Source of the DNA: Octopus sinensis | Lineage: Eukaryota | Direction: 5' to 3' | DNA length: 64,000 bases | Assembly (NCBI RefSeq): GCF_006345805.1 | Contig: NC_043026.1 | Location: 8,432,001 to 8,496,000, forward strand | The notes under the pieces: generated by a model | The model's database searches: none | What the model saw: only the letters and a program-made list of their open reading frames with translations | Told to the model about the DNA's origin: nothing | Made by a program: the position numbers and the translations under genes | Shown here: one piece after another, positions 1-64,000 of the stretch | Layout: the number at the start of each line of letters is the position of its first letter | Position numbering within the stretch: the first letter of the stretch is position 1

Positions 1-951
1 GGGTTTCTTTGGTTATGAATTCGTATTTTATTCTATTCTCTTCCCAGTCAATGACGTATATGGTCCGACCAAACATTTCTACACCTATAAGCGTAGAATG
101 TTCCAAATAAGAAACCAAGATTAATCCTAGCTGAATTCTTTTGATTTCCAAACTTAAAGGGTTGATAATAAGAATCATCTTTCGAAATGGGAGGGTGGCG
201 AGGACTGTGTCTTCACTGATTCTAGTAAAATCAGTGACAGAAGATGAGCAACGAACATCGTTTCTGTTGCCGTCTCTTGTTATACAACATATTGTCATAC
301 AGTGGCGGGAATATGTTACAATTCCCCCTTGTATGACAACAATATTGGATATGGGGTTGCTTAAGTCTTCACCAGATTCCTCAATCTTTGCTTCTCTGGT
401 CACAACTGGCTGAAGAGGCCGAAATTTTGTGGTTAGTTTGGTGGTTCAATGGTCTTGTGTTTGTCTTGTAAAACATTTTTGGTTATGTATTGTTCCAGAA
501 AATATTCAAGTTTTCCTAAAATATCAAAGTCTTGACTATGATAATATTTCTTAAAGTCTTTCATCAGAATTTCTATTCTCTGTGTAAAATGTTTTAGAAA
601 AGTATTTTCATCCATTCCAATTTTTTTTAAAAAAGTACATATTTCTTTCCGAGAATTTATCAACAAATCAATTTTTTCGTCATAGGCATTGAATCTTGTA
701 TAAAATATGTGTTTGTCCAAAATATTTCGTCTTCCCATTATTTCCCAGTTTTTAGGGTCTCCTTTATGTTTTTTTTTTGTTGTTGGCTGAGATGAAGATC
801 GTTTCTCGGACATTTCTCTCCTGAACCGTCGTCTCTCTCATATTACACCTTTTATTGTCAACTCCTTCTTCATCCCATTTTGGTGTCGAGTTCCTTAAAG
901 CCCTTTCAGAGGGATAAGTTTCCTTAAAGTATTTTCAGTCTGGTCTTCCAT
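1..951 (-). pseudogene. Multi-propeller family copy 1, 5' part (runs off window); four 1-nt A-run deletions disrupt the frame
   Basis: ATG at 951 gives MEDQTENTLRKLIPLK as in copy 3, preceded by the same acceptor TTTCTTTACAG (959-960). Single A missing versus copies 2/3 near 903, 843, 822 and 437. After the last one the frame reads FRPLQPVVTREAKIEESGEDLSNPISNIVV...FITKET to the window edge. Confidence 0.85.
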
Positions 952-1360
952 AGTGAATCTGTAAAGAAATATAAGGAAAACATTTAGCTTTGTGAAAATA
1001 TTGAAGTTTCAGGGAGATGATGTTTGCTTCATCATTTGAAAAACACAAACAAAACATTTATGTATTTCTGTCAGTTAATTAATCTTGTCTAATTAATATT
1101 TAAACAGGTTTGCCATAGAATAATGAATAGAAATGAATATCATGTAGTCCTTAAGCAAGCTACTTACCACACAGCCACTCCTACGCCTAAAATATTTGTT
1201 AAAATATCTTTGATTAAATATTTTATATATTTCTTTACCTTGCAGACCCACAGAGTTAAAATGTATACTAGACTTTAAAAGAAAAACCAGAAACCCTGAG
1301 GTTTATGTAATCAATATATATCAGTATATAGACATGTATGTATTATGTATACATATATAT

Positions 1361-1525
1361 AGGCGCAGGAGTGGCTGTGTGCCAAGTAGCTTGCTAACCA
1401 GCCACATGGTTCCAGGTTCAGTCCCACTGCGTGGCATCTTGGGCAAGTGTCTTCTGTTATAGCCCCGGGCCGACCAATGCCTTGTGAGTGGATTTGGTAG
1501 ACGGAAACTGAAAGAAGCCTGCGTA

Positions 1526-1600
<75 letters not shown>

Positions 1601-1814
1601 ATGTATTTGTGTGTCTGTGTTTGTCTCCTAGCATTGCTTGACAACGGATGCTGGTGTGTTTACGTCCCCGTCACGTAGCGGTTCGGCAAAAGTGACCGAT
1701 AGAATAAGTACTGGGCTTACAAAGAATAAGTCCTGGGGTCGATTTGCTCGACTAAAAGACGGTGCTCCAGCATGGCCGCAGTCAAATGACTGAAACAAGT
1801 AAAAGAGTAAAGAG
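1361..1814 (+). mobile_element. tRNA-derived SINE family A with internal (TA)n/(TG)n
   Basis: A-box-like TGGCTGTGTG, B-box-like GGTTCAGTCC, body CCTTGGGCAAGTGTCTTCT, 3' end GACTGAAACAAGTAAAAGAG; more than 10 copies in the window. Confidence 0.85.
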
Positions 1815-1833
1815 TATATTTATGTGAATATGT

Positions 1834-2289
1834 AGGCACAGGAGTGACTGTGTGGTGGGTGGCTTGCTTACCAACCACATGGTTCCAGGTTCAGTCCCAC
1901 TGCGTGGCACCTTGGGCAAGATTTGGTAAGTAGCTTGCTTACCAACCACATGGTTTTGGGTTTGGCAAGTGTCTTCTACTATGGCCTCGAGCCGACCAAA
2001 GCCTTGTGAGTGGATTTGGTAGACGGAAACTGAAAGAAGCCTGTCATATATATGTATATGTATATGTGTGTGTGTGAGTGTGTTTTTGTGTGTCCATGTC
2101 TGTCCCCCCACATCGCTTAACAACCGGTGCTGGTGTGTTTATGTCCCCATAACTTAGCGGTTCGGCAAAAAGAGACCGATAGAATAAGTACTGGGCTTAC
2201 AAAGAATAAGTCCTGGGATCGATTTGCTCGACTAAAGGTGGTGCTCCAGCATGGCCACAGTCAAATGACTGAAACAAGTAAAAGAGTAA
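1834..2289 (+). mobile_element. SINE family A with duplicated head
   Basis: Same consensus; the GCTTGCTTACCAACCACATGG head segment occurs twice (about 1860 and 1930). Confidence 0.8.
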
Positions 2290-2685
2290 TATCTTCTTAA
2301 ACTTTTATGTCTTAGAATGTGAAAATGCAATTCATAAAGACAAAATCGCAAACCATTAGAAATTATATTTATAAAGAGTAAATATATTTGAAATGCGACA
2401 ATTTGTTTAAAATAAATTAGAACATGCTTTCTGTTGTTGATGCTTAACTTATGGTCATAGTAAGCCTGTGGTCAAAGCCGCTTTAGCCATCACCGTCTCA
2501 TAGTATTCATTATTTCATATGTTTAGTTCACACAACAATTTAGAGATTCCGTTGTTGGTTCGTAATGGAGTTTATAATAAGTCCAGACAATGTAACATAT
2601 TTCTCAGAGGTTATCCATTTGATGAATAATATCCACAGATGGTTAGAAAACATATTTAATGCATTCCACATTAAAATATTAACAT

Positions 2686-3090
2686 AGGCGCAGGAGTGGC
2701 TGCGTGGTAAGTAGCTTGCTAACCAATCACATGGTTCCGGGTTCAGTCCCACTGCGTGGCACCTTGGGCAAGTGTCTTCTGCTATAGCCCCGGGCCGACC
2801 AATGCCATGTGAGTGGATTTGGTAGATGGAAACTGAAAGAAGCCTGTCGTATATATGTATATATGAGTGTGTTTGTGTGTCTGTGTTTGTTCCCCTAGCA
2901 TTGCTTGACAACCGATGCTGGTGTGTTTACGTCCCTGTAACTTAGCGGTTTGGCAAAAAGAGACCGATAGAATAAGTACTGGGCTTACAAAAAGAATAAG
3001 TCCCGGGGTCGAGTTGCTCGACTAAAGGCGGTGCTGCAGCATGGCCGCAGTCAAATGACTGAAATAAGTAAAAGAGAGAGTAAAAGAGTA
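2686..3090 (+). mobile_element. SINE family A
   Basis: Full match to the family consensus. Confidence 0.85.
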
Positions 3091-3224
3091 TAGGATAAAG
3101 ATGTGATGAGAGAAAAATATTTGTTGTCACCAAGTTTATTATCTAAACAATACCTTTTATTGACTTAATTATTATAAATTCAAATTTGATTATCAAAACA
3201 ATTACATTTATGTTCAAAGTTTGA

Positions 3225-3970
3225 TATTAAGAAGAAAAATAATCAGAAGACATGAAAGGAGACCTCAATGTGGTCCCTCTGTATGCTAGAAATAACAGCA
3301 TAAATTTCCTTCAAGCCACACTTTTCCAACTGCTTCTAATGTCCATCTGCCCAACTGTAGAGATGTGTACCCTTTTGATACCAATTTGGCTAAAACCACC
3401 TCTGGCTCCGTACTACAAATGTCTTGTTTACAAAAGTCCTGAATTAAAATCTTCCACCAAACCTTAGTCACAATTTATGCTCCTAACACTAGCTTAATGA
3501 TAACGAACTTATTTTACTAAATTCTTTGTTGTATTTAAAATTAATTGAATGAAACACAGAGCATCTCCATAATAAATAGGGTAATGAAAGGGTTGAGAAG
3601 AAAAATAACCAGCAGAAGGAATCAGAGAAGGAGACCTCAATGTGGTCCCTCTATATGCTAGAAATAATAGCCTAAATTTCCTTCAATCCACACTCTTCCA
3701 ACAGCTTCTAATGTCCATCTGCCTAAATGTAGAGGTGTATTTAACCCTTTTGATACCAACCTGGCTAAAACCACCTCTGGCTCTGTACTACAAATGTCTT
3801 GTTTTCATAAATTTTGAATCAAAATCTTCCACCAAACCTTAGTCACAATTTATGTTCCTAACACTAGCTGAATGATAACGAACTTATTTTACTAAATTCT
3901 TTGTTATATTTAAAGTAATTGAAAGAAACACAGAGCATCTCAAAATAAATACAGTAACAAAAGGGTTAAA
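3225..3970 (+). repeat. Tandem dimer (about 375-bp units) of a repeat ending AAAGGG-TTAA, possibly piggyBac-like MITE 3' ends
   Basis: GGAGACCTCAATGTGGTCCCTCT occurs near 3257 and 3630; units end AAAGGGTTGA and AAAGGGTTAA. No matching 5' TIR seen. Confidence 0.55.
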
Positions 3971-4256
3971 ATAGAAATCGTTAGACTATGGATGACCAAA
4001 TTTCAACAGGTGTATAGACCATTGTTTGTATTAGAGTGCATTGTTGAACCATTCAAAGCTTTTTATTCTTTACGGTTTTAAAAACTTTCACTGCTTAAAA
4101 GAAGGGAAAGATCCGTTGGTAGGATGTTGAACAAAATATCTTCCAGTATTTTTTTCTGACTCCCTATGTTCGGGGTTGAAACCCAGGTGTGGTCGACTTT
4201 GAATCAGTAGACATTGGACGAGTTGTCCTCTAGTATTTGTTCTGTCTCTTCGTGGT

Positions 4257-4288
<32 letters not shown>

Positions 4289-4419
4289 TATATATATATA
4301 TACATATATATACTGCAGCACACCCAGGGGCAAGATTTAATCACCTAAACCCTTCGGTTTATTTTGCACAAAGGATTTTAAATGTCAGGTCTCCCCTTAA
4401 GGATATCTTCCTCACAGCT

Positions 4420-5650
4420 ACCAGTCTCAGTGACTCTGGGAAAATAAAGGGTCCCACACTTATAAAAAATTGAAGTTAAGAAAAAACTGATTAATTAAGC
4501 AACTGTAAAATTGATTTATGAAATTTTAAATTTCACTCGAGAATTAGAAATCCACTGTAAACTACCTAAATACTGTATCCTTAGATGAACATTTCCGTAA
4601 TGTAACACTAAAATTTTCTAGTCTTATAAAATATTGACTGAGAATATGACACAGTTCAACATAACAGTATATTTAAGAAGCAGGTCTGGCGACTTTTTAA
4701 TGACGTAAATGTGTAAGTAAATTGTCTGTTAATTAAAATGATTGTAACAAAAATATTTACCAGAGTTGATAGACAAGGTTTCAATTACAGCCTGAAGTCT
4801 CTTTGTCTCAGGAATATCATGTGAGTTTGTTGAAGGTGCGGCAAAGAGCGTGACTTCTGCAACTGGTGATGTAAAGCTTATTCACAAAGCAGGACCTAGT
4901 TTCTACATAAGTGGATGATACATTGTCAGATGTCTGTATGTGTGTGTGTGTGTGTAGCGGTGTTTAAATGTGTATAAGGTGGCGAGCTGGCAGAAACGTT
5001 AGCACGCCAGGCGAAATGCGTAGCCGTATTTCGTCTGCCGTTGCGTTCTGAGTTCAAATTCCGCCGAGGTCCACTTTGCCTTTCATCCTTTCGGGGTCGA
5101 TAAATTAAGTACCAGTTACGTACTGGGGTCGATATAATCGACTTAATCCGTTTATATGTCCTTGTTTGTTCCCTCTATGTTTAGCCCCTTGTGGGTAATA
5201 AAGAAATAGGTATTTCGTCTGCCGTTACGTTCTGAGTTCAAATTCCGCCGAGGTCAACTTTGCCTTTCATCCTATCGGGGTCAATAAATTAAGTACCAGT
5301 TACGCACTGGGGTTGATATAATCGACTTAATCCGTTTGTCTGTCCTTGTTTGTCCCCTCTGTGTTTAGCCCCTTGTGGGTAGTAAAGAAATTGCTGTTTA
5401 AATGTGTATGTGTGTGTGTGTAATTGTATGCTGTAGTGTGTATGTAAGTGTAGGTTTTCTTAAAGTTATGTGTGTGTATGTTAGCCACTTTAAAATGACA
5501 AAAGGCTTCAAACTGCCTGAAACTGAGAACAATGCATCCCTCACTCCCCCCCCCCATTCACTTTTACATTCCTCCCTCTCTCTCTCTACCTTTATGTCAT
5601 CTACAATGACGCCACCACCACTCCATTACTCAACCCTTTCACATATCTCT
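4420..5650 (-). promoter_or_regulatory. Conserved upstream/5'-leader block of copy 1 (interrupted by a SINE B)
   Basis: The reverse complement aligns with 14520-15330 and 28315-29150, including donor CTG|GTAAAT (4760) and acceptors TTCTCAG| (4638) and TTTATTTTCCCAG| (4436). Confidence 0.6.
4976..5394 (+). mobile_element. SINE family B with 15-bp TSD and an internal ~184-bp tandem duplication
   Basis: TSD TGTTTAAATGTGTAT at 4961-4975 and 5395-5409; head GGTGGCGAGCTGGCAGAA with B-box-like GAGTTCAAATTCC; body repeated near 5027 and 5211. Confidence 0.9.
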
Positions 5651-5651
5651 C

Positions 5652-6023
5652 TCTTTTATTCTTTTACTTGTTTCAGTCATTTGCCCGTGGTCATGCTGGA
5701 GCACCACCTTTTTAGTCGAGCAAATCGACCCCAGGACTTATACTTATGTAAGCCCAGTACTTAACCTATCGGTCTCTTTTGCTGAACCGCTAAGTTACGG
5801 GGACGTAAACACACCAGCATATATATATATATAGATATATATATATATATACATATATACGACAGGCTTCTTTCAGTTTCCTTCTACCAAATCCACTCAC
5901 AAGGCTTTGGTCAGCCCGAGGCTATAGTAGAAGACACTTACCCAAGGTGCCATGCAGTGGAACTGAACCCGGAACCATGTGGTTCGTAAGCAAGCTATTT
6001 ATCACACAGCCATGCCTACGCCT
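5652..6023 (-). mobile_element. SINE family A
   Basis: Reverse complement of the consensus. Confidence 0.8.
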
Positions 6024-6224
6024 ATATACAATCAATGTTTAAGGACGATCAACCAAATATTTCTTTGCGCCCAGGTTCTGTCCATGGGGAAAATAGTTTG
6101 AGGAAGTCTTATCCTACATAGAAGACTAGACACACATATGCATGTAGAGACATACACAGACTCTATCATATACACATTCATACATGAAGGGTACCCGAAA
6201 AATAATTTCTGTGTAAAAATAAAA

Positions 6225-6387
6225 AGGCGCAGGAGTGGCTGTGTGGTAAGTAGCTTGTTTACCAACCACATGGTTCCGGGTTCAGTCCCGTTGTGTGGCA
6301 CCTTGGGCAAGTGTCTTCTGCTATAGCCTCGGGCCGACCAAAGCCTTGTGAGTGGATTTGGTAGACGGAAACTGAAAGAAGCCCATC

Positions 6388-6425
<38 letters not shown>

Positions 6426-6636
6426 TTATGTATGTGTGTGTGTGTCTGTGTTTGTCCCCTCCCAACATCGCTTGACAACCGATGCTGGTGTGTTTATGTC
6501 CCCGTCACTTAGCGGTTCGGCAAAGAGACCAATAGAATAAGTACTGGGCTTACAAAGGAATAAGACCCGATTAAAGGCAGTGCTCCAGCATGGCCGCAGT
6601 CAAAATGACTGAAACAAGTAAAAGAGTAAAAGAGTA
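6225..6636 (+). mobile_element. SINE family A
   Basis: Full match to the consensus. Confidence 0.85.
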
Positions 6637-7139
6637 TAGAATTGATTATTGAAGATTTTCATTAGATTCATTGCAGTCATATTTACTTAGAAAGAAAAGG
6701 AAATGGAAGCAATTTTGTGAATTCACTTCCTTTACCGGGTGCTGTGTTGTGTTCTTGAGCAAAGCACTTCGTCTCGTGTTGCTTTGCCATCACTTCAACA
6801 CCTCATGTGTGGTACACTGCGCACCTGTTCAGGTAAACATCGATTTGATGGAGAGAGTGAGCTAAAGTACAGCATGAACATTTCATCACTATAAACAAAT
6901 TGTTTGTGCAGGTCGTTGGGCAAAAGATGAACGCTCCTATGTTGCTTTCAACCAGAGAGTCCATCATACATTCATTCATACATACATACGTACACACACA
7001 AATATATATACATACATATATAAAAATACACACACACACGTAAGTACGTAAAGTTCATATACATACATATATTAATATGTGTGAATATAAGCATGTAAAT
7101 ATATATATTCATATATATGTATATAATATAATAATAATG

Positions 7140-7628
7140 AAATTATTGTATACAGTGCTCAGGTGCACCACAACTCGTCAGAAAGTGCATATAAAGTACA
7201 TGCAGTAGTGTAGAAATGTCTGGAAAGTGAACATGCTTGTGTGTGTATGGAGGGGAGAAAATCAGGTGTAGTGTTGGCGAATCTCAGGAAGCATGGAAGT
7301 TTTGAAATATGCAGTGCTCCGACAACTAACAACTGATGCCGGCAGTTTGTTCCATGCTTCAGCAACTCTCAGCGTGAAAAAATGTTTCCTGAAGTCATGG
7401 GAGCTGTGCTGTTTTCTTACTTTGTAAATATGTCCACGGGTGTTAGACGGGTGGAGTTTGAAAAGGTGCTCAGAGTTATTGTTTGTAAGATGGTTGATAA
7501 TTTTATGGGTGTCTACCAAGTCAGCTGCCAGGCGTCGGAGTTTCAATGTGTCCATGCCCAGGCAAGTAAGGCGTTCAGAATATGGCAAATGCCTTATGGA
7601 GGGTATTCTTTTGGTTGCACGTCGCTGA
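7140..7628 (-). mobile_element. CR1/L2-clade LINE 3' fragment (ORF2 C-terminus)
   Basis: QRRATKRIP...YSERL..L..TLKLRRLAADL...RGH...RKHFFTLRVAEAWNKLP matches CR1-type ORF2 tails; (ATT)-like tail near 7130; absent from the homologous site near 27040. Confidence 0.85.
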
Positions 7629-7860
7629 CAGATATATGTGTGTATACAGATATGTATATACACATACACATACACACACATATCCATATACTTATGTATG
7701 TGTATGTTGATCTTTTACTTGATCCTCCAGTCATTAAATTGAGGCCAAGCTGTGGCACCACTTATTCAAATGGACTGACTCTGCACTTATTTTCTTATAT
7801 GTATATATATATATATATAGATAAGAAAGTTTGTTTGGTAAAGCACGTGGGTGAATATAT

Positions 7861-8985
7861 AAGAAAATAGTAAAGTGTGAAAAAACGACAGAAGGCTTAA
7901 ATGTTAAAAAATATATATATTGTGTCAAAATGTCTGGAGAATATTGGAAAAATTTTTTTCCTTTCCTTAAAATGACATAATTTAAAAATTTTTAAAGAAT
8001 TACCGGTTTCGCGTGTAGCTTTTCAAATTTCTTGTGACGTTATGTTTATATTGCATGGAATTATCGTTGTTTTTATTTCCAGGAGATTTCTAAATAAGGG
8101 GAGGTAGTGAGTGATTTTTTCCGGTGTAGGGAGATAATCGCTTAAAAAATTTTTTTTCCATTCCTTGTTAATTTCTCTGTGTCAGTATGTTCGGATGGTT
8201 GAGTCTGGGTTTGTACTTTTCAATGAAGAATGTTTCCTTGTTCAGTCTCATTTGTGTTGATGATCCGAAAGCACATTGGTAAAATGGGAAGATTAAAAAT
8301 TGTGGCAGTAGTTGCTTTGCGCATTTCTCAATGTGCTCACTAAAAGGTATCATTCTATATTCTGGGAATGCAATCTGTTGTCGTGGAACCGTGGAACCAG
8401 TCCCGTGGAACCAAGACTACGTGGGTTCCACGGGACTATCACTCAGGCGCAGATGCACACTGCATCGACAACAGATTGCATTCCCAGAATATAGAATGAT
8501 ACCTTTTAGTGAGCACATTGAGAAATGCGCAAAGCAACTACTGCCACAATTTTTAATCTTCCCATTTTACCAATGTGCTTTCGGATCATCAACACAAATG
8601 AGACTGAACAAGGAAACATTCTTCATTGAAAAGTACAAACCCAGACTCACCATCCGAACATACTGACACAGAGAAATTAACAAGGAAATGGAAAAAAAAT
8701 TTTTAAGCGATTATCTCCCCTACACCGGAAAAAATCACTCACTACCTCCCCTTATTAGAAATCTCTGGAAATAAAAACAACGATAATTCCATGCAATATA
8801 AACATAACGTCACAAGAAATTTGAAAAGCTACACGCGAAACCGGTAATTTCTTTAAAAATTTTTAAATTATGTCATTTTAAGGAAAGGAAAAAAATTTTT
8901 CCAATATTCTCCAGACATTTTGACACAAATATATATATTTTTTAACATTTAAGCCTTCTGTCGTTTTTTCACACTTTACTATTTT

Positions 8986-8988
<3 letters not shown>
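7861..8988. mobile_element. Penelope-like element 3' fragment duplicated as a fold-back palindrome (about 523-bp arms)
   Basis: 7861-8383 is the reverse complement of 8466-8988. The + strand encodes YVGSTGLSLRRR..LH...SEHI...KETFFIEKYKPRL, a GIY-YIG endonuclease C-terminal part. Confidence 0.85.
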
Positions 8989-9019
<31 letters not shown>

Positions 9020-9051
9020 GAGCGAGAAAGAAGCAACAAGAATGGATAAGT

Positions 9052-9142
9052 TTTTAGTACAATCGTTTCATACAAAGACAGGCTTTATTAAAAGTTGCAA
9101 AAATTGCAGCATATAAACGTGTCCCGTACTCATCAGCTAAAA
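9052..9142 (-). ncRNA. Type I hammerhead ribozyme (left arm)
   Basis: Minus strand reads TTTTAG-CTGATGA-GTAC...GTAT-GAAAC-GATT-GTA-CTAAAA. Confidence 0.75.
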
Positions 9143-9752
9143 TACATGTGAGTTCTCTAGACATCTTAGTGGTTGAGGCTATACTCATGAAGTAATGTAG
9201 ATAATTAAGTAACATAAGCAGATTTCCAAAGTTCATTAAAGTTCTTTAAAGATGATGTACAGTCTTATCACAGATTTTTAAAAAAGTTTTAATAGCATCA
9301 CAGAGAAGGTGACTTAATCCATAGTGTACATATGAACTTCCAGAGATATGAGGAGGGATTACATACTCACAGACGACAAATTTATCCATGGCTAATCACA
9401 ACGAGGTGGGTCTCAATTCCTGCTTATTAGCATTACAGAGAGGGTGAATTAATCCTCTGTAATGCTAATAAGCAGGAATTGAGACCCACCTCGTTGTGAT
9501 TAGCCATGGATAAATTTGTCGTCTGTGAGTATGTAATCCCTCCTCATATCTCTGGAAGTACATATGTACACTATGGATTAAGTCACCTTCTCTGTGATGC
9601 TATTAAAACTTTTTTAAAAATCTGTGATAAGACTGTACATCATCTTTAAAGAACTTTAATGAACTTTGGAAATCTGCTTATGTTACTTAATTATCTACAT
9701 TACTTCATGAGTATAGCCTCAACCACTAAGATGTCTAGAGAACTCACATGTA

Positions 9753-9843
9753 TTTTAGCTGATGAGTACGGGACACATTTATATGCTGCAATTTTTGCAA
9801 CTTTTAATAAAGCCTGTCTTTGTATGAAACGATTGTACTAAAA
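9753..9843 (+). ncRNA. Type I hammerhead ribozyme (right arm) with a large loop II
   Basis: Stem I TTTTAG (9753-58)/CTAAAA (9838-43); core CTGATGA (9759-65); stem II GTAC/GTAT; GAAAC (9826-30); loop GATT; cleavage triplet GTA (9835-37). Confidence 0.75.
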
Positions 9844-10018
9844 CTTATCCATTCTTGTTGCTTCTTTCTCGCTTATAATCACCCCACATTACTGTATTGT
9901 TAAAACCGTATAGTTTTTTGGTGCATCTAAGTTAGGTACCATATTCAAGTAAATTCATTAAAATTGACTTGAATCTTTATTGCTTTTTGTATATATATAT
10001 ATATATATATACATGTAT

Positions 10019-10051
<33 letters not shown>

Positions 10052-10054
10052 CAT

Positions 10055-10460
10055 AGGCGCAGCAGTGGCTGTGTGGTAAGTAGCTTGCTAACCAACCACA
10101 TAGTTCCGTGTTCAGTCCCACTGCGTGGCATCTTGGGCAAGTGTCTTCTACTATAGCCCCGGGCCGACCAATGCCTTGTGAGTGGATTTGGTAGACGGAA
10201 ACTGAAAGAAGCCTGTCGTATATATGTATATATATATATGTGTATGTGTTTGTGTGTCTGTGTTTGTCCCCATAGCATTGCTTGACAACCGATGCTGGTG
10301 TGTTTACGTCCCCATCACCTAGCAGTTCGGCAAAAGAGACCGATAGAATAAGTACTGGGCTTACAAAGAATAAGTCCCGGGGTCGAGTTGCTCGACTAAA
10401 GGCGGTGCTCCAGCATGGCCGCAGTCAAATGACTGAAACATGTAAAAGAGTAAAAGAGAG
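10055..10460 (+). mobile_element. SINE family A
   Basis: Full match to the consensus. Confidence 0.85.
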
Positions 10461-10478
10461 AGAGAGAGAGTATGTATA

Positions 10479-10549
<71 letters not shown>

Positions 10550-11789
10550 ATGAAAATTTAAATATTGCAATACAAATGTATTACTTTCCCATCAAATAAA
10601 ACACCAGGTAAAGGTAGAAGTATAAATATAGAGTAGTGGTACAACAAGGCACCAATGTTTACTGGAAATAGCAGTCAATAAGCTTCACTGTGCATATATA
10701 CTGAGAAAGATGCGTGAAGGCTGGGAACATAAAGACTTCCATCTTACCTCTAGGAAGAACATTAGATAAATGGACAACCCAGAATCGGATAATCTAGTGC
10801 CCAGGTTTCAGACCCTTTAAATACGTTTGTAAATTTGATTAGTCTTCTTCATCTAGATTTACCTGGACAATACTTCAAATGTACATATATATATATATGT
10901 GTGTGTGTGTGTATGTATGTATGTATATGTGTGTGTGTGTCTATATATGTATACATATATTCTATCGTTTTATTGTTTTCTTTTACTCATTTCAGCCATG
11001 CAGCTGTGGTCATGCTGGAGCACCACCACACATATATATATATAGACAGACAGATAGATAGATAGATAGACAGGCAGACTGAGTTTCTTACTTAAAAGCA
11101 ATTTCCAGTGTTCTCCTTTCTTCGGTGGGGTGGAGGGTGGAGGGTGTATCAGATTTCTTTTCACGCAGTCTTCATGTCTGCCCAGGTCTTGATGGGTGTG
11201 GCACATCCCTACGCACACACATTAGCATGCAGGTGGTTGCACACACGCATACATATATGCACACACATACACATGAATAGAAATTGCAAGAGGTCAAAAT
11301 AATAAGCAAAAAAAAAAAATAAGTGAAAAAGGAAAAAAAAACCGGTTGTTGTGCATTATTGAATGAAAGGATTTAATACCTGCTGAATAGAAGAATCAGG
11401 TGAGTTTTATTTGAAAAGATGAAATTTGTCAACCACAATGTCACCTGTGTTTATGTCTAAGTAAAAACATACATAAGAGTGAGTGTGTGTGTGGGCAGAT
11501 GTGCTTGGCTACACATTTACTTATACAGAAATACAGATGTCATTGTGACCTAATCTGAAAACAATTGTTTGAAATAAAAGTCACCTGATGTTTCTCTATT
11601 CAAAAAGATTTAGTCATTTCAGTCAATAAAGCACAACCTATTTTTTAGGTTTATGAGTTTGTTTTCGCAAGATTATCCATGTTTCTGGCCCAGTCAACCG
11701 AAAACAAGTAGACACCCTACCACCACCTCCATGGCCAAGAATACCCTTATGGAGAGGTGGAAAGGGTGGATAAGAGGTATAAGGATCCC

Positions 11790-12260
11790 TGAAAACTTTG
11801 ACCAGGTGAAAAAAATGTCAAAGTTACTTTAAAGGGTCAAATGTTCAAGTTCAATAAAAATATATATGCCCAGGAAGTGGGGCAACCATATGGCCAACCT
11901 CTTTATGGTATGGTGGGATAAAAGAACGCTCTGCAGAGAACTTCATAACCCTAACCATGTACTCTTGCCATGTTAATGATTTCAAGAAATGTACAGTGAT
12001 GTACAGAGGGATGGTGCAGAAACATGATAACGATATGATGAAGATTAAGGGTCACTGGTGATACCTCATGGAGGAGAAAAGCTCATTAGTGCTATACCAA
12101 CAAGCTAAGAACATGGGGCACAACGGATAACATAGATGTTAAGATTCTAGGCATACACATAGCAAATAGGATATTGAAATATATTATGGAGGCCACACAC
12201 ATAATAAAAAGTAGGCCAAACCTCAACAGAAAACACGAAAGGAATAATAATATTCCCCCT
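11790..12260 (+). mobile_element. Degenerate Penelope-like element (RT fragment joined to GIY-YIG C-terminus)
   Basis: Frame pieces FKFNKNIYAQEVG..ANLFMVWWDK (PLE RT) and VKILG...MEATHIIKSRPNLNRK (GIY-YIG tail). Confidence 0.6.
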
Positions 12261-12914
12261 ATTTAAACCCATCCCACAACATGACAACTGAAGGCAGAAG
12301 AGGGCAAAAAGAAAAAAAAGGAGACACAGATACAAACAGCATAATATAGGAACCCCTACACACACAGACACTAGACACACAGACACACGCCAAACATGAC
12401 TACAATTTCTCTTGGCTCAACAGGTTTTCTCAAGCACAGCATATTTCCTGATGATTGAAGGGTACATTTAAATGGGCTGGTTATGTGACAGGATAAATAG
12501 GATCATATTCGGAATAGGCAGAGTGAATGCGCAAAGAAGTAGGAGCACCTGCATAATGAAGGGGTTCAGAAGACTGGACAGGGTGTGTGGATAGAGAGAA
12601 GAGAGAGGGGTGATCCCTAAGAGGGTGAGAGATATAGGGGTGTCTAAGGGGACAATGGTATGTCTGTGAGGGCAGTGAGAGTGAATGTGTGAGGAGGCAT
12701 ATGAGGGAGAGTGCAGGGGCATGATGTAGGAGGAAAGGAAAGTGTTGAGATGGGGTGGAGGACCAGATTGTATTGGGGGAAGGCATGGGTGTAAAGGGTG
12801 TGACTGTATGTGTGTGTATGTATATATATATAATACATATACATCATATATATATAGATATACACACACATATATACATATATACACACACACACACATA
12901 TATACAACCACAAA

Positions 12915-13250
12915 TCATCATCATCATCATCGTTTAACATCCGTTTCCATGCTAGCATGGGTTGGACAGTTCGACCAGGGTCTGGGAAGCCAGGAGGCTT
13001 CACCAGGTTCCAGTCTGATCTGGCAGCATTTCTACAGCTGGATGCCCTTCCTAACGCCAACCGCTCCGTGAGTGTAGTGGATGCTTTTTACATGCCACTG
13101 GCACAGAGGCAAGAGGAGGCTGGAAAATGGCCACGATTGGTTGGTGCTTTTACATGACACCGCCATGGACGCCAGTCAGGCCGCGCTGGCATCTGCCACG
13201 CTCGGACTGTACTTTTAACGTGTCACCGGCACGGGTATCTTAACTACAAT
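12915..13250 (-). mobile_element. RTE LINE 3'-UTR fragment
   Basis: (ATC)n tail followed by GTTTAACATCCGTTTCCATGCTAGCATGGGTTGGAC, as at the 3' end of the RTE at 43341. Confidence 0.75.
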
Positions 13251-13609
13251 TAAAGGGCTTCTTTCAGATCCCTTATGGCAGATAAAATGCTAACACAAGA
13301 AATGAAAAGAGATGCAGCCATTATTGCCAAATGTGTGGAACTTAGGGGTTTAGAAAATATCAAACTTTAAAGATCTTTAGTACACAAAGCTCAGATCAAA
13401 ATAGGAGAATTCTCGTGATTTAACAGCCATACAGAGCTCTCTGTCATTGGCTCAATACATACATATATACATTCCTATAACAATAGAATCTGACTAGAAG
13501 GAGATTTGGCTGTTATTTCTAGCAGGGTTAGCTACTCTAAAGCATTCTCCCTCCTTGCTTCGTTCAATGTCCGACACATTAACGATGAAGTCATTCACTG
13601 CATAAATGA

Positions 13610-13812
13610 CAGTCCTTTCTTCTAAAGGCACAAGGCCTGACATTTTGTAGGGAAGCGGACGGTTGACTACATCGGCCTCAGTACTCAAATGATACTTGTT
13701 TTATTGACCCTGGGAAGATGAAACCGAAGTAGGCCTCGGTGGAATTTGAACTTGGAACGTACCAACAAGTGAAATACCACTAAGCATTTCGCCCAGCATG
13801 CTAACGATTCTT
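13610..13812 (-). mobile_element. SINE family B (diverged)
   Basis: Reverse complement AGAATCGTTAGCATGCTGGGCGAAATGC...AGTTCAAATTCC. Confidence 0.7.
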
Positions 13813-13949
13813 AATAATGATAATAATAATAATAACTATAATGGGCTTATTGTATACAATGTTAGGGTCACTACAACTTATTGGAAAAGGTATACCTGTA
13901 TGTGTGTATGTATAAGGGTGTGTTTGTAGGTACACGTTTATATGTATGA

Positions 13950-14373
13950 GACCATAACCCGTGGCCTCTACCTGGGATGTAGCCAGTCCACTTACGCATA
14001 CCTTTTCCTTCTTGGGACACAAAACTCTACTTATGAAGACCTGTTGAGGAAAGTGAGAAATCAGAAATCAGAATCAAAATCGAAAGCGATCAATATCAAT
14101 GGAATTGAATTTTTAGCTGTGATACCAGTGCCGGGGGCACGTAAGAGAACCATCCGAACGTGGCCGTATGCCAGCCTCGTCTGGCACCTGTGTCGGTGGC
14201 ACGTAAAAAGCACCCACTACACTCACGGAGTGGTTGGCGTTAGGAAGGGCACCCAGCCGTAGAAACACTGCCAGATCAGACTGGGCCTGGTGCAGCCTTC
14301 TGGCTTCCCAGACCCCGGTCGAACTGTCCAACCCATGGAAAGCGGACGTTAAATGATGATGATGATGACGATG
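13950..14373 (+). mobile_element. 5'-truncated RTE 3'-UTR insertion with GTATGA TSD
   Basis: GTATGA at 13944-49 and 14374-79; (GAT)n tail; absent from the homologous site near 28165. Confidence 0.85.
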
Positions 14374-14499
14374 GTATGAATGTACATGTGTGTGTGTGTG
14401 TGTGTGTAGCTATATATGTATGTATACAAATTTAAATATTGAGGGTGGAATTTTTCCATATAAGGAAAGAAAGCAAAATAAGTGAATATGATTGGTTCA

Positions 14500-15330
14500 G
14501 AAACATGAAACACTTGAATGGAAATGCATGGAGAGGTGGTGGTGGTGGTGGCCATGTTGGAGAGGATGTAAAGAGAGAAAGAAAGAACATAGAATTGGAT
14601 GGGAGGTGGGGAGAGGGTGTCATTCATATAGTCTGTGGTAATCTGAGATAGGCGTGTCGATGCAATCTGGCTAACATATACTACAACACACCAACATATA
14701 CACACACATACCTATACACTACAACAGACACATACTTTTAAACCAAGATACATACCCATGACAAGGTAACACCCACCAGGTATCTAGAAACTTCTTCCTG
14801 GTAGATTATAAATATAGCTGTAAGTGCAGCACACTAGCCAAACTATTGCCACTTTTGCATGATATTTCTGAGAGAGACAAAGTCTTCAGGCTAGAATAAA
14901 CACCTCAACACAAGTAATCCAGGTAATTATTTTATTTAATACGTAATTTACCAATACACTTCGTTAAAGCTTCATTAGAACTATTTCAAACATAAACTTT
15001 TATATTGGAATTTGTTTTCTTTTCAGGCAGTATTTTATAGGCTAGAAAATTTTCAAAAATTTTACACTGTTACATTACAAGTAAAAATTTTCATTTCCAG
15101 AATATAAAATAAATTATAGTTTGGTTAATGGAAATTAAAGGAACAGATATGTTCATCTAAGAATACACAATTTTAGGTAGTTTAAATTTAAAATTTGTAA
15201 ATTAATTTTATGGCTGTTAAATTAATTGTTAGTTTTCTGTAAGCTTAATTTTTTAAAAGCTTAGCAAAGGAGAAGGGCCCCGCCAATGACCCTTTATTTT
15301 CCCAGGGTCTGCGAGAGAAAGACATTCTCA
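14500..15330 (+). promoter_or_regulatory. Conserved upstream/5'-leader block of copy 2 with candidate non-coding exons
   Basis: Donor CCAG|GTAATT (14923), acceptors TTTCAG| (15026) and TTTATTTTCCCAG| (15305), conserved in copies 1 and 3. Confidence 0.55.
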
Positions 15331-18019
15331 AACAAGAGACCTAACATGAATGCATACAACAGAGAAATCCTCTCCTAAAAAGCATCTCAAGGGCCAGGTG
15401 ATAGATTAAGTCTGCAACCCAGGGAGGCAACAAAAAGATTTGAACTCAGATCACAAAGAACCACATTAAATACTACAAGGAATCTTGTCAAATATATAAT
15501 TCCATCAGACCACCACCTCAGACTGGCATTTTAATTATTGACACTAGCATGATAAAAATCAAAATTAATCTCAGCAGGATTTGATCTCAGAAGACAAAGA
15601 GTCAGTATAAATACCACAAGGTATTAAGTCCATATGTTCTAACGACTCTACTAATTGATCTTTTTCTTCTTTCAATCAAAGAAATTTTTTAAACTGATCT
15701 TTTTATTTTAATATTAAACTTTGTATATAAATGGAATTGTTCTGGTGATTTCATTTCTATTTTATATCTTGAAGCAAACAAGAAGAATTGTTTAAATATT
15801 AAACAATTTGGTGACAACATATATTTTCTCTCTCAGCACATCTTTATCCTACATCCATATTTTAATGTACAATGCATTAAATATGTTTTTTCACCATCTT
15901 CAATATTATTTATCAGATGGATGGCTTCTGAGAATTACTTCACATTGTCTGCAATTATTATAAACTCTATTACAAGAACAACAGCAAAGTCCCTAAAATG
16001 CCCCTCAAAAACATGTTAGATAATAACAACTTATGGGTGGGGTCATGGATAGAACCTCTGACCATAGGGTGACTAGATAAGAATTAACTTTCAGTTAAAC
16101 ATCAACAACAGAAGCCATAATTTTGATTTATTTTAAACAAATATATTTGTTACATTTCAAATATAATGTTTATAAAAATAATTTTAATATTTCAACTTTA
16201 TAAATTGTATTCTGACATTATAAAAGTTAAACATCCTATTAAATTTAAAAAGATTATAGTTTTGATATATTTTTATAAATTACATTTAAATATTGTATTT
16301 GAAGGAATAATCTATGTTATAATTTGGTAAATTCAGAAATATTCTTGGAGATTTCTGTGGAATTATCAGCTTGGTTGAGAAATAGAGTAGTGATGGGTTT
16401 TTTATAGAAACCAGAAAATATAACTTCAGGCAAGATATTCTCTGGAAAGTGGGGGTAAAATGATGATGATCATACATACATACAGACGTATGGATGTATA
16501 AATATACATGTGTGCATCTTTCTTTGTCTATATATTATACACATTCATTCATATATATGTATGCATGTGTATATAAATACAAACACAATTAGATTAAAGT
16601 CTAATTATTATGAGGGGTTTTGTAGGTTTTTCTTCCCCAAAATAAACCAAGTAGAATGGCACAAATGAAACATAAACATTCATTCTAATTTAATTATACA
16701 ATAGAAATATTTGCAATTATCTGCTTTTCTCTTTATAAACTTTGTTGTCAACAACAACAGCAATAACAACAACATATCCTTATCCAGCTTTTCCCCAAAA
16801 ATATGTTGTTGTTTAGTCCATGTATATTCAAAGAGCTGACATCCTGAAGAAGGTCTCTTTTATTTTTCATTCCTCCTGGGGTCAATAGAGTAACAGTTAT
16901 TATTTCATAGACCAAGGAGGGGTGGAGGATCATTCTGATAATGATGGGTCACCACAATGTCATTAAACACCCCCACCAATATTTCCTAATCCACCTCATT
17001 AAACCCCCAATACTTCATAATGAACTACACCAAGTTATAACTCCTCACCTGACACAAAACAAAACACACTTCACCTGCCAAACCCCTTTTTCATACAAAC
17101 ACATCTTTCTCATTGCCACCCAAACATTGTCCCTTATATTAAAGATAATTAAGATGAACCTACCTTTCATTAATTTGGCTTATTCATTAACCAATCTTTA
17201 TTATCTCAATCAGCAACAAATAATAACGATCCTCTCAACATGCTGTCTATCAGTGTGATTATATGAAAGCCCATCTTTGGATAAGCTTTCCCAGTTAATC
17301 AATGTTGTGTATGATAATTGTGTGGATTATATTGAAATGTCGAGAGATTTACAGCATTTGTCAGGTTAAGAACAGTTTCATCTCCAGCTTTATTGGTATC
17401 TGTGAATCCAAGTAAATATGATGGAAACCAAGCCAACCATGACTGTCCCGTCATTTTCAGTACATATAATCATTAGTAATACTTATATTCCATCTAACTA
17501 GCAAAATGTTCAGTCTGTCTTGTATCTGACAAATGGCTATGAAACATAATAAAGTCTATGTTTTGCTAATTGTTCCATGTTAACGAAGTTTGAATATGAT
17601 TGCTGTGTGTTGGGACATAATATAGCATGTACACCAATTAAAATTAATTTTCTCTACAGCTTAGAGTGTCTCGTTATTGAGTACTTTTGGAGCGGGGGAA
17701 TCTCTTTGACTAATTATCGTTAAATAAATCTAAGCCACACATGACAATTTCTTTGTGATGTTGAGAGCAAATATCATTTCCAGTGAAAATAATTATTTCT
17801 GATATTTAGACTCCATGTAATTAATAAAACTTATTAATACATCTTAGAATAAATTGTAATAAGTTGTTTAAATATTAATTAGACAAGATTAATTCACTGA
17901 CAGAAATACATAAATGTTTTGTTTGTGTTTTTCAAATGATGAAGCAAACATCATCTCCCTGAAACTTTAATATTTTCACAAAGCTAAATGTTTTCCTTAT
18001 ATTTCTTTACAGATTCACT

Positions 18020-21000
18020 ATGGAAGCCCCAAGAGAAAATTCTTTAAGGAAACTTATCCCTCAAATAAGGGCTTTAAGGAACTCAACACCAAAATGGGAT
18101 GAAGAAGGAGTTGAGAAGAAAAGGTGTAAATATGAGAGAGATGATGGTTCAAGGAGAGAAATGTCCAAGAAACGATCTTCATCACAGCCAACAACAAAAC
18201 TAAAAAGACATAACGGAGACCCTAAAAACTGGGAAATAATGGGGAGACGAGATATTTTGGACAAACACATATTCTATACAATACACAATGCCTATGAGGA
18301 CAAAATTAATTTGTTGATAAATTCTCGGAAAGAAATATGTACTTTTTTAAAAAAAATTGGAATGGATGAAAATACTTTTCTAAAACATTTTACACAGAGA
18401 ATAAAAATTCTGACGAAAGACGTTAAAAAAAACGATTACAATCAAGAATTTATTATTTTTGGAAAACTAGAAATGTTCCTGGAACACTATATACAAAGAA
18501 ATATTCTACAAGACAAACACAAAACCATTGATCCACCAAAAATAATCACAAAATTTCGGCAACTTCAACCAGTTGTGACCAGAGAAGCAAATATTGAGGA
18601 ATCTGGAGAAGAATTTGAAGAAATCCCAATAATATCAAATATTGTCATCATAGAGGAGGGAGTGATGACATATTCCCACCATTATAAGATAATAAGTTTA
18701 GTAACAAGAGACAGTGACAGAAATGATATCCATTGTCCATCTTCTGTGACCAGTTTCACCAGAATCAGTGAAGACATGGTTCTGGCAACCCTCCCCTTCC
18801 AAGAAATGATTCTTATTATCAGCCCCAAAACCTTCAAGATCAAAAGGATACAGTTGGGGTTACATATGGTGAGTTACTTGGAAGATTCTACACTTATAGG
18901 TGTAGAAATGTTTGGTAAGATAGTTTACGAATTTGATTGGGAGGATAATACCATTAACTATCAATTTATTACCAAAGAAACACCTACAGATATTGCTGTA
19001 GGGGTCCAGAATATACTTGTAATTACATTCGCCAGCATCAACAGAGTAATCTGTTACAAACTGGATGGCCAACAGTTATGGGAGGTAGAGACCCATTCTC
19101 TGCACCTCCCAAGTAAAATTTCTCTGTACCAACACTATTTCTATGTCCTCCAGGGACAAATAATTTATAGGATTTCAGCTAAAGGTGGTGTGACAAGGAG
19201 GGACATTGGCAGGAAATGCCGCTCTATTTCTGTTGGTAAAGATGCCATTTTGGTAACAGATTATTGCGGCAAACCACATGGTATTCAAATGAATAAAGAC
19301 TTTTGGCCCAAACTGTCATACAACCACCAGCTACATACCCCCAGTTTAAAAGACTATATTGATATTGAGGATTGCTACAACATTACAAATATTCTACCTA
19401 TGTCTACATCTTCTATATTAATAATTTACAAAAACAAGAAAGCTAAATTATTCACTGATAATGGGGAAATAATTAGCCAAAATAATTCAGTTTTCGTTGA
19501 GCTTCCTTCTTTCTGTTGTAGAATAAACGCAAACAGATTCCTGGTATTTTATCATGAAATGAAAGGATTTCAGTATATAACCTGTCCTGAACTAAGAAAA
19601 GGCCCTATAATAAAGGTGCAAACTGGTTACATGAAAATATGTCATATTGTATCAAATAAGTGTTTAGCTGTGACCACCACTGAAAACAAAAGCGAGATCC
19701 ATATCCTATTGATCAACAAAGATAAAGTTGACATTGCAGAAAGAATTTCTCTGGGACATTATAATGTCAGCATTGCTGCAACTCCAATTAATTTTGTAGT
19801 CGTAGATGGAAACGAAAATAAAATGGTATTTTATTCCACATGTGGTGAAAAACTTTTTCAAAAATACCTTCCATTCTATGGCTACCCTCATCACATCTAC
19901 TCTGATAATGTTTATTTCTATGTCCTCTTCAAGAGACACTCTATTCTCAGATGTTACGATCTATATGGACAAATGAAATGGCAGTGGGAACTGCCTTTCC
20001 CTGTTCACCCTCACATTGCTGTTTTCCAAGGAACTCTTTATGTCCCGGACACTCAACTCAACAGGGTTCTTCTTTACAAGTATCAAGACCGGTCGTCTGG
20101 CTGTCGTTTACCCACGAAAAATCCTTACATCAGAAATCTAAATCTACGACTCAAAGAAAAGAAGAATGACCAAAAACTTGTCATTGGTGAAATATGTAAT
20201 CTGTCCAATGGACAGTTGGTGGTGTCTGACATCAACCATGATTGCTTGTTATACATTTCTCAAGAAGGAGACATTGTGTCCAGATTATCTCTGCTGTCTA
20301 CAGCTACAGATATATGTCAATGGGATTCTAATCATATAGGGGTCACATTACCCCTACAGAAACAATTAAGGGTCATCGGAAACCTATCAAAGAGAGTGAG
20401 AAGTATATCATTAAGGCAGCCTTATGTACGGGCGTGTAAGTTGGGTGAATGTGAAATTGTTTGTTATTGTGATAAACCATCACAATTAGATATTTTAGCC
20501 ATCAATAATTATAATCAAGTTGAAGTAATTAAGACAATTAATATCCCTGTTTTTGTGAAATCATTATCAATAGAGAAGAAAACAGAAAAGCTATTAATTG
20601 TTACTAAGGAAAAAGCTTTTCAGTACAACACTAGAATAGGTGGTGGTGGTCATGGCGGTCGTCAAATGGTCCCCAGTGTTTTAATGTCCCAAGTGAAACG
20701 TCCCCTCAGTCTCCAAGGTGGATCTATTGACCAAACGTCTGTTTATCTGATAGACAGAAGCCGTATGTTTGCCATAAACGATCATAATTTAGTGGTTAAT
20801 GATCTCGTTACAAATAATCAACTTAATTATTATATCGACCTGGTGGATGTATTTTCCAGAAACATTTCTGTCAGTGAAATGTTGTCTTCCACTTTATATC
20901 TACAGGACCTGACAGTTTCTGATAAAGCCAGACATATTCCTCTCCCTAAACATTTGGGAGACAAAGGACCAGTGTGGATTAGATCTTTGGTTCTTACTGA

Positions 21001-22381
21001 AAATAATCTGATTGCAGGATGTGACTTGAGGAATGGAAAGATTAAGATATTCACTTTGGATGGTCAGCTTTTGGATTCAATCAAAGTGAATGTTTATGGA
21101 GATATTAAAATGTGTCGATGGCAGTCAAACACACTGGTCATTACGAGTTGGGATGATGATGATCTTGATAAACCCCAACTGTTGACATTAAAAGTGGAAT
21201 TTCCATTGTCGTTGGTAATTTACCAAATGAGAAATAATTATAAATGTGTGGCTTCTTTATCAAACAATCAACTGGTTTTTAGTATATTGGGAGATGTAGG
21301 TCATTTGTATTTTGTTGATATTGATGAAATACATTCAAGTGTGAAGGAATTAAAACAAATAGACATACCTGAACCATTAATAAGGAGAGGCAAAGATGGA
21401 AATTATTCTGATGAAATCCACGATATTAAAGTTACTGCTGAAGATGTCATCATTGTCTTCAACTGGAGATTCATCATTTTCTTCAACAGTGGTGGTCAAT
21501 ATTTACATTCAGTCAGACACTACATGCGGTATTTTAGTAATGACAGGATGACAATTGATGACAGCTTTTTGTACATTTATGGTGACTGGGTGAAATGTTT
21601 AGGTGCATCTGGATATCAAAACATTTTATGTTTGACCCAGAATGCGGAATACAAGAGAATATTTTTAAATAAAAGAATTTATAAAGATAAAGTATATTTC
21701 CCCAGTATAGACTGTAAAGGACCGAGGTTTGTTGGAAGCCCCAGGAGGGAAGAAAGGAATGAATTGTATGTTGAAGGGTTGTTTATGGTGAATCGAGACA
21801 GCTTCCCGGTTGCTCGTTTACAAACAGACGAATGTCCTGTTCAAGTAAAAGATTTTGATGTCTCTGAGGAAGGAAAGACAGTTGTGTGTGAAAAAGCCAA
21901 TAATGGAAATGTTAAAATATTCAATGAAGACGGCCAGTTGCTATGTCACAGAAATGTTGCAAGTTTAGTTGGTGGTGTGTGTTTTACGCAAGAATCACAC
22001 ATAATGGCCACGGTTCCTAAAAGGAAAGAAATATTTCAACTGAATGGAGAAGATTTGCAGACATCTCAAGTTTGGTCGAGTCTCATCCCTTATGGTGTAT
22101 TATGGAGAAAAGTGGGAAATATTTACTGGTGTGTACATAATGAATTGATTGAATGTCATTGCATAAAGATTGATGGGGACCAAGTGAACATTCTGGAATC
22201 TGTGTCGTTATCAAATCTTGATTCTGGTCTTCGTTTCCCTTCCATTACATCTGAAACGAACAAGGAAATATTCAGTAATGAATTAATTAATAATTTGGAA
22301 TACAGAGGAAGAGATGGAGATGGAGGAAGAAGAAGAGGTAAATCAGGTGATGTGTTTATATATATATACACACATATTTAG
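18020..22381 (+). CDS. Multi-propeller family copy 2, 1453 aa (five propellers; C-terminal propeller deleted)
   Basis: Uninterrupted ORF with acceptor at 18011-12; collinear with copy 3 to GKSG, then joined at 22350/22351 to 3'-flank microsatellite sequence that supplies DVFIYIYTHI*. Confidence 0.85.
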   Translation: MEAPRENSLRKLIPQIRALRNSTPKWDEEGVEKKRCKYERDDGSRREMSKKRSSSQPTTKLKRHNGDPKNWEIMGRRDILDKHIFYTIHNAYEDKINLLINSRKEICTFLKKIGMDENTFLKHFTQRIKILTKDVKKNDYNQEFIIFGKLEMFLEHYIQRNILQDKHKTIDPPKIITKFRQLQPVVTREANIEESGEEFEEIPIISNIVIIEEGVMTYSHHYKIISLVTRDSDRNDIHCPSSVTSFTRISEDMVLATLPFQEMILIISPKTFKIKRIQLGLHMVSYLEDSTLIGVEMFGKIVYEFDWEDNTINYQFITKETPTDIAVGVQNILVITFASINRVICYKLDGQQLWEVETHSLHLPSKISLYQHYFYVLQGQIIYRISAKGGVTRRDIGRKCRSISVGKDAILVTDYCGKPHGIQMNKDFWPKLSYNHQLHTPSLKDYIDIEDCYNITNILPMSTSSILIIYKNKKAKLFTDNGEIISQNNSVFVELPSFCCRINANRFLVFYHEMKGFQYITCPELRKGPIIKVQTGYMKICHIVSNKCLAVTTTENKSEIHILLINKDKVDIAERISLGHYNVSIAATPINFVVVDGNENKMVFYSTCGEKLFQKYLPFYGYPHHIYSDNVYFYVLFKRHSILRCYDLYGQMKWQWELPFPVHPHIAVFQGTLYVPDTQLNRVLLYKYQDRSSGCRLPTKNPYIRNLNLRLKEKKNDQKLVIGEICNLSNGQLVVSDINHDCLLYISQEGDIVSRLSLLSTATDICQWDSNHIGVTLPLQKQLRVIGNLSKRVRSISLRQPYVRACKLGECEIVCYCDKPSQLDILAINNYNQVEVIKTINIPVFVKSLSIEKKTEKLLIVTKEKAFQYNTRIGGGGHGGRQMVPSVLMSQVKRPLSLQGGSIDQTSVYLIDRSRMFAINDHNLVVNDLVTNNQLNYYIDLVDVFSRNISVSEMLSSTLYLQDLTVSDKARHIPLPKHLGDKGPVWIRSLVLTENNLIAGCDLRNGKIKIFTLDGQLLDSIKVNVYGDIKMCRWQSNTLVITSWDDDDLDKPQLLTLKVEFPLSLVIYQMRNNYKCVASLSNNQLVFSILGDVGHLYFVDIDEIHSSVKELKQIDIPEPLIRRGKDGNYSDEIHDIKVTAEDVIIVFNWRFIIFFNSGGQYLHSVRHYMRYFSNDRMTIDDSFLYIYGDWVKCLGASGYQNILCLTQNAEYKRIFLNKRIYKDKVYFPSIDCKGPRFVGSPRREERNELYVEGLFMVNRDSFPVARLQTDECPVQVKDFDVSEEGKTVVCEKANNGNVKIFNEDGQLLCHRNVASLVGGVCFTQESHIMATVPKRKEIFQLNGEDLQTSQVWSSLIPYGVLWRKVGNIYWCVHNELIECHCIKIDGDQVNILESVSLSNLDSGLRFPSITSETNKEIFSNELINNLEYRGRDGDGGRRRGKSGDVFIYIYTHI

Positions 22382-22420
22382 GAATGCATGTATAGAAATA
22401 AGGCTATAAGTATGTATATT

Positions 22421-22463
<43 letters not shown>

Positions 22464-22828
22464 GCATGCATGTATGTATAGGAATGTTTGGTCCAAAACC
22501 AGAGACTTTTATTATCATTGATTCTCCATTAAAAGGCAGACGACCAACAACAACAACAACAGCAGACAACAACCACCACCGCCGCCTCCATCACCACCAC
22601 CACCGCCTCCATCATCACCATCATCATCATTATCATCATCATCGTCGTCATCAGCGTTGTGTGTGCGTGTGTGCAGTCTGCATCTGACAGTTTTTAACGT
22701 TTAATAAGAATAGATTGTTGTTGTTGTTGTTGCAGTGACATTCCAACTGCACACACGCACAAACATTGCCTTTCGTCCACGTAGGGTTGTTGTTGTTGTT
22801 GTTGTTGCTGTTGGGGGTTCATAACAGC

Positions 22829-24450
22829 ATAACTTGCAGAAAAATGGATACTTTTTGAATGAAACTTTCAACAAATAATCGCTTAGATCCTGTAGATTGA
22901 GTTTTTGTAAGGATTTGTTGGAAAAATATTTTCTGAAGGGTTGCGGAAAGGAGTTTCTCAAAATTCACACAACCAGACATTTTCCCTCCTCATAAATTTC
23001 AGGAAAATAGGTATTTTTGAATGAAATTTTATAGAAATAACTTTCAAACGATGTAGATTACGATTAAAAAGAAATTTGTTGGCAAAATGTTTTGTAAGCG
23101 GTCGAGGGAGATTTGGCTGTTGTTTCTAGCACACCCCCCCTTGTTTTCTTTTTTTCTTATTCAATGTTTTGACGTTTTTCAATATTTTCCCCTCAGAAAC
23201 ACATTTATGTTATAAAAAAATAAAAAGAATATTTTTAAAATCTCTGATTATTTTTAGCCCCACTTCCTGGCCCCCGATTCTTTCTCTTTATATAATTGTA
23301 AAATATTGGAGAGCCTGAGAAGATTCTTGCTGGGATTTATCCACAGGGATTTAAATAAGAGCTTTGTAAAAGAGGATTTCTTTTGAGAGCATCCTTTTCT
23401 CTTAGAAAATGCTTTCTTTTCTTACACACACGGCCTCGCTTGGTTGCGATTCGAATAAAAATCGAAATTACCTTTTTGTCTTTTCTCTTAGCTTATTATA
23501 TCGCAGCAATGGACCAGGCGTGTGTTACTTTGGCATCATCATTCCATAAAATGTGTTTCTGGGGAGAGAAAATATTGGAAAGCATCAATAGATGTGAGAT
23601 TGAGAAAGAAACGAGGAGGGAGGTGTTGGGATGTGCTAGAAATAACAGTCACACCTCCCTCAAATCAAACATTTTCCTCTCAAATTATTAACAATTTTTG
23701 TTAAATTTTGGTAAAGACACCCATAAGATTTTCACCGAGAAAAAGAAACCCGAGTTTTTCTTTTTCTTAGTGAAAATCGTGGGGTTTTCTTACCAAAGTT
23801 TACCTGAATTTTTTTTTAAAGCGAAAATGTTCCTCTTGCGGGTTTTAAGTACATCGACCAAAAAAAAAAAGGGTCGAAATTGGTCCGGACTGGGATGGGG
23901 GAGAATAAAAGAAAATCATAAATTTGGGAAATTTTTATCTACTTTTCGTGAAAAGATGCCTCCCTTCATTCAGAAGAATCTACACCAGTGGTTCTCAACG
24001 GGGGTTCATATAAGATTTTTGGGGTTCCATGTAACAAAATTGTATTTTAAGGACCCCTAAAATCATTTTGCTTTAGATGTATGTATTTTGAGGAATGGCT
24101 AAGTTTCGTTTTCTAGCATTTTACATGGTTCAACCTAAACAAGTGAATGTGAGAAAAACAAAATAGGGATTTTGGAAGAAGTTTCTATAAAACTAGTTTT
24201 AAACATCGTGCGGGTTCAATGGGGGTCCATCTGAGGAAAATAGTAATTAAAGGGGTCCATAGAAAAAGAAATGGTTGAGAACCCCTGATTTGAAAGGTAT
24301 TTCTATAAAATTTCATTGAAAATACCCATTTTCATGAAAGCTGTGAAGGGGGAAAAATGTCATGGAAGTGTCCTTAAAAGTATCCATTTTCCTGGAAGTT
24401 ATGAGGAAACAAAGTCGATGGGGTATACATCTGTAGTTATGCCCCAAAGT
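22829..24450. mobile_element. Non-autonomous DNA element with long TIRs (left end clipped), superfamily unknown
   Basis: 24290-24450 is the reverse complement of the CATAACTTGCAGAAAAATG...ATGAAATTTTATAGAAATA block at 22829-23060 and 47148-47420. Confidence 0.55.
23986..24287. mobile_element. hAT-type MITE (about 302 bp)
   Basis: TIRs CAGTGGTTCTCAAC and GTTGAGAACCCCTG; no clean 8-bp TSD. Confidence 0.75.
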
Positions 24451-25009
24451 CAGTGGGACATAATTCTGTTCTTATACCGAAATATTTATAAAACAGAATG
24501 TATATAAAATTGTGTAGAAATGTGTTTGTATATATATATATATATGTTTGTGTATAAATTATAGATTGTATATGATTAAGTTTAAAAAAGAAATGTCACA
24601 AGATATTAGAATATTTAATGCATTGGATAATTTCCGACTCTATTGTATAGGATTGACGATACATTATATAGACATAAATATATAACACAAAATTATATAC
24701 CCAGGAAAGCAGAATATTATATATGCATGCATATTTATATATAAACTCAGATATATATATACACCTACAGACATATACATATAATTATACATTATTATAC
24801 ACAGCCTTCTTGCACACACATAAACATTCAGTCCCACTGCGTGGCACCTTGGGCAAGTGTCTTCTACCATAGCCTGGGGCTGACCAAAGCCTTGTGAGTG
24901 GATTTGGTAGACGGAAACTGAAAGAAGCCCGTTGTATATATATATATATATGTGTGTGCGTAAGTTTGCATTCATTACTATTCATATCACCTGTGGATCA
25001 TCATCATCA

Positions 25010-26915
25010 TCATCATCATCGTTTAACGTCCGTTTTCCACGCTAGCACAGGTTGGACGGTTTGACCGGGGTCTTGGAAACCAGGAGGGTACACCAGGCTT
25101 CCTAACGCCAAACATTCCGTGAGTGTAGTCGGTGTTTTTTACGTGCCACCGGCACAGGTGCCAGGGGTGTCTGGCATCGGCCACGTTCGCATGGTGCATT
25201 TTATGTGCCACCGGCACAGAAACCAGTCAAGGCGGTGCTGGCATCGGCCACGTTCGGATGGTGCTTTCTACGTGCCACAGGCACAAGTATCACAACTGCT
25301 ATTCCATTGATATTTATTTTGATGTTTGTGTTTATGTTTATGTACTTGACTCAATAGGTCTCCTGAAGCACAGCAGCAGGTCACTCTACGATCCAAGGTA
25401 AGCACAGCAGACGTTCTGCAATCCAAGGTACTTTGAATGGGCTGTGGCTATATGAAACTGGTGCAGGAAGCAGCCCGGGTCTTTGCAGTCACAGCATATC
25501 TCCAGAGAACTCAGTCCTTCGTCATTGCCTCTGTGAGGCCCAACGCTCGGAGGTCATGCTTGACTACCTCTTCCCATGTCTTCCTGGGTCCACCTCTCCC
25601 CCTGATACCTTCAACTGTTTGGGAGTGGTACTTCTTCACACATCTCTCCTCATCCATCCGCAGTACATGACCATACCATCGCTAGCGTCGCTCTTGCACA
25701 CCACATCTGATGCTTCTTATGTCCAGCATTTCTCTCAGGGCACTTACACTTTGTCGCGTATGCACACTGACATTACATATCCAGCGGATCATATTGGTTT
25801 TATTTCTTTCAAGTCTACGTATGTCCTCTGCAGTCACAGCCCATGTTTCACTACCGTGAAGCATGGCGGTTTGTACACATGCATCATACAATCTATCTTT
25901 CACTCTGAGCGAGAGACCCTTTGTCACCAGTAGGGGTAGGAGCTTTCTAAACTTTGCCCAGGCTATTCATATTCTAGTGATGACACTCACTGAGCATCCA
26001 CCTCCACTACTAACTTGGTCACCCAGGTAGCGGAAACAATCAACTACTTCTAGTTTCTTCCCCTGGAGTGTGATAGAATCTGTTTTCTGAGTATCTGTGG
26101 TGTCTATTGCCCCTGTGCATCTGCCGCACATGAAGGCTATCTTATCAGTTAAGTTTCCTTTGATGTTGCTGCACCTTTTATGCGTCCATAGCTTACACTG
26201 GGTACATCTTATGGAGTTTCTACCTACACCTTTCCCACAGATCGAGCAGGGCCACCTGCCTGAAGGGGGGTGTGATGAGTTCGCCTTTCTGCTAACTATA
26301 ACTTTGGTCTTTGTAACATTTACTCTAAGGCCCTTTGATTCTAGACCTTGCTTCCACACCCAAAATTTCTTTTCTAGTTCCAGTAGTGATTCTGCTTTGA
26401 GGGCCAGGTCATCAGCATAGAGGAGCTCCCAGGGACAACCTGTTTTGAATTCCTCTCTTATTGCTTGGAGGACTATGATGAATAAAAGGGTACTGAGGGC
26501 TGAGCCTTGGTGGACACCTACTTTTACCCGGAATTTTTCACTATACTCATTGCCAATCCTAACCTTGCTGACAGCCTCTCTGTATAGGGCCTGTACAGCC
26601 CTTATAAATCATTCGTCAATCTCCAGTTTCCGCATCGACCACCAGATAAGGGATCTGTCAGAGGCTTTCTCCAAGTTCACGATGTAGAGGGGTTTATCTT
26701 TAGCTAGGTATTTCTCCTGCAGTTGTCAAACCAGGAATCAGTGGTGCTTCTACCTGGCACAAAACTGAACTGCATCTCATCTAAGCAAATTCTCTCCCTA
26801 ATGAGATGGGCTATGACCCTCTCTGTGACCTTCATCACCTGACCCAACAGTTTAATACCCCTGTAGTTTTTTTCTATCAAGAGCATCACCTTTATCCTTG
26901 TAGCAGTTGACTATA
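25010..26915 (-). mobile_element. Degenerate 5'-truncated RTE LINE (RT and C-terminal region)
   Basis: Frameshifted pieces NYRGIKLL..VMKVTER, ELLYADDL, GRWPCSICGKGVGRNSIRC, RLYDACVQTAMLHGSETW; (ATC)n tail. Confidence 0.9.
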
Positions 26916-27022
26916 CATACATACATATATATACATATATATACATATATATACACACACTTATAAGTACATAAAGTTCATATACATGCATATGTTAACA
27001 TAAGCATGTAAATATATATACT

Positions 27023-27054
<32 letters not shown>

Positions 27055-28299
27055 TTCACACACATACATATGCATATATTTATGTATGTGTATGTTGATC
27101 TTTTACTTGACCCTCCAGTCATCAAATTGAGGCCTAGCTGGGGCACCACCTATTTAAATGGACTGACTCTGCACTTATTTTCTTTCAGAGTCTGGATCTT
27201 ATTCTATCAGTGCCTTTTGCTGAACTGCTTAGTTATGAGGACAGAGACACACCAACACACACACCCACATATATATGTACAACGGGCTTCTGTCAGTTTC
27301 CCTCTACCAAATCTATTCCCAAGGCCTTGGTTGGCCTGAGGTTAGAGTAGCAGTCTAGGTGCCATGTAGTGGGACTGAACCTTGGACCATGTGCTTGGAA
27401 AGTAAATTTATTGTGGAATAAAAAATGTGTGTGTGTGTGTACAGGCGTGTCTGTGTGGTGAGAAATGTGCTTCCCAACCACATGGTTCTGGGTTCAGTCC
27501 CATTGTGTGGCACCTTCAGCAAGTGTCTTCCACTACAGCCACAGGGCGATTAAACCCTTGTTTGAATTTGGTAAACGGAAACTAAAAGAAGCCCACCTTA
27601 TATATGTGTACATATATACAAATCAATATGTGTATGTGTGTGCATGCGAGTGCACATCTGTGTGTGCATCTGCCTGTGAGTGTGTATCTGTGTCTATGTC
27701 TGTTCGCCTCTCACTGCTTGGCAACCGGTGAGTGTGTGTTTATGTCCCCATAAGTTAAAAGTTTGGCGAAAGAGACCCTTAGAAAAAGTCACAAGCTTAA
27801 AAATATTTAGTCCTTGGGTCAACAAGGTTGACAAAATTTTCATCAAGGCGGTGCCCCAGCATGGCCACGATCTTAAAAAAGTAAAAAAAAGAAAGATATA
27901 CACAATTGAGGGGTGTATGAGTGTATGTGTTTGGAAATTCCAAAACTCAAAGAGATACTTAAATTTGGTGAGTAAATAGGAAGTAAAAGTTGTTAATTGT
28001 CCTTATTTTTGACTTTGATAAGCATTCAGATAAAACACTTTCTTAGAAAGCTTTTTTTGGGTTAAACAAGATAAACAAGTGGCGTGGGAAAAAATTTAAC
28101 TAGGACTCATTGGAAAAGGTATGCCTGTATGTGTGTATGTATATGGGTGTGTTTGTAGGTACATGTTTATATGTATATATATGAATGTACATGTATGTGT
28201 AGCTATATATGTATGTATACAAATTTAAATATTGAGGATGGGATTTTTCCATATAAAGAAAGAAGGCAAAATAAGTGAATATGATTGGTTCAGAAACAT

Positions 28300-29150
28300 G
28301 AAACACTTGAATGGAAATGCATGGGAGGTGGTGGTGGTGTTGGTGGCCATGTTGGAGAGGATGTAAAGAGAGAAAGAAAGAATATAGGATTGGATGGGAG
28401 GTGGGGAGAGGGTGTCATTCATACAGTCTGTGGTAATCTGAGATAGACGTGTCGATGCAATCTGGCTAACATATACTACAACACACCAACATATACACAC
28501 ACATACCTATACACTACAACAGACACATACTTTTAAACCAAGATACATACCCATGACAAGGTAACACCCACCAGGTGTCTAGAAACTTCTTCCTGGTAGA
28601 TTATAGATATAGCTGTAAGTGCAGCACACTAGCCAAACCATTGCCACTTTTGCAAAAGATTTCTGAGAGAGAGAAAGACTTCAGGCTAGAATAAACACCT
28701 CAACACAAGTAATCCAGGTAATTATTTTATTTAATACGCAATTTACCAATACACTTCGTTAAAGCTTCATTAGAACTATTTCAAACATAAACTTTTATAT
28801 TGGAATTTGTTTTATTCTCAGGCAGTATTTTTTTAGACCAGAAACTTTTCAAAGATTTTACACTGTTACATTACAAGTAAAAATTTTCATTTCCAGAATA
28901 TAAAATAAAGTATAGTTTGGTTATAACTATGTCAAAACTAATTTAATGGAAATTAAAGGAACGGATATGTTCATCAAAGAATACACAATTTTAGGTAGTT
29001 TAAATTTAAAATTTGTAAATTAATTTTATGGCTGTTAAATTAATTGTTAGTTTTCTGTAAGCTTAATTTTTTAAAAGCTTAGCAAAGGAGAAGGGCCCCG
29101 CCAATGACCCTTTATTTTCCCAGGGTCTGCGAGAGAAAGACATTCTCAAA
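28300..29150 (+). promoter_or_regulatory. Conserved upstream/5'-leader block of copy 3
   Basis: Near-identical to 14500-15330; donor at 28718, acceptors at 28821 and 29123. Confidence 0.55.
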
Positions 29151-30431
29151 CAAGAGACCTAACATGAATGCATACTACAAGGAATCTTGTCAAATATATA
29201 ATTCCATCAGACCACCACTTCAGACTGGCATTTTAATTATCGACCCTTGCATAATAAAAAATCAAATTTAATCTCAGCAGGATTTGAACTCAGCAGACAA
29301 AGAGAATAAATACCACAAGGTATTAAGTCCAACGTTCTAACGACTCTACTAATTAATCTTTTTCTTCTTTCAATCAATGAAATGTTTTAAACTACTTTTT
29401 TATTTTAATATTAAACTTTGTATATAAATGGAATTGTTCTGGTGATTTCATTTCTATTTTATATCTTGAAGCAAACAAGAAGAATTGTTTAAATATTAAA
29501 CAATTTGGTGACAACATATATTTTCTCTCTCAGCACATCTTTATCCTACATCAACATTTTAATGTACGATGCATTAAATATGTTTTCTCACCATCTTCGA
29601 TATTATTTATCAGATGGATGGCTTCTGAGAATTACTTCACATTGTCTGCAATTATTATAAACTCTATTACAAGAACAACAGCAAAGTCCCAAAAATGCCA
29701 CTAAAAACATGTTAGATAATAACAACTTATGGGTGGGGTCATGGCTAGAACGTCTGACCATAAGGTGGCTAGATAAGAATTGACTTTCAGTTAAACATCA
29801 ACAACAGAAGCCATAATTTTAATTTATTTTAAACAAATATATTTGTTACATTTCAAATATAATGTTTATAAAAATAATTTTAGTATTTCAACTTTATAAA
29901 TTGTATTCTGACATTATAAAAGTTAAACATTCTATTAAATTAAAAAGGATAATAGTTTTGATATATTTTTATAAATTACATTTAAATATTGTATTTGAAG
30001 GAATAATCTACGTTATAATTTGGTAAATTTAGAAATATTCTTGGAGATTTCTGTGGAATTATCAGCTTGGTTGATAAATAGAGTAGTGATGGGTGTTTTC
30101 TTTTAAAATGTAGATTTGTGGATGTGAAAGACATGAATAAAGACTGTCATTTATAGAGATAGGTTAACAGACTAAATGGTGGTGGTCATGGTTGTAGAAA
30201 GATTTCAAGTTATGTATGTAATGTGTGGCTGATGTGTTTTACTCCTTTAGTTATTGAACCACGGCCATGCTGGAGCATTGCCTTTATGTATTTAACTGAT
30301 TGTATTATCACCGGTATTTCTTTTTAAGTCCGGTACATATTTTAACCGAATCTATTTGTGGATCAGCTAAATTAGGAAATGGAGTAGATATTTTAATTAA
30401 ACAGTAAGTACTAATGATTAAATGATGGAAA

Positions 30432-30502
<71 letters not shown>

Positions 30503-31337
30503 GAGAGAGAGAGAGATACACACTTGTATACATATATATATACGCACACTCTTCACATTTGTGCTAATTTCCTCCTACCATTTTATAAACAGTAAAAAAT
30601 GTGTCCAGGATTTCAAATACTTTTACAAGAAGAGAAAGTTCATATTTTTTTTAACAATTTCAAAAATATTTGATGAATTCTAAAGAAAGAAAATGTAAAT
30701 TATATTTAACGACAAAAAGTTTTAGATTTTATGTTTCATGGAAAATTCAAAATTTGCAAATCAATTTTACAGAAATATAAGCTAAGAAATCAAATAGGTA
30801 CGTAATTGTGTCTCTATTTTTGTCCCATTAACATTGCTTGACAACCGATGTTGGTGTGTTTACATCCCTGTAACTTAAAAGTTCAGGAAAAGACACCAAT
30901 AGAATAAGTACTAGACTTACAAAGAATAAGTCCTGGGGTCAATTTGTTTGATTAAAGGCGGTGCTCCAGTATGGCCACAGTGAAATGACTGAAACAAGTA
31001 CAAGAATAAAATATATATATATATACATATATACACGTACACTATATAAATACACACACACACATAATATATACATGTTTATGTAAAAGGGAAATAAAAT
31101 GTTGAAGTTGATATTTAAAAGGAGACAGGGAATGAGAGAAAGAGAGAGAGAGAGAGAGAAGAAAGTAAAAGAAGAGAAGGACATATGAAGGATATAAAAT
31201 AGGAAAGGGAGGGTTGTTATCATTATTATTATTAATTACTATTATTATTATTATTAATTACTATTACTATTATTATTATTATTATTAATTACTATTACTA
31301 TTATTATTATTATTATTAATTACTATTACTATTATTT

Positions 31338-31547
31338 GGGTGGTGAGCTGGCAGAATCGTTAGCATGCTGGGCAAAATGCTTGGCAGCTATTTGTTTGCC
31401 TTTACGTTGTGAGTTCAAATTTTGCTGACATCAACCTTCATCCTTTCGGGGTCAATAAAATAAGTACCTTTTGAGTTCTGGGGTCTATGTAATCAATTTA
31501 CCTGCTCTCCAGAACAAGCTGGCCTTCTGTTAAAATTTGAAGCCATT

Positions 31548-31612
<65 letters not shown>

Positions 31613-31794
31613 GACTCATCTGCCACTACATTCTGAGTTCAAATTCCACCAAGGTCAACTTTGCCTTTCATCCTTTTGGGGTCGATTCAATAAGTTCCAG
31701 CTATGCACTGGAGGCGATGTAATTTACTAGTCCCCTGACTGCAAATTTCAGCCCTTGTGCCTATAGTAAGAAAGTATTCTTCTTCTTCTTCTTC

Positions 31795-31842
<48 letters not shown>

Positions 31843-32430
31843 CTGTGATAAGCTGGCAGAATTGTGAGGATGCAAAGCAAAATGTTGAGCGGCATTTTGT
31901 CCATCTTTACATTCTGAGTTCAAATTCCACCAAGGTTGACTTAGCCTCTCATCATTTTCAGATCGATAAATTAAGTACTAGTTGAGTACTGGGGTCAGTG
32001 TAATAGACTGGACCCTTCCTTGAACTTGCTGGCCTTGTGCCAAAACTTGAAATCATTTTTATTATATTAAAAAAAAATAAAAGAAATCATTGCTGTTGTT
32101 GTTGTTGTTTTTGCTGCTGCTGCTAATATTATTATTATTGATGTTGTTATTGTTATAGTTATTGATATTCTTCTTCTTCTTCTTATTATTATTATGTGAT
32201 GAATGAGCAGAATTGTTACAAAATGCCAGACAAAATACTTTGCATCATTTCTTCCAATTTTACGTTTTTTGAGTTCAAATTCCGCCAAGGTTGATTTTGC
32301 CCCTCGTCCTTTTGGGATTGATAAAATAAGAACCAGTTAGGGGCTGGGGGTGGTGATGTAATCAATTAACCCCCCCACCCCACACCCAAAATTTCAGGCC
32401 TTAATGCCTATAGTAGAAAGGATTATTATT
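31338..32430 (+). mobile_element. Head-to-tail array of about four diverged SINE B copies separated by (ATT)n
   Basis: GAGTTCAAATT plus CCTTTCATCCTTT.GGGGTC.ATAAA.TAAG motifs recur near 31410, 31635, 31915 and 32270. Confidence 0.75.
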
Positions 32431-32682
32431 ATCTTCAAAATATTACCAAAATAATTTGGGGGCATGGCTGTATGGTTAAGAAACTCACTTTAGAACCTTG
32501 TGGTCTCAGGTTCAGTCCCACTTTGCAGCACCTTAAAGAATTAACTTCTTCTAATGTTCCAGGTTGACTCAAGCCTTGTGAGTGGGTTTCGTACATGGAA
32601 CTGATAAATCCTATGGTATATACATGTGTGTGTATATTCATGTATGCATATCTACATTTGTACTTGTATGTGTATGAATGTA

Positions 32683-32721
<39 letters not shown>

Positions 32722-33474
32722 ATATGTCTGCTCACATCTGCTTGTCTTGACATCTGCTGCGAATTATAAACAAATGTCACGTCACACAAACAGAGTCGTT
32801 TGTTTGCAGTGTTTCACCAGAAAACATATCCAACCATTGTGCTGTTCATGTTGGAAGAATTTGGGGAAATATTCTCTTGCTTGAAGCCAGGTGAGGATTG
32901 GTGAGCCTCATCGAGTGTAGTCATAGACTTGACTGAGTGGGACTCACAAGAACCTGGCAAGAAACAAAACAAAATTATGAGAGGGAAAATACAGAAAAGA
33001 AAATACATCATCTGATGTATTATAAAGGTTTTGACATCCATTTTCCCTAACTGGCATGGGTAGGACAGTTGATGAGGAAGCAGTGAACCAGAGGACATTG
33101 CTGAGCTTCAATGAAAGATTTGGCAAGATTTCTACAGCTGGATGATCTTCTTAACACCAGATGCACACATACACGTGTGTGTATGTGTTTATGTGTGCAT
33201 AAGAGTATATGAATGAATAAACATGGGTTTACTTATGTTTGATTGCACATCTGATTTTGTATGCTAGCATGGGTTAGGTGAATATATTATTGTAGCCTTG
33301 TTTTACAGGCAGACAACCTTCCTATTGCTCACCCAAAACTCTTGTTCTTTTGGCATTCAATGATTCATATCTATAAACATACATAGACACAAACATTTAT
33401 ACACGGGTATGTGAAGGTATATTCATATAATTGCACATGTGCATTTATGTATATCTGTATGTATGTATATATCA

Positions 33475-34930
33475 TCATCATCATCGTTTAACGTCCGCTT
33501 TCCATGCTAGCATGGGTTGGACGAATTGACTGAAGGCTGGTGAACCAGATGGCTGCACCAGGCTTCAATCTTGATCTGGCAGAGTTTCTACAGCTGGATG
33601 CCCTTCCTAACGCCAACCATTGAGAGTGTACTGGGTGCTTTTACGTGTCACCGGCACGGGGCCAGTCACGCGATACTGGTAACGACCTTGCTCAAATCTT
33701 TTACACATTCCACTGGCACAGGTGCCAGTAAGGCAATGCTGGTAACTATCAAGCTCAAATGGTGACTTTTATGTGCCACCTGCACGGAGGCCAGATAGCT
33801 GCTCTGGACAGGATCACACTCGGATGGTGCACTTAATACTCTACTAGCACGGGGCTCAAGTACCAGTAAGGCGACGCTGGTAATGATCACAATCGAAGGG
33901 TGCCTTTTAAGTGCCACTGGCACGGAAGCCAGTTAGCAGCTACGGACGTTAGTCATTGAATTGGATTTTGATTTCACTTGATCAACAGGTCTTCGCAAGC
34001 AGAGTTTAAGTCGTCCAAAGAAGGAAAAGGTATGCATAAGTGGGCTGGTTATGCCCCTGGCATAGGCCATGAGGTTATGGTCACATTTGGTTTGCCGGGT
34101 CTTCTCACGCATGGCATATTTCCAAAAGTCTCAGTCACTAGTCATTTCCTTGGTGAGGCCTAAAGTTCGAAGGTCGTGCTTCACCACTTCATCCCAGGTC
34201 TGGGTCTACCTCTTCCACAGGTTCCCTCAACCGCTATGGTGTGGCACTTTTTCACACAGCTATCCTCATCCATTCTTGCCACATGACCATACCAGCACAG
34301 TCATCTCTCTTGCTCACCACATCTGATGCTTCTTAGGTCCAACATTTCTCTCAAGGTACTTACACTCTGTCGAGTACGCACACTGACATTACATATCCAT
34401 GAGATCATACTGGTTTCATTCCTTGCGAGCTTACGCATTTCCTCAGCAGTCACATCCCATGTTTCACTGCCATGTAGCATGGCTGTTCGTACACATGCGT
34501 CATACAGTCTACCTTTTACTCTGAGTGAGAGGCCTTTTGTCACCAGCAGAAGTAAGAGCTCTCTGAACTTTGTCCAAGCTATTCTTATTCTAGCAGCTAC
34601 ACTTTCAGCGCACCCTCCCCCGCGACTGACTTGGTCACCTAGGTAATGGAAGCTATCAACTACTTCTAGTTTTTCTTCCTGGAATGTGGCGGAAGTTGCT
34701 CTCTGTGCATTTTCAGTGTTTATAGCTCCCGAGCATCTGCCACACACAAAAACTATCTTCAGCATTAGCCTTCCTTTGATATTGCCGCACCTCTTATGCA
34801 TCCATAGCTTACACTGGGTACATCTTAGAGTTTCAACCAAAACCTCAACTACAGATCGAGCAGGGCCATCTACCTGAAGGGATTTGCGGTTTGCTTGCCT
34901 TCCCACTTATTAGGACTTTGGTTTTAGCTA
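33475..34930 (-). mobile_element. Degenerate RTE LINE 3' fragment
   Basis: ORF 34301-34906 LRCTQCKLWMHKRC...YLGDQVS...TAMLHGSETW, plus RTE 3'-UTR and (ATC)n tail. Confidence 0.9.
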
Positions 34931-37131
34931 GGTTGACTCTAAGGCCCTTTGATAATATATATATACATACATATATTAATATTTAGCAGAAGTAACAAAG
35001 TGACCCAAGATCCGAAAGTTTCGTTAATTAGCATTTATCAAACTGGTTCTTTGGAGGTATATTCCCAGACCTCCAAAAACCAGTTTGATGAGTGTCAACT
35101 CTCGGACCTTGAGTCCCTACTGTCATGCCCCTATCACCCCTACCTCTATCTTTCATCTCTCAATCACTCTCTCTTCTTCTTTTTACTCTACTATCTTACT
35201 GCTGTGACAATTATTGGCAGTAAATCTCTTCTCTTCACCATTCTTCCAATGAAACTAGGGATGTTGCTGGCCCTACCTGAGTCTCTCCCCAACACTCAAC
35301 CACTCCTTTTCATATATTTATTACCTTAGATCTCTCACCCATCCCAAGGTATATGTGAAACCCAGAGATTGAGGGGAACCTTTAGTTTTGTCAAGGACAT
35401 GGCAATCGTCTCTAGTGACAGTGCCATAAGATGCAGCCAGTGCACATTGTGCAGTGGTTGGTGTCAGGAAGAGCATCCAGCTGTGGAAAGAAAACCAGAA
35501 AATGTAACTTCAGGCAAGATATTCTTTGAACCATCCAACGGATTCCAGCATGGAAAGTGGGGGTAAAATGATGATTATCATACATACATACAGACGTATG
35601 GATGTATAAATATACATATGAGCATATTTCTTTGTGTATATATTATACACATTCATTCTATCATATATATATGTATGTGTATATAAATACATACACAAAT
35701 AGATTACAGTCTAATATAATTATTATGAGAGTTTTTGTAGGTTTTTCTTCCCCAAAATAAACCAAGTTGAATGGCACAATTGAAACATAAACATTCATTC
35801 CAATTTAATTATACAATTGATATATTTGCAATTATCTGCTTTTCTCTTTATAAACTTTGTTGCCTACAACAACAGCAATAACAACAACATATCCTTATCC
35901 AGCATTTCCCCAAAAATATGTTGTTGTTTAGTCCATGTATATTCAAAGAGCTGACATCCTGAAGAAGGTCACTTTTACTTTTCATTCCTCCTGGGGTCAA
36001 CAGAGTAACAGTCATTATTTCATAGACCAAGGAGGGTGCGGAGGATCATTCTGATGATGATGAGTCACCACAATGTCATTAAACACCCCCACCAATATTT
36101 CCTAATCCACTTCATTAAACCCTTAATACTTCATAATAAACTACACCAAGTTATAACTCCTCACCTGACACAAAACAAAACACACTTCACCTGCCAAACC
36201 CCTTTTTCATACAAACACATCTTTCTCATTGATACCCAAACATTGTCCCTTATATTAAAGATAATTAAGATGAACCTACCTTTCATTAATTTGGCTTATT
36301 CATTAACCAATCTTTATGATCTCAATCAGCAACAAATAATAACGATCCTCTCAACATGCTGTCTATCAGTGTGATTATATGAAAGCCCATCTTTGGATAA
36401 GCTTTCCGAGTTAATCAATGTTGTGTATGATAATTGTGTGGATTATATTAAAATGTTGAGAGATTTACAGCATTTGTCAGGTTAAGAACAGTTTCATCTC
36501 CAGCTTTATTGGTATTTGTGAATCCAAGTAAATATGGTGGAACCAAGCCAACCATGACTGTCCCATCATTTTCAGTACATATAATCATTAGTAATACTTA
36601 TATTCCATCTAACTAGCAAAATGTTCAGTCTGTCTTGTATCTGACAAATGGCTATGAAACATAATAAAGTCTATGTTTTGCTAATTGTTCCATGTTAACG
36701 AAGTTTGAATATGATTGCTGTGTGTTGGGACATAATATAGCATGTACACCAATTAAAGTTAATTTTCTCTACAGCTTAGAGTGTCTCGTTATAGAGGGCT
36801 TTTAGAGCAGGGGAATCTCTTTGACTAATTATTGTTAAATAAATCTAAGCCACACATGACTATTTCTTTGTGATGTTGAGAGCAAATATCATTTCCAGTG
36901 AAAATAATTATTTCTAATATTTCGACTCCATGTAATTAATGAAACTTATTAATACATCTTAGAATAGATTGTAATAAGTTGTTTAAATATTAATTAGACA
37001 AGATTAATTCACTGACAGAAATACATAAATGTTTTGTTTGTGTTTTTCAAATGATGAAGCAAACATCTCCCTGAAACTTTAATATTTTCACAAAGCTAAA
37101 TGTTTTCCTTATATTTCTTTACAGATCCACT

Positions 37132-40100
37132 ATGGAAGACCAGACTGAAAATACTTTAAGAAAACTTATCCCTCTGAAAAGGGCTTTAAGTTATTCAACA
37201 CCAAAATGGGATGAAGAAGGAGTTGACAATAAAAGAGGTAAATATGAGAGAGACAACGGTTCAAGGAGAGAAATATCCGAGAAACGATCTTCATTTCAGC
37301 CAACAACAAAACAAAAAAGACATAAAGGAGACGATAAAAACTGGGAAATAATTGGAAGACGAAATATTTTGGACAAACACATATTTTATACAAGATTCAA
37401 TGCCTATGAGGACAAAATTAATTTGTTGATAAATTCTCGGAAAGAAATATGTACTTTTTTAAAAAAAATTGGAATGGATGAAAATACTTTTCTAAAACAT
37501 TTTACACAGAGAATAGAAATTCTGACGAAAGACATTAAAAAAAACGATTACAATCAAGAATTTATTATTTTTGGAAAACTAGAATCGTTCCTGGAACACT
37601 ATATACAAAGAAATATTCTACAAGACAAACACAAAACCATTGATCCACCAAAAATAACCACAAAATTTCGGCCTCTTCAACAAGTTGTGACCAGAGAAGC
37701 AGATATTGAGGAATCTGGAGAAGAATTTGAAGAAATCCCAATAATATCCAATATTGTCATCATAGAGGAGGGAGTGATGACATATTCCCACCATTGCAAG
37801 ACAATAAGTGTAGTAACAAGAGACGGTGACAGAATTGATGTCCATTGTCCATCTTCTGTGACCAGTTTCACAAGAATCAGTGAAGACATGGTTCTGGCAA
37901 CCCTCCCCTTCCAAGAAATGATTCTTATTATCAGCCCCCAAACCTTCAAGATCAAAAGGATAAAGTTGGGGTTATATATGGTGAGTTACTTGGAAGATTC
38001 TACACTTATAGGTGTAGAAATGTTTGGTAAGATAGTTTACCAATTTGATTGGGAGGATAATACCATAAACTATCAATTTATTACCAAAGAAACACCTACA
38101 GATATTGCTGTAGGGGTCCAGAATATACTTGTAATTACATTCGCCAGCATCAACAGAGTAATCTGTTACAAACTGGATGGCCAACAGTTATGGGAGGTAG
38201 AGACCCATTCTCTGCACCTCCCTAGTAAAATCTCTCTGTACCAACACTATTTCTATGTCCTCCAGGGACAAATAATTTATAGGATTTCAGCTAAAGGTGG
38301 TGTAACAAGGAGGGACATTGGCAGGAAATGCCGCTCTATTTCTGTTGGTAAAGATACCATTTTGGTTACAGATTATTGCGGCAAACCACATGGTATTCAA
38401 ATGAATAAAGACTTTTGGCCCAAACTGTCATACAACCACCAGCTACATACCCCCAGTTTAAAAGACTATATTGATATTGAGGATTGCTACAACATTACTA
38501 ATATTCTACCTATGTCTACATCTTCTATATTAATAATTTACAAAAACAAGAAAGCTAAATTATTCACTGATAACGGGGAAATAATTAACCAAAATAATTC
38601 AGTTTTCTTTGAGCTTCCTTCTTTCTGTTGTAGAATAAACGCAAACAGATTCCTGGTATTTTATCGCGAAAAGAAAGGGTTTCAGTATATCACCTGTCCT
38701 GAACTAAGAAAAGGCCCTTTAATAAAGGTGAAAACTGGTTACATGAAAATATGTCATATCGTATCTAATAAGTGTTTAGCTGTGACCACCACTGAAAACA
38801 AAAGCGAGGTCCATATCCTCTTGATCAACGAAGATAAAGTTGACATTGCAGAAAGAATTTCTCTGGGACATCATAATGTCAGCATTGCTGCAACTCCAAT
38901 TAATTTTGTAATCGTAGATGGAAACGAAAATAAAATGGTATTTTATTCCACATGTGGTGAAGAACTTTTTCAAAAATACCTTCCATTCTATGGCTACCCT
39001 CATCACATCTACTCTGATAATGTTTATTTCTATGTCCTCTTCAGGAGACACTCTATTCTCAGATGTTACGATCTATATGGACAAATGAAATGGCAGTGGG
39101 AACTGCCTTTCCCTGTTCACCCTCACATTGCTGTTTTCCAAGGAACTCTTTATGTCCCGGACACTCAACTCAACAGGGTTCTTCTTTACAAGTATCAAGA
39201 CCGGTCTTCTGGCTGTTGTTTACCCACCAAAAATCCTTATATCAGAAATCTAAATCTACGACTCAAAGAAAAGGAGAATGACCAAAAACTTGTCATTGGC
39301 AAAATATGTAATCTGTCCAATGGACAGTTGGTGGTGTCCGATATCAAGCATGATTGCTTGTTGTACATTTCTAAGGAAGGAGACATTGTGTCCAGATTAT
39401 CTCTGCCGTCTACAGCTACAGATATATGTCGATGGGATTCTAATCATATAGGTGTCACATTACCCCTACAGAAACAATTAAGGGTCATCGGAAACCTATC
39501 AAAGACAGTGAGAAGTGTATCATTAAGGCAGCCTTATGTACGGGTGTGTAAGATGGGTGAAGGTGAAATTGTTTGTTATTGTGATAAACCATCACATTTA
39601 GATATTTTAGCCATCAATTATTATAATCAAGTTGAAGTAATTAAGACAATTAATATCCCTGTTTTTGTGAAATCATTATCAATAGACAAGAAAACAGAAA
39701 AGCTATTAATTGTTACTAGGGGAAATTCTTTTCAGTACAACATTACAATAGGTGGTGGTGGTCATGGCAGTCGTCAGATGGTCCCCACTGTTTTAATGCC
39801 CCGAGTGAAACGTCCCCTCAATCTCCAAGGTGGATCTATTGACCAAACGTTTGTTTATCTGATAGACAGAAGCCGTATGTTTGCTATAAATGGTCATAAT
39901 TTGGTGGTTAATGATCTCGTTACAAATAATCAACTTAATTATTATATCGACCTGGTGGATGTATTTTCCAGAAACATTTCTCTCAGCGAAATGTTGTCTT
40001 CCACTTTATATCTACAGGACCTGACAGTTTCTGATAAAGCCAGACATATTCCTCCCCATCAATATTTGGGAGACGAAGCACCAGTGAGGATTAAATCTTT

Positions 40101-42591
40101 GGTTCTTACGGAAAATAATCTGATTGCAGGATGTGACTGGGAGAATGGAAACATTCAGATATTCACATTAGATGGTCACCTTTTGGATTCAATCAAAGTG
40201 AATGTTTATAGATATATTAAAATGTGTCAATGGCAGTCAAACATACTGGTCATTACGAGTTGGGATGATGAAGATCTTGATAAACCCCAACTGTTGACAT
40301 TAAAAGTGGAATTCCCATTGTCATTGGTAATTTACCAAATGAGAAATAATTATAAATGTGTGGCTTCTTTATCAAACAATCAACTAGTTTTTAGTACATT
40401 GGGAGACGGAGGTCATTTGTATTTTGTTGATATTGATGAAATACATTCGAGTGTGAAGGAAATAAAACAAATAGACATACCTGAACCATTAATAAGGAGA
40501 AAAGAAGATGGAGATTATTCTGATGGAATCCTGGATATTAAAGTTACTGCTGAAGATGTCATCATTGTCTTCAATGGAAGATTCATCATTTTCTTCAACA
40601 GTGGTGGTCAATATTTACATTCAGTCAGACACTACATGGAGTATTATTTTGGTATTGATGACAGGATGACAATTGATGACAGTTTTTTGTTCATATATGG
40701 TGGGTGGGAGAAATGTATAGGGTCATCTGGATATCGAAACATTTTATGTTTGACCCAGAATGGGGAATACAAAAGAATATTTTTAAATAAAAGAATTTAT
40801 AAAGATGATGTAGTTTTCTCCAGTATAGACTGTAAAGGACCAAGGTTTGTTGGAAGCCTTGGGAAATGGGGAAGAGAGAATGAATTGTTTGTTGAAGGGT
40901 TGTTTATGGTGAATCGAGACAGCTTCCCGGTTGCTCGTTTACAAACAGACAAATGTCCTGTTCAAGTAAAAGATTTTGATGTCTCTGAGGAAGGAAAGAC
41001 AGTTGTGTGTGAAAAAGCCAATAACGGAAATGTTAAAATATTCGATGAAGACGGCCAGTTGCTATGTCACAGAAATGTTGCAAGTTTAGTTGGTGGTGTG
41101 TGTTTTACAGGAGAATCACACATAATGGCCACGGTTCCTAAAAGGAAAGAAATATTTCAACTGAATGGAGAAGATTTGCAGACATCTCAAGTTTGGTCGA
41201 GTTTCATCCCTTATGGTGTAATATGGAGAAAAGTGGCGGGTATTTACTGGTGTGTACATATTGAATTGATTGAATGTCATTGCATAAAGATTGATGGGGA
41301 CCAAGTGAACATTCTGGAATCTGTGTCATTATCAAATCTTGATTCTGGTCTTCGTTTCCCTTCCATTACATCTGAAACGAACAAGGAAATATTCAGTAAT
41401 GAATCAATTAATAAATTGGAATACAGAGGAGGAGATGGAGATGGAGGAGGAAGTAGAAGAGGTAAATCAGGTGAAATAATTGGTAAAGGTAGATTAAAGG
41501 TGAGATGTGGTAATTACATAGCGGAGATTAATAATTCAGGAATTGATGAAATATCAGTGAGGAGACTTCCATATAGGACAGCAATGGTCCCTTTTTCCAT
41601 TCCTGCATTCGAGGAACCTGTTGATTATAATTTTATGGATATTAGGGACCAGAACAGTAAACTAATTAAGTTAGATGAGAATGTGAGTGTGTTGATATTT
41701 CGAGAAAGTGTCACATTAATCAGAACAACAACTACAACAGTGGACATACTTCAACATGAACAACAACAACTACCACCACTGGACATATGTCGGTGGACAG
41801 AGGAATGTTTCATTGTCGCCTTTGGGAGAGAAATGAGGGTCTTCAACAGGGATCTCTGTCGTTTAAAAACCATCAGAACTGAGAAATACTACAACAGGAT
41901 TTATAAATACAACAACAATCAACTCGTGTGTGGTGGTCATTATATTAGAGACATAACTCAAGAAGAGAGACACAAGAAATACAGAAGAATGTGGGAGAAC
42001 AACAAGGATTACTATTATTGCAAAGACCGCAAAACCTTTGACTCTTATTATGTGGATGTGGTTGATATCAAAGATGGGAAATGTAAAGATGAAGTGTGTC
42101 ATGGGGAGATGAGGAGATTGGGAAGGTTGGAGGGGGATGAAGGGGTGGTGGATGATGTGGGAGTCACATCTTTTGGTGATGTTGTTGTTGTGAGGTGGGA
42201 GATGAAGAAGAATTTTGGAAGCTGGAAAGTTTTGTGTTTTGCGGAATGGTTTAGGGAAAAGTCTTTGGTGAGGAGGATAAGAGTAGGAGGAATAGGATTT
42301 TTTGGTCCGGGATATTATATTACAAGACTTCATTTCACCATAATTGGTAAATGTGTGTATATAACAGATTTCAGAAACAATATTTACGAAATACCTCGAC
42401 ATATTGAAGAGGAAACATCTGAAGATAATGAAATCCTGATATCTGAAGATAATCCAAAATATTTACTCCTGAGAGGGGATGATAATGAAGTCGTTGAAGT
42501 TCTTGGTTTGGATGTTTCAGAAAATTCTTTGATGGTTTTTGGAATTATTCCTGGACGTCAATCTTTTGCTTTCTTTTATTTTGACAAATAA
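37132..42591 (+). CDS. Multi-propeller family copy 3, complete 1819-aa protein: N-terminal basic/helical module plus six degenerate NHL/TolB-like beta-propellers
   Basis: 5460-nt ORF preceded by acceptor TTTCTTTACAG (37123-24). NHL-like motifs such as TPTDIAVG.QNILVITF..INRVICYKLDGQ. Six homologous unit starts near 37741, 38491, 39292, 40087, 40963 and 41650. The fold call is by eye only. Confidence 0.85.
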   Translation: MEDQTENTLRKLIPLKRALSYSTPKWDEEGVDNKRGKYERDNGSRREISEKRSSFQPTTKQKRHKGDDKNWEIIGRRNILDKHIFYTRFNAYEDKINLLINSRKEICTFLKKIGMDENTFLKHFTQRIEILTKDIKKNDYNQEFIIFGKLESFLEHYIQRNILQDKHKTIDPPKITTKFRPLQQVVTREADIEESGEEFEEIPIISNIVIIEEGVMTYSHHCKTISVVTRDGDRIDVHCPSSVTSFTRISEDMVLATLPFQEMILIISPQTFKIKRIKLGLYMVSYLEDSTLIGVEMFGKIVYQFDWEDNTINYQFITKETPTDIAVGVQNILVITFASINRVICYKLDGQQLWEVETHSLHLPSKISLYQHYFYVLQGQIIYRISAKGGVTRRDIGRKCRSISVGKDTILVTDYCGKPHGIQMNKDFWPKLSYNHQLHTPSLKDYIDIEDCYNITNILPMSTSSILIIYKNKKAKLFTDNGEIINQNNSVFFELPSFCCRINANRFLVFYREKKGFQYITCPELRKGPLIKVKTGYMKICHIVSNKCLAVTTTENKSEVHILLINEDKVDIAERISLGHHNVSIAATPINFVIVDGNENKMVFYSTCGEELFQKYLPFYGYPHHIYSDNVYFYVLFRRHSILRCYDLYGQMKWQWELPFPVHPHIAVFQGTLYVPDTQLNRVLLYKYQDRSSGCCLPTKNPYIRNLNLRLKEKENDQKLVIGKICNLSNGQLVVSDIKHDCLLYISKEGDIVSRLSLPSTATDICRWDSNHIGVTLPLQKQLRVIGNLSKTVRSVSLRQPYVRVCKMGEGEIVCYCDKPSHLDILAINYYNQVEVIKTINIPVFVKSLSIDKKTEKLLIVTRGNSFQYNITIGGGGHGSRQMVPTVLMPRVKRPLNLQGGSIDQTFVYLIDRSRMFAINGHNLVVNDLVTNNQLNYYIDLVDVFSRNISLSEMLSSTLYLQDLTVSDKARHIPPHQYLGDEAPVRIKSLVLTENNLIAGCDWENGNIQIFTLDGHLLDSIKVNVYRYIKMCQWQSNILVITSWDDEDLDKPQLLTLKVEFPLSLVIYQMRNNYKCVASLSNNQLVFSTLGDGGHLYFVDIDEIHSSVKEIKQIDIPEPLIRRKEDGDYSDGILDIKVTAEDVIIVFNGRFIIFFNSGGQYLHSVRHYMEYYFGIDDRMTIDDSFLFIYGGWEKCIGSSGYRNILCLTQNGEYKRIFLNKRIYKDDVVFSSIDCKGPRFVGSLGKWGRENELFVEGLFMVNRDSFPVARLQTDKCPVQVKDFDVSEEGKTVVCEKANNGNVKIFDEDGQLLCHRNVASLVGGVCFTGESHIMATVPKRKEIFQLNGEDLQTSQVWSSFIPYGVIWRKVAGIYWCVHIELIECHCIKIDGDQVNILESVSLSNLDSGLRFPSITSETNKEIFSNESINKLEYRGGDGDGGGSRRGKSGEIIGKGRLKVRCGNYIAEINNSGIDEISVRRLPYRTAMVPFSIPAFEEPVDYNFMDIRDQNSKLIKLDENVSVLIFRESVTLIRTTTTTVDILQHEQQQLPPLDICRWTEECFIVAFGREMRVFNRDLCRLKTIRTEKYYNRIYKYNNNQLVCGGHYIRDITQEERHKKYRRMWENNKDYYYCKDRKTFDSYYVDVVDIKDGKCKDEVCHGEMRRLGRLEGDEGVVDDVGVTSFGDVVVVRWEMKKNFGSWKVLCFAEWFREKSLVRRIRVGGIGFFGPGYYITRLHFTIIGKCVYITDFRNNIYEIPRHIEEETSEDNEILISEDNPKYLLLRGDDNEVVEVLGLDVSENSLMVFGIIPGRQSFAFFYFDK

Positions 42592-42850
42592 ATATTTCCA
42601 GAAATATTAAACTTCAATCTTCTTCTTCTTCTTCTTATTATTATTGTAAATGAGTTCACCTGGGAATCGAACCTGCATCGCATACATTGCATTCTACACG
42701 CTAACAATCAGTGTTGCAACATTCCAAAAGACACTCTCTCTTTGTGTGTGTGTGTATATTTATATACAGTATATATACATGTGTTTATATATATATATAC
42801 ACACATATTTAGGAATGTATGTATAGAAATAAGGCTATAAGTATTATGTT

Positions 42851-42881
<31 letters not shown>

Positions 42882-43340
42882 GTGCATGCATGTATGTATA
42901 GGAATATCTGGTCCGAAACCAGAGACTTTCATAATCATTGATTCTCCATTAAAAGACAGACGACCAACAACAACAACAACAGCAGACGACAACCACCGCT
43001 GCCGCCTCCATCACCACCACCACCGCCTACATCATCATCATCATCGTCATCATCGTCATCAGCGTTGTGTGTGCGTGTGTGCAGTCTGCATCTGAGAGTT
43101 TTTAACGTTTAATAAGAATAGATTGTTGTTGTTGTTGTTGTTGTTGTAGTGACATTCCAACTGCACACACGCACAAACATTGCCTTTCGTCCTCGTAAGG
43201 TTGTTGTTGCTGTTGTTGCTGTTGGGGGTTCATACAAAAGAGAAGGACACTTTAAGAAGCATTCAGTAAAAGCTTTCCTATAGCCGGTCATTTTTCATGC
43301 TAGAAATAGAAACCAAGTGACTTCAAATTCACTTTATTTC

Positions 43341-46300
43341 ATCATCATCATCATCGTCGTTTAACGTCCGTTCTCCATGCTAGCATGGGTTGGACGGTTC
43401 GACCGGGGTTCTGGGAAGCCAGAAGGCTGCACCAGGCTCCAGTCTAATTTGGCAATGTTTCTACAGCTGGATGCCCTTCCTAACGCCAACCACTCCGTGA
43501 GTGTAGTGGGTGCTTTTTACGTGCCACCTGCACAGGTGCCAGGCGGGGCTGGCAACGGCCACGGTCAGATTGGTGTATTTTATGTGCCACCGGCACGGAA
43601 GCCAGTCGAGGCGGTGCTGGCATCGGCCACGAGTCGGATAGTGCTTTTTACGTACCACCAGACCAGGGATCCTGGCTGGTTCAATTCGATTTCGATTTCG
43701 CTTGCCCCAACATGTCTTCACAAGCAAAGGGGGTTGGCAAGGGTGCCTGTCGTACGGTCGCATTGGAGTATTTTACGTGCCACGGCCACGAGTCGGATAG
43801 TGCTTTTTACGTACCACCAGACCAGGGATCCTGGCTGGTTCAATTCGATTTCGATTTCGCTTGCCCCAACATGTCTTCACAAGCAAAGGGGGTTGGCATG
43901 GGTGCCTGTCGTACGGTCGCATTGGAGTATTTTACGTGCCACGGCCCCGAGTCGGATAGTGCTTTTTACGTACCACCAGGCCAGGGATCCTGGCTGGTTC
44001 AATTCGGTTTCGATTTCGCTTGCCCCAACATGTCTTCGCAAGCATGGGGGGTTGGGATGGGTGTCTGTCGTCGGATGAGGTTCTATATCGACTTCGCTTG
44101 CCTCAACCGGTCTTTGTGTCCAAGGGAGGAAAGGCATTCATAAGTGGGCTGGGCTCACTTGTCCTGCCTGGTCTTCTCACGTATAGAATATTTCCAAAGG
44201 TCTCGGTCTCTGGTCATTTCCTCAGTGAGGCCTAAAGTTCGAAGGTCGTGCTTCACCACCTCGTCCCAGGTTCTCCTGGGTCTACCTCTTCCACGGGTTC
44301 CCTCAACTGCTAGGGATTGGCACTTTCTCACACACCTATCTTCATCCATTCTCGCCACATGACCATACCAGCGCAATCGTCTCTCTTGCACACCACAACT
44401 GATGCTTCTTAGGTACAACATTTCTCTCAAGGTGCTAACGCTCTGTCGAGTATGTACACTGACATTACACATCCATCGGAGCATACTGGCTTCATTCCTC
44501 ACGAGCTTACGCATGTCCTCAGCAGTCACAGCCCATGTTTCGCTGCCATGTAGCATGGCTGTTCGTACACACGCATCATACAGTCTGCCTTTTACTCTGA
44601 GCGAGAGGCCTTTAGTCACCAGCAGAGGTAAGAGCTCCCTAAACTTTGCCCAGGCTATTCTTATTCTAGCAGTTACACTTTCAGCGCACCCACCCCCACT
44701 ACTGACTTGGTCACCTAGATAACGGAAGCTATCAACTACTTCTAGTTTTTCCCCCTGGAAAGTGACGGAAGTTGTTTTCTGCAGATTTTCGGAGGTTAAT
44801 GCTCCCGAGCATCTGCCACATACAAAAACTATCTTCCCAGTTAGCCTACCTTTGACATTGCTGCACCTCTTATGTGTCCATAGCTTACACTGGGTACATC
44901 TTATAGAGTTTCTACCTACACCTTTTCTACAGATCGAGCAGGGCCATCTTCCTGAAGATATTTGTGGATTGTCTACCTTTCTACTTATTAGTACTTTGGT
45001 TTTAGCTAGGTTGACTCTAAGGCCCCTTGATTCTAAACCCTCCTTCCACACCTGGAACTTCTCCTCCAGTTCTGATAGTGACTCAGCAATAAGAGCAAGG
45101 TCGTCAGCATAGAGGAGCTCCCAGGGACAGCCTGTCTTGAATTCCTCCGTAATTGCCTGGAGTACTATGATAAATAGGAGGGGGCTGAGTACTGAACCCT
45201 GGTGGACCCCAACCTCTACTTTGAATTCTTCTGTGTACATGTTGCCAACCCTAACCTTACTTACGGCATCTCTGTACATGGCTTGCACAGTCCTCACCAG
45301 CCATTCATCTATCCCTAGTTTCCTCATTGACCACCAGATAAGGGATCGGGGGACCCTATCAAAAGCTTTCTCCATGTCAACGAAAGCCAGGTACAGGGGC
45401 TTATCTTTGGCTAGGTATTTCTCCTGCAGCTGCCTTACCAGGAATATAGCATCAGTGGTACTTTTTCCTGGCACGAACCCAAACTGCATCTCATCTAAAC
45501 TAACTCTCTCTCTAATTAGTTGGGCTATGACCCTCTCCGTAACCTTCATTACTTGATCCAACAGCTTGATACCTCTGTAATTATTTGTATCTAGGGCATC
45601 ACCTTTACCTTTGTAGCAGTTGACTAGTATGCTGCTGCACCAGTCATTGGGTATGACTCCTTCGTGTATCACCTGGTTGACTATACGGGTGACTAGGTTA
45701 TAGATATTTTGAGCATCTCTGCAGTAATTCCTGATGGGCCTGGGGCTTTCCCTGTCTTCATGCTTCTAATTGCCTTAGCTACCACGGAACTATCAACTCG
45801 GATAGCTGGTCCCTCTGTAGGGTCAACATTCGGCAGACTCTCTTTATCCCATTCATTTTCCTCATTCAGTAACCTTTCATAGTGGCGTCTCCAAGCTTCT
45901 CTCTTTGCATCCTCATTTAGCGCAAGTGAACCATCCTCCATGCGAACACATTTCTCTCCTACCACATCACGATTCTCTCTCACACACTGTCTTGCAACAC
46001 GAAATACCTCAAGTCTTTCATCCTCACGGCGCAGGACATTGGCAAATTTTCTCTTATCTGCTTCCCCTCTGGCTAGATAGACCTGTCTCCTAGCTTCCCT
46101 TCTGGCAGTCTGATACCCTTCCCTGCTACCACCGTTCTTCCAGGCCTTCCAAGCCTGTTTCTTTTGTCTAATAGCCCTGTCAACAATATTGTTCCACCAC
46201 CACGTTATTTTGGGTCTTAAGGGGACTTTGCACCAGCCACAGATCTGGTCAGCGGCTTTCAGCAGGTTGTCCCTCAGAAACGTCCAGTTGTCTTCTACCC

Positions 46301-46465
46301 CATGTGTAGCTATACCCCCTTCCACTTCGTCAAAGGCTTCAAGTAACATATCTCTAAATCTCTGTCCATTCGCAGGGGCTTTAAGCTTCCAGACCCTTCT
46401 TCTCCATGTTGGTCGTCTTCTAGTCGCCCTCTTAGTCCTGATCCTAAAGTCACTAACTACCAGTC
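43341..46465 (-). mobile_element. Young 5'-truncated RTE LINE (end of endonuclease domain, RT, Cys-rich C-terminus, 3'-UTR)
   Basis: ORF 44155-45672 with FVDMEKAFDRV, GVHQGSVLSP, LLYADDL; one frameshift near 45700; TSD TATTTC at 43335-40 and 46466-71; (ATC)n tail. Confidence 0.95.
43626..44065. repeat. 159-bp tandem repeat (about 2.7 units) in the RTE 3'-UTR
   Basis: GCC(A/C)CGAGTCGGATAGTGCTTTTTACG at 43626, 43785 and 43944. Confidence 0.9.
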
Positions 46466-46859
46466 TATTTCTCATATAAAATTTGAAGGAGAGCTAAAAA
46501 ACCTTTTATGAATGAAATTGGCTGTATAAGGTCTCATTTCATGCTAGAAAGAGCCACCAAAGCCTTCACATTTTTATTTTATCACAAATAAAAAACAATT
46601 TACAAAGCATCCATGTCAAATATTGTCCTTTAGATGACCTAACATCATGCTAGAAATGTGTATCGTTTTTCATTGAAAAAGTGAAGGACACTTTAAGAAG
46701 CAACTCTAAAAATATTGTCCTGTGGCGGTTTAAGTGTAAAATATTATAAAAGTATGCATCTATGAGTTTTATGTGTTTAAAAAACATAGCAAAGACATCT
46801 GTGTATATGTAGGTATATATAAATATACAAGTGTATAAATGTTCTTCGATGATGTATAT

Positions 46860-47142
46860 GCTTCTTCCCTAATAACTTGCAGAGAAATGGATATTTTTCA
46901 TGGAATTTCCTACAAATATGCTTCAGATGGTGTAGATTCCGATTCTATGGGGATTTATTGGAAAAACTTTTTTCTTTCATAACAAAAGCGAATCTTGTGA
47001 ATTTTCTAAAACTGCTTTTCTCACCCAAGGACAAAAGGTTTTCACAATGAATTCCGATTTAATCGGAATCTAAACCATCTGAAGAATATTTGTAGAAAAT
47101 TTCATTAAAAAATATTTAATTTTGCAAAAGTTGTGAGGAAAC
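46860..47142. mobile_element. MITE of about 280 bp, related to the long-TIR element
   Basis: 46870-46945 is the approximate reverse complement of 47061-47135 (ATAACTTGCAG...TGTAGATTCCGATT). Confidence 0.6.
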
Positions 47143-47552
47143 AAATTTGGCATAACTACAGATATATACCACACCGACTTTGTTTCCTCATAACTTGCAG
47201 AAAAATGAATATTTTTTGAATGAAACTTTCAACAAATAATCGCTTAGATCCTGTAGATTGAGTTTTTGTAAGGATTTGTTGGAGAAACATTTTTTGAAGG
47301 GTTGCGGAAAGGAGTTTTGCAAAATTCACACCACCTGACATTTTCCCTCCTCATAAATTTCAGGAAAATGGGTATTTTTGAATGAAATTTTATAGAAATA
47401 ACTTTCAAACGATGTAGATTACGATTGAAAAGAAATTTTTTGGCAAAATGTTTTGTAAGGGATTGAGGGAAAATGTGTGTGATTTAAGGGAGATTTGGCT
47501 GTTATTTCTAGCACACCACCCTCCTTGTCTTCTTTTTTTCTCATTGTATATA

Positions 47553-48874
<1,322 letters not shown>

Positions 48875-50831
48875 ACTATAATTTATTAGTTTCATTTGCA
48901 TATTCTTAGTTTATGCATGTGTATGCAAATATAGTATTGGTATATCCCATTTATGTTCATTAAAAATTAAATAAAGAATTTTGATATGTACAAATATCTA
49001 TTTAACCCCACCACTGTATATTCAAGCTTCTTTCAGTTTCCGTCTACCATATCCACTCACGGGGATCTGGTTGGACTAAGGCTACAATATAAGACACTTG
49101 GCCAAAGTGCCTCTCAGTGGGACTGAACCTGGGACCGTGTAGTTGGGACGCAGGCTTCTTATCACACAGCCACACTAGTGTCTATATGTATATATAAGCA
49201 AACATCAGTCTATATAGATATACATACATATATCTATCTATCTGTGTTTATCTACATATATATATATCAATCTGTCTATCTATCTATGTATCTATATATA
49301 TATATATATGTCTACATATATAAATATATATATTTTTATAGAAAAACAAAAGACAAAACCGGGTGTATGATCAACAAGCAAGTGTATTTGTTTGATACTT
49401 GGAAAACTAGTAAAAGTGCTTCATGTTTCGAGCCTCCGCACTTCAACAGACAGGAATAAGACAAAATACATCAAGAAAGAATGAAAACACCGTTTAGAGT
49501 TCAGAGCTCCATCATCGTGTGTGTTTGTGTGTTTGCATGTGTGTGTGTGTGTGTATGTATGTATGTGTGTGTGTGTATGTATTTGATGTTGCTTATAATA
49601 AATTGTATTAAAGGGTACATCTCCAATCTCTTGTGTTCATTTGAATGATTATAAACCATGGTTTATATGTAAACCTATCATTTTCCCTAAACATATTAGG
49701 TATTTAACCAGTAACTCCTTGAATGGTGCCATCCCTTAACTAAGGCGAAATCCACCTCTAATCGAACTTATGAATATATGAAAACATCCAAGATTGTATT
49801 CTGATAGGAAAAAGGAAAACACCCAAAGGTGCTGCTTCACCTTTTTAATCAGTGAACGGAAATAAAAATAGAATAAATAAATTTATTTTTAATAAATTCA
49901 AAATAACACAATGATTGTGATGGTGATGATGATGATGATGAAGATGATAATGCTGTTGTTGTTGTTGTTGTTGGTGGTGGTGTAAGTATTTGCATTCAGA
50001 CTGAAGAAAGTGAAATTTATACTGAACAATGCATATTCATTAGAAAAACCAGTTTCTAAGGGTTTTAAAAGCAAAACCCTTGAGATGACCCCGAATCTGT
50101 AAATGAATGTGTTATCAGTTTGCAAAGAGGTTTCAATTATATTTATTTTTGTCTAAAGGCAGCTTAGCCATTGTGACACAAAAGCAGATTGTTAGATGTT
50201 GAGAGGGAGGGAGGGGAAAGGAAATCAAAAGAACAACAAGGATCAAATGATTTCAGAGGGATTATTTGAAGAGAGAGAGATATATATATATAGAGAGAGA
50301 GAGAGAGTGAGTGAAAGAGAAAAAGAGAGAGAAAGTGAGAGAGAGAGGAAAGAATGAGGTGGTGTACAGGAAAACAAAAACAATACACAAAGCATTATAT
50401 TTTTAATAAATGACAGCTGAAACTAATGAATAAGATGATGATGATGATGAGAGTGGGGTTTTTTGTTGTGGTGGCGGTGGTGGTGGGGATGTGAATACTT
50501 GCATTTTGGGGACCAATGTGTAAACAAAACCCTTGAGTTGTTGAGTAAATGTAAATGAATGCTTTATCAGTTGGAAACAACTGGAATTATTTCAAAATGG
50601 ATTTTGAGATCTTAAGAGGGAGGAAGTGAAAATCAAATCCAAATAACAACAGGAGTGTCTTTGTGATAAGAGGCTTGCTTCCCAACTACATGGTTCCAGG
50701 TTCAGTCCCACCGTGTGGCACCTTAAGCAAGTGTCATCTACTATAACCAAAGCTTTGTGAGTGGCTTTGGTAGACAGAAACAGAAAGAAGTCCATCATGA
50801 ACATATGAGTGTGTGTTTGTGTATATATGTA

Positions 50832-50879
<48 letters not shown>

Positions 50880-50880
<1 letters not shown>

Positions 50881-51746
50881 ATATTTCGGAATGGTCATTT
50901 TGCCAGTTTAGCCAATAAAAACACACGCACTATGTATTTGGTGTTATTTTGCTTCAGTGATATTTATTTTTTACATTAATCTTAATCTTATTTCGGCCAA
51001 AGTTCTTTCGTCACACTCCTGTGACCGCATCAGTGGTCCTTTGTTTTCTTCTCACTTACTTGTGTCTCTCCTTACTAACCGTCAGCCATTTTGTATTTCT
51101 ATTGTATGTCTTCATTTGCGCATGCTTATATCTCTATGTGCGTCTATGTTTATTTAGTGTGTGTGGGGGGGGGATGCCTGTAATATTTGTATCTTCTGGT
51201 TATATACATTCTTGTAATTTGCATTTTGTTTTTGTTGTTGTTGCTTTTGTTCTAATTTTGTTCATGTGTTTACATCCACCCATTATTATCATTACATATG
51301 CTTGTATGTATGTATAACAACAATATTAGTAATAATAATAATAAATCTAATCGAAAAAAAAAATCTAATCGAAAAAAAAAATATATATATATATACATAT
51401 ACATACATATATACATAGATATATATATATATAGTTATTCATTTCTATTTGTTTATTTATCTGTGTATTTATTATGTTTTCGGGATCCACTATTGTCATA
51501 TGTTGTGGTGTGCGCTATTGCTCCATTCTAGTTTTCTATTCAGGCTAGGTTTATTTTCTATTATATGTGTAGCTTCTGTAATTTGTCTAATTGTTGCATC
51601 TGTTCTATGTGTGGACAATATCTTAATCTCTATGTTATTGATTGATCCCCCGTGTTCCTGTTAGGCGTGTTGGTACAGAATCGATGAGCTTTTTCGATTA
51701 GATTTATTATTATTATTACTAATATTGTTGTTATACATACATACAA
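50880..51746 (-). mobile_element. Penelope-like remnant: GIY-YIG tail, 3' region and degenerate hammerhead
   Basis: Minus strand 51690 to 51490 reads RKSSSILYQHA*QEHGG...IKILS...RQITEATHI..KPSLNRKLEW; CTGATGC-GGTCAC-loop-GTGAC-GAAA near 51035 to 51005. Confidence 0.65.
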
Positions 51747-51816
51747 AAGGAAGAAAACAAAATCCACAGAAAAGAATATATTCAACAGAAAAAGATAATA
51801 ATTCTATATTCATAAA

Positions 51817-54800
51817 ATGGAGAAGATTAATGAAGAAAACAAAATGTTGGCTCTCAATCCTGCCACAGTCTGTGATACAACAGCAATTTATAAGGAAACT
51901 ACACCAATTCTTCCCCAAATATTACATACACAAAACACAAAGAAAACAGAAGAACAGGAAAGAAAAGACACAAAGAAATCTAAAGAACAGGAAAAGTCCA
52001 TGTTACCAAGTTTCCTTCATATTGTGACATGTTACCGAACACTAATCAAAACAGACCACATCAATACATTTATAGATTATGTAAAGGATAAATGTAATCA
52101 CATGCACTCTCTGGGTTTAAATGGATCTTGAATTTTACGTAATATCAAACGTAAAATGCCAAGATTTCTGGAAATTGCAAGACAAAATAATGATTTTGTT
52201 CACCAAAACTTTGATTGGTTTCAACAAAGACTCTTTGACATTTATGTCACCTGTAACCCATACAACCACAAGACCATTGAACCACCAAAAGTAACCACAA
52301 AATTTCGGCCTCTTCAGCCAGTTGTGACCAGAGAAGCAAACATTGAGGAATCTGGAGAAGAATTTGAAGAAATCCCAATAATATCAAATATTGTCATCAT
52401 AGAGGAGGGAGTGATGACATATTCCCACCATTGCAAGATAATAAGTTTAGTAACAAGAGACAGTGACAGAATTGATGTCCATTGTCCATCTTCTGTGACC
52501 AGTTTCACCAGAATCAGTGAAGACATGGTTCTGGCAACCCTCCCCTTCCAAGAAATGATTCTTATTATCAGCACCAAAACCTTTAAGATCAAAAGGATAA
52601 AGTTGGGGTTATATATGGTGAGTTACTTGGAAGATTCTACACTTATAGGTGTAGAAATGTTTGGTGAAACAGTTTACCAATTTGATTGGGAGGATAATAC
52701 CATAAACTATCAATTTATTACCAAAGAAACACCTACAGATATTGCTGTAGGGGTCCAGAATATACTTGTAATTACATTCGCCAGCATCAACAGAGTAATC
52801 TGTTACAAACTGGATGGTCAACAGTTATGGGAGGTAGAGACCCATTCTCTGCACCTCCCAAGTAAAATCTCTCTGTACCAAAATTATTTCTATGTCCTCC
52901 AGGGACAAATAATTTATAGGATTTCAGCTAAAGGTGGTGTAACAAGGAGGGACATTGGCAGGAAATGCCGCTCTATTTCTGTTGGTAAAGATACCATTTT
53001 GGTAACAGATTATTGCGGCAAACCACATGGTATTCAAATGAATAAAGACTTTTGGCCCAAACTGTCATACAACCACCAGCTACATACCCCCAGTTTAAAA
53101 GACTATATTGATATTGAGGATTGCTACAACATTACTAATATTCTACCTATGTCTACATCTTCTATATTAATAATTTACAAAAACAAGAAAGCTAAATTAT
53201 TCACTGATAACGGGGAAATAATTAACCAAAATAATTCAGTTTTCTTTGAGCTTCCTTCTTTCTGTTGTAGAATAAACGCAAACAGATTCCTGGTATTTTA
53301 TTGTGAAATGAAAGGGTTTCAGTATATCACCTGTCCTGAACTAAGAAAAGGCCCTTTAATGAAAGTCCATACTGATTACATGAAAATATGTCATATTGTA
53401 TCAAATAAGTGTCTGGCTGTGACCACCACTGAAAACAAAAGCGAGGTCCATATCCTCTTGATCAACGAAGATAAAGTTGACATTGCAGAAAGAATTTCTC
53501 TGGGACATTATAATGTCAGCATTGCTGCAACTCCAATTAATTTTGTAGTCGTAGATGGAAACGAAAATAAAATGGTATTTTATTCCACATGTGGTGAAGA
53601 ACTTTTTCAAAAATACCTTCCATTCTATGGCTACCCTCATCACATCTACTCTGATAATGTTTATTTCTATGTCCTCTTCAAGAGACACTCTATTCTCAGA
53701 TGTTACGATCAATATGGAGAAATGAAATGGCAGTGGGAACTGCCTTTCCCTGTTCACCCTCACATTGCTGTTTTCCAAGGAACTCTTTATGTCCCGGACG
53801 CTCAACTCAACAGGGTTCTTCTTTACAAGTATCAAGGCCGGTTGTCTGGCTGTCGTTTACACACAAAAAATCCTTACATCAGAAATCTAAATCTACGACT
53901 CAAAGAAAAGGAGAAAGACCAAAAACTTGTCATTGGCGAAATATGTAATCTGTCCAATGGACAGTTGGTGGTGTCTGACATCAAGCATGATTACTTGTTG
54001 TACATTTCTGAAGAAGGAGACATTGTGTCCAGATTATCTCTGCCGTCTACAGCCACAGATATATATCGATGGGATTCAAATCATATAGGGGTCACATTAC
54101 CCCTACAGAAACAATTAAGGGTCATCGGAAACCTATCAAAGACAGTGAGAAGTGTATCATTAAGGCAGCCTTATGTACAGGTGTGTAAGATGGGTGAAGG
54201 TGAAATTGTTTGTTATTGTGATAAACCATCACATTTAGATATTTTAGCCATCAATTATTATAATCAAGTTGAAGTAATTAAGACAATTAATATCCCTGTG
54301 TTTGTGAAATCATTATCAATAGACACAAAAACAGAAAAGCTATTAATTGTTACTAAGGAAAAAGCTTTCCAGTACAACACTAGAATAGGTGGTGGTGGTC
54401 ATGTCGGTCGTCAGATGGTCCCCAGTGTTTTAATGTCCCAAGTGAAACGTCCCCTCAGTCTCCAAGGTGGATCTATTGACCAAACATCTGTTTATCTGAT
54501 AGACAGAAGCCGTATGTTTGCCATAAACGATCAGAATTTGTTGGTCAATGATCTCGTTACTAATAATCAACTTAATTATTACATCGACCTGGTGGATGTA
54601 TTTCCCAGAAACATTTCTCTCAGTGAAATGTTGTCTTCCACTTTATATCTACAGGACCTGACAGTTTCTGATAAAGCCAGACATATTCGTCTCCCTAAAC
54701 ATTTGGGAGACAAAGAACCAGTGGTAATTAATCATTTGTTAATTACTGAAAATAACTTGATTGCAGGATTTGACTGGGAGAATGGAAACATCAAGATATT

Positions 54801-56387
54801 CACATTTGATGGTCACCTTTTGGATTCAATCAAAGTGAATTTTTATACATGTAATAAAATGTGTCGATGGCAGTCAAACACACTGGTCATTATAAATTTG
54901 GATTGTTTTTATGCTGAATCCGAACTGTTGACATTAAAAGTGGAATTTCCATTGTCGTTGGTAATTTACCAAACAAGAAGAAAATATCATTGTGTGGCTT
55001 CTTTATCAAATAATCAACTGGTTTGTAGTAATTTGGGAGATGCATGTCATTTGTATTTTGTTGATATTGATGAAATACATTCGAGTGCGAAGGAAATAAA
55101 ACAAATAGACATACCTGAACCATTAATAGAGAGAACAGAAGATGGAAATTATTTTGATGTCATCCATGATATTAAGGTTACTGCTGAAGATGTCATCATT
55201 GTCTTAAATGAAAGATTCATAATTTTCTTCAACAGTGATGGTCAATATTTACATCCAATCAGACACTACATCGATTTTGATTATTTTGTTGCAAGCAAGA
55301 TGACAACTGATGACAGTTTTTTGTACATTTATGGTGAGTGGAAGAAATATTTGGGTCTGTTTAGATATAAAAACATTTTGTGTTGGACCCAAAAAGGGGA
55401 ATACAAGAGAATATTTTTAAATCAAAGAATTTATAAAGATAAAGTAGAATTCTGCAATATAGAATGTAAAGGACCAAGGTTTGTTGGAAGCCCCACAGCG
55501 GGATGGAGAAAGAATGAATTGTATGTTGAAGGGTTGTTTATGGTGAATCGAGACAGCTTCCCGGTTGCTCGTTTACAAACAGACGAATGTCCTGTTCAAG
55601 TGAAAGATTTTGATGTCTCTGAGGAAGGAAAGACAGTTGTGTGTGAAAAGCCAATAATGGAAATTTTAAAATATTTGATAGAGATGGGGAGTTGCTATGT
55701 CATAGAGATGCTGGAAGTTTAGTTGGTGGTGTGTGTTTTACACAAGAATCACGCATAATGGCCACGGTTCCTAAAAGGAAAGAAATATTTCAACTGAATG
55801 GAGAAGATTTGCAGGCATCTCAAGTTTGGTCGAGTCTCATCCCTTATGGTATAATATGGAGAAAAGTGGCGGGTATTTACTGGTGTGTACATAATGAATT
55901 GATTGAATGTCATTGCATAAAGATTGATGGGGACCAAGTGAACATTCTGGAATCTGTGTTGTTATCAAATCTTGATTCTGGTCTTCGTTTCCCTTCCATT
56001 ACATCTGAAACGAACAAGGAAATATTCAGTAATGAATTAATTAATAAATTGGAATACAGAGAAGGAGATGGAGATGGGGGAAGAAAAAGAAGAGGTAAAT
56101 CAGGTGAAATAATTGGTAAAGATAGATTAAAGGTGAGATGTGGTAATTACATAGCAGAGATTAATAATTCAGGAATTGATAAAATATCAGTGAGGAGACT
56201 TCCATATAGGACAGCAATGGTCCCTTTTTCCATTCCTGCATTCGAGGAACCTGTTCATTATGATTATAGTGACATTAGGGACCGGAACAGTAAACTAATT
56301 AAGTTAGATGAGAATGTGAGTGTGTTGGTGTTTCGAGAAAGTGTCACAATCTTCAGGTGGACTTCCAATAATTCAGTGTCAATTTGA
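51817..56387 (+). pseudogene. Multi-propeller family copy 4: divergent N-terminal module, in-frame TGA (52129-31), A-run frameshift (about 55648), truncated early in propeller 6
   Basis: ORFs 51817-52131 and 52156-55722 share a frame; GAAAAGCC versus GAAAAAGCC in the other copies; homology ends at GTGTCACA (56348). Confidence 0.85.
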
Positions 56388-56420
56388 CACTGAATTATTG
56401 GAAGTCCACCTGAAGATTGT
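56346..56420. repeat. Perfect 75-bp palindrome (37-bp arms, 1-nt centre)
   Basis: ACAATCTTCAGGTGGACTTCCAATAATTCAGTGTCAA-T-TTGACACTGAATTATTGGAAGTCCACCTGAAGATTGT. Confidence 0.97.
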
Positions 56421-56448
56421 CGATCAAGACAAGAAACGATTGTAGTGG
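56406..56448 (+). ncRNA. Minimal type I hammerhead ribozyme with intact core
   Basis: CCAC-CTGAAGA-TTGTC-GATCAA-GACAA-GAAAC-GATT-GTA-GTGG: stem I CCAC/GTGG, stem II TTGTC/GACAA, GUA triplet ending at 56444. Confidence 0.85.
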
Positions 56449-56623
56449 CGGTTTTTTTGACTATTTATTAAAATTTTATGTATTGATTAAGTCTTTCCTT
56501 GTTTGTTTTGCAAAATAGTGGTTTTGTCTCTAATAATATTTTATAATATTTTACTATAAAATTGGATTTAATCCTAAATCTGATTTTTTCCCTGTAAATT
56601 TGGATTTATTCCCTAATATTTAT

Positions 56624-56668
<45 letters not shown>

Positions 56669-57106
56669 TATAAGTATATATATAAAAATATACACACACA
56701 TAAGGTTACAGATAATTAATTATATATGCTGGAATATACATATACATCCACATCTATGGGTACATATACAATGTTCATTACATTACCAATATTATTATTA
56801 TTATTATTATTAATATTAATATTAGATTATGAGCATTCTGCTATTCACAATACATAGTAAATGAAAAATACAACTTAGAATATAGTATACTATAATATAA
56901 TATAATATAATATATAGACAGATGCTTATGAAAGATGCAAGCACATTCATTCAACAAATAATGTCAGTATATTCATATATTATACAGTCAAAATCGAAAC
57001 TTCAGTCTTATTCTGCATACATATATATATATATATATATATATACACAGGTAACAAACACATGCATATACATATACATACATACGCATAAACACACACA
57101 CACACA

Positions 57107-57299
57107 CTCTTTTACTTGTTTCAGCCATTTGACTGCGGCCATGCTGGAGCACCGCCTTTAGCCGATCAAATCGACATATTCTTTTTAAGCCCAATACTTA
57201 TTCTATCGGCCTCTTTTGCCGAACCGCTAAGTGACGGGGACATAAACACACCAGCATCGGTTGTCAAGCAATGCTAGGGGGACAAACACAGACACACAA

Positions 57300-57330
<31 letters not shown>

Positions 57331-57490
57331 CATATATACGACAGGCTTCTTTCAGTTTCCGTCTACCAAATCCACTCACAAGGCTTTGGTCGGCCTGGGG
57401 CTATAGCAGAAGACACTTGCCCAAGATGTCACGCAGTGGGACTGAACCCGGAACCATGTGGTTGGTAAGCAAGCTACTTACCACACAGCC
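57107..57490 (-). mobile_element. SINE family A
   Basis: Reverse complement of the consensus. Confidence 0.85.
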
Positions 57491-57875
57491 AGGCGCTTTG
57501 CTGCAAAAACAAAGGTATTTACCTCTATCATAAGAGACCCTTTGTATGCAGATGATTGTGAGCTAGTAGCACACACAGAGATTGATATGCAACACATTTT
57601 GAATGCATTCTCTGATGCTTGCACTGCCGTAGGATTGACAGTCAATCTCAAGAAAACTGTTGTCATGCATCAACCTGCCCCTGGTAAGCAGTATAGTGTA
57701 CCAAACATCTATGTGTATGGTAAACGACTTGATGTAGTTGATCAGTTTGTCTACCTGGGAAGCACTATTAATAGCTATAGCAATTTGGATGATGAAATTC
57801 TATATAGAATTAGGAAAGCAAGTGTTGCTTTTGGAAGGTTAGAAAAGCGCCTCTGGACTCGGCGAGACATATGCA
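57491..57875 (+). mobile_element. Internal RT fragment of an RTE/BovB-like LINE, distinct from the other RTEs here
   Basis: RRFAAKTKV...LYADDC.LVAHTE.DMQ...FSDAC...GLTVNLKKT.VMHQPAPG...YLGS. Confidence 0.8.
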
Positions 57876-57889
57876 CATAAATACATATA

Positions 57890-57925
<36 letters not shown>

Positions 57926-58614
57926 TATATATATGTATGTATTGTAGTATGAATATAGACATTTATATATGTATTTATTATATGATATATGTGGTCGTGT
58001 GTGCATGTATATATGTGTATATGTTGATGTGCGTGTATATATATGTGTATATAAAAAGTAGTCATTTTTAAATATTTATGCAATTAGATATAGATTAATA
58101 CCGATATTAGATTATTGGTGGGTTTCCTACCTTAAAAATTAAAATTAATATTTAACATTATAGTCGATTTTGATATAATCATAATTGGTTATATATATAA
58201 TATATATATATAATATAATATATATAATATATATATATATATACACACACACACATATATATATATACATAATAATAACCAATAAAATAATAGTACATTC
58301 CATTTAAAGTAAAAACTATGCGATTTCTTAATATATATTTAGTGGTCTAAATGGGAATTATACATTAAAATTACATCTTTGGCAAAAGTTGGGAAAGATT
58401 TAGAAAAAACTTTCAATAGATATAAAAAGTTTGAATTACATATTTGACAAAATTTGGGGGGGGGGGGAATTGGAAGAAACTTTCGAAAGATACAAAAATC
58501 AAATTCACCGTATAAATATGTGAATCCTTAAATTCACTTTTACATTAGTTTTACACTTTTCCAATTAAATTCGTTTATTAGCTATACTCGCATATGCTAA
58601 GTTATATTAATTGG

Positions 58615-58984
58615 AAGCACCCCATCGGTTATGACGACGAGGGTTCCGGTTGATCCGATCAACGGAACAGCCTGCTCGTGAAATTAAGGTGTAAGTGGCT
58701 GAGCACTCCACAGACACGTGTACCCTTAACGTAGTTCTCGGGGATATTCAGCGTGACACAGAGAGTGACAAGGCCGGCCCTTTGAAATACAGGTACAACA
58801 GAAACAGGAGAGAAAGTTGTGGTGAAAGAGTACAGCAGGGATCACCACCATCCCCTGCCGGGGCCTCGTGGAGCTTTTTAGGTATTTTCGCTCAATAAAC
58901 ACTCACAACGCCCGGTCTGGGAATCGAAACCACGATCCTACGACCGCGAGTCCGCTGCCCCAACCACTGGGCCATTGCGCCTCC
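58615..58984 (-). mobile_element. tRNA-derived SINE family C
   Basis: Minus strand GGAGGCGCAATGGCCCAGTGG (A box)...GGTTTCGATTCCC (B box) followed by a non-tRNA body. Confidence 0.85.
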
Positions 58985-59164
58985 TATATTAATTACTATT
59001 ACAAATACAAAAGACCATATTTATCATAGATATATTTACGATGTCTATCAATGTTTATTAGTGTGAATACTGTAGAAATCAATATACAATTTTATTGTCA
59101 CTTAATTATCCAACTATTCATATTTTAATTCGGCATTAGTATCTATCAATTCATTTATATATCT

Positions 59165-59550
59165 ACTAGCAGTATCGCCCGGCGTTGCTCAGGTTTGTAA
59201 GGGAAATAACTATAAAGCATATTTAGAGAGTTATAGCCAAAAAATAGCAAAAAAATGGAAAAAAAATTATGGTAAATTTTTTTTGACAGTTAAAAAAGGT
59301 GGAGTTGCGTCCCCTAGACGGTCTGTGGTTTGGGTTTCTGAAATTCGACCCCATGTCGAATTTATCGATCTTTTTCAGAACTGGGGGAACTTTTCAAAAT
59401 TTTCGCTGCGTTAGTTTTGAATTATGACATTGGGCTATGTGTGTGTCAAGTTTCATCAGAATCGGTTGAAAGCCGTGGTCAGGGTGAGGGTACGAGAAAA
59501 CAGACACACAGAAAACGCACAGACAAACTGCCGTTTATATAGAGAGAGAT
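59165..59550 (+). mobile_element. Non-autonomous Helitron-like element (Lep1/HINE style)
   Basis: 5' ACTAGCAGTATCGCCCGGCGTTGCTC; 3' AAGTTTCATCAGAATCGG...CAGACAAACT...TTTATATAGAGAGAGAT. Confidence 0.6.
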
Positions 59551-59984
59551 TTACTGATATATACAATAGTTATTTATTATTTATCTTAGGTTATCCATTA
59601 TCATATCTATTTACCCTTATATATAATAGGTATTTATTATTAATCTTAGGATATACAAGTATATTTCCGTACTTTAATAAATGTTAGATCAAAACCATTA
59701 ATACCAAGATGGACCAAATAAGTAGTTAACTAAACAAACAAATATTTAGTCCAACCGTTTCTTATAAAACTTTATAAATACAACACATACCGTAATTGAA
59801 CATAGGTTTAAGTACACAAATATATATATATGTGCATATACATATATACACTTGTATATGTACATAAATATACACATGCACACATATACAGTCATATAAA
59901 TAGCCACACATATGCATAATTATACACATACATATACATATAAATACTCATAGATATACACAGACATGTACATTCATACATACA

Positions 59985-60240
59985 CATACATACATATACC
60001 TATATACCCACACATAAATATACATACACACACGTACACATATATATACATACACACATACATATATACATACATATACCTATATATCCACACATAAATA
60101 TACATACACACACGTACACATATATATACATACACACATACATATACATACATATACCTATATACCCACACATAAATATACATACACACACGTACACATA
60201 TATATACATACACACATATATAAATGCATACACACACATA
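59985..60240. repeat. CA/TA-rich minisatellite, about 80-bp unit x3
   Basis: CCTATAT.C.CACACATAAATATACATACACACACGTACAC recurs at 78-80-bp spacing. Confidence 0.8.
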
Positions 60241-60516
60241 TATACATACACACGTATATATAAATATACATACACACACTCACACATATATACGCATTCA
60301 TATACATACATACACACTACTTAAATAGACATATATACATATCTGCAAGTACACATATATACATACATTCATCAGCACACATAGTGAGAAAGAAAATTGA
60401 AGAAAGTTACAATAACTGTGAGTGTGTAGAATGCAATGTCAGTGATTTAGGTTCAATTTCCAGGTGAGCCCTGTAGCAATAACAACAACATCAAATTTTA
60501 ATATTTCTGAAAATAT

Positions 60517-60750
60517 TTATTTGTCAAAATAAAAGAAAGCAAAAGATTGACGTCCAGGAATAATTCCAAAAACCATCAAAGAATTGTCTGAAACATCCAA
60601 ACCAAGAACTTCAAACACTTCATTATCATCCCCTCTGAGGAGTAAATATTTTGGATTATCTTTTAATCCCTGGATTTCATCATATTCAGATGTTTCCTCT
60701 TCAATATGTCGAGGTATTTCGTAAATATTGTTCTCTAAATCTGTTATATA
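60517..60750 (-). pseudogene. C-terminal stub of a further family copy (last ~78 codons, stop and 3' flank)
   Basis: YITDLENNIYEIPRHIEEETSE...LLLRGDDNEV.EVLGLDVS.NSLMVFGIIPGRQSFAFFYFDK*, closer to copy 3 than to copy 5. Confidence 0.9.
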
Positions 60751-60942
60751 AACACATATACATATACTGTATATAAATATACACACACACACAAAGAGAG
60801 TGTGTTGAGGAATGTTACAACACTAAGTGTTAGTGTGTAGAATGCAATGTATGCGATGCAGGTTCGATTCCCAGGCAAAGCCATTTACAACAACAACAAT
60901 AAGAAGAAGAAGAAGATTGAAGCTTAATATTTCTGAAAATAT

Positions 60943-63900
60943 TTATTTGTCAAAATAAAAAAAAGCAAAAGATTGACGTCCAGGAATAATTCCAAAAACC
61001 ATCAAAGAATTGTCTGAAACATCCAAACCAAGAACTTTGTAAACTTCATTATCGATACCTCCCAGGAGCAAATATTGTTGAATATCTTCAGATGTTTGAT
61101 GTTCAATATGTCCAGGTATTTGGTAAATATTGTTATATCTGTCTACTATATACACATATTCACCTTGTGTAGTTAGATAATGTCTATGGATGTTGTTGTA
61201 TAGATATCTTGGTAGTTTTATACTTCTGACCAAATGTTCACTAAACCAAATGACATCATAGGCATAACCACTCCAGTATCTCTCCCGCTCTTCCTTCACA
61301 ACGACAATATCTCCACCAGATGTCACTACTATATCCAACACCACCTCTATCTCCTCCTTCTTTCTCAGCCAAGAGCACACTTTATGAATGTATTTACATA
61401 CCTTTCCATCAATAGCAATTACATCTACATAATAGGAAGACCAGCTTCTACATTCAGTCATGTCTTCAATATAAGGACCACCACCACCACACACGAGTTG
61501 ATTGTCGTTGTATTTATAAATCCTGTTGTAGAATTTCTTAGTTTTGATGGTTTTTAAACGACGGAGATCCCTGTTGAAGAACATCAGTTCTTCACCAAAG
61601 GCGACAATGAAACATTCCTCTTTCCACCAACATATGTCCAGTGGTAGTTGTGGTAGTTGTTTATGTTGAAGTATGTCCACTGTTGTTGTTGTTCTGATTA
61701 ATGTGACACTTTCTCGAAACATCAACACACTCACATTCTCATCTAACTTAATTAGTTTACTATTGTAATCTCTACTGTCTTCGATATCATAATTAACAGG
61801 TTCAGTGCATGTAGGAATGGAAAAAGGGACCATTGCTGTCCGATATGGAAGTCTCCTCACTGATATTTCATCAATTCCTGGCTTACTCTCCGCTATGTAA
61901 TTACCACATCTCACCTTTAATCTACTTTTACCAATTATTTCACCTGATTTACCTCTTTCCACTTCATCTCCGCCACTGTATTCCAATTTATTAATTAATT
62001 CATTACTGAATATTTCCTTATTCGTTTCAGATGTAATGGAAGGGAAACGAAGACCAGAATCAAGATTTGATAATGACACAGATTCCAGAATGTTCACTTG
62101 GTCCCCATCAATCTTTATGCAATGACATTCAATCAATTCAATATGTGCACACCAGTAAATATTTCCCACTTTTCTCCATATCACACCATAAGGTACTTGA
62201 CTTTCCCAAACTTTATATTTCCCCAAATTTTCTTGCTTCAGTTGAAATATTTCTCGTCTGTTAGGGACCGTGACCATTATGCCTCTTCCATGTGTAAAAC
62301 ACACACCACCAACTAAACTTCCTAGATCTCTGTGGCATAGCAATTCCCCATCTCTATCAAACATTTTAACATTTCCATTATTGGCTTTTTCACACACAAC
62401 TGTCTTTCCTTCATCAGAGATGTCAATATCTTTCACCTGAACAAGACATTCGTCTGTTTGTAAATGACAAACAGGGAATTTTTCCCGATTAAGCTGAAAC
62501 AAACCTTCAACATACAATTTATCTTTGTTGTGGCTCCCAGCAAAACGTGGACCATTACAGTTTATACTTGTGAAATCTATTTTATCTTTATAAATTCTAC
62601 TATTTATAAATATTCTGTTGTATTCTCCTGTCTGTGTCAAACAGACTAAGCTGTTATAGCCAGTGAAATCACCATAACGATCCCACCATCCATAAATGTA
62701 CAAATAACTGTCATCAATTGTCATGTTGTTGTATTTAATATCATCATAAGCCATGTAGTGTCTAACTGAATGCAAATACTGACCACCACTGTTGAAGAAT
62801 ATTATGAATCTTCTATTGCTGACAATGATGACACCATTAGCAGTAACTATAATATTACAGATGTAATTAATAAGTCCACGTCTGTCTTTCGTTAATGTCT
62901 CAGGTATGCCTATTTGTTTTATTATATTCACGGTTGAATGTTTTTCGTCTATAACGATAACATACAAATTACATTTATCTCTATATTTACTACACAACAG
63001 TTGATTGTTTGATAAAGAAGCAATACATTTATATTCATTTCTTGTCAGGTAGGTTACCGACGACAATGGGAACCCAACTTTTAAAGTCAACAATTGGGAC
63101 TTAGCACCATAAGTTGTAATGACCAGTGTGTTTCTCTGCCAACGACACATATTAATAGGAAAAACATTCAATTTGATAGAGTCCACAAGTTGACCGTCAA
63201 ATGTGAATATCTTAATGTTTTTATTATTCCAGTCATATGACGCTATCAGGTTATTTTCAATAACACACAAACGGCGAATGTACACTGGTTTTTGGTCTCC
63301 AAAACCTGAAGGGACAACGACATGTCTAGCTTTGTCAGAAACTGTCAGGTCCTGTAGATATAAAGTGGAAGACAACATTTCACTGACAGAAATGTTTCTG
63401 GAAAATACATCCACCAGGTCGATATAATAATTAAGTTGATTATTTGTAACGAGATCATTAACTAACAAATTATGATTGTTTATGGCAAACATACGGCTTC
63501 TGTCTATCAGATAAACAAATATTTTATCAATAGATCCACCGCAGAGATTGAGGGGACGTTTCACTTGGGACATTAAAACACTGGGGACCATCTTACTACT
63601 ACTATAACCACCACCACAGATACTAGTGTTGTAATGAAAGGCTATTTTCCTAGTAACAATTAATAATTTTCGTGTTTCATTTTCTATTGCTAATGATTTC
63701 ACAAACACAGGGATATTAATTGTCTTAAGTACTTCGACTTGATTATAATAATTGATGGCTAAAATATCTAAATGTGATGGATTATCACAGTAACAAACAA
63801 TTTCACATTCACCCATCTTACACACCCGTACATAAGGCTGCCTTAATGATACACTTCTCACTGTCTTTGATAGGTTTCCGATGACCCTTAATTGTTTCTG

Positions 63901-64000
63901 TAGGGGTAATGTGACCCCTATATGATTAGAACCCCACTAACATATATCTGTGGCTGTAGACAGCAGAGATAATCTGGGCACAATGTCTCCTTCCTCAGAA
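60943..64000 (-). pseudogene. Multi-propeller family copy 5, 3' part (propellers 3-6), in-frame TAG at 63937-63939; continues off window
   Basis: ORF 60943-63861 ends in SFAFFYFDK*; the upstream frame reads SEEGDIVPRLSLLSTATDIC*WGSNHIG, where the other copies have Q, R or R. Confidence 0.8.

Follow-up and report, generated by a model that had tools for sequence, protein, structure and literature searches.

What evolutionary process makes one propeller of a large octopus protein change from gene copy to gene copy within a near-identical scaffold, and what might such variation be for? The question is raised by a 64,000-nucleotide stretch of the Octopus sinensis genome (NC_043026.1, positions 8,432,001 to 8,496,000; hereafter the window), in which we identified five copies of an intronless gene of ~1,800 amino acids:

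1-951, minus strand: copy 1, 5′ end only (the N-terminal ~320 aa), cut by the start of the window.
18020-22381, plus strand: copy 2, a 1453-aa ORF that lacks the C-terminal propeller; propeller 4 (P4) island at 20942-21796.
37132-42591, plus strand: copy 3, an intronless 1819-aa ORF and the sole intact copy in the window.
52054-56450, plus strand: copy 4, with an alternative N-terminal module; P4 island at 54691-55551.
60946-63999, minus strand: copy 5, a divergent subtype cut by the end of the window; P4 island at 62485-63315.

Stops, frameshifts or truncations affect three of the four longer copies, so that some branches of the trees used below are pseudogene branches. Copy 4, the positional homologue of locus L007a in the O. 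vulgaris reference, is interrupted by an in-frame stop close to its 5′ end and by a frameshift near 55650; copy 5, which is 98.5% identical to the reference locus L007b, has an in-frame stop upstream of its 972-aa ORF. The window covers a section of a tandem array whose gene family is restricted to octopods. Relatives were confined to Octopus and Argonauta, both among 39 homologue matches (none of these database proteins is encoded within the window itself) and among 1.84 billion proteins, where the family has 24 cluster representatives. Of the O. vulgaris paralog loci we fetched eleven, and every one maps to the same 29.19-Mb chromosome, within the interval 2.4-22.7 Mb; the reverse-transcriptase and Tc3-type ORFs of the window are separate insertions between gene copies; given this single-chromosome distribution and the position of the transposition ORFs outside the gene unit, a transposable-element origin was rejected. 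Searches of the literature by topic and by LOC identifiers found no papers on this octopod propeller family.

In a frame as long as the copy 3 ORF, chance alone would place ~127 stops. It encodes a large, intracellular protein built as a chain of NHL-like six-bladed β-propellers, arranged as follows:

aa ~1-200: N-terminal charged/helical region.
aa ~200-470: propeller 1 (P1).
aa ~470-720: propeller 2 (P2).
aa ~720-972: propeller 3 (P3).
aa 975-1262 (40054-40917, plus strand, codons 975-1262): P4, the hypervariable island.
aa 1263-1405: half-propeller, followed by a Gly-rich linker.
aa ~1450-1819: C-terminal propeller, containing a second hypervariable island (41929-42531, plus strand, codons 1600-1800).

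The AF2 model of the copy 3 protein is all-β, and neither a TM segment nor a signal peptide was found in it. P4 is homologous to each of the other propeller segments (hhalign, P 1e-4 to 3e-7). Modeled on its own by AF2 (pLDDT 77.3, pTM 0.81), it comprises 24 strands in six blades of four, with an N-terminal strand (codons 970-973) closing the ring, and its best Foldseek matches in the PDB are the NHL domains of TRIM2, TRIM3, Mei-P26, Brat, and Thin (TM 0.59-0.71, E ~1e-8); an 890-aa multi-domain model returned only generic tandem-propeller matches with TM ~0.2. At the level of sequence, a PDB search gave nothing relevant, and Pfam reported no domain above threshold in whole copies 2 and 3, the paralog P0004, the distant paralogs, or the N-terminal 223 aa. 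The Pfam NHL repeat (PF01436) had no match in copies 2 and 3, for which the only hint was SGL with E = 0.023, and the distant paralog P0047 scored 18.5 bits against the NHL profile, below the cut-off of 20. Of the tripartite motif, Pfam matched no RING, B-box, or coiled-coil domain, either in the entire protein or in its first 223 aa taken alone, and inspection of the translations by eye showed a single Cys in residues 1-200 and no zinc-binding pattern. A NACHT or NB-ARC NTPase likewise had no Pfam match among copies 2 and 3, P0004, and the distant paralogs. In the N-terminal region Pfam recognised no domain of a signalling or effector kind, a point against a receptor-like mechanism.

Direct comparison of copies 2 and 3 bears out the hypervariable island that an initial annotation of the locus had described. 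The two copies, reported as identical through about 100 aa of P1 apart from synonymous differences, are identical over 104 aa (FDWEDNT...SVGKD) with four synonymous changes (ATT/ATA, CCA/CCT, ATT/ATC, GTG/GTA); the first of these had been missed and the other three correctly named. At the start of P4, 8 of 14 codons differ between 20942-20983 in copy 2 and 40054-40095 in copy 3 (the latter interval had been placed correctly, the former begun one base early, at 20941), and all eight changes are non-synonymous as claimed, each by a single nucleotide: L/P, P/H, K/Q, H/Y, K/E, G/A, W/R, and R/K. The sites said to change repeatedly across copies 2 to 5 correspond to codons 986 (PV[W/R/V/Y]I), 1149 (N[W/G/E/R]RF), and 1191 (YG[D/G/E/W]W), and the loop indels proposed after HYM/HYI and after GPRFVGS are present. 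The description of these bursts as non-synonymous-only is accurate locally but does not extend to the whole island, where each window pair has 20-29 synonymous differences. P4 is also not the sole island of this kind, as codons ~1600-1800 of the C-terminal propeller behave alike.

Elevated amino acid divergence of P4 was evident in sliding windows of 40 codons across 15 paralogs, in which dN reached 0.09-0.18 over codons 960-1240, against 0.01-0.05 in the flanks; omega over the same codons was 1.15-1.87. Using our own implementation of the site models (rather than PAML or HyPhy) on NJ trees of paralogs that recombine, we obtained for the island of 16 paralogs an M0 omega of 1.53 and an LRT of M2a versus M1a of 444.5, with ~19% of sites at omega 9.9; the four window copies alone gave an LRT of 54.0. 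Across these models the class under selection comprised 15-19% of island codons at omega ~9.5-10, and three sub-blocks of the island, each with its own tree, gave LRTs of 128, 154, and 130. P1, analyzed as a control, had an omega of 0.36 and an LRT of 0.76, with the highest dS in the gene (0.1-0.26) and a sliding omega of 0.2-0.5. The corresponding omega and LRT were 0.55 and 38 for P2-P3 and 0.61 and 21 for the immediate flanks of the island; these modest LRTs of 21-38 may reflect weak selection or a background inflation caused by recombination. A single null replicate, generated under M1a and comprising six recombinant segments, gave an LRT of 3.6.

For pairs of copies within the window, dN/dS averages 0.66-0.96 across the entire island; relative to the adjacent scaffold their dS is 2-3 times higher and their dN is raised 3-6 times, hence not in proportion, and the raised dS indicates that escape from homogenisation is part of the picture. 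By NG86 on the window copies alone, omega > 1 was not significant over the averaged region, and over the first 86 island codons omega was 1.6-1.7, its confidence interval spanning 1. Many paralog pairs of the reference genome have an island-wide omega of 2-3.3, several of them at dS of only 0.03-0.05; for the pair L002-L011, Sd was 4.4 and Nd 56.6 (P = 0.004). When eight disjoint pairs were summed, the island pN/pS was only 1.28 (P = 0.02). In the distant single-copy paralogs P0044 and P0047, compared across three Octopus species, P4 is as conserved as the remaining protein; P4 hypervariability is specific to the expanded clade. For the second island, in the C-terminal propeller, sliding omega was 1.07-2.37, and the site models gave an M0 omega of 1.70 and an LRT of 284.9 with 17% of sites at omega ~13; the model of this propeller has uneven confidence and an irregular strand pattern.

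To locate the selected sites on P4, we took the 43 codons with a posterior > 0.95 for the omega ~10 class and mapped them onto the strands of the predicted model:

40060-40098, plus strand: codons 977, 986, 988, and 989, entry to strand A of blade 1.
40132-40143, plus strand: codons 1001, 1003, and 1004, end of strand B and B-C loop of blade 1.
40210-40215, plus strand: codons 1027 and 1028, D-A connection between blades 1 and 2.
40261-40287, plus strand: codons 1044, 1046, 1047, 1049, and 1052, B-C loop of blade 2, where indels also occur.
40354-40410, plus strand: codon 1075, start of strand A of blade 3, and codons 1090 and 1093, B-C turn of blade 3.
40495-40578, plus strand: codons 1122, 1124, 1132, and 1134, long D-A connection between blades 3 and 4, and codons 1147 and 1149, B-C turn of blade 4, which holds the N[W/G/E/R]RF site.
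Within 40639-40737, plus strand: codons 1170, 1172, 1173, and 1176, D-A connection between blades 4 and 5, the HYM... indel loop.
Within 40639-40737, plus strand: codons 1191, 1196-1200, and 1202, end of strand B and B-C loop of blade 5, including the YG[D/G/E/W]W site.
Within 40789-40878, plus strand: codons 1220, 1226, 1228, and 1230, D-A connection into blade 6.
Within 40789-40878, plus strand: codons 1243-1245, 1247, and 1249, B-C loop of blade 6, the GPRFVGS... indel loop.

All but one of the 43 sites (42/43) fall in D-A and B-C loops or the adjoining strand ends, and none in the A-B or C-D loops (Fisher P = 5e-13). With faces assigned by the strand topology of the predicted model rather than by solvent exposure on coordinates, the selected codons lie together on the D-A/B-C side of the propeller and are not scattered through the fold. 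Variable positions are enriched in W (5x), R (2.8x), and E (2.2x), and also in Lys. In NHL and WD40 propellers the D-A/B-C face binds RNA or protein partners, and the ligand-binding nature ascribed to the variable face in the initial annotation is accordingly a putative one, drawn by analogy with NHL domains.

The scaffold around the island carries a different history. Along it the closest paralog switches every ~80 codons, which fits the expectation for gene conversion, whereas in the island the nearest paralog is stable and reflects position rather than conversion. Copy 4 and L007a illustrate the mosaic: their flanks are 94-98% identical and across a run of 66 polymorphic sites their island tracts do not differ (global P < 0.003), but the scaffold disagrees, the 5′ half of copy 4 being closest to paralogs other than L007a. 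A Sawyer-type run test, of limited power, found one pair significant globally and several at the pair level. From these sequence patterns, gene conversion between paralogs appears to keep the propeller scaffolds near-identical in the expanded subfamily. The initial reading of the locus, as diversifying selection on one face within a gene-converted scaffold, holds on these results. Both outcomes that it had named as refuting, dN/dS at or below 1 with dS raised proportionately and variable sites spread through the core, were checked for, and neither overturns it.

We consider it probable that this octopod-restricted tandem family, with its converted scaffold and diversifying selection on one face, forms a recognition repertoire. 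The variable face would be a recognition surface, and the array of paralogs a repertoire of differing binding specificities. Point substitution would give rise to new ones, short conversion tracts might reshuffle them, and diversifying selection would retain them. Selection would at the same time oppose homogenisation of the island, and we propose this as the reason for its 2-3 times higher dS. The likeliest role would be intracellular recognition of fast-evolving targets such as viral or parasite molecules, selfish elements, or non-self; an immune or non-self role specifically may apply, to which we give slightly less than an even chance.

The competing explanation that keeps the most weight accepts the same process with other biology, namely that the variable face tunes the binding of endogenous partners, either RNA as in TRIM-NHL proteins or the partners of reproductive or meiotic-drive conflict, and not of non-self. 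The nearest structural matches of P4 are NHL domains that bind RNA (Brat, Mei-P26, TRIM2/3, LIN-41, and NHL-2), the Arg/Lys/Trp enrichment suits nucleic-acid as well as protein binding, and Pfam found no immune signalling domain. Octopus P4 shares with TRIM2, TRIM3, Brat, Mei-P26, Thin, NHL-2, and LIN-41/TRIM71 the fold of six blades of four antiparallel strands. Brat and LIN-41 bind RNA on the surface made up of their D-A and B-C loops, and the octopus variable sites sit on the corresponding side. However, sequence identity between these domains and octopus P4 is 10-13%, the octopus protein has no RING, B-box, or filamin module and carries five to six tandem propellers rather than one, and TRIM-NHL proteins are conserved single-copy regulators whereas the octopus genes form hypervariable arrays. 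An omega of ~10 over a large birth-and-death array fits fast-evolving targets better, and the single-copy distant paralogs, which would be better housekeeping candidates, lack P4 variability. None of these observations separates the two readings directly. Tuning to endogenous partners is unlikely, in our estimate, though well ahead of the alternatives that dispense with selection.

Among the latter, P4 might only have escaped homogenising conversion under relaxed constraint, accumulating both types of difference with no positive selection. Relaxed constraint cannot carry omega above 1, yet the island has an M0 omega of 1.53 with a site class near 10, and several pairs reach an island-wide omega of 2-3.3 at dS of 0.03-0.05. 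High dS by itself does not produce the pattern either, as P1, where dS peaks, shows an omega of 0.2-0.5 and an LRT of 0.76. The variable sites moreover occupy one face, with the strands and the opposite loops conserved. What neutral escape does accommodate is the island dS of the window pairs and their omega below 1, the pseudogenisation of several copies, and a nearest neighbour in the island that follows position and not conversion; overall we judge it very improbable. Relaxation in the pseudogenes was rejected as a separate source of the signal, as pseudogene branches only pull omega towards 1.

A mutational origin, in which the variable codons are hotspots or targets of directed diversification or hypermutation rather than of selection, is suggested by the many variable codons that differ by two or three nucleotides between unchanged neighbours, even between copy 4 and L007a. 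Multiple hits of this kind are nevertheless expected at omega ~10 across the length of the tree, and short conversion tracts from paralogs could also bring in multi-nucleotide codon changes. Silent variation does not follow the amino acid changes: among pairs that share the amino acid, the codon differs in 8.4% of cases at selected sites against 7.3% in the remaining island, and third positions of neighbouring codons show no excess of variability. At selected codons, diversity in the first, second, and third positions is 0.52, 0.52, and 0.31, compared with 0.075, 0.067, and 0.109 at the other island codons, and the substitution spectrum is the same as in the rest of the island. We give a mutational origin even less credence than neutral escape. 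Least credible of all is an artefact of misaligned indel loops, mixing of pseudogenes with genes, or LRTs inflated by recombination, since the indels in four loops, the mosaic paralogs, and the LRTs of 21-38 in the flanks and P2-P3 are outweighed by selected sites that mostly lie in ungapped columns beside invariant residues (986, 988, 1001, 1003, 1027, 1075, 1149, 1191), by LRTs of 128-154 on block-specific trees, by the LRT of 3.6 for the simulated neutral set with six recombinant segments, and by a tree-free pairwise omega > 2 in several pairs.

For the preferred reading, a recognition repertoire under diversifying selection, several known systems offer a comparison. The SPRY (B30.2) loops of TRIM5α and finTRIM proteins, the LRRs of plant NLRs, and lamprey VLRs are positively selected binding surfaces on conserved frameworks. 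The octopus family resembles them in its tandem birth-and-death arrays and in an omega > 1 limited to the candidate binding surface; they differ from it in fold (SPRY, LRR) and in having known signalling modules, and the diversity of lamprey VLRs is somatic whereas that in octopus is germline, between paralogs. To our knowledge, no NHL-type propeller has previously been described as a hypervariable module. The HNWD family of Podospora anserina combines concerted evolution of repeats with positive diversifying selection at a few positions on the protein-interaction surface of the propeller (PMC1805685). These fungal HET-E/HET-D/NWD (HNWD) NOD-like receptors are the nearest analogue in process to the octopus family, as in octopus P4, too, a few positions per blade on the predicted interaction face are under diversifying selection. 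The HNWD proteins join WD40 repeats to a NACHT NTPase and an N-terminal effector, whereas the octopus proteins have an NHL-like propeller with no NACHT or effector domain detected; exchange in HNWD occurs between repeats within and between genes, and the exchange seen in octopus is one of paralogous genes rather than of blades. The hosts also differ, one being a fungus and the other an animal.

Little is known of how cephalopods recognise pathogens or non-self, and they are not known to have adaptive immunity or large receptor expansions like those of bivalves. The family described here is large, lineage-restricted, and unannotated, and it has all the evolutionary hallmarks of a recognition repertoire, with a birth-and-death array, a homogenised framework, and an omega of ~10 on one face of a propeller. 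It provides a testable candidate for cephalopod recognition in which the residues and the paralogs are named. More tentatively, and at longer odds than an immune role as such, it may represent a class of germline-encoded intracellular recognition receptors of the octopods' own, in which the NHL-like P4 and the C-terminal propellers of dozens of tandem paralogs would serve as variable surfaces, in place of LRR, SPRY, Ig, or WD40 domains, against viruses, parasites, or selfish elements. If this is true, the design of a conserved scaffold with a variable face, known from fungal WD40 NLRs, would extend to animals and to another type of propeller.

The window (64 kb, G+C 36%) contains few long ORFs, and one very long intronless ORF is present in it five times. 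Because a random frame of the same composition would be expected to carry ~127 stops per 1819 codons, these ORFs have evidently been maintained. Transposable-element ORFs sit between the gene copies, and isolated ~80-codon fragments of the gene's extreme 3' end (codons ~1738-1819 in copy 3 numbering, used throughout), which look like partial-duplication remnants, recur between copies 4 and 5. Window positions 47761-64000 are collinear with the O. vulgaris locus L007 (OX597841.1:21983906-22009315) at 94-98.5% identity.

Features of the window and of L007
1-951, minus strand: copy 1, cut by the window start
18020-22381: copy 2, 1453 aa, without C-terminus
34301-34906, minus strand: PHD-finger fragment ORF
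37132-42591: copy 3, 1819 aa, intact
44155-45672, minus strand: LINE-type (non-LTR) reverse transcriptase ORF with PHD-like finger (RVT_1, E = 3e-32)
48015-48590, plus strand: Tc3-type transposase fragment, HTH (E = 2e-14)
52054-56450: copy 4, with a stop and a frameshift
60520-60756, minus strand: 3'-end gene fragment
60946-63999, minus strand: copy 5, cut by the window end, with a single upstream stop
15761-16006, 20730-20975 and 21163-21408 at L007: 3'-end gene fragments

For the family proteins, Pfam returned no family above threshold and no effector domain, a PDB sequence search gave no relative, and neither a signal peptide nor a membrane segment was found. A profile of codons 968-1262 aligned to segments 200-470, 470-720, 720-972, 1263-1405 (half length) and 1450-1819 of the same protein (P 8e-5 to 3e-7); this makes it a series of homologous propellers and confirms the designation "propeller 4" of the initial annotation. 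The AlphaFold2 model of codons 960-1275 (pLDDT 77.3, pTM 0.81) contains 24 strands, four in each of six blades, and blade 6 is completed by the N-terminal strand 970-973. In the PDB it most closely resembles NHL domains, namely those of TRIM2, TRIM3, Mei-P26, Brat, Thin and NHL-2 (TM 0.6-0.7, identity 10-13%), and the predicted fold is thus NHL-like. The protein does not qualify as a TRIM-NHL protein, lacking the sequence and architecture of that family, or as a Pfam NHL member. Two alternative N-terminal modules of ~200 aa each, neither with a Pfam match, occur within the family: over this module some paralogs share ~85% identity with copy 3 and others only ~35%, whereas identity across the downstream propellers exceeds 90% (copy 3 37132-37700 and copy 2 18020-18590 against copy 4 52054-52650; also the family proteins P0004 and P0007). 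This pattern suggests module swapping.

The initial annotation had described propeller 4 (codons 975-1262, nt 40054-40917; hereafter the island) as hypervariable and under diversifying selection, and the underlying observation was confirmed. Propeller 1 of copies 2 and 3 is identical over 104 aa with 4 synonymous differences, whereas between 20942-20983 and 40054-40095 at the start of the island 8 of 14 codons differ, each by a single non-synonymous change. Copies 2-5 carry W/R/V/Y at codon 986, W/G/E/R at 1149 and D/G/E/W at 1191, and both indel loops claimed in propeller 4 are present. By Nei-Gojobori counts for copies 2-4, scaffold codons 199-948 have dS 0.063-0.071, dN 0.028-0.029 and omega 0.39-0.46, and the island has dS 0.13-0.20, dN 0.086-0.167 and omega 0.66-0.96; omega reaches 1.6-1.7 in the first 86 island codons, with confidence intervals spanning 1. 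Among the window copies alone, the island-wide average is thus not above 1 and dS is raised too, which covers half of what the initial annotation had named as refuting its inference; dS and dN do not, however, rise in proportion to each other.

We extracted 13 further copies from eleven loci on one O. vulgaris chromosome (OX597841.1), and the resulting 17-copy alignment shows a near-invariant framework in which discrete hypervariable positions are embedded. Many paralog pairs have island-wide omega of 2-3.3 with dS of just 0.03-0.05 (for loci L002 and L011, Sd 4.4 and Nd 56.6, binomial P = 0.004), and the flanks of these pairs have omega 0.3-0.7. Site models M0, M1a and M2a were fitted with our own GY94/F3x4 maximum-likelihood implementation on NJ trees, optimising every branch length.

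Site models: segment; sequences; M0 omega; LRT of M2a vs M1a; selected class
Island 975-1262; 16; 1.53; 444.5; 19.3% of sites, omega 9.85
Island, three sub-blocks on their own trees; 16; 1.37-1.90; 128, 154, 130; 12-24%, omega 8.6-12.4
Island, window copies only; 4; 0.83; 54.0; 14.6%, omega 9.5
Propeller 1 (200-470); 8; 0.36; 0.76; none
Propellers 2-3 (520-972); 13; 0.55; 38.5; 9%, omega 3.9
Immediate flanks; 15; 0.61; 21.4; 11%, omega 4.2
Simulated M1a null, six recombinant segments; 16; 0.36; 3.6; none

These fits show strong diversifying selection on the island, both across 16 sequences (lnL -5032.25 under M1a and -4809.98 under M2a) and among the window copies. Recombination cannot explain an LRT in the hundreds, since one data set simulated under M1a along the island tree, whose leaf labels were permuted segment by segment (six in all) as a proxy for heavy recombination, gave back its simulated parameters and the LRT of 3.6. 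Posterior probability exceeded 0.95 at 43 island codons, which include all 17 sites from the window-only analysis. A mutational origin of the variable codons was likewise rejected: same-amino-acid pairs differ in codon at similar rates at the 43 codons and in the rest of the island (8.4% and 7.3%; 5.5% in adjacent codons), the substitution spectrum does not differ among site classes, and per-position diversity (codon positions 1/2/3) is 0.52/0.52/0.31 for the 43 codons, against 0.075/0.067/0.109 for the remaining island and 0.046/0.044/0.055 for the flanks. Elsewhere, scattered sites with posterior > 0.95 in propellers 2-3 (651, 696, 699, 739, 748, 864 and 880) and a smaller variable patch near the GGGGH loop between propellers 3 and 4 (codons 849-898, window ~39676-39825) may reflect either weak selection or noise from recombination.

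When the 43 sites were placed by the strand order of the model (strands A-D per blade), 42 fell in D-A connections, B-C loops or the adjoining strand thirds, the exception being codon 989 in mid-strand 1A. None of the 47 A-B or C-D loop residues, and no strand end on that side, was selected (42/147 vs 1/141 by face, Fisher P = 5e-13), and a longer, 890-aa model placed 41 of 43 on the same side. Within a propeller blade, each loop lies on the face opposite to that of the preceding loop, so that the single-face result holds under any shift of strand labels and only the name of the face changes. The selected sites thus occupy one predicted propeller face, as the initial annotation had anticipated, by a topological assignment rather than a measured surface. 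At variable positions Trp (5x), Arg (2.8x), Glu and Lys are enriched and Ile, Val and Leu depleted, as expected for an exposed binding surface.

Propeller 4 is an island as described, but not the only one. The C-terminal propeller carries a second (copy 3 codons ~1600-1800, nt 41929-42531; copy 5 61003-61491, minus strand), with sliding-window omega 1.07-2.37, M0 omega 1.70, an M2a vs M1a LRT of 284.9, 17% of sites at omega ~13, and large indels separating copy-3 and copy-5 types.

Around the island the framework is homogenised. In the scaffold of copies 2, 3 and 4 the closest paralog switches in nearly every 80-codon window, and windows match copies several megabases distant at 96-100% identity, among them the copy-5 type, which is divergent elsewhere. 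The island keeps the same nearest neighbour (L007a for copy 4; copies 2 and 3 for each other), at just 92-95% identity. Copy 4 is the positional homologue of L007a, and the flanks of the two are 94-98% identical; they share an island tract identical at 66 consecutive polymorphic sites, a length that no permutation attained, and over its 5' half copy 4 matches L006, another O. vulgaris paralog, at 96.5% but L007a at just ~91%. Copy 4 as a whole diverges from L007a far more than their flanks do. In the island 40 codons differ between them, 16 of these being selected sites, 10 of which differ by two or three nucleotides, while the neighbouring pair, copy 5 and L007b, shows only 5 island substitutions. 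This fits conversion of the framework together with an island whose specificity is retained and turns over rapidly. Because the formal run test was weak apart from the copy 4/L007a tract, we regard the gene-converted scaffold of the initial annotation as well supported but not proven.

All 39 database homologues belong to Octopus vulgaris, O. sinensis, O. bimaculoides and Argonauta hians, and OX597841.1, an O. vulgaris chromosome of 29.19 Mb, carries ~25 of them. Scanning 1.84 billion cluster representatives exhaustively with HMMER gave only 24 matches, and the five checked (P0041, P0044, P0047, P0050 and P0054) are all Octopus proteins; the family is lineage-restricted and tandemly expanded. 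The P0044 and P0047 clusters represent distant paralogs, each present as a single copy on another O. vulgaris chromosome (119 and 216 Mb); their members are 33-46% identical to copy 3 and 90-99.6% identical among the three Octopus species, with propeller 4 conserved to the same degree as the remaining protein. Hypervariability is restricted to the expanded clade, which probably arose from a slow-evolving ancestor of the P0044/P0047 type.

NHL and WD40 propellers have an RNA- and protein-binding face. By analogy, we infer that the variable face would be a binding surface, the part of the initial, otherwise supported interpretation that stays inferential, and that the paralog array would form a repertoire of specificities. 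We speculate that it may serve intracellular recognition of fast-evolving targets. An immune or non-self role is possible, though somewhat short of an even chance; an endogenous RNA-regulatory or genetic-conflict role is the main alternative.

The closest process analogue of a diversified face in a homogenised framework is the Podospora HET-E/HET-D/NWD family, whose WD40 repeats evolve in concert and in which positive diversifying selection acts on four interaction-surface positions per repeat (PMC1805685). The octopus genes differ in being animal genes, in lacking NACHT and in having an NHL-like rather than a WD40 propeller. Their fold is closest to TRIM-NHL domains, but the sequence and architecture of that family are absent, and literature searches by topic and LOC identifiers found no paper on the octopus family. 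Given this parallel and these differences, the evolutionary mode is familiar, and the protein family and its use of an NHL-like fold are new.

Follow-up and report, generated by a model that had tools for sequence, protein, structure and literature searches.

Old N-terminal helical modules probably recombined at a conserved hinge onto near-identical propeller bodies in an octopod gene family

In a large multi-propeller gene family of octopods, old versions of an N-terminal helical domain have in all likelihood been recombined at a hinge onto near-identical bodies, as ordinary gene-family mosaicism; copy 4 of the window (the whole stretch of 64,000 nucleotides of octopus DNA that was analysed) is read as a decayed member with a type-B module on a type-I body (B+I).

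The window holds five copies of this intronless family, which is undescribed and restricted to octopods. About 40–50 members were predicted, all from Octopus species and Argonauta; matches were limited to Octopus vulgaris, O. sinensis, O. bimaculoides and Argonauta hians, and an exhaustive HMMER search of 1.84e9 representative proteins returned just 29 family matches. The family is large and lineage-specific, contains many pseudogenes, and its paralogs sit mostly on one small chromosome; full-text literature on NHL gene-family expansion in octopus yielded nothing relevant. A horizontal origin of the gene was rejected (sole non-octopod match: 37 residues, E = 2.7e-4), as was a mobile-element origin (unit free of reverse transcriptase and transposase; multi-kb flanks in common among copies, as in segmental duplicates). 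The sample comprised 11 related loci and the predicted proteins, a part of the family; several gene models are plainly chimeras, and frameshifts, which may be assembly errors, are numerous in the loci from O. vulgaris and O. sinensis. In model P0069, MIB2-like ANK and RING sequence is joined at the hinge and looks like a fusion; in P0032 the N-module is absent altogether. For annotation purposes, many present octopus gene models of the family are fragments or chimeras.

The full-length protein (ca. 1800 aa) is composed of a disordered basic leader, a helical module of ca. 100 aa, a disordered hinge with a conserved KFRPL motif, and tandem beta-propellers; helices, hinge and propellers are backed by AlphaFold2 (AF2) models and Foldseek. 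Pfam gave no significant domain in the family proteins, hydropathy indicated neither signal peptide nor transmembrane segment, and the protein appears to be soluble and cytosolic. The AF2 model of residues 1–640 contained two beta domains, aa 203–430 (pLDDT 82–92) and aa 455–640, that were matched by Foldseek to tandem beta-propellers (E about 1e-14); the first has 23 predicted strands (aa 207–423), approximately six four-stranded blades' worth, and no internal repeats were found by self-BLAST of copy 3. Our best guess is that the protein may act as a cytosolic multi-propeller binding platform, in which the helical N-module would let the protein self-associate or select its partners; recognition or scaffolding particular to this cephalopod lineage is a candidate role of the family.

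Three types of N-module were distinguished: A (copies 1–3), B (copy 4) and C (type-A leader followed by type-B tail); bodies were of type I or II. Copy 1 has a type-II body, is frameshifted and extends beyond the window edge; the ORF of copy 2 (18020–22381, 1453 aa) is truncated at its 3' end; copy 3 (37132–42591, 1819 aa) is the sole intact full-length copy within the window. A putative splice acceptor lies closely ahead of the type-A ATG. Feature coordinates are collected in Table 1.

Table 1: Features of the family copies in the window.
Feature	Position	Strand	Basis or remark
Type-A N-terminal module, copy 1	465..951	-	BLAST comparison
Type-A N-terminal module, copy 2	18020..18517	+	ORF and BLAST comparison
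Type-A N-terminal module, copy 3	37132..37629	+	Comparison partner in the first-pass annotation
Hinge island, copy 3	37630..37698	+	blastn 52262-52330 vs 37625-37693, 91%
Inverted-repeat-bounded 445-bp stretch	51302..51746	.	Perfect 57-bp arms, 51302-51358 and 51690-51746
Type-B-specific 5' flank, 71 bp	51746..51816	+	blastn 51746-51826: L002 98.8%, L001 95%
Type-B N-terminal module, copy 4, 150 codons, ATG 51817	51817..52266	+	DNA 94-98% identical to L002/L001
In-frame TGA in copy 4 module (codon 105)	52129..52131	+	Arginine codon in relatives
Hinge island HKTIEPPKVTTKFRPLQPVVTRE, copy 4, predicted disordered, putative re-assortment junction	52267..52335	+	52262-52330 conserved across module types
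First body block of copy 4, type I, first beta-propeller	52336..53400	+	Near-identical to copies 2/3 and type-C loci
Rest of copy 4 body, further propellers	53401..56356	+	tblastn, blastn, indel list
1-bp deletion in A-run of copy 4 vs copy 3 and L003	55645	+	Frameshift

Copy 4 is a decayed pseudogene fragment of the B+I class: CGA changed to TGA, a frameshift, and a truncated flank and C-terminus. Its start, its in-frame stop and the position of HKTIEPPK (52267, codon 151) were found as the first-pass annotation had placed them. At the stop site L002 has CGA and L001 CGT; the residue is R in full-module type-B proteins, Q in P0019 and P0039, and C or F in divergent members. After the frameshift the ORF ends at 55722, and the change of frame was also observed in tblastn. 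Homology to all other copies stops at 56356, so that ca. 256 C-terminal codons are absent. Upstream, homology to L001, L002 and L011 begins exactly at 51746, adjoining the inverted-repeat stretch (arms 100% complementary, 331 nt between them), and the 71-bp flank is the only upstream sequence that copy 4 has in common with the O. vulgaris type-B loci. Sequencing error might account for the TGA and the homopolymer frameshift, though not for the missing flanks and C-terminus. Among the fetched O. vulgaris and O. sinensis loci no flank-level ortholog of copy 4 was found; outside 51746–56356 just dispersed repeats matched.

The change of identity along copy 4 is abrupt. Compared with copy 3, its DNA before the hinge was 57%, 48% and 58% identical (200-column windows); past the hinge identity was 96–100% over ca. 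1 kb, then 93–99%, and the jump at HKTIEPPK reported in the first-pass annotation holds for copies 2 and 3 alike (96–100% from there on). The first 1.1 kb of the copy 4 body was 96–100% identical to type-A and type-C copies and 73–85% to type-II bodies, including that of L002. The 69 bp at 52262–52330 matched copies with each of the module types at 85–96% identity, and mean pairwise identity rose at the hinge from 55–70% to 87–92%; AF2 gave coil of low pLDDT there. The annotation had proposed a recombination test, and breakpoints were obtained at 52319–52341 (maximum chi-square on triplets with permutation: chi2 75–395, p<=0.003), just past the conserved hinge island of ca. 70 bp. In one triplet, informative sites flipped from 224:2 to 15:218 at 52319–52337 (p<=0.003); triplets with L011, L005 and L002 as query gave breakpoints at 52324–52341, and a fourth fell within 52339–52386. 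The site of the breakpoint is partly built in, as A/B divergence ends and I/II divergence begins there; identical breakpoints are therefore no proof of independent events, and as few as one exchange in Octopus and one in Argonauta would be enough. Type-B sub-variants cut across body type and the codons at the junction vary among genes, which suggests more than one exchange event.

Congruent trees of module and body, which by the same annotation would speak against exchange, were not obtained: types A, B and C are interleaved in the body tree within clades of 94–98% identity. In Argonauta, the two intronless genes L009 and L010 are ca. 52% identical over the first ca. 480–610 nt and then 96% identical over 4.4 kb. 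An alternative first exon was rejected, and so was an intron at the hinge, the ORF being contiguous in copy 4 and in the single-exon L011, L009 and L010. The proposal of modules swapped at a fixed hinge thus stood as to re-assortment (four module and body combinations, breakpoints, Argonauta pair) and failed as to the hinge being the sole boundary: mosaic boundaries lie within the body too, near nt 1700, near nt 2500 and at other places, and types A/C and B/C show additional breakpoints within the N-module. The O. vulgaris type-B loci have far-upstream sequence in common with type-A loci and then diverge up to the hinge; the module is a cassette with a boundary on either side.

Judging by their discordant ancestry, paralogs may exchange blocks by non-allelic homologous recombination (NAHR) or gene conversion; module DNA is too diverged to align, so that exchange would stop short of the modules and tracts would resolve in the shared island of ca. 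70 bp. What the sequences show is near-identical bodies in genes with long-diverged N-modules, and every combination of module and body.

The reading in which the family is an adaptive receptor repertoire of NLR type, with alternative signalling or effector N-modules re-assorted under selection into a combinatorial innate-immune or allorecognition repertoire, is unlikely. Its favourable points are the lineage-specific, large, pseudogene-rich family clustered on one chromosome, the re-assortment of module and body, the seemingly soluble and cytosolic protein, and gene models with other N-termini at the hinge (P0069) or no module (P0032). To these is added the dN/dS of the N-module (0.6–2.8, the values above 1 among type-B modules having few substitutions behind them), higher than that of the first propeller (0.2–0.4). 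The N-module is indeed less constrained than the propellers, but relaxed constraint accounts for the raised dN/dS equally well; moreover, P0069 may be a gene-model fusion, and NACHT, NB-ARC and a known effector fold are all missing. Since the whole gene is mosaic, beyond the hinge, neutral gene conversion bounded by divergence explains the pattern without selection. There is a slim chance that the family forms an as yet unrecognised class of cephalopod cytosolic receptors free of a nucleotide-binding domain, with arrays of propellers as sensors, alternative helical N-modules for signalling or assembly, and the hinge as a selected recombination joint from which combinatorial diversity would arise; if true, octopods would have in it their counterpart of the NLR or fungal STAND repertoires.

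It is very improbable that the copy 4 module merely diverged rapidly in place on a conserved body without recombination. The higher dN/dS of N-modules would agree with this, but copies 3 and 4 have a body dS of just 0.05 (dN/dS = 0.25) at a module DNA identity of ca. 50%; across genes differing in module type, body dS was 0.05–0.085 with module DNA unalignable. In L002 a type-B module 98% identical to that of copy 4 is carried by a body of 73–85% identity, and the combinations A+I, A+II, B+I and B+II all exist, each represented three times or more when window copies are counted together with predicted proteins. Type B is, in addition, old, being present in O. bimaculoides, with B-like modules in Argonauta.

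At least three versions of the helical module were distinguished, all of them old and homologous to one another. The copy 4 module is ca. 50% identical in DNA, i.e., unalignable, to all type-A copies; many other genomic copies have its N-terminal type (the annotation had named their absence, combined with a mis-join, as counter-evidence); these come from three Octopus species and include full-length genes without lesions: P0016 (1801 aa, single exon at L011) and P0019 (1798 aa) are intact, and the type occurs further in P0037 (O. bimaculoides) and P0038 (O. sinensis). AF2 of the P0016 module, 95% identical to that of copy 4, gave helices at residues 57–76, 79–98, 104–123 and 127–146, four helices of ca. 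20 residues that map to copy 4 codons 57–146 (nt 51985–52254); AF2 of copy 3 gave disorder at residues 1–87 and helices at 88–112, 117–136 and 143–162. The A and B helices agree in position and length, at low model confidence (pLDDT 55–66 for type A, 62 overall for type B).

The earlier count of ca. 11 identities in 71 almost gapless positions between copies 3 and 4 was a fair one; the optimal global alignment had 14 identities and three short gaps. Versus shuffles, A and B gave p about 0.015 (local score) and p about 0.0035 (global), and hhalign of small profiles (8 vs 3 sequences) E = 0.029; these statistics are too weak to decide homology, which took profiles with more members and a paralog that bridges the types. 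Whole-module hhalign of A vs C and B vs C is inflated by the common leader or tail, and these comparisons were repeated on the cores alone. The type A profile, compared with that of type C, gave P = 2.8e-5; against B+C+Argonauta it gave P = 7e-5 and was collinear across 66 columns. The single-copy paralog P0053 matched all types in one register (A, p about 9e-12; B, 8e-11; C, 5e-9). The remote homology claimed at first pass, marginal in pairwise comparison, is secured by the profiles (P about 1e-4 to 1e-5) and P0053. Type A is probably the derived one, given the likeness of types B and C to the modules of Argonauta and to the conserved single-copy paralogs; the three types are a ready-made comparison set for experiments.

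That there is no real module, copy 4 being a 5'-truncated pseudogene with an unrelated or non-coding upstream ORF of chance similarity, is scarcely credible: the in-frame stop at 52129, the marginal pairwise similarity and the decay of copy 4 would fit, but many genes, from three species, have the 150-codon module open and fused to a full-length body, and its homology is established as above. A chimera made by an assembly mis-join near 52200–52350 is equally hard to credit, for although arrays of very similar paralogs mis-assemble easily and the identity change is abrupt, the junction lies within a hinge common to all copies, and the independent O. vulgaris assembly (OX597841, L011) shows B+I as well, in one contiguous stretch that runs from -71 through 4.6 kb, is 94% identical to copy 4 and has an intact 1801-aa ORF, which excludes a mis-join.

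Among known systems, TRIM-NHL proteins (TRIM2/3/71, Brat) share with the octopod proteins a region, helical or coiled-coil, on the N-terminal side of a beta-propeller; the octopod proteins differ in having several tandem propellers rather than one and no RING/B-box (no Pfam match in copies 2–4, P0016, P0053, P0059 and P0050; RING just in P0069). A sequence-profile search of the PDB gave designed helical bundles and weak, sub-threshold NHL matches (TRIM71, TRIM2, TRIM3, Brat; E 0.03–0.4), NHL being the body's only sequence match among solved structures; Pfam NHL scored 18.5 bits in P0059 (cut-off 20), and the Foldseek matches of the body were generic tandem propellers, e.g., IFT-A, UTP and LRP6.

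Combinatorial domain association is known from fungal NLR-like STAND proteins (HET-E/NWD: effector, NACHT/NB-ARC and WD40/ANK/TPR; PMC4986451). With these and with plant CC/TIR-NLRs the octopod family has in common a variable N-module, a C-terminal region of repeats or propellers (here predicted tandem beta-propellers), lineage-specific expansion, N-terminal domains re-assorted in evolution and recombination-driven repeat evolution. Unlike them, the octopod proteins are without a central nucleotide-binding domain (no Pfam match to any NTPase domain, NACHT and NB-ARC included, in copy 3, P0016, P0053, P0059 and P0050), and their modules are homologous to one another, not drawn from unrelated domain families. 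The N-module fits no known effector class: Pfam gave nothing significant for CARD, PYD, TIR, CC/RPW8, HET or HeLo in both module types, and Foldseek of the type-B model (pLDDT 62) vs the PDB gave no match at E<1. The NLR comparison of the first-pass annotation is thus limited to evolutionary modularity; no match to a death-fold, TIR or CC domain was obtained, an effector role of the N-module is speculation, and an immune or allorecognition role would be putative.

Mosaic multigene families arise by non-allelic gene conversion and unequal recombination, as in KIR and Ly49, RHD/RHCE and the opsins; such paralogs evolve in concert, and their tracts end where divergence sets in. The octopod family resembles these in block-wise discordant ancestry with four module and body combinations, in near-identical tracts (synonymous sites too) beside unalignable ones, in sharp switch points within a conserved island and in its many decayed copies. 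Adjacent blocks had significantly different nearest relatives (triplets and sliding-window identity), all two-state block combinations were found in a four-gamete comparison, and dS in the shared tract was low, so that the similarity is not mere protein-level conservation. The family differs in being undescribed and octopod-restricted, in that what escapes homogenisation is an entire protein domain plus the proximal 5' flank, a cassette, and in that the same domain boundary acts so in two genera (Octopus, Argonauta). The evolutionary mechanism being already well known, the general significance is moderate; the family would offer a clean natural case in which most of a gene is kept uniform by gene conversion or NAHR, and a domain cassette that has diverged survives and is re-assorted at a linker that is conserved.

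The window is AT-rich with few genes, and all protein matches were to octopus, which marks the DNA as octopus. A tblastn search with intact copy 3 as query gave five copies of the family and one extra fragment; their coordinates, and those of the neighbouring elements, are collected in the table.

Positions of family copies, their landmarks and neighbouring repeats
Feature	Position	Strand	Remarks
Copy 1	951..2	minus	frameshifted, runs off window
Copy 2	18020-22381		1453 aa, 3' end truncated
Copy 3	37132-42591		1819 aa, sole intact copy
Copy 4	51817 to about 56450		decayed
Copy 4, ATG	51817		opens 150-codon frame
Copy 4, TGA	52129-52131		inside the 150-codon frame; relatives read CGA or CGT
Copy 4, long ORF	52156-55722
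Copy 4, HKTIEPPK	from 52267
Copy 4, frameshift	55645		1-bp deletion in A-run
Copy 4, 5' limit of upstream homology	51746		-71 from ATG
Copy 4, 3' limit of homology to all relatives	56356
Conserved island	52267-52335		common to all copies; predicted disordered
Copy 5	63999..60946	minus	partial
C-terminal fragment	60756..60520	minus	extra to the five copies
Inverted repeat arms	51302-51358 + 51690-51746		perfect, 57 bp, 331 bp between
Pyrimidine tract + CAG	37122-37131; 18010-18019; copy 1 equivalent		…tttctttacag ATTCACT ATG
Non-LTR retrotransposon ORFs	44155-46475; 34301-34906	minus
Tandem repeat	43624-44071		159-bp unit, 2.8 copies, 96% identity
Spurious ORF on tandem repeat	43377-44078		233 aa
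SINE-like repeat	57106-57491; about 49026-49173; 50650-50856		about 150-400 bp; many further sites in all loci

Copy 4 versus copy 3: DNA identity (200-column windows) was 48–58% across the N-terminal module, 96–100% for about 1 kb past the hinge and 93–99% beyond, which confirms the jump at HKTIEPPK reported in the first-pass annotation; its coordinates were exact. In the DNA alignment of the 5' regions, copies 2 and 3 have about 600 bp of upstream sequence in common and copy 1 shares about 160 bp; copy 4 was alignable with copies 1–3 only from about 52262-52267. Synonymous divergence between the two bodies is 0.05 and the module DNA is unalignable, therefore protein-level conservation alone cannot explain the contrast. 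Over 71 residues the module proteins align with 14 identities and three short gaps (pairwise local p about 0.015, global p about 0.0035; small-profile hhalign, E = 0.029), a similarity that is marginal when taken alone.

Module types: With the copy 4 module as query, the search brought up an O. vulgaris protein that has this module too and arginine at the position of the stop; full-length copy 3 retrieved 39 relatives with three module types among them. Type A (copies 1–3) has the leader MEDQTEN... and the tail ...FLEHYIQRNILQDK; type B (copy 4), the leader MEKINEEN... and the tail ...DWFQQRLFDIYVTCNPYN; type C, the type-A leader (residues 1–46), a middle section of its own and the type-B tail. 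Type B is present in the intact full-length genes of P0016 (1801 aa, single exon at O. vulgaris locus L011) and P0019 (1798 aa), and in O. bimaculoides (P0037) and O. sinensis (P0038, P0044), so the refuting case named in the first-pass annotation, that no other copy has this N-terminus, fails. The pyrimidine tract and CAG before the type-A start codon suggest, by sequence, a 5'-UTR intron acceptor; the proximal 5' flank of type B differs from this flank.

Unusual arrangements: A solo type-B module lies at 10001-10506 of locus L001 (O. vulgaris OX597841, about 22.7 Mb; annotated as protein P0001, 166 aa); homology to copy 4 ends at the hinge (window 52321), followed by unrelated AT-rich DNA, and no body was found within 10 kb. 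Gene models P0069 and P0054 (O. vulgaris, O. sinensis) attach other N-termini, in P0069 MIB2-like ankyrin repeats and a RING finger, to the body, starting at the hinge motif SKFRPL; these could be true domain fusions or gene-model artefacts. In P0032 (O. bimaculoides, 1662 aa) a basic leader passes straight onto the hinge (…EINRRQ joined to QKTIEAQK…) and the entire helical core is absent; either the module was naturally deleted at the hinge, or the gap is a predicted intron.

Re-assortment of modules and bodies: Over about its first 1.1 kb the body reads ...EEFEEIPIIS... (type I) or ...EDLSNPISNI... (type II), and all four combinations (A+I, A+II, B+I, B+II) are present in several genes each. 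Copy 4 (B+I) and O. vulgaris locus L002 (B+II) are 94–98% identical in module DNA and only 73–85% in the body; copy 4 versus copy 3 (A+I) gives the reverse, body close and module distant. In the triplet test the informative sites of copy 4 split 224:2 up to the breakpoint and 15:218 past it; this ancestry switch at the hinge lies between 52319 and 52337 (permutation p ≤ 0.003). Three other triplets (query L011, L005, L002) switched at 52324-52341, and in a fourth the switch lay within 52339-52386. In a tree built on the first 300 residues of the body, the three module types were interleaved within clades of 94–98% identity. Far upstream, O. vulgaris type-B loci are again homologous to type-A loci, therefore the variable unit is a cassette of proximal 5' flank and module with a boundary at either end; type-C loci match type A in the upstream region and over 138 nt at the start of the coding sequence. 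Type-B sub-variants cut across body type and junction codons vary from gene to gene, which points, at sequence level, to more than one exchange. To some extent the breakpoints are bound to coincide, because they lie where A/B divergence ends and I/II divergence begins, and at minimum only a few events are therefore needed. Besides the hinge the gene has other block boundaries: in identity windows, L002 was back to about 95–99% beyond about nt 1700, L005 fell to 70–80% beyond about nt 2500, and L006 carried a 79% patch.

Argonauta hians: The intronless paralogs L009 (BAAFZT010000225, 1914 aa) and L010 (BAAFZT010000002, 1913 aa) are about 52% identical over the first 480–610 nt and 96% over the following 4.4 kb; the N-modules are unalignable, and the downstream flanks are 86–90% identical. 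By these alignments the pair is an independent case of module/body discordance in a second genus. A long array of an approximately 63-bp satellite lies upstream of both.

Homology of the module types: With profiles richer than in the small-profile run, hhalign gave P 2.8e-5 (A vs C), 7e-5 (A vs B+C+Argonauta; collinear, 66 columns), 4e-26 (B vs C) and 3e-14 (B vs Argonauta). The module of paralog P0053 (one gene of 1674–1680 aa per species in three Octopus species, a single 90%-identity cluster) matched type A (p about 9e-12), type B (about 8e-11) and type C (about 5e-9), in the same register throughout, and all types could be multiply aligned with only a few small gaps. On this profile evidence the three types are homologous; the remote homology claimed for the two N-termini, marginal pairwise, is thus carried by the richer profiles and the bridging P0053. 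AlphaFold2 predicted helices at 57–76, 79–98, 104–123 and 127–146 for type B (hinge at residue 151) and at 88–112, 117–136 and 143–162 for type A (hinge at residue 167), in agreement in position and length at modest model confidence; Foldseek with the type-B model found no related solved fold. The motif LxDIYxxxNP ahead of the hinge is common to B, C, Argonauta and the single-copy paralogs, therefore type A is probably the derived form. P0053/P0075/P0076 and P0059/P0082 (45% and 30% identical to copy 3) are two divergent members; each appears once, as a conserved gene, in every Octopus species and lies on a large chromosome, and they were probably founder paralogs, apart from the expanding cluster.

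Decay and repeats: The right arm of the inverted repeat ends exactly where copy 4 homology to other type-B loci starts; the repeat is a candidate MITE-like or foldback element; alternatively it may be the scar of a rearrangement that took out the native promoter region. Compared with the window copies, L002, L003 and L004 (O. vulgaris, O. sinensis) shift frame repeatedly by single bases (five to six switches per gene), owing either to widespread pseudogenisation or to assembly indel errors; because of frame changes in such loci, many of the publicly available gene models for the family are fragmentary. The retrotransposon ORFs encode a reverse-transcriptase domain (E=2.6e-32) and have a PHD-finger match that is weak and below threshold; the insertion 3' of copy 3 splits a flank that is contiguous in L011, and a related C-terminal retrotransposon fragment lies upstream of copy 3. 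The SINE-like repeat is multicopy in each locus (window, O. vulgaris, O. sinensis) and explains most flank matches.

The family: HMMER, run exhaustively against 1.84 billion representative proteins, gave only 29 hits; nine of the ten with source looked up were Octopus proteins, and the weakest of all 29 was a negligible match to a Kitasatospora protein. Pfam searches of family proteins gave no domain above threshold, NHL-repeat matches were sub-threshold, and hydropathy showed neither signal peptide nor transmembrane segment. The model of residues 1–640 contains two predicted beta domains (203–430: pLDDT 82–92, 23 predicted strands at 207–423) resembling tandem beta-propellers (Foldseek E about 1e-14). 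O. vulgaris members lie mostly on one 29-Mb chromosome, OX597841. dN/dS: 0.2–0.4 (first propeller); 0.6–0.9 (type-A modules); 1.3–2.8 (type-B modules, few substitutions).

Comparison with known systems: Judged from the sequences, the family follows the pattern of multigene families that evolve through non-allelic gene conversion or recombination; here a diverged domain cassette escapes homogenisation. The first-pass observation is confirmed, and the interpretation proposed with it is partly supported: interchange at the hinge stands, with other block boundaries beside it. The likeness to NLR-type receptors and fungal STAND proteins (PMC4986451) is one of evolutionary modularity only; the octopus family is without their defining nucleotide-binding domain, its N-module matches no known effector class, and its modules are homologous to one another, not unrelated domains. 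The evolutionary process is a known one; the example is new, and the protein family it comes from is undescribed.
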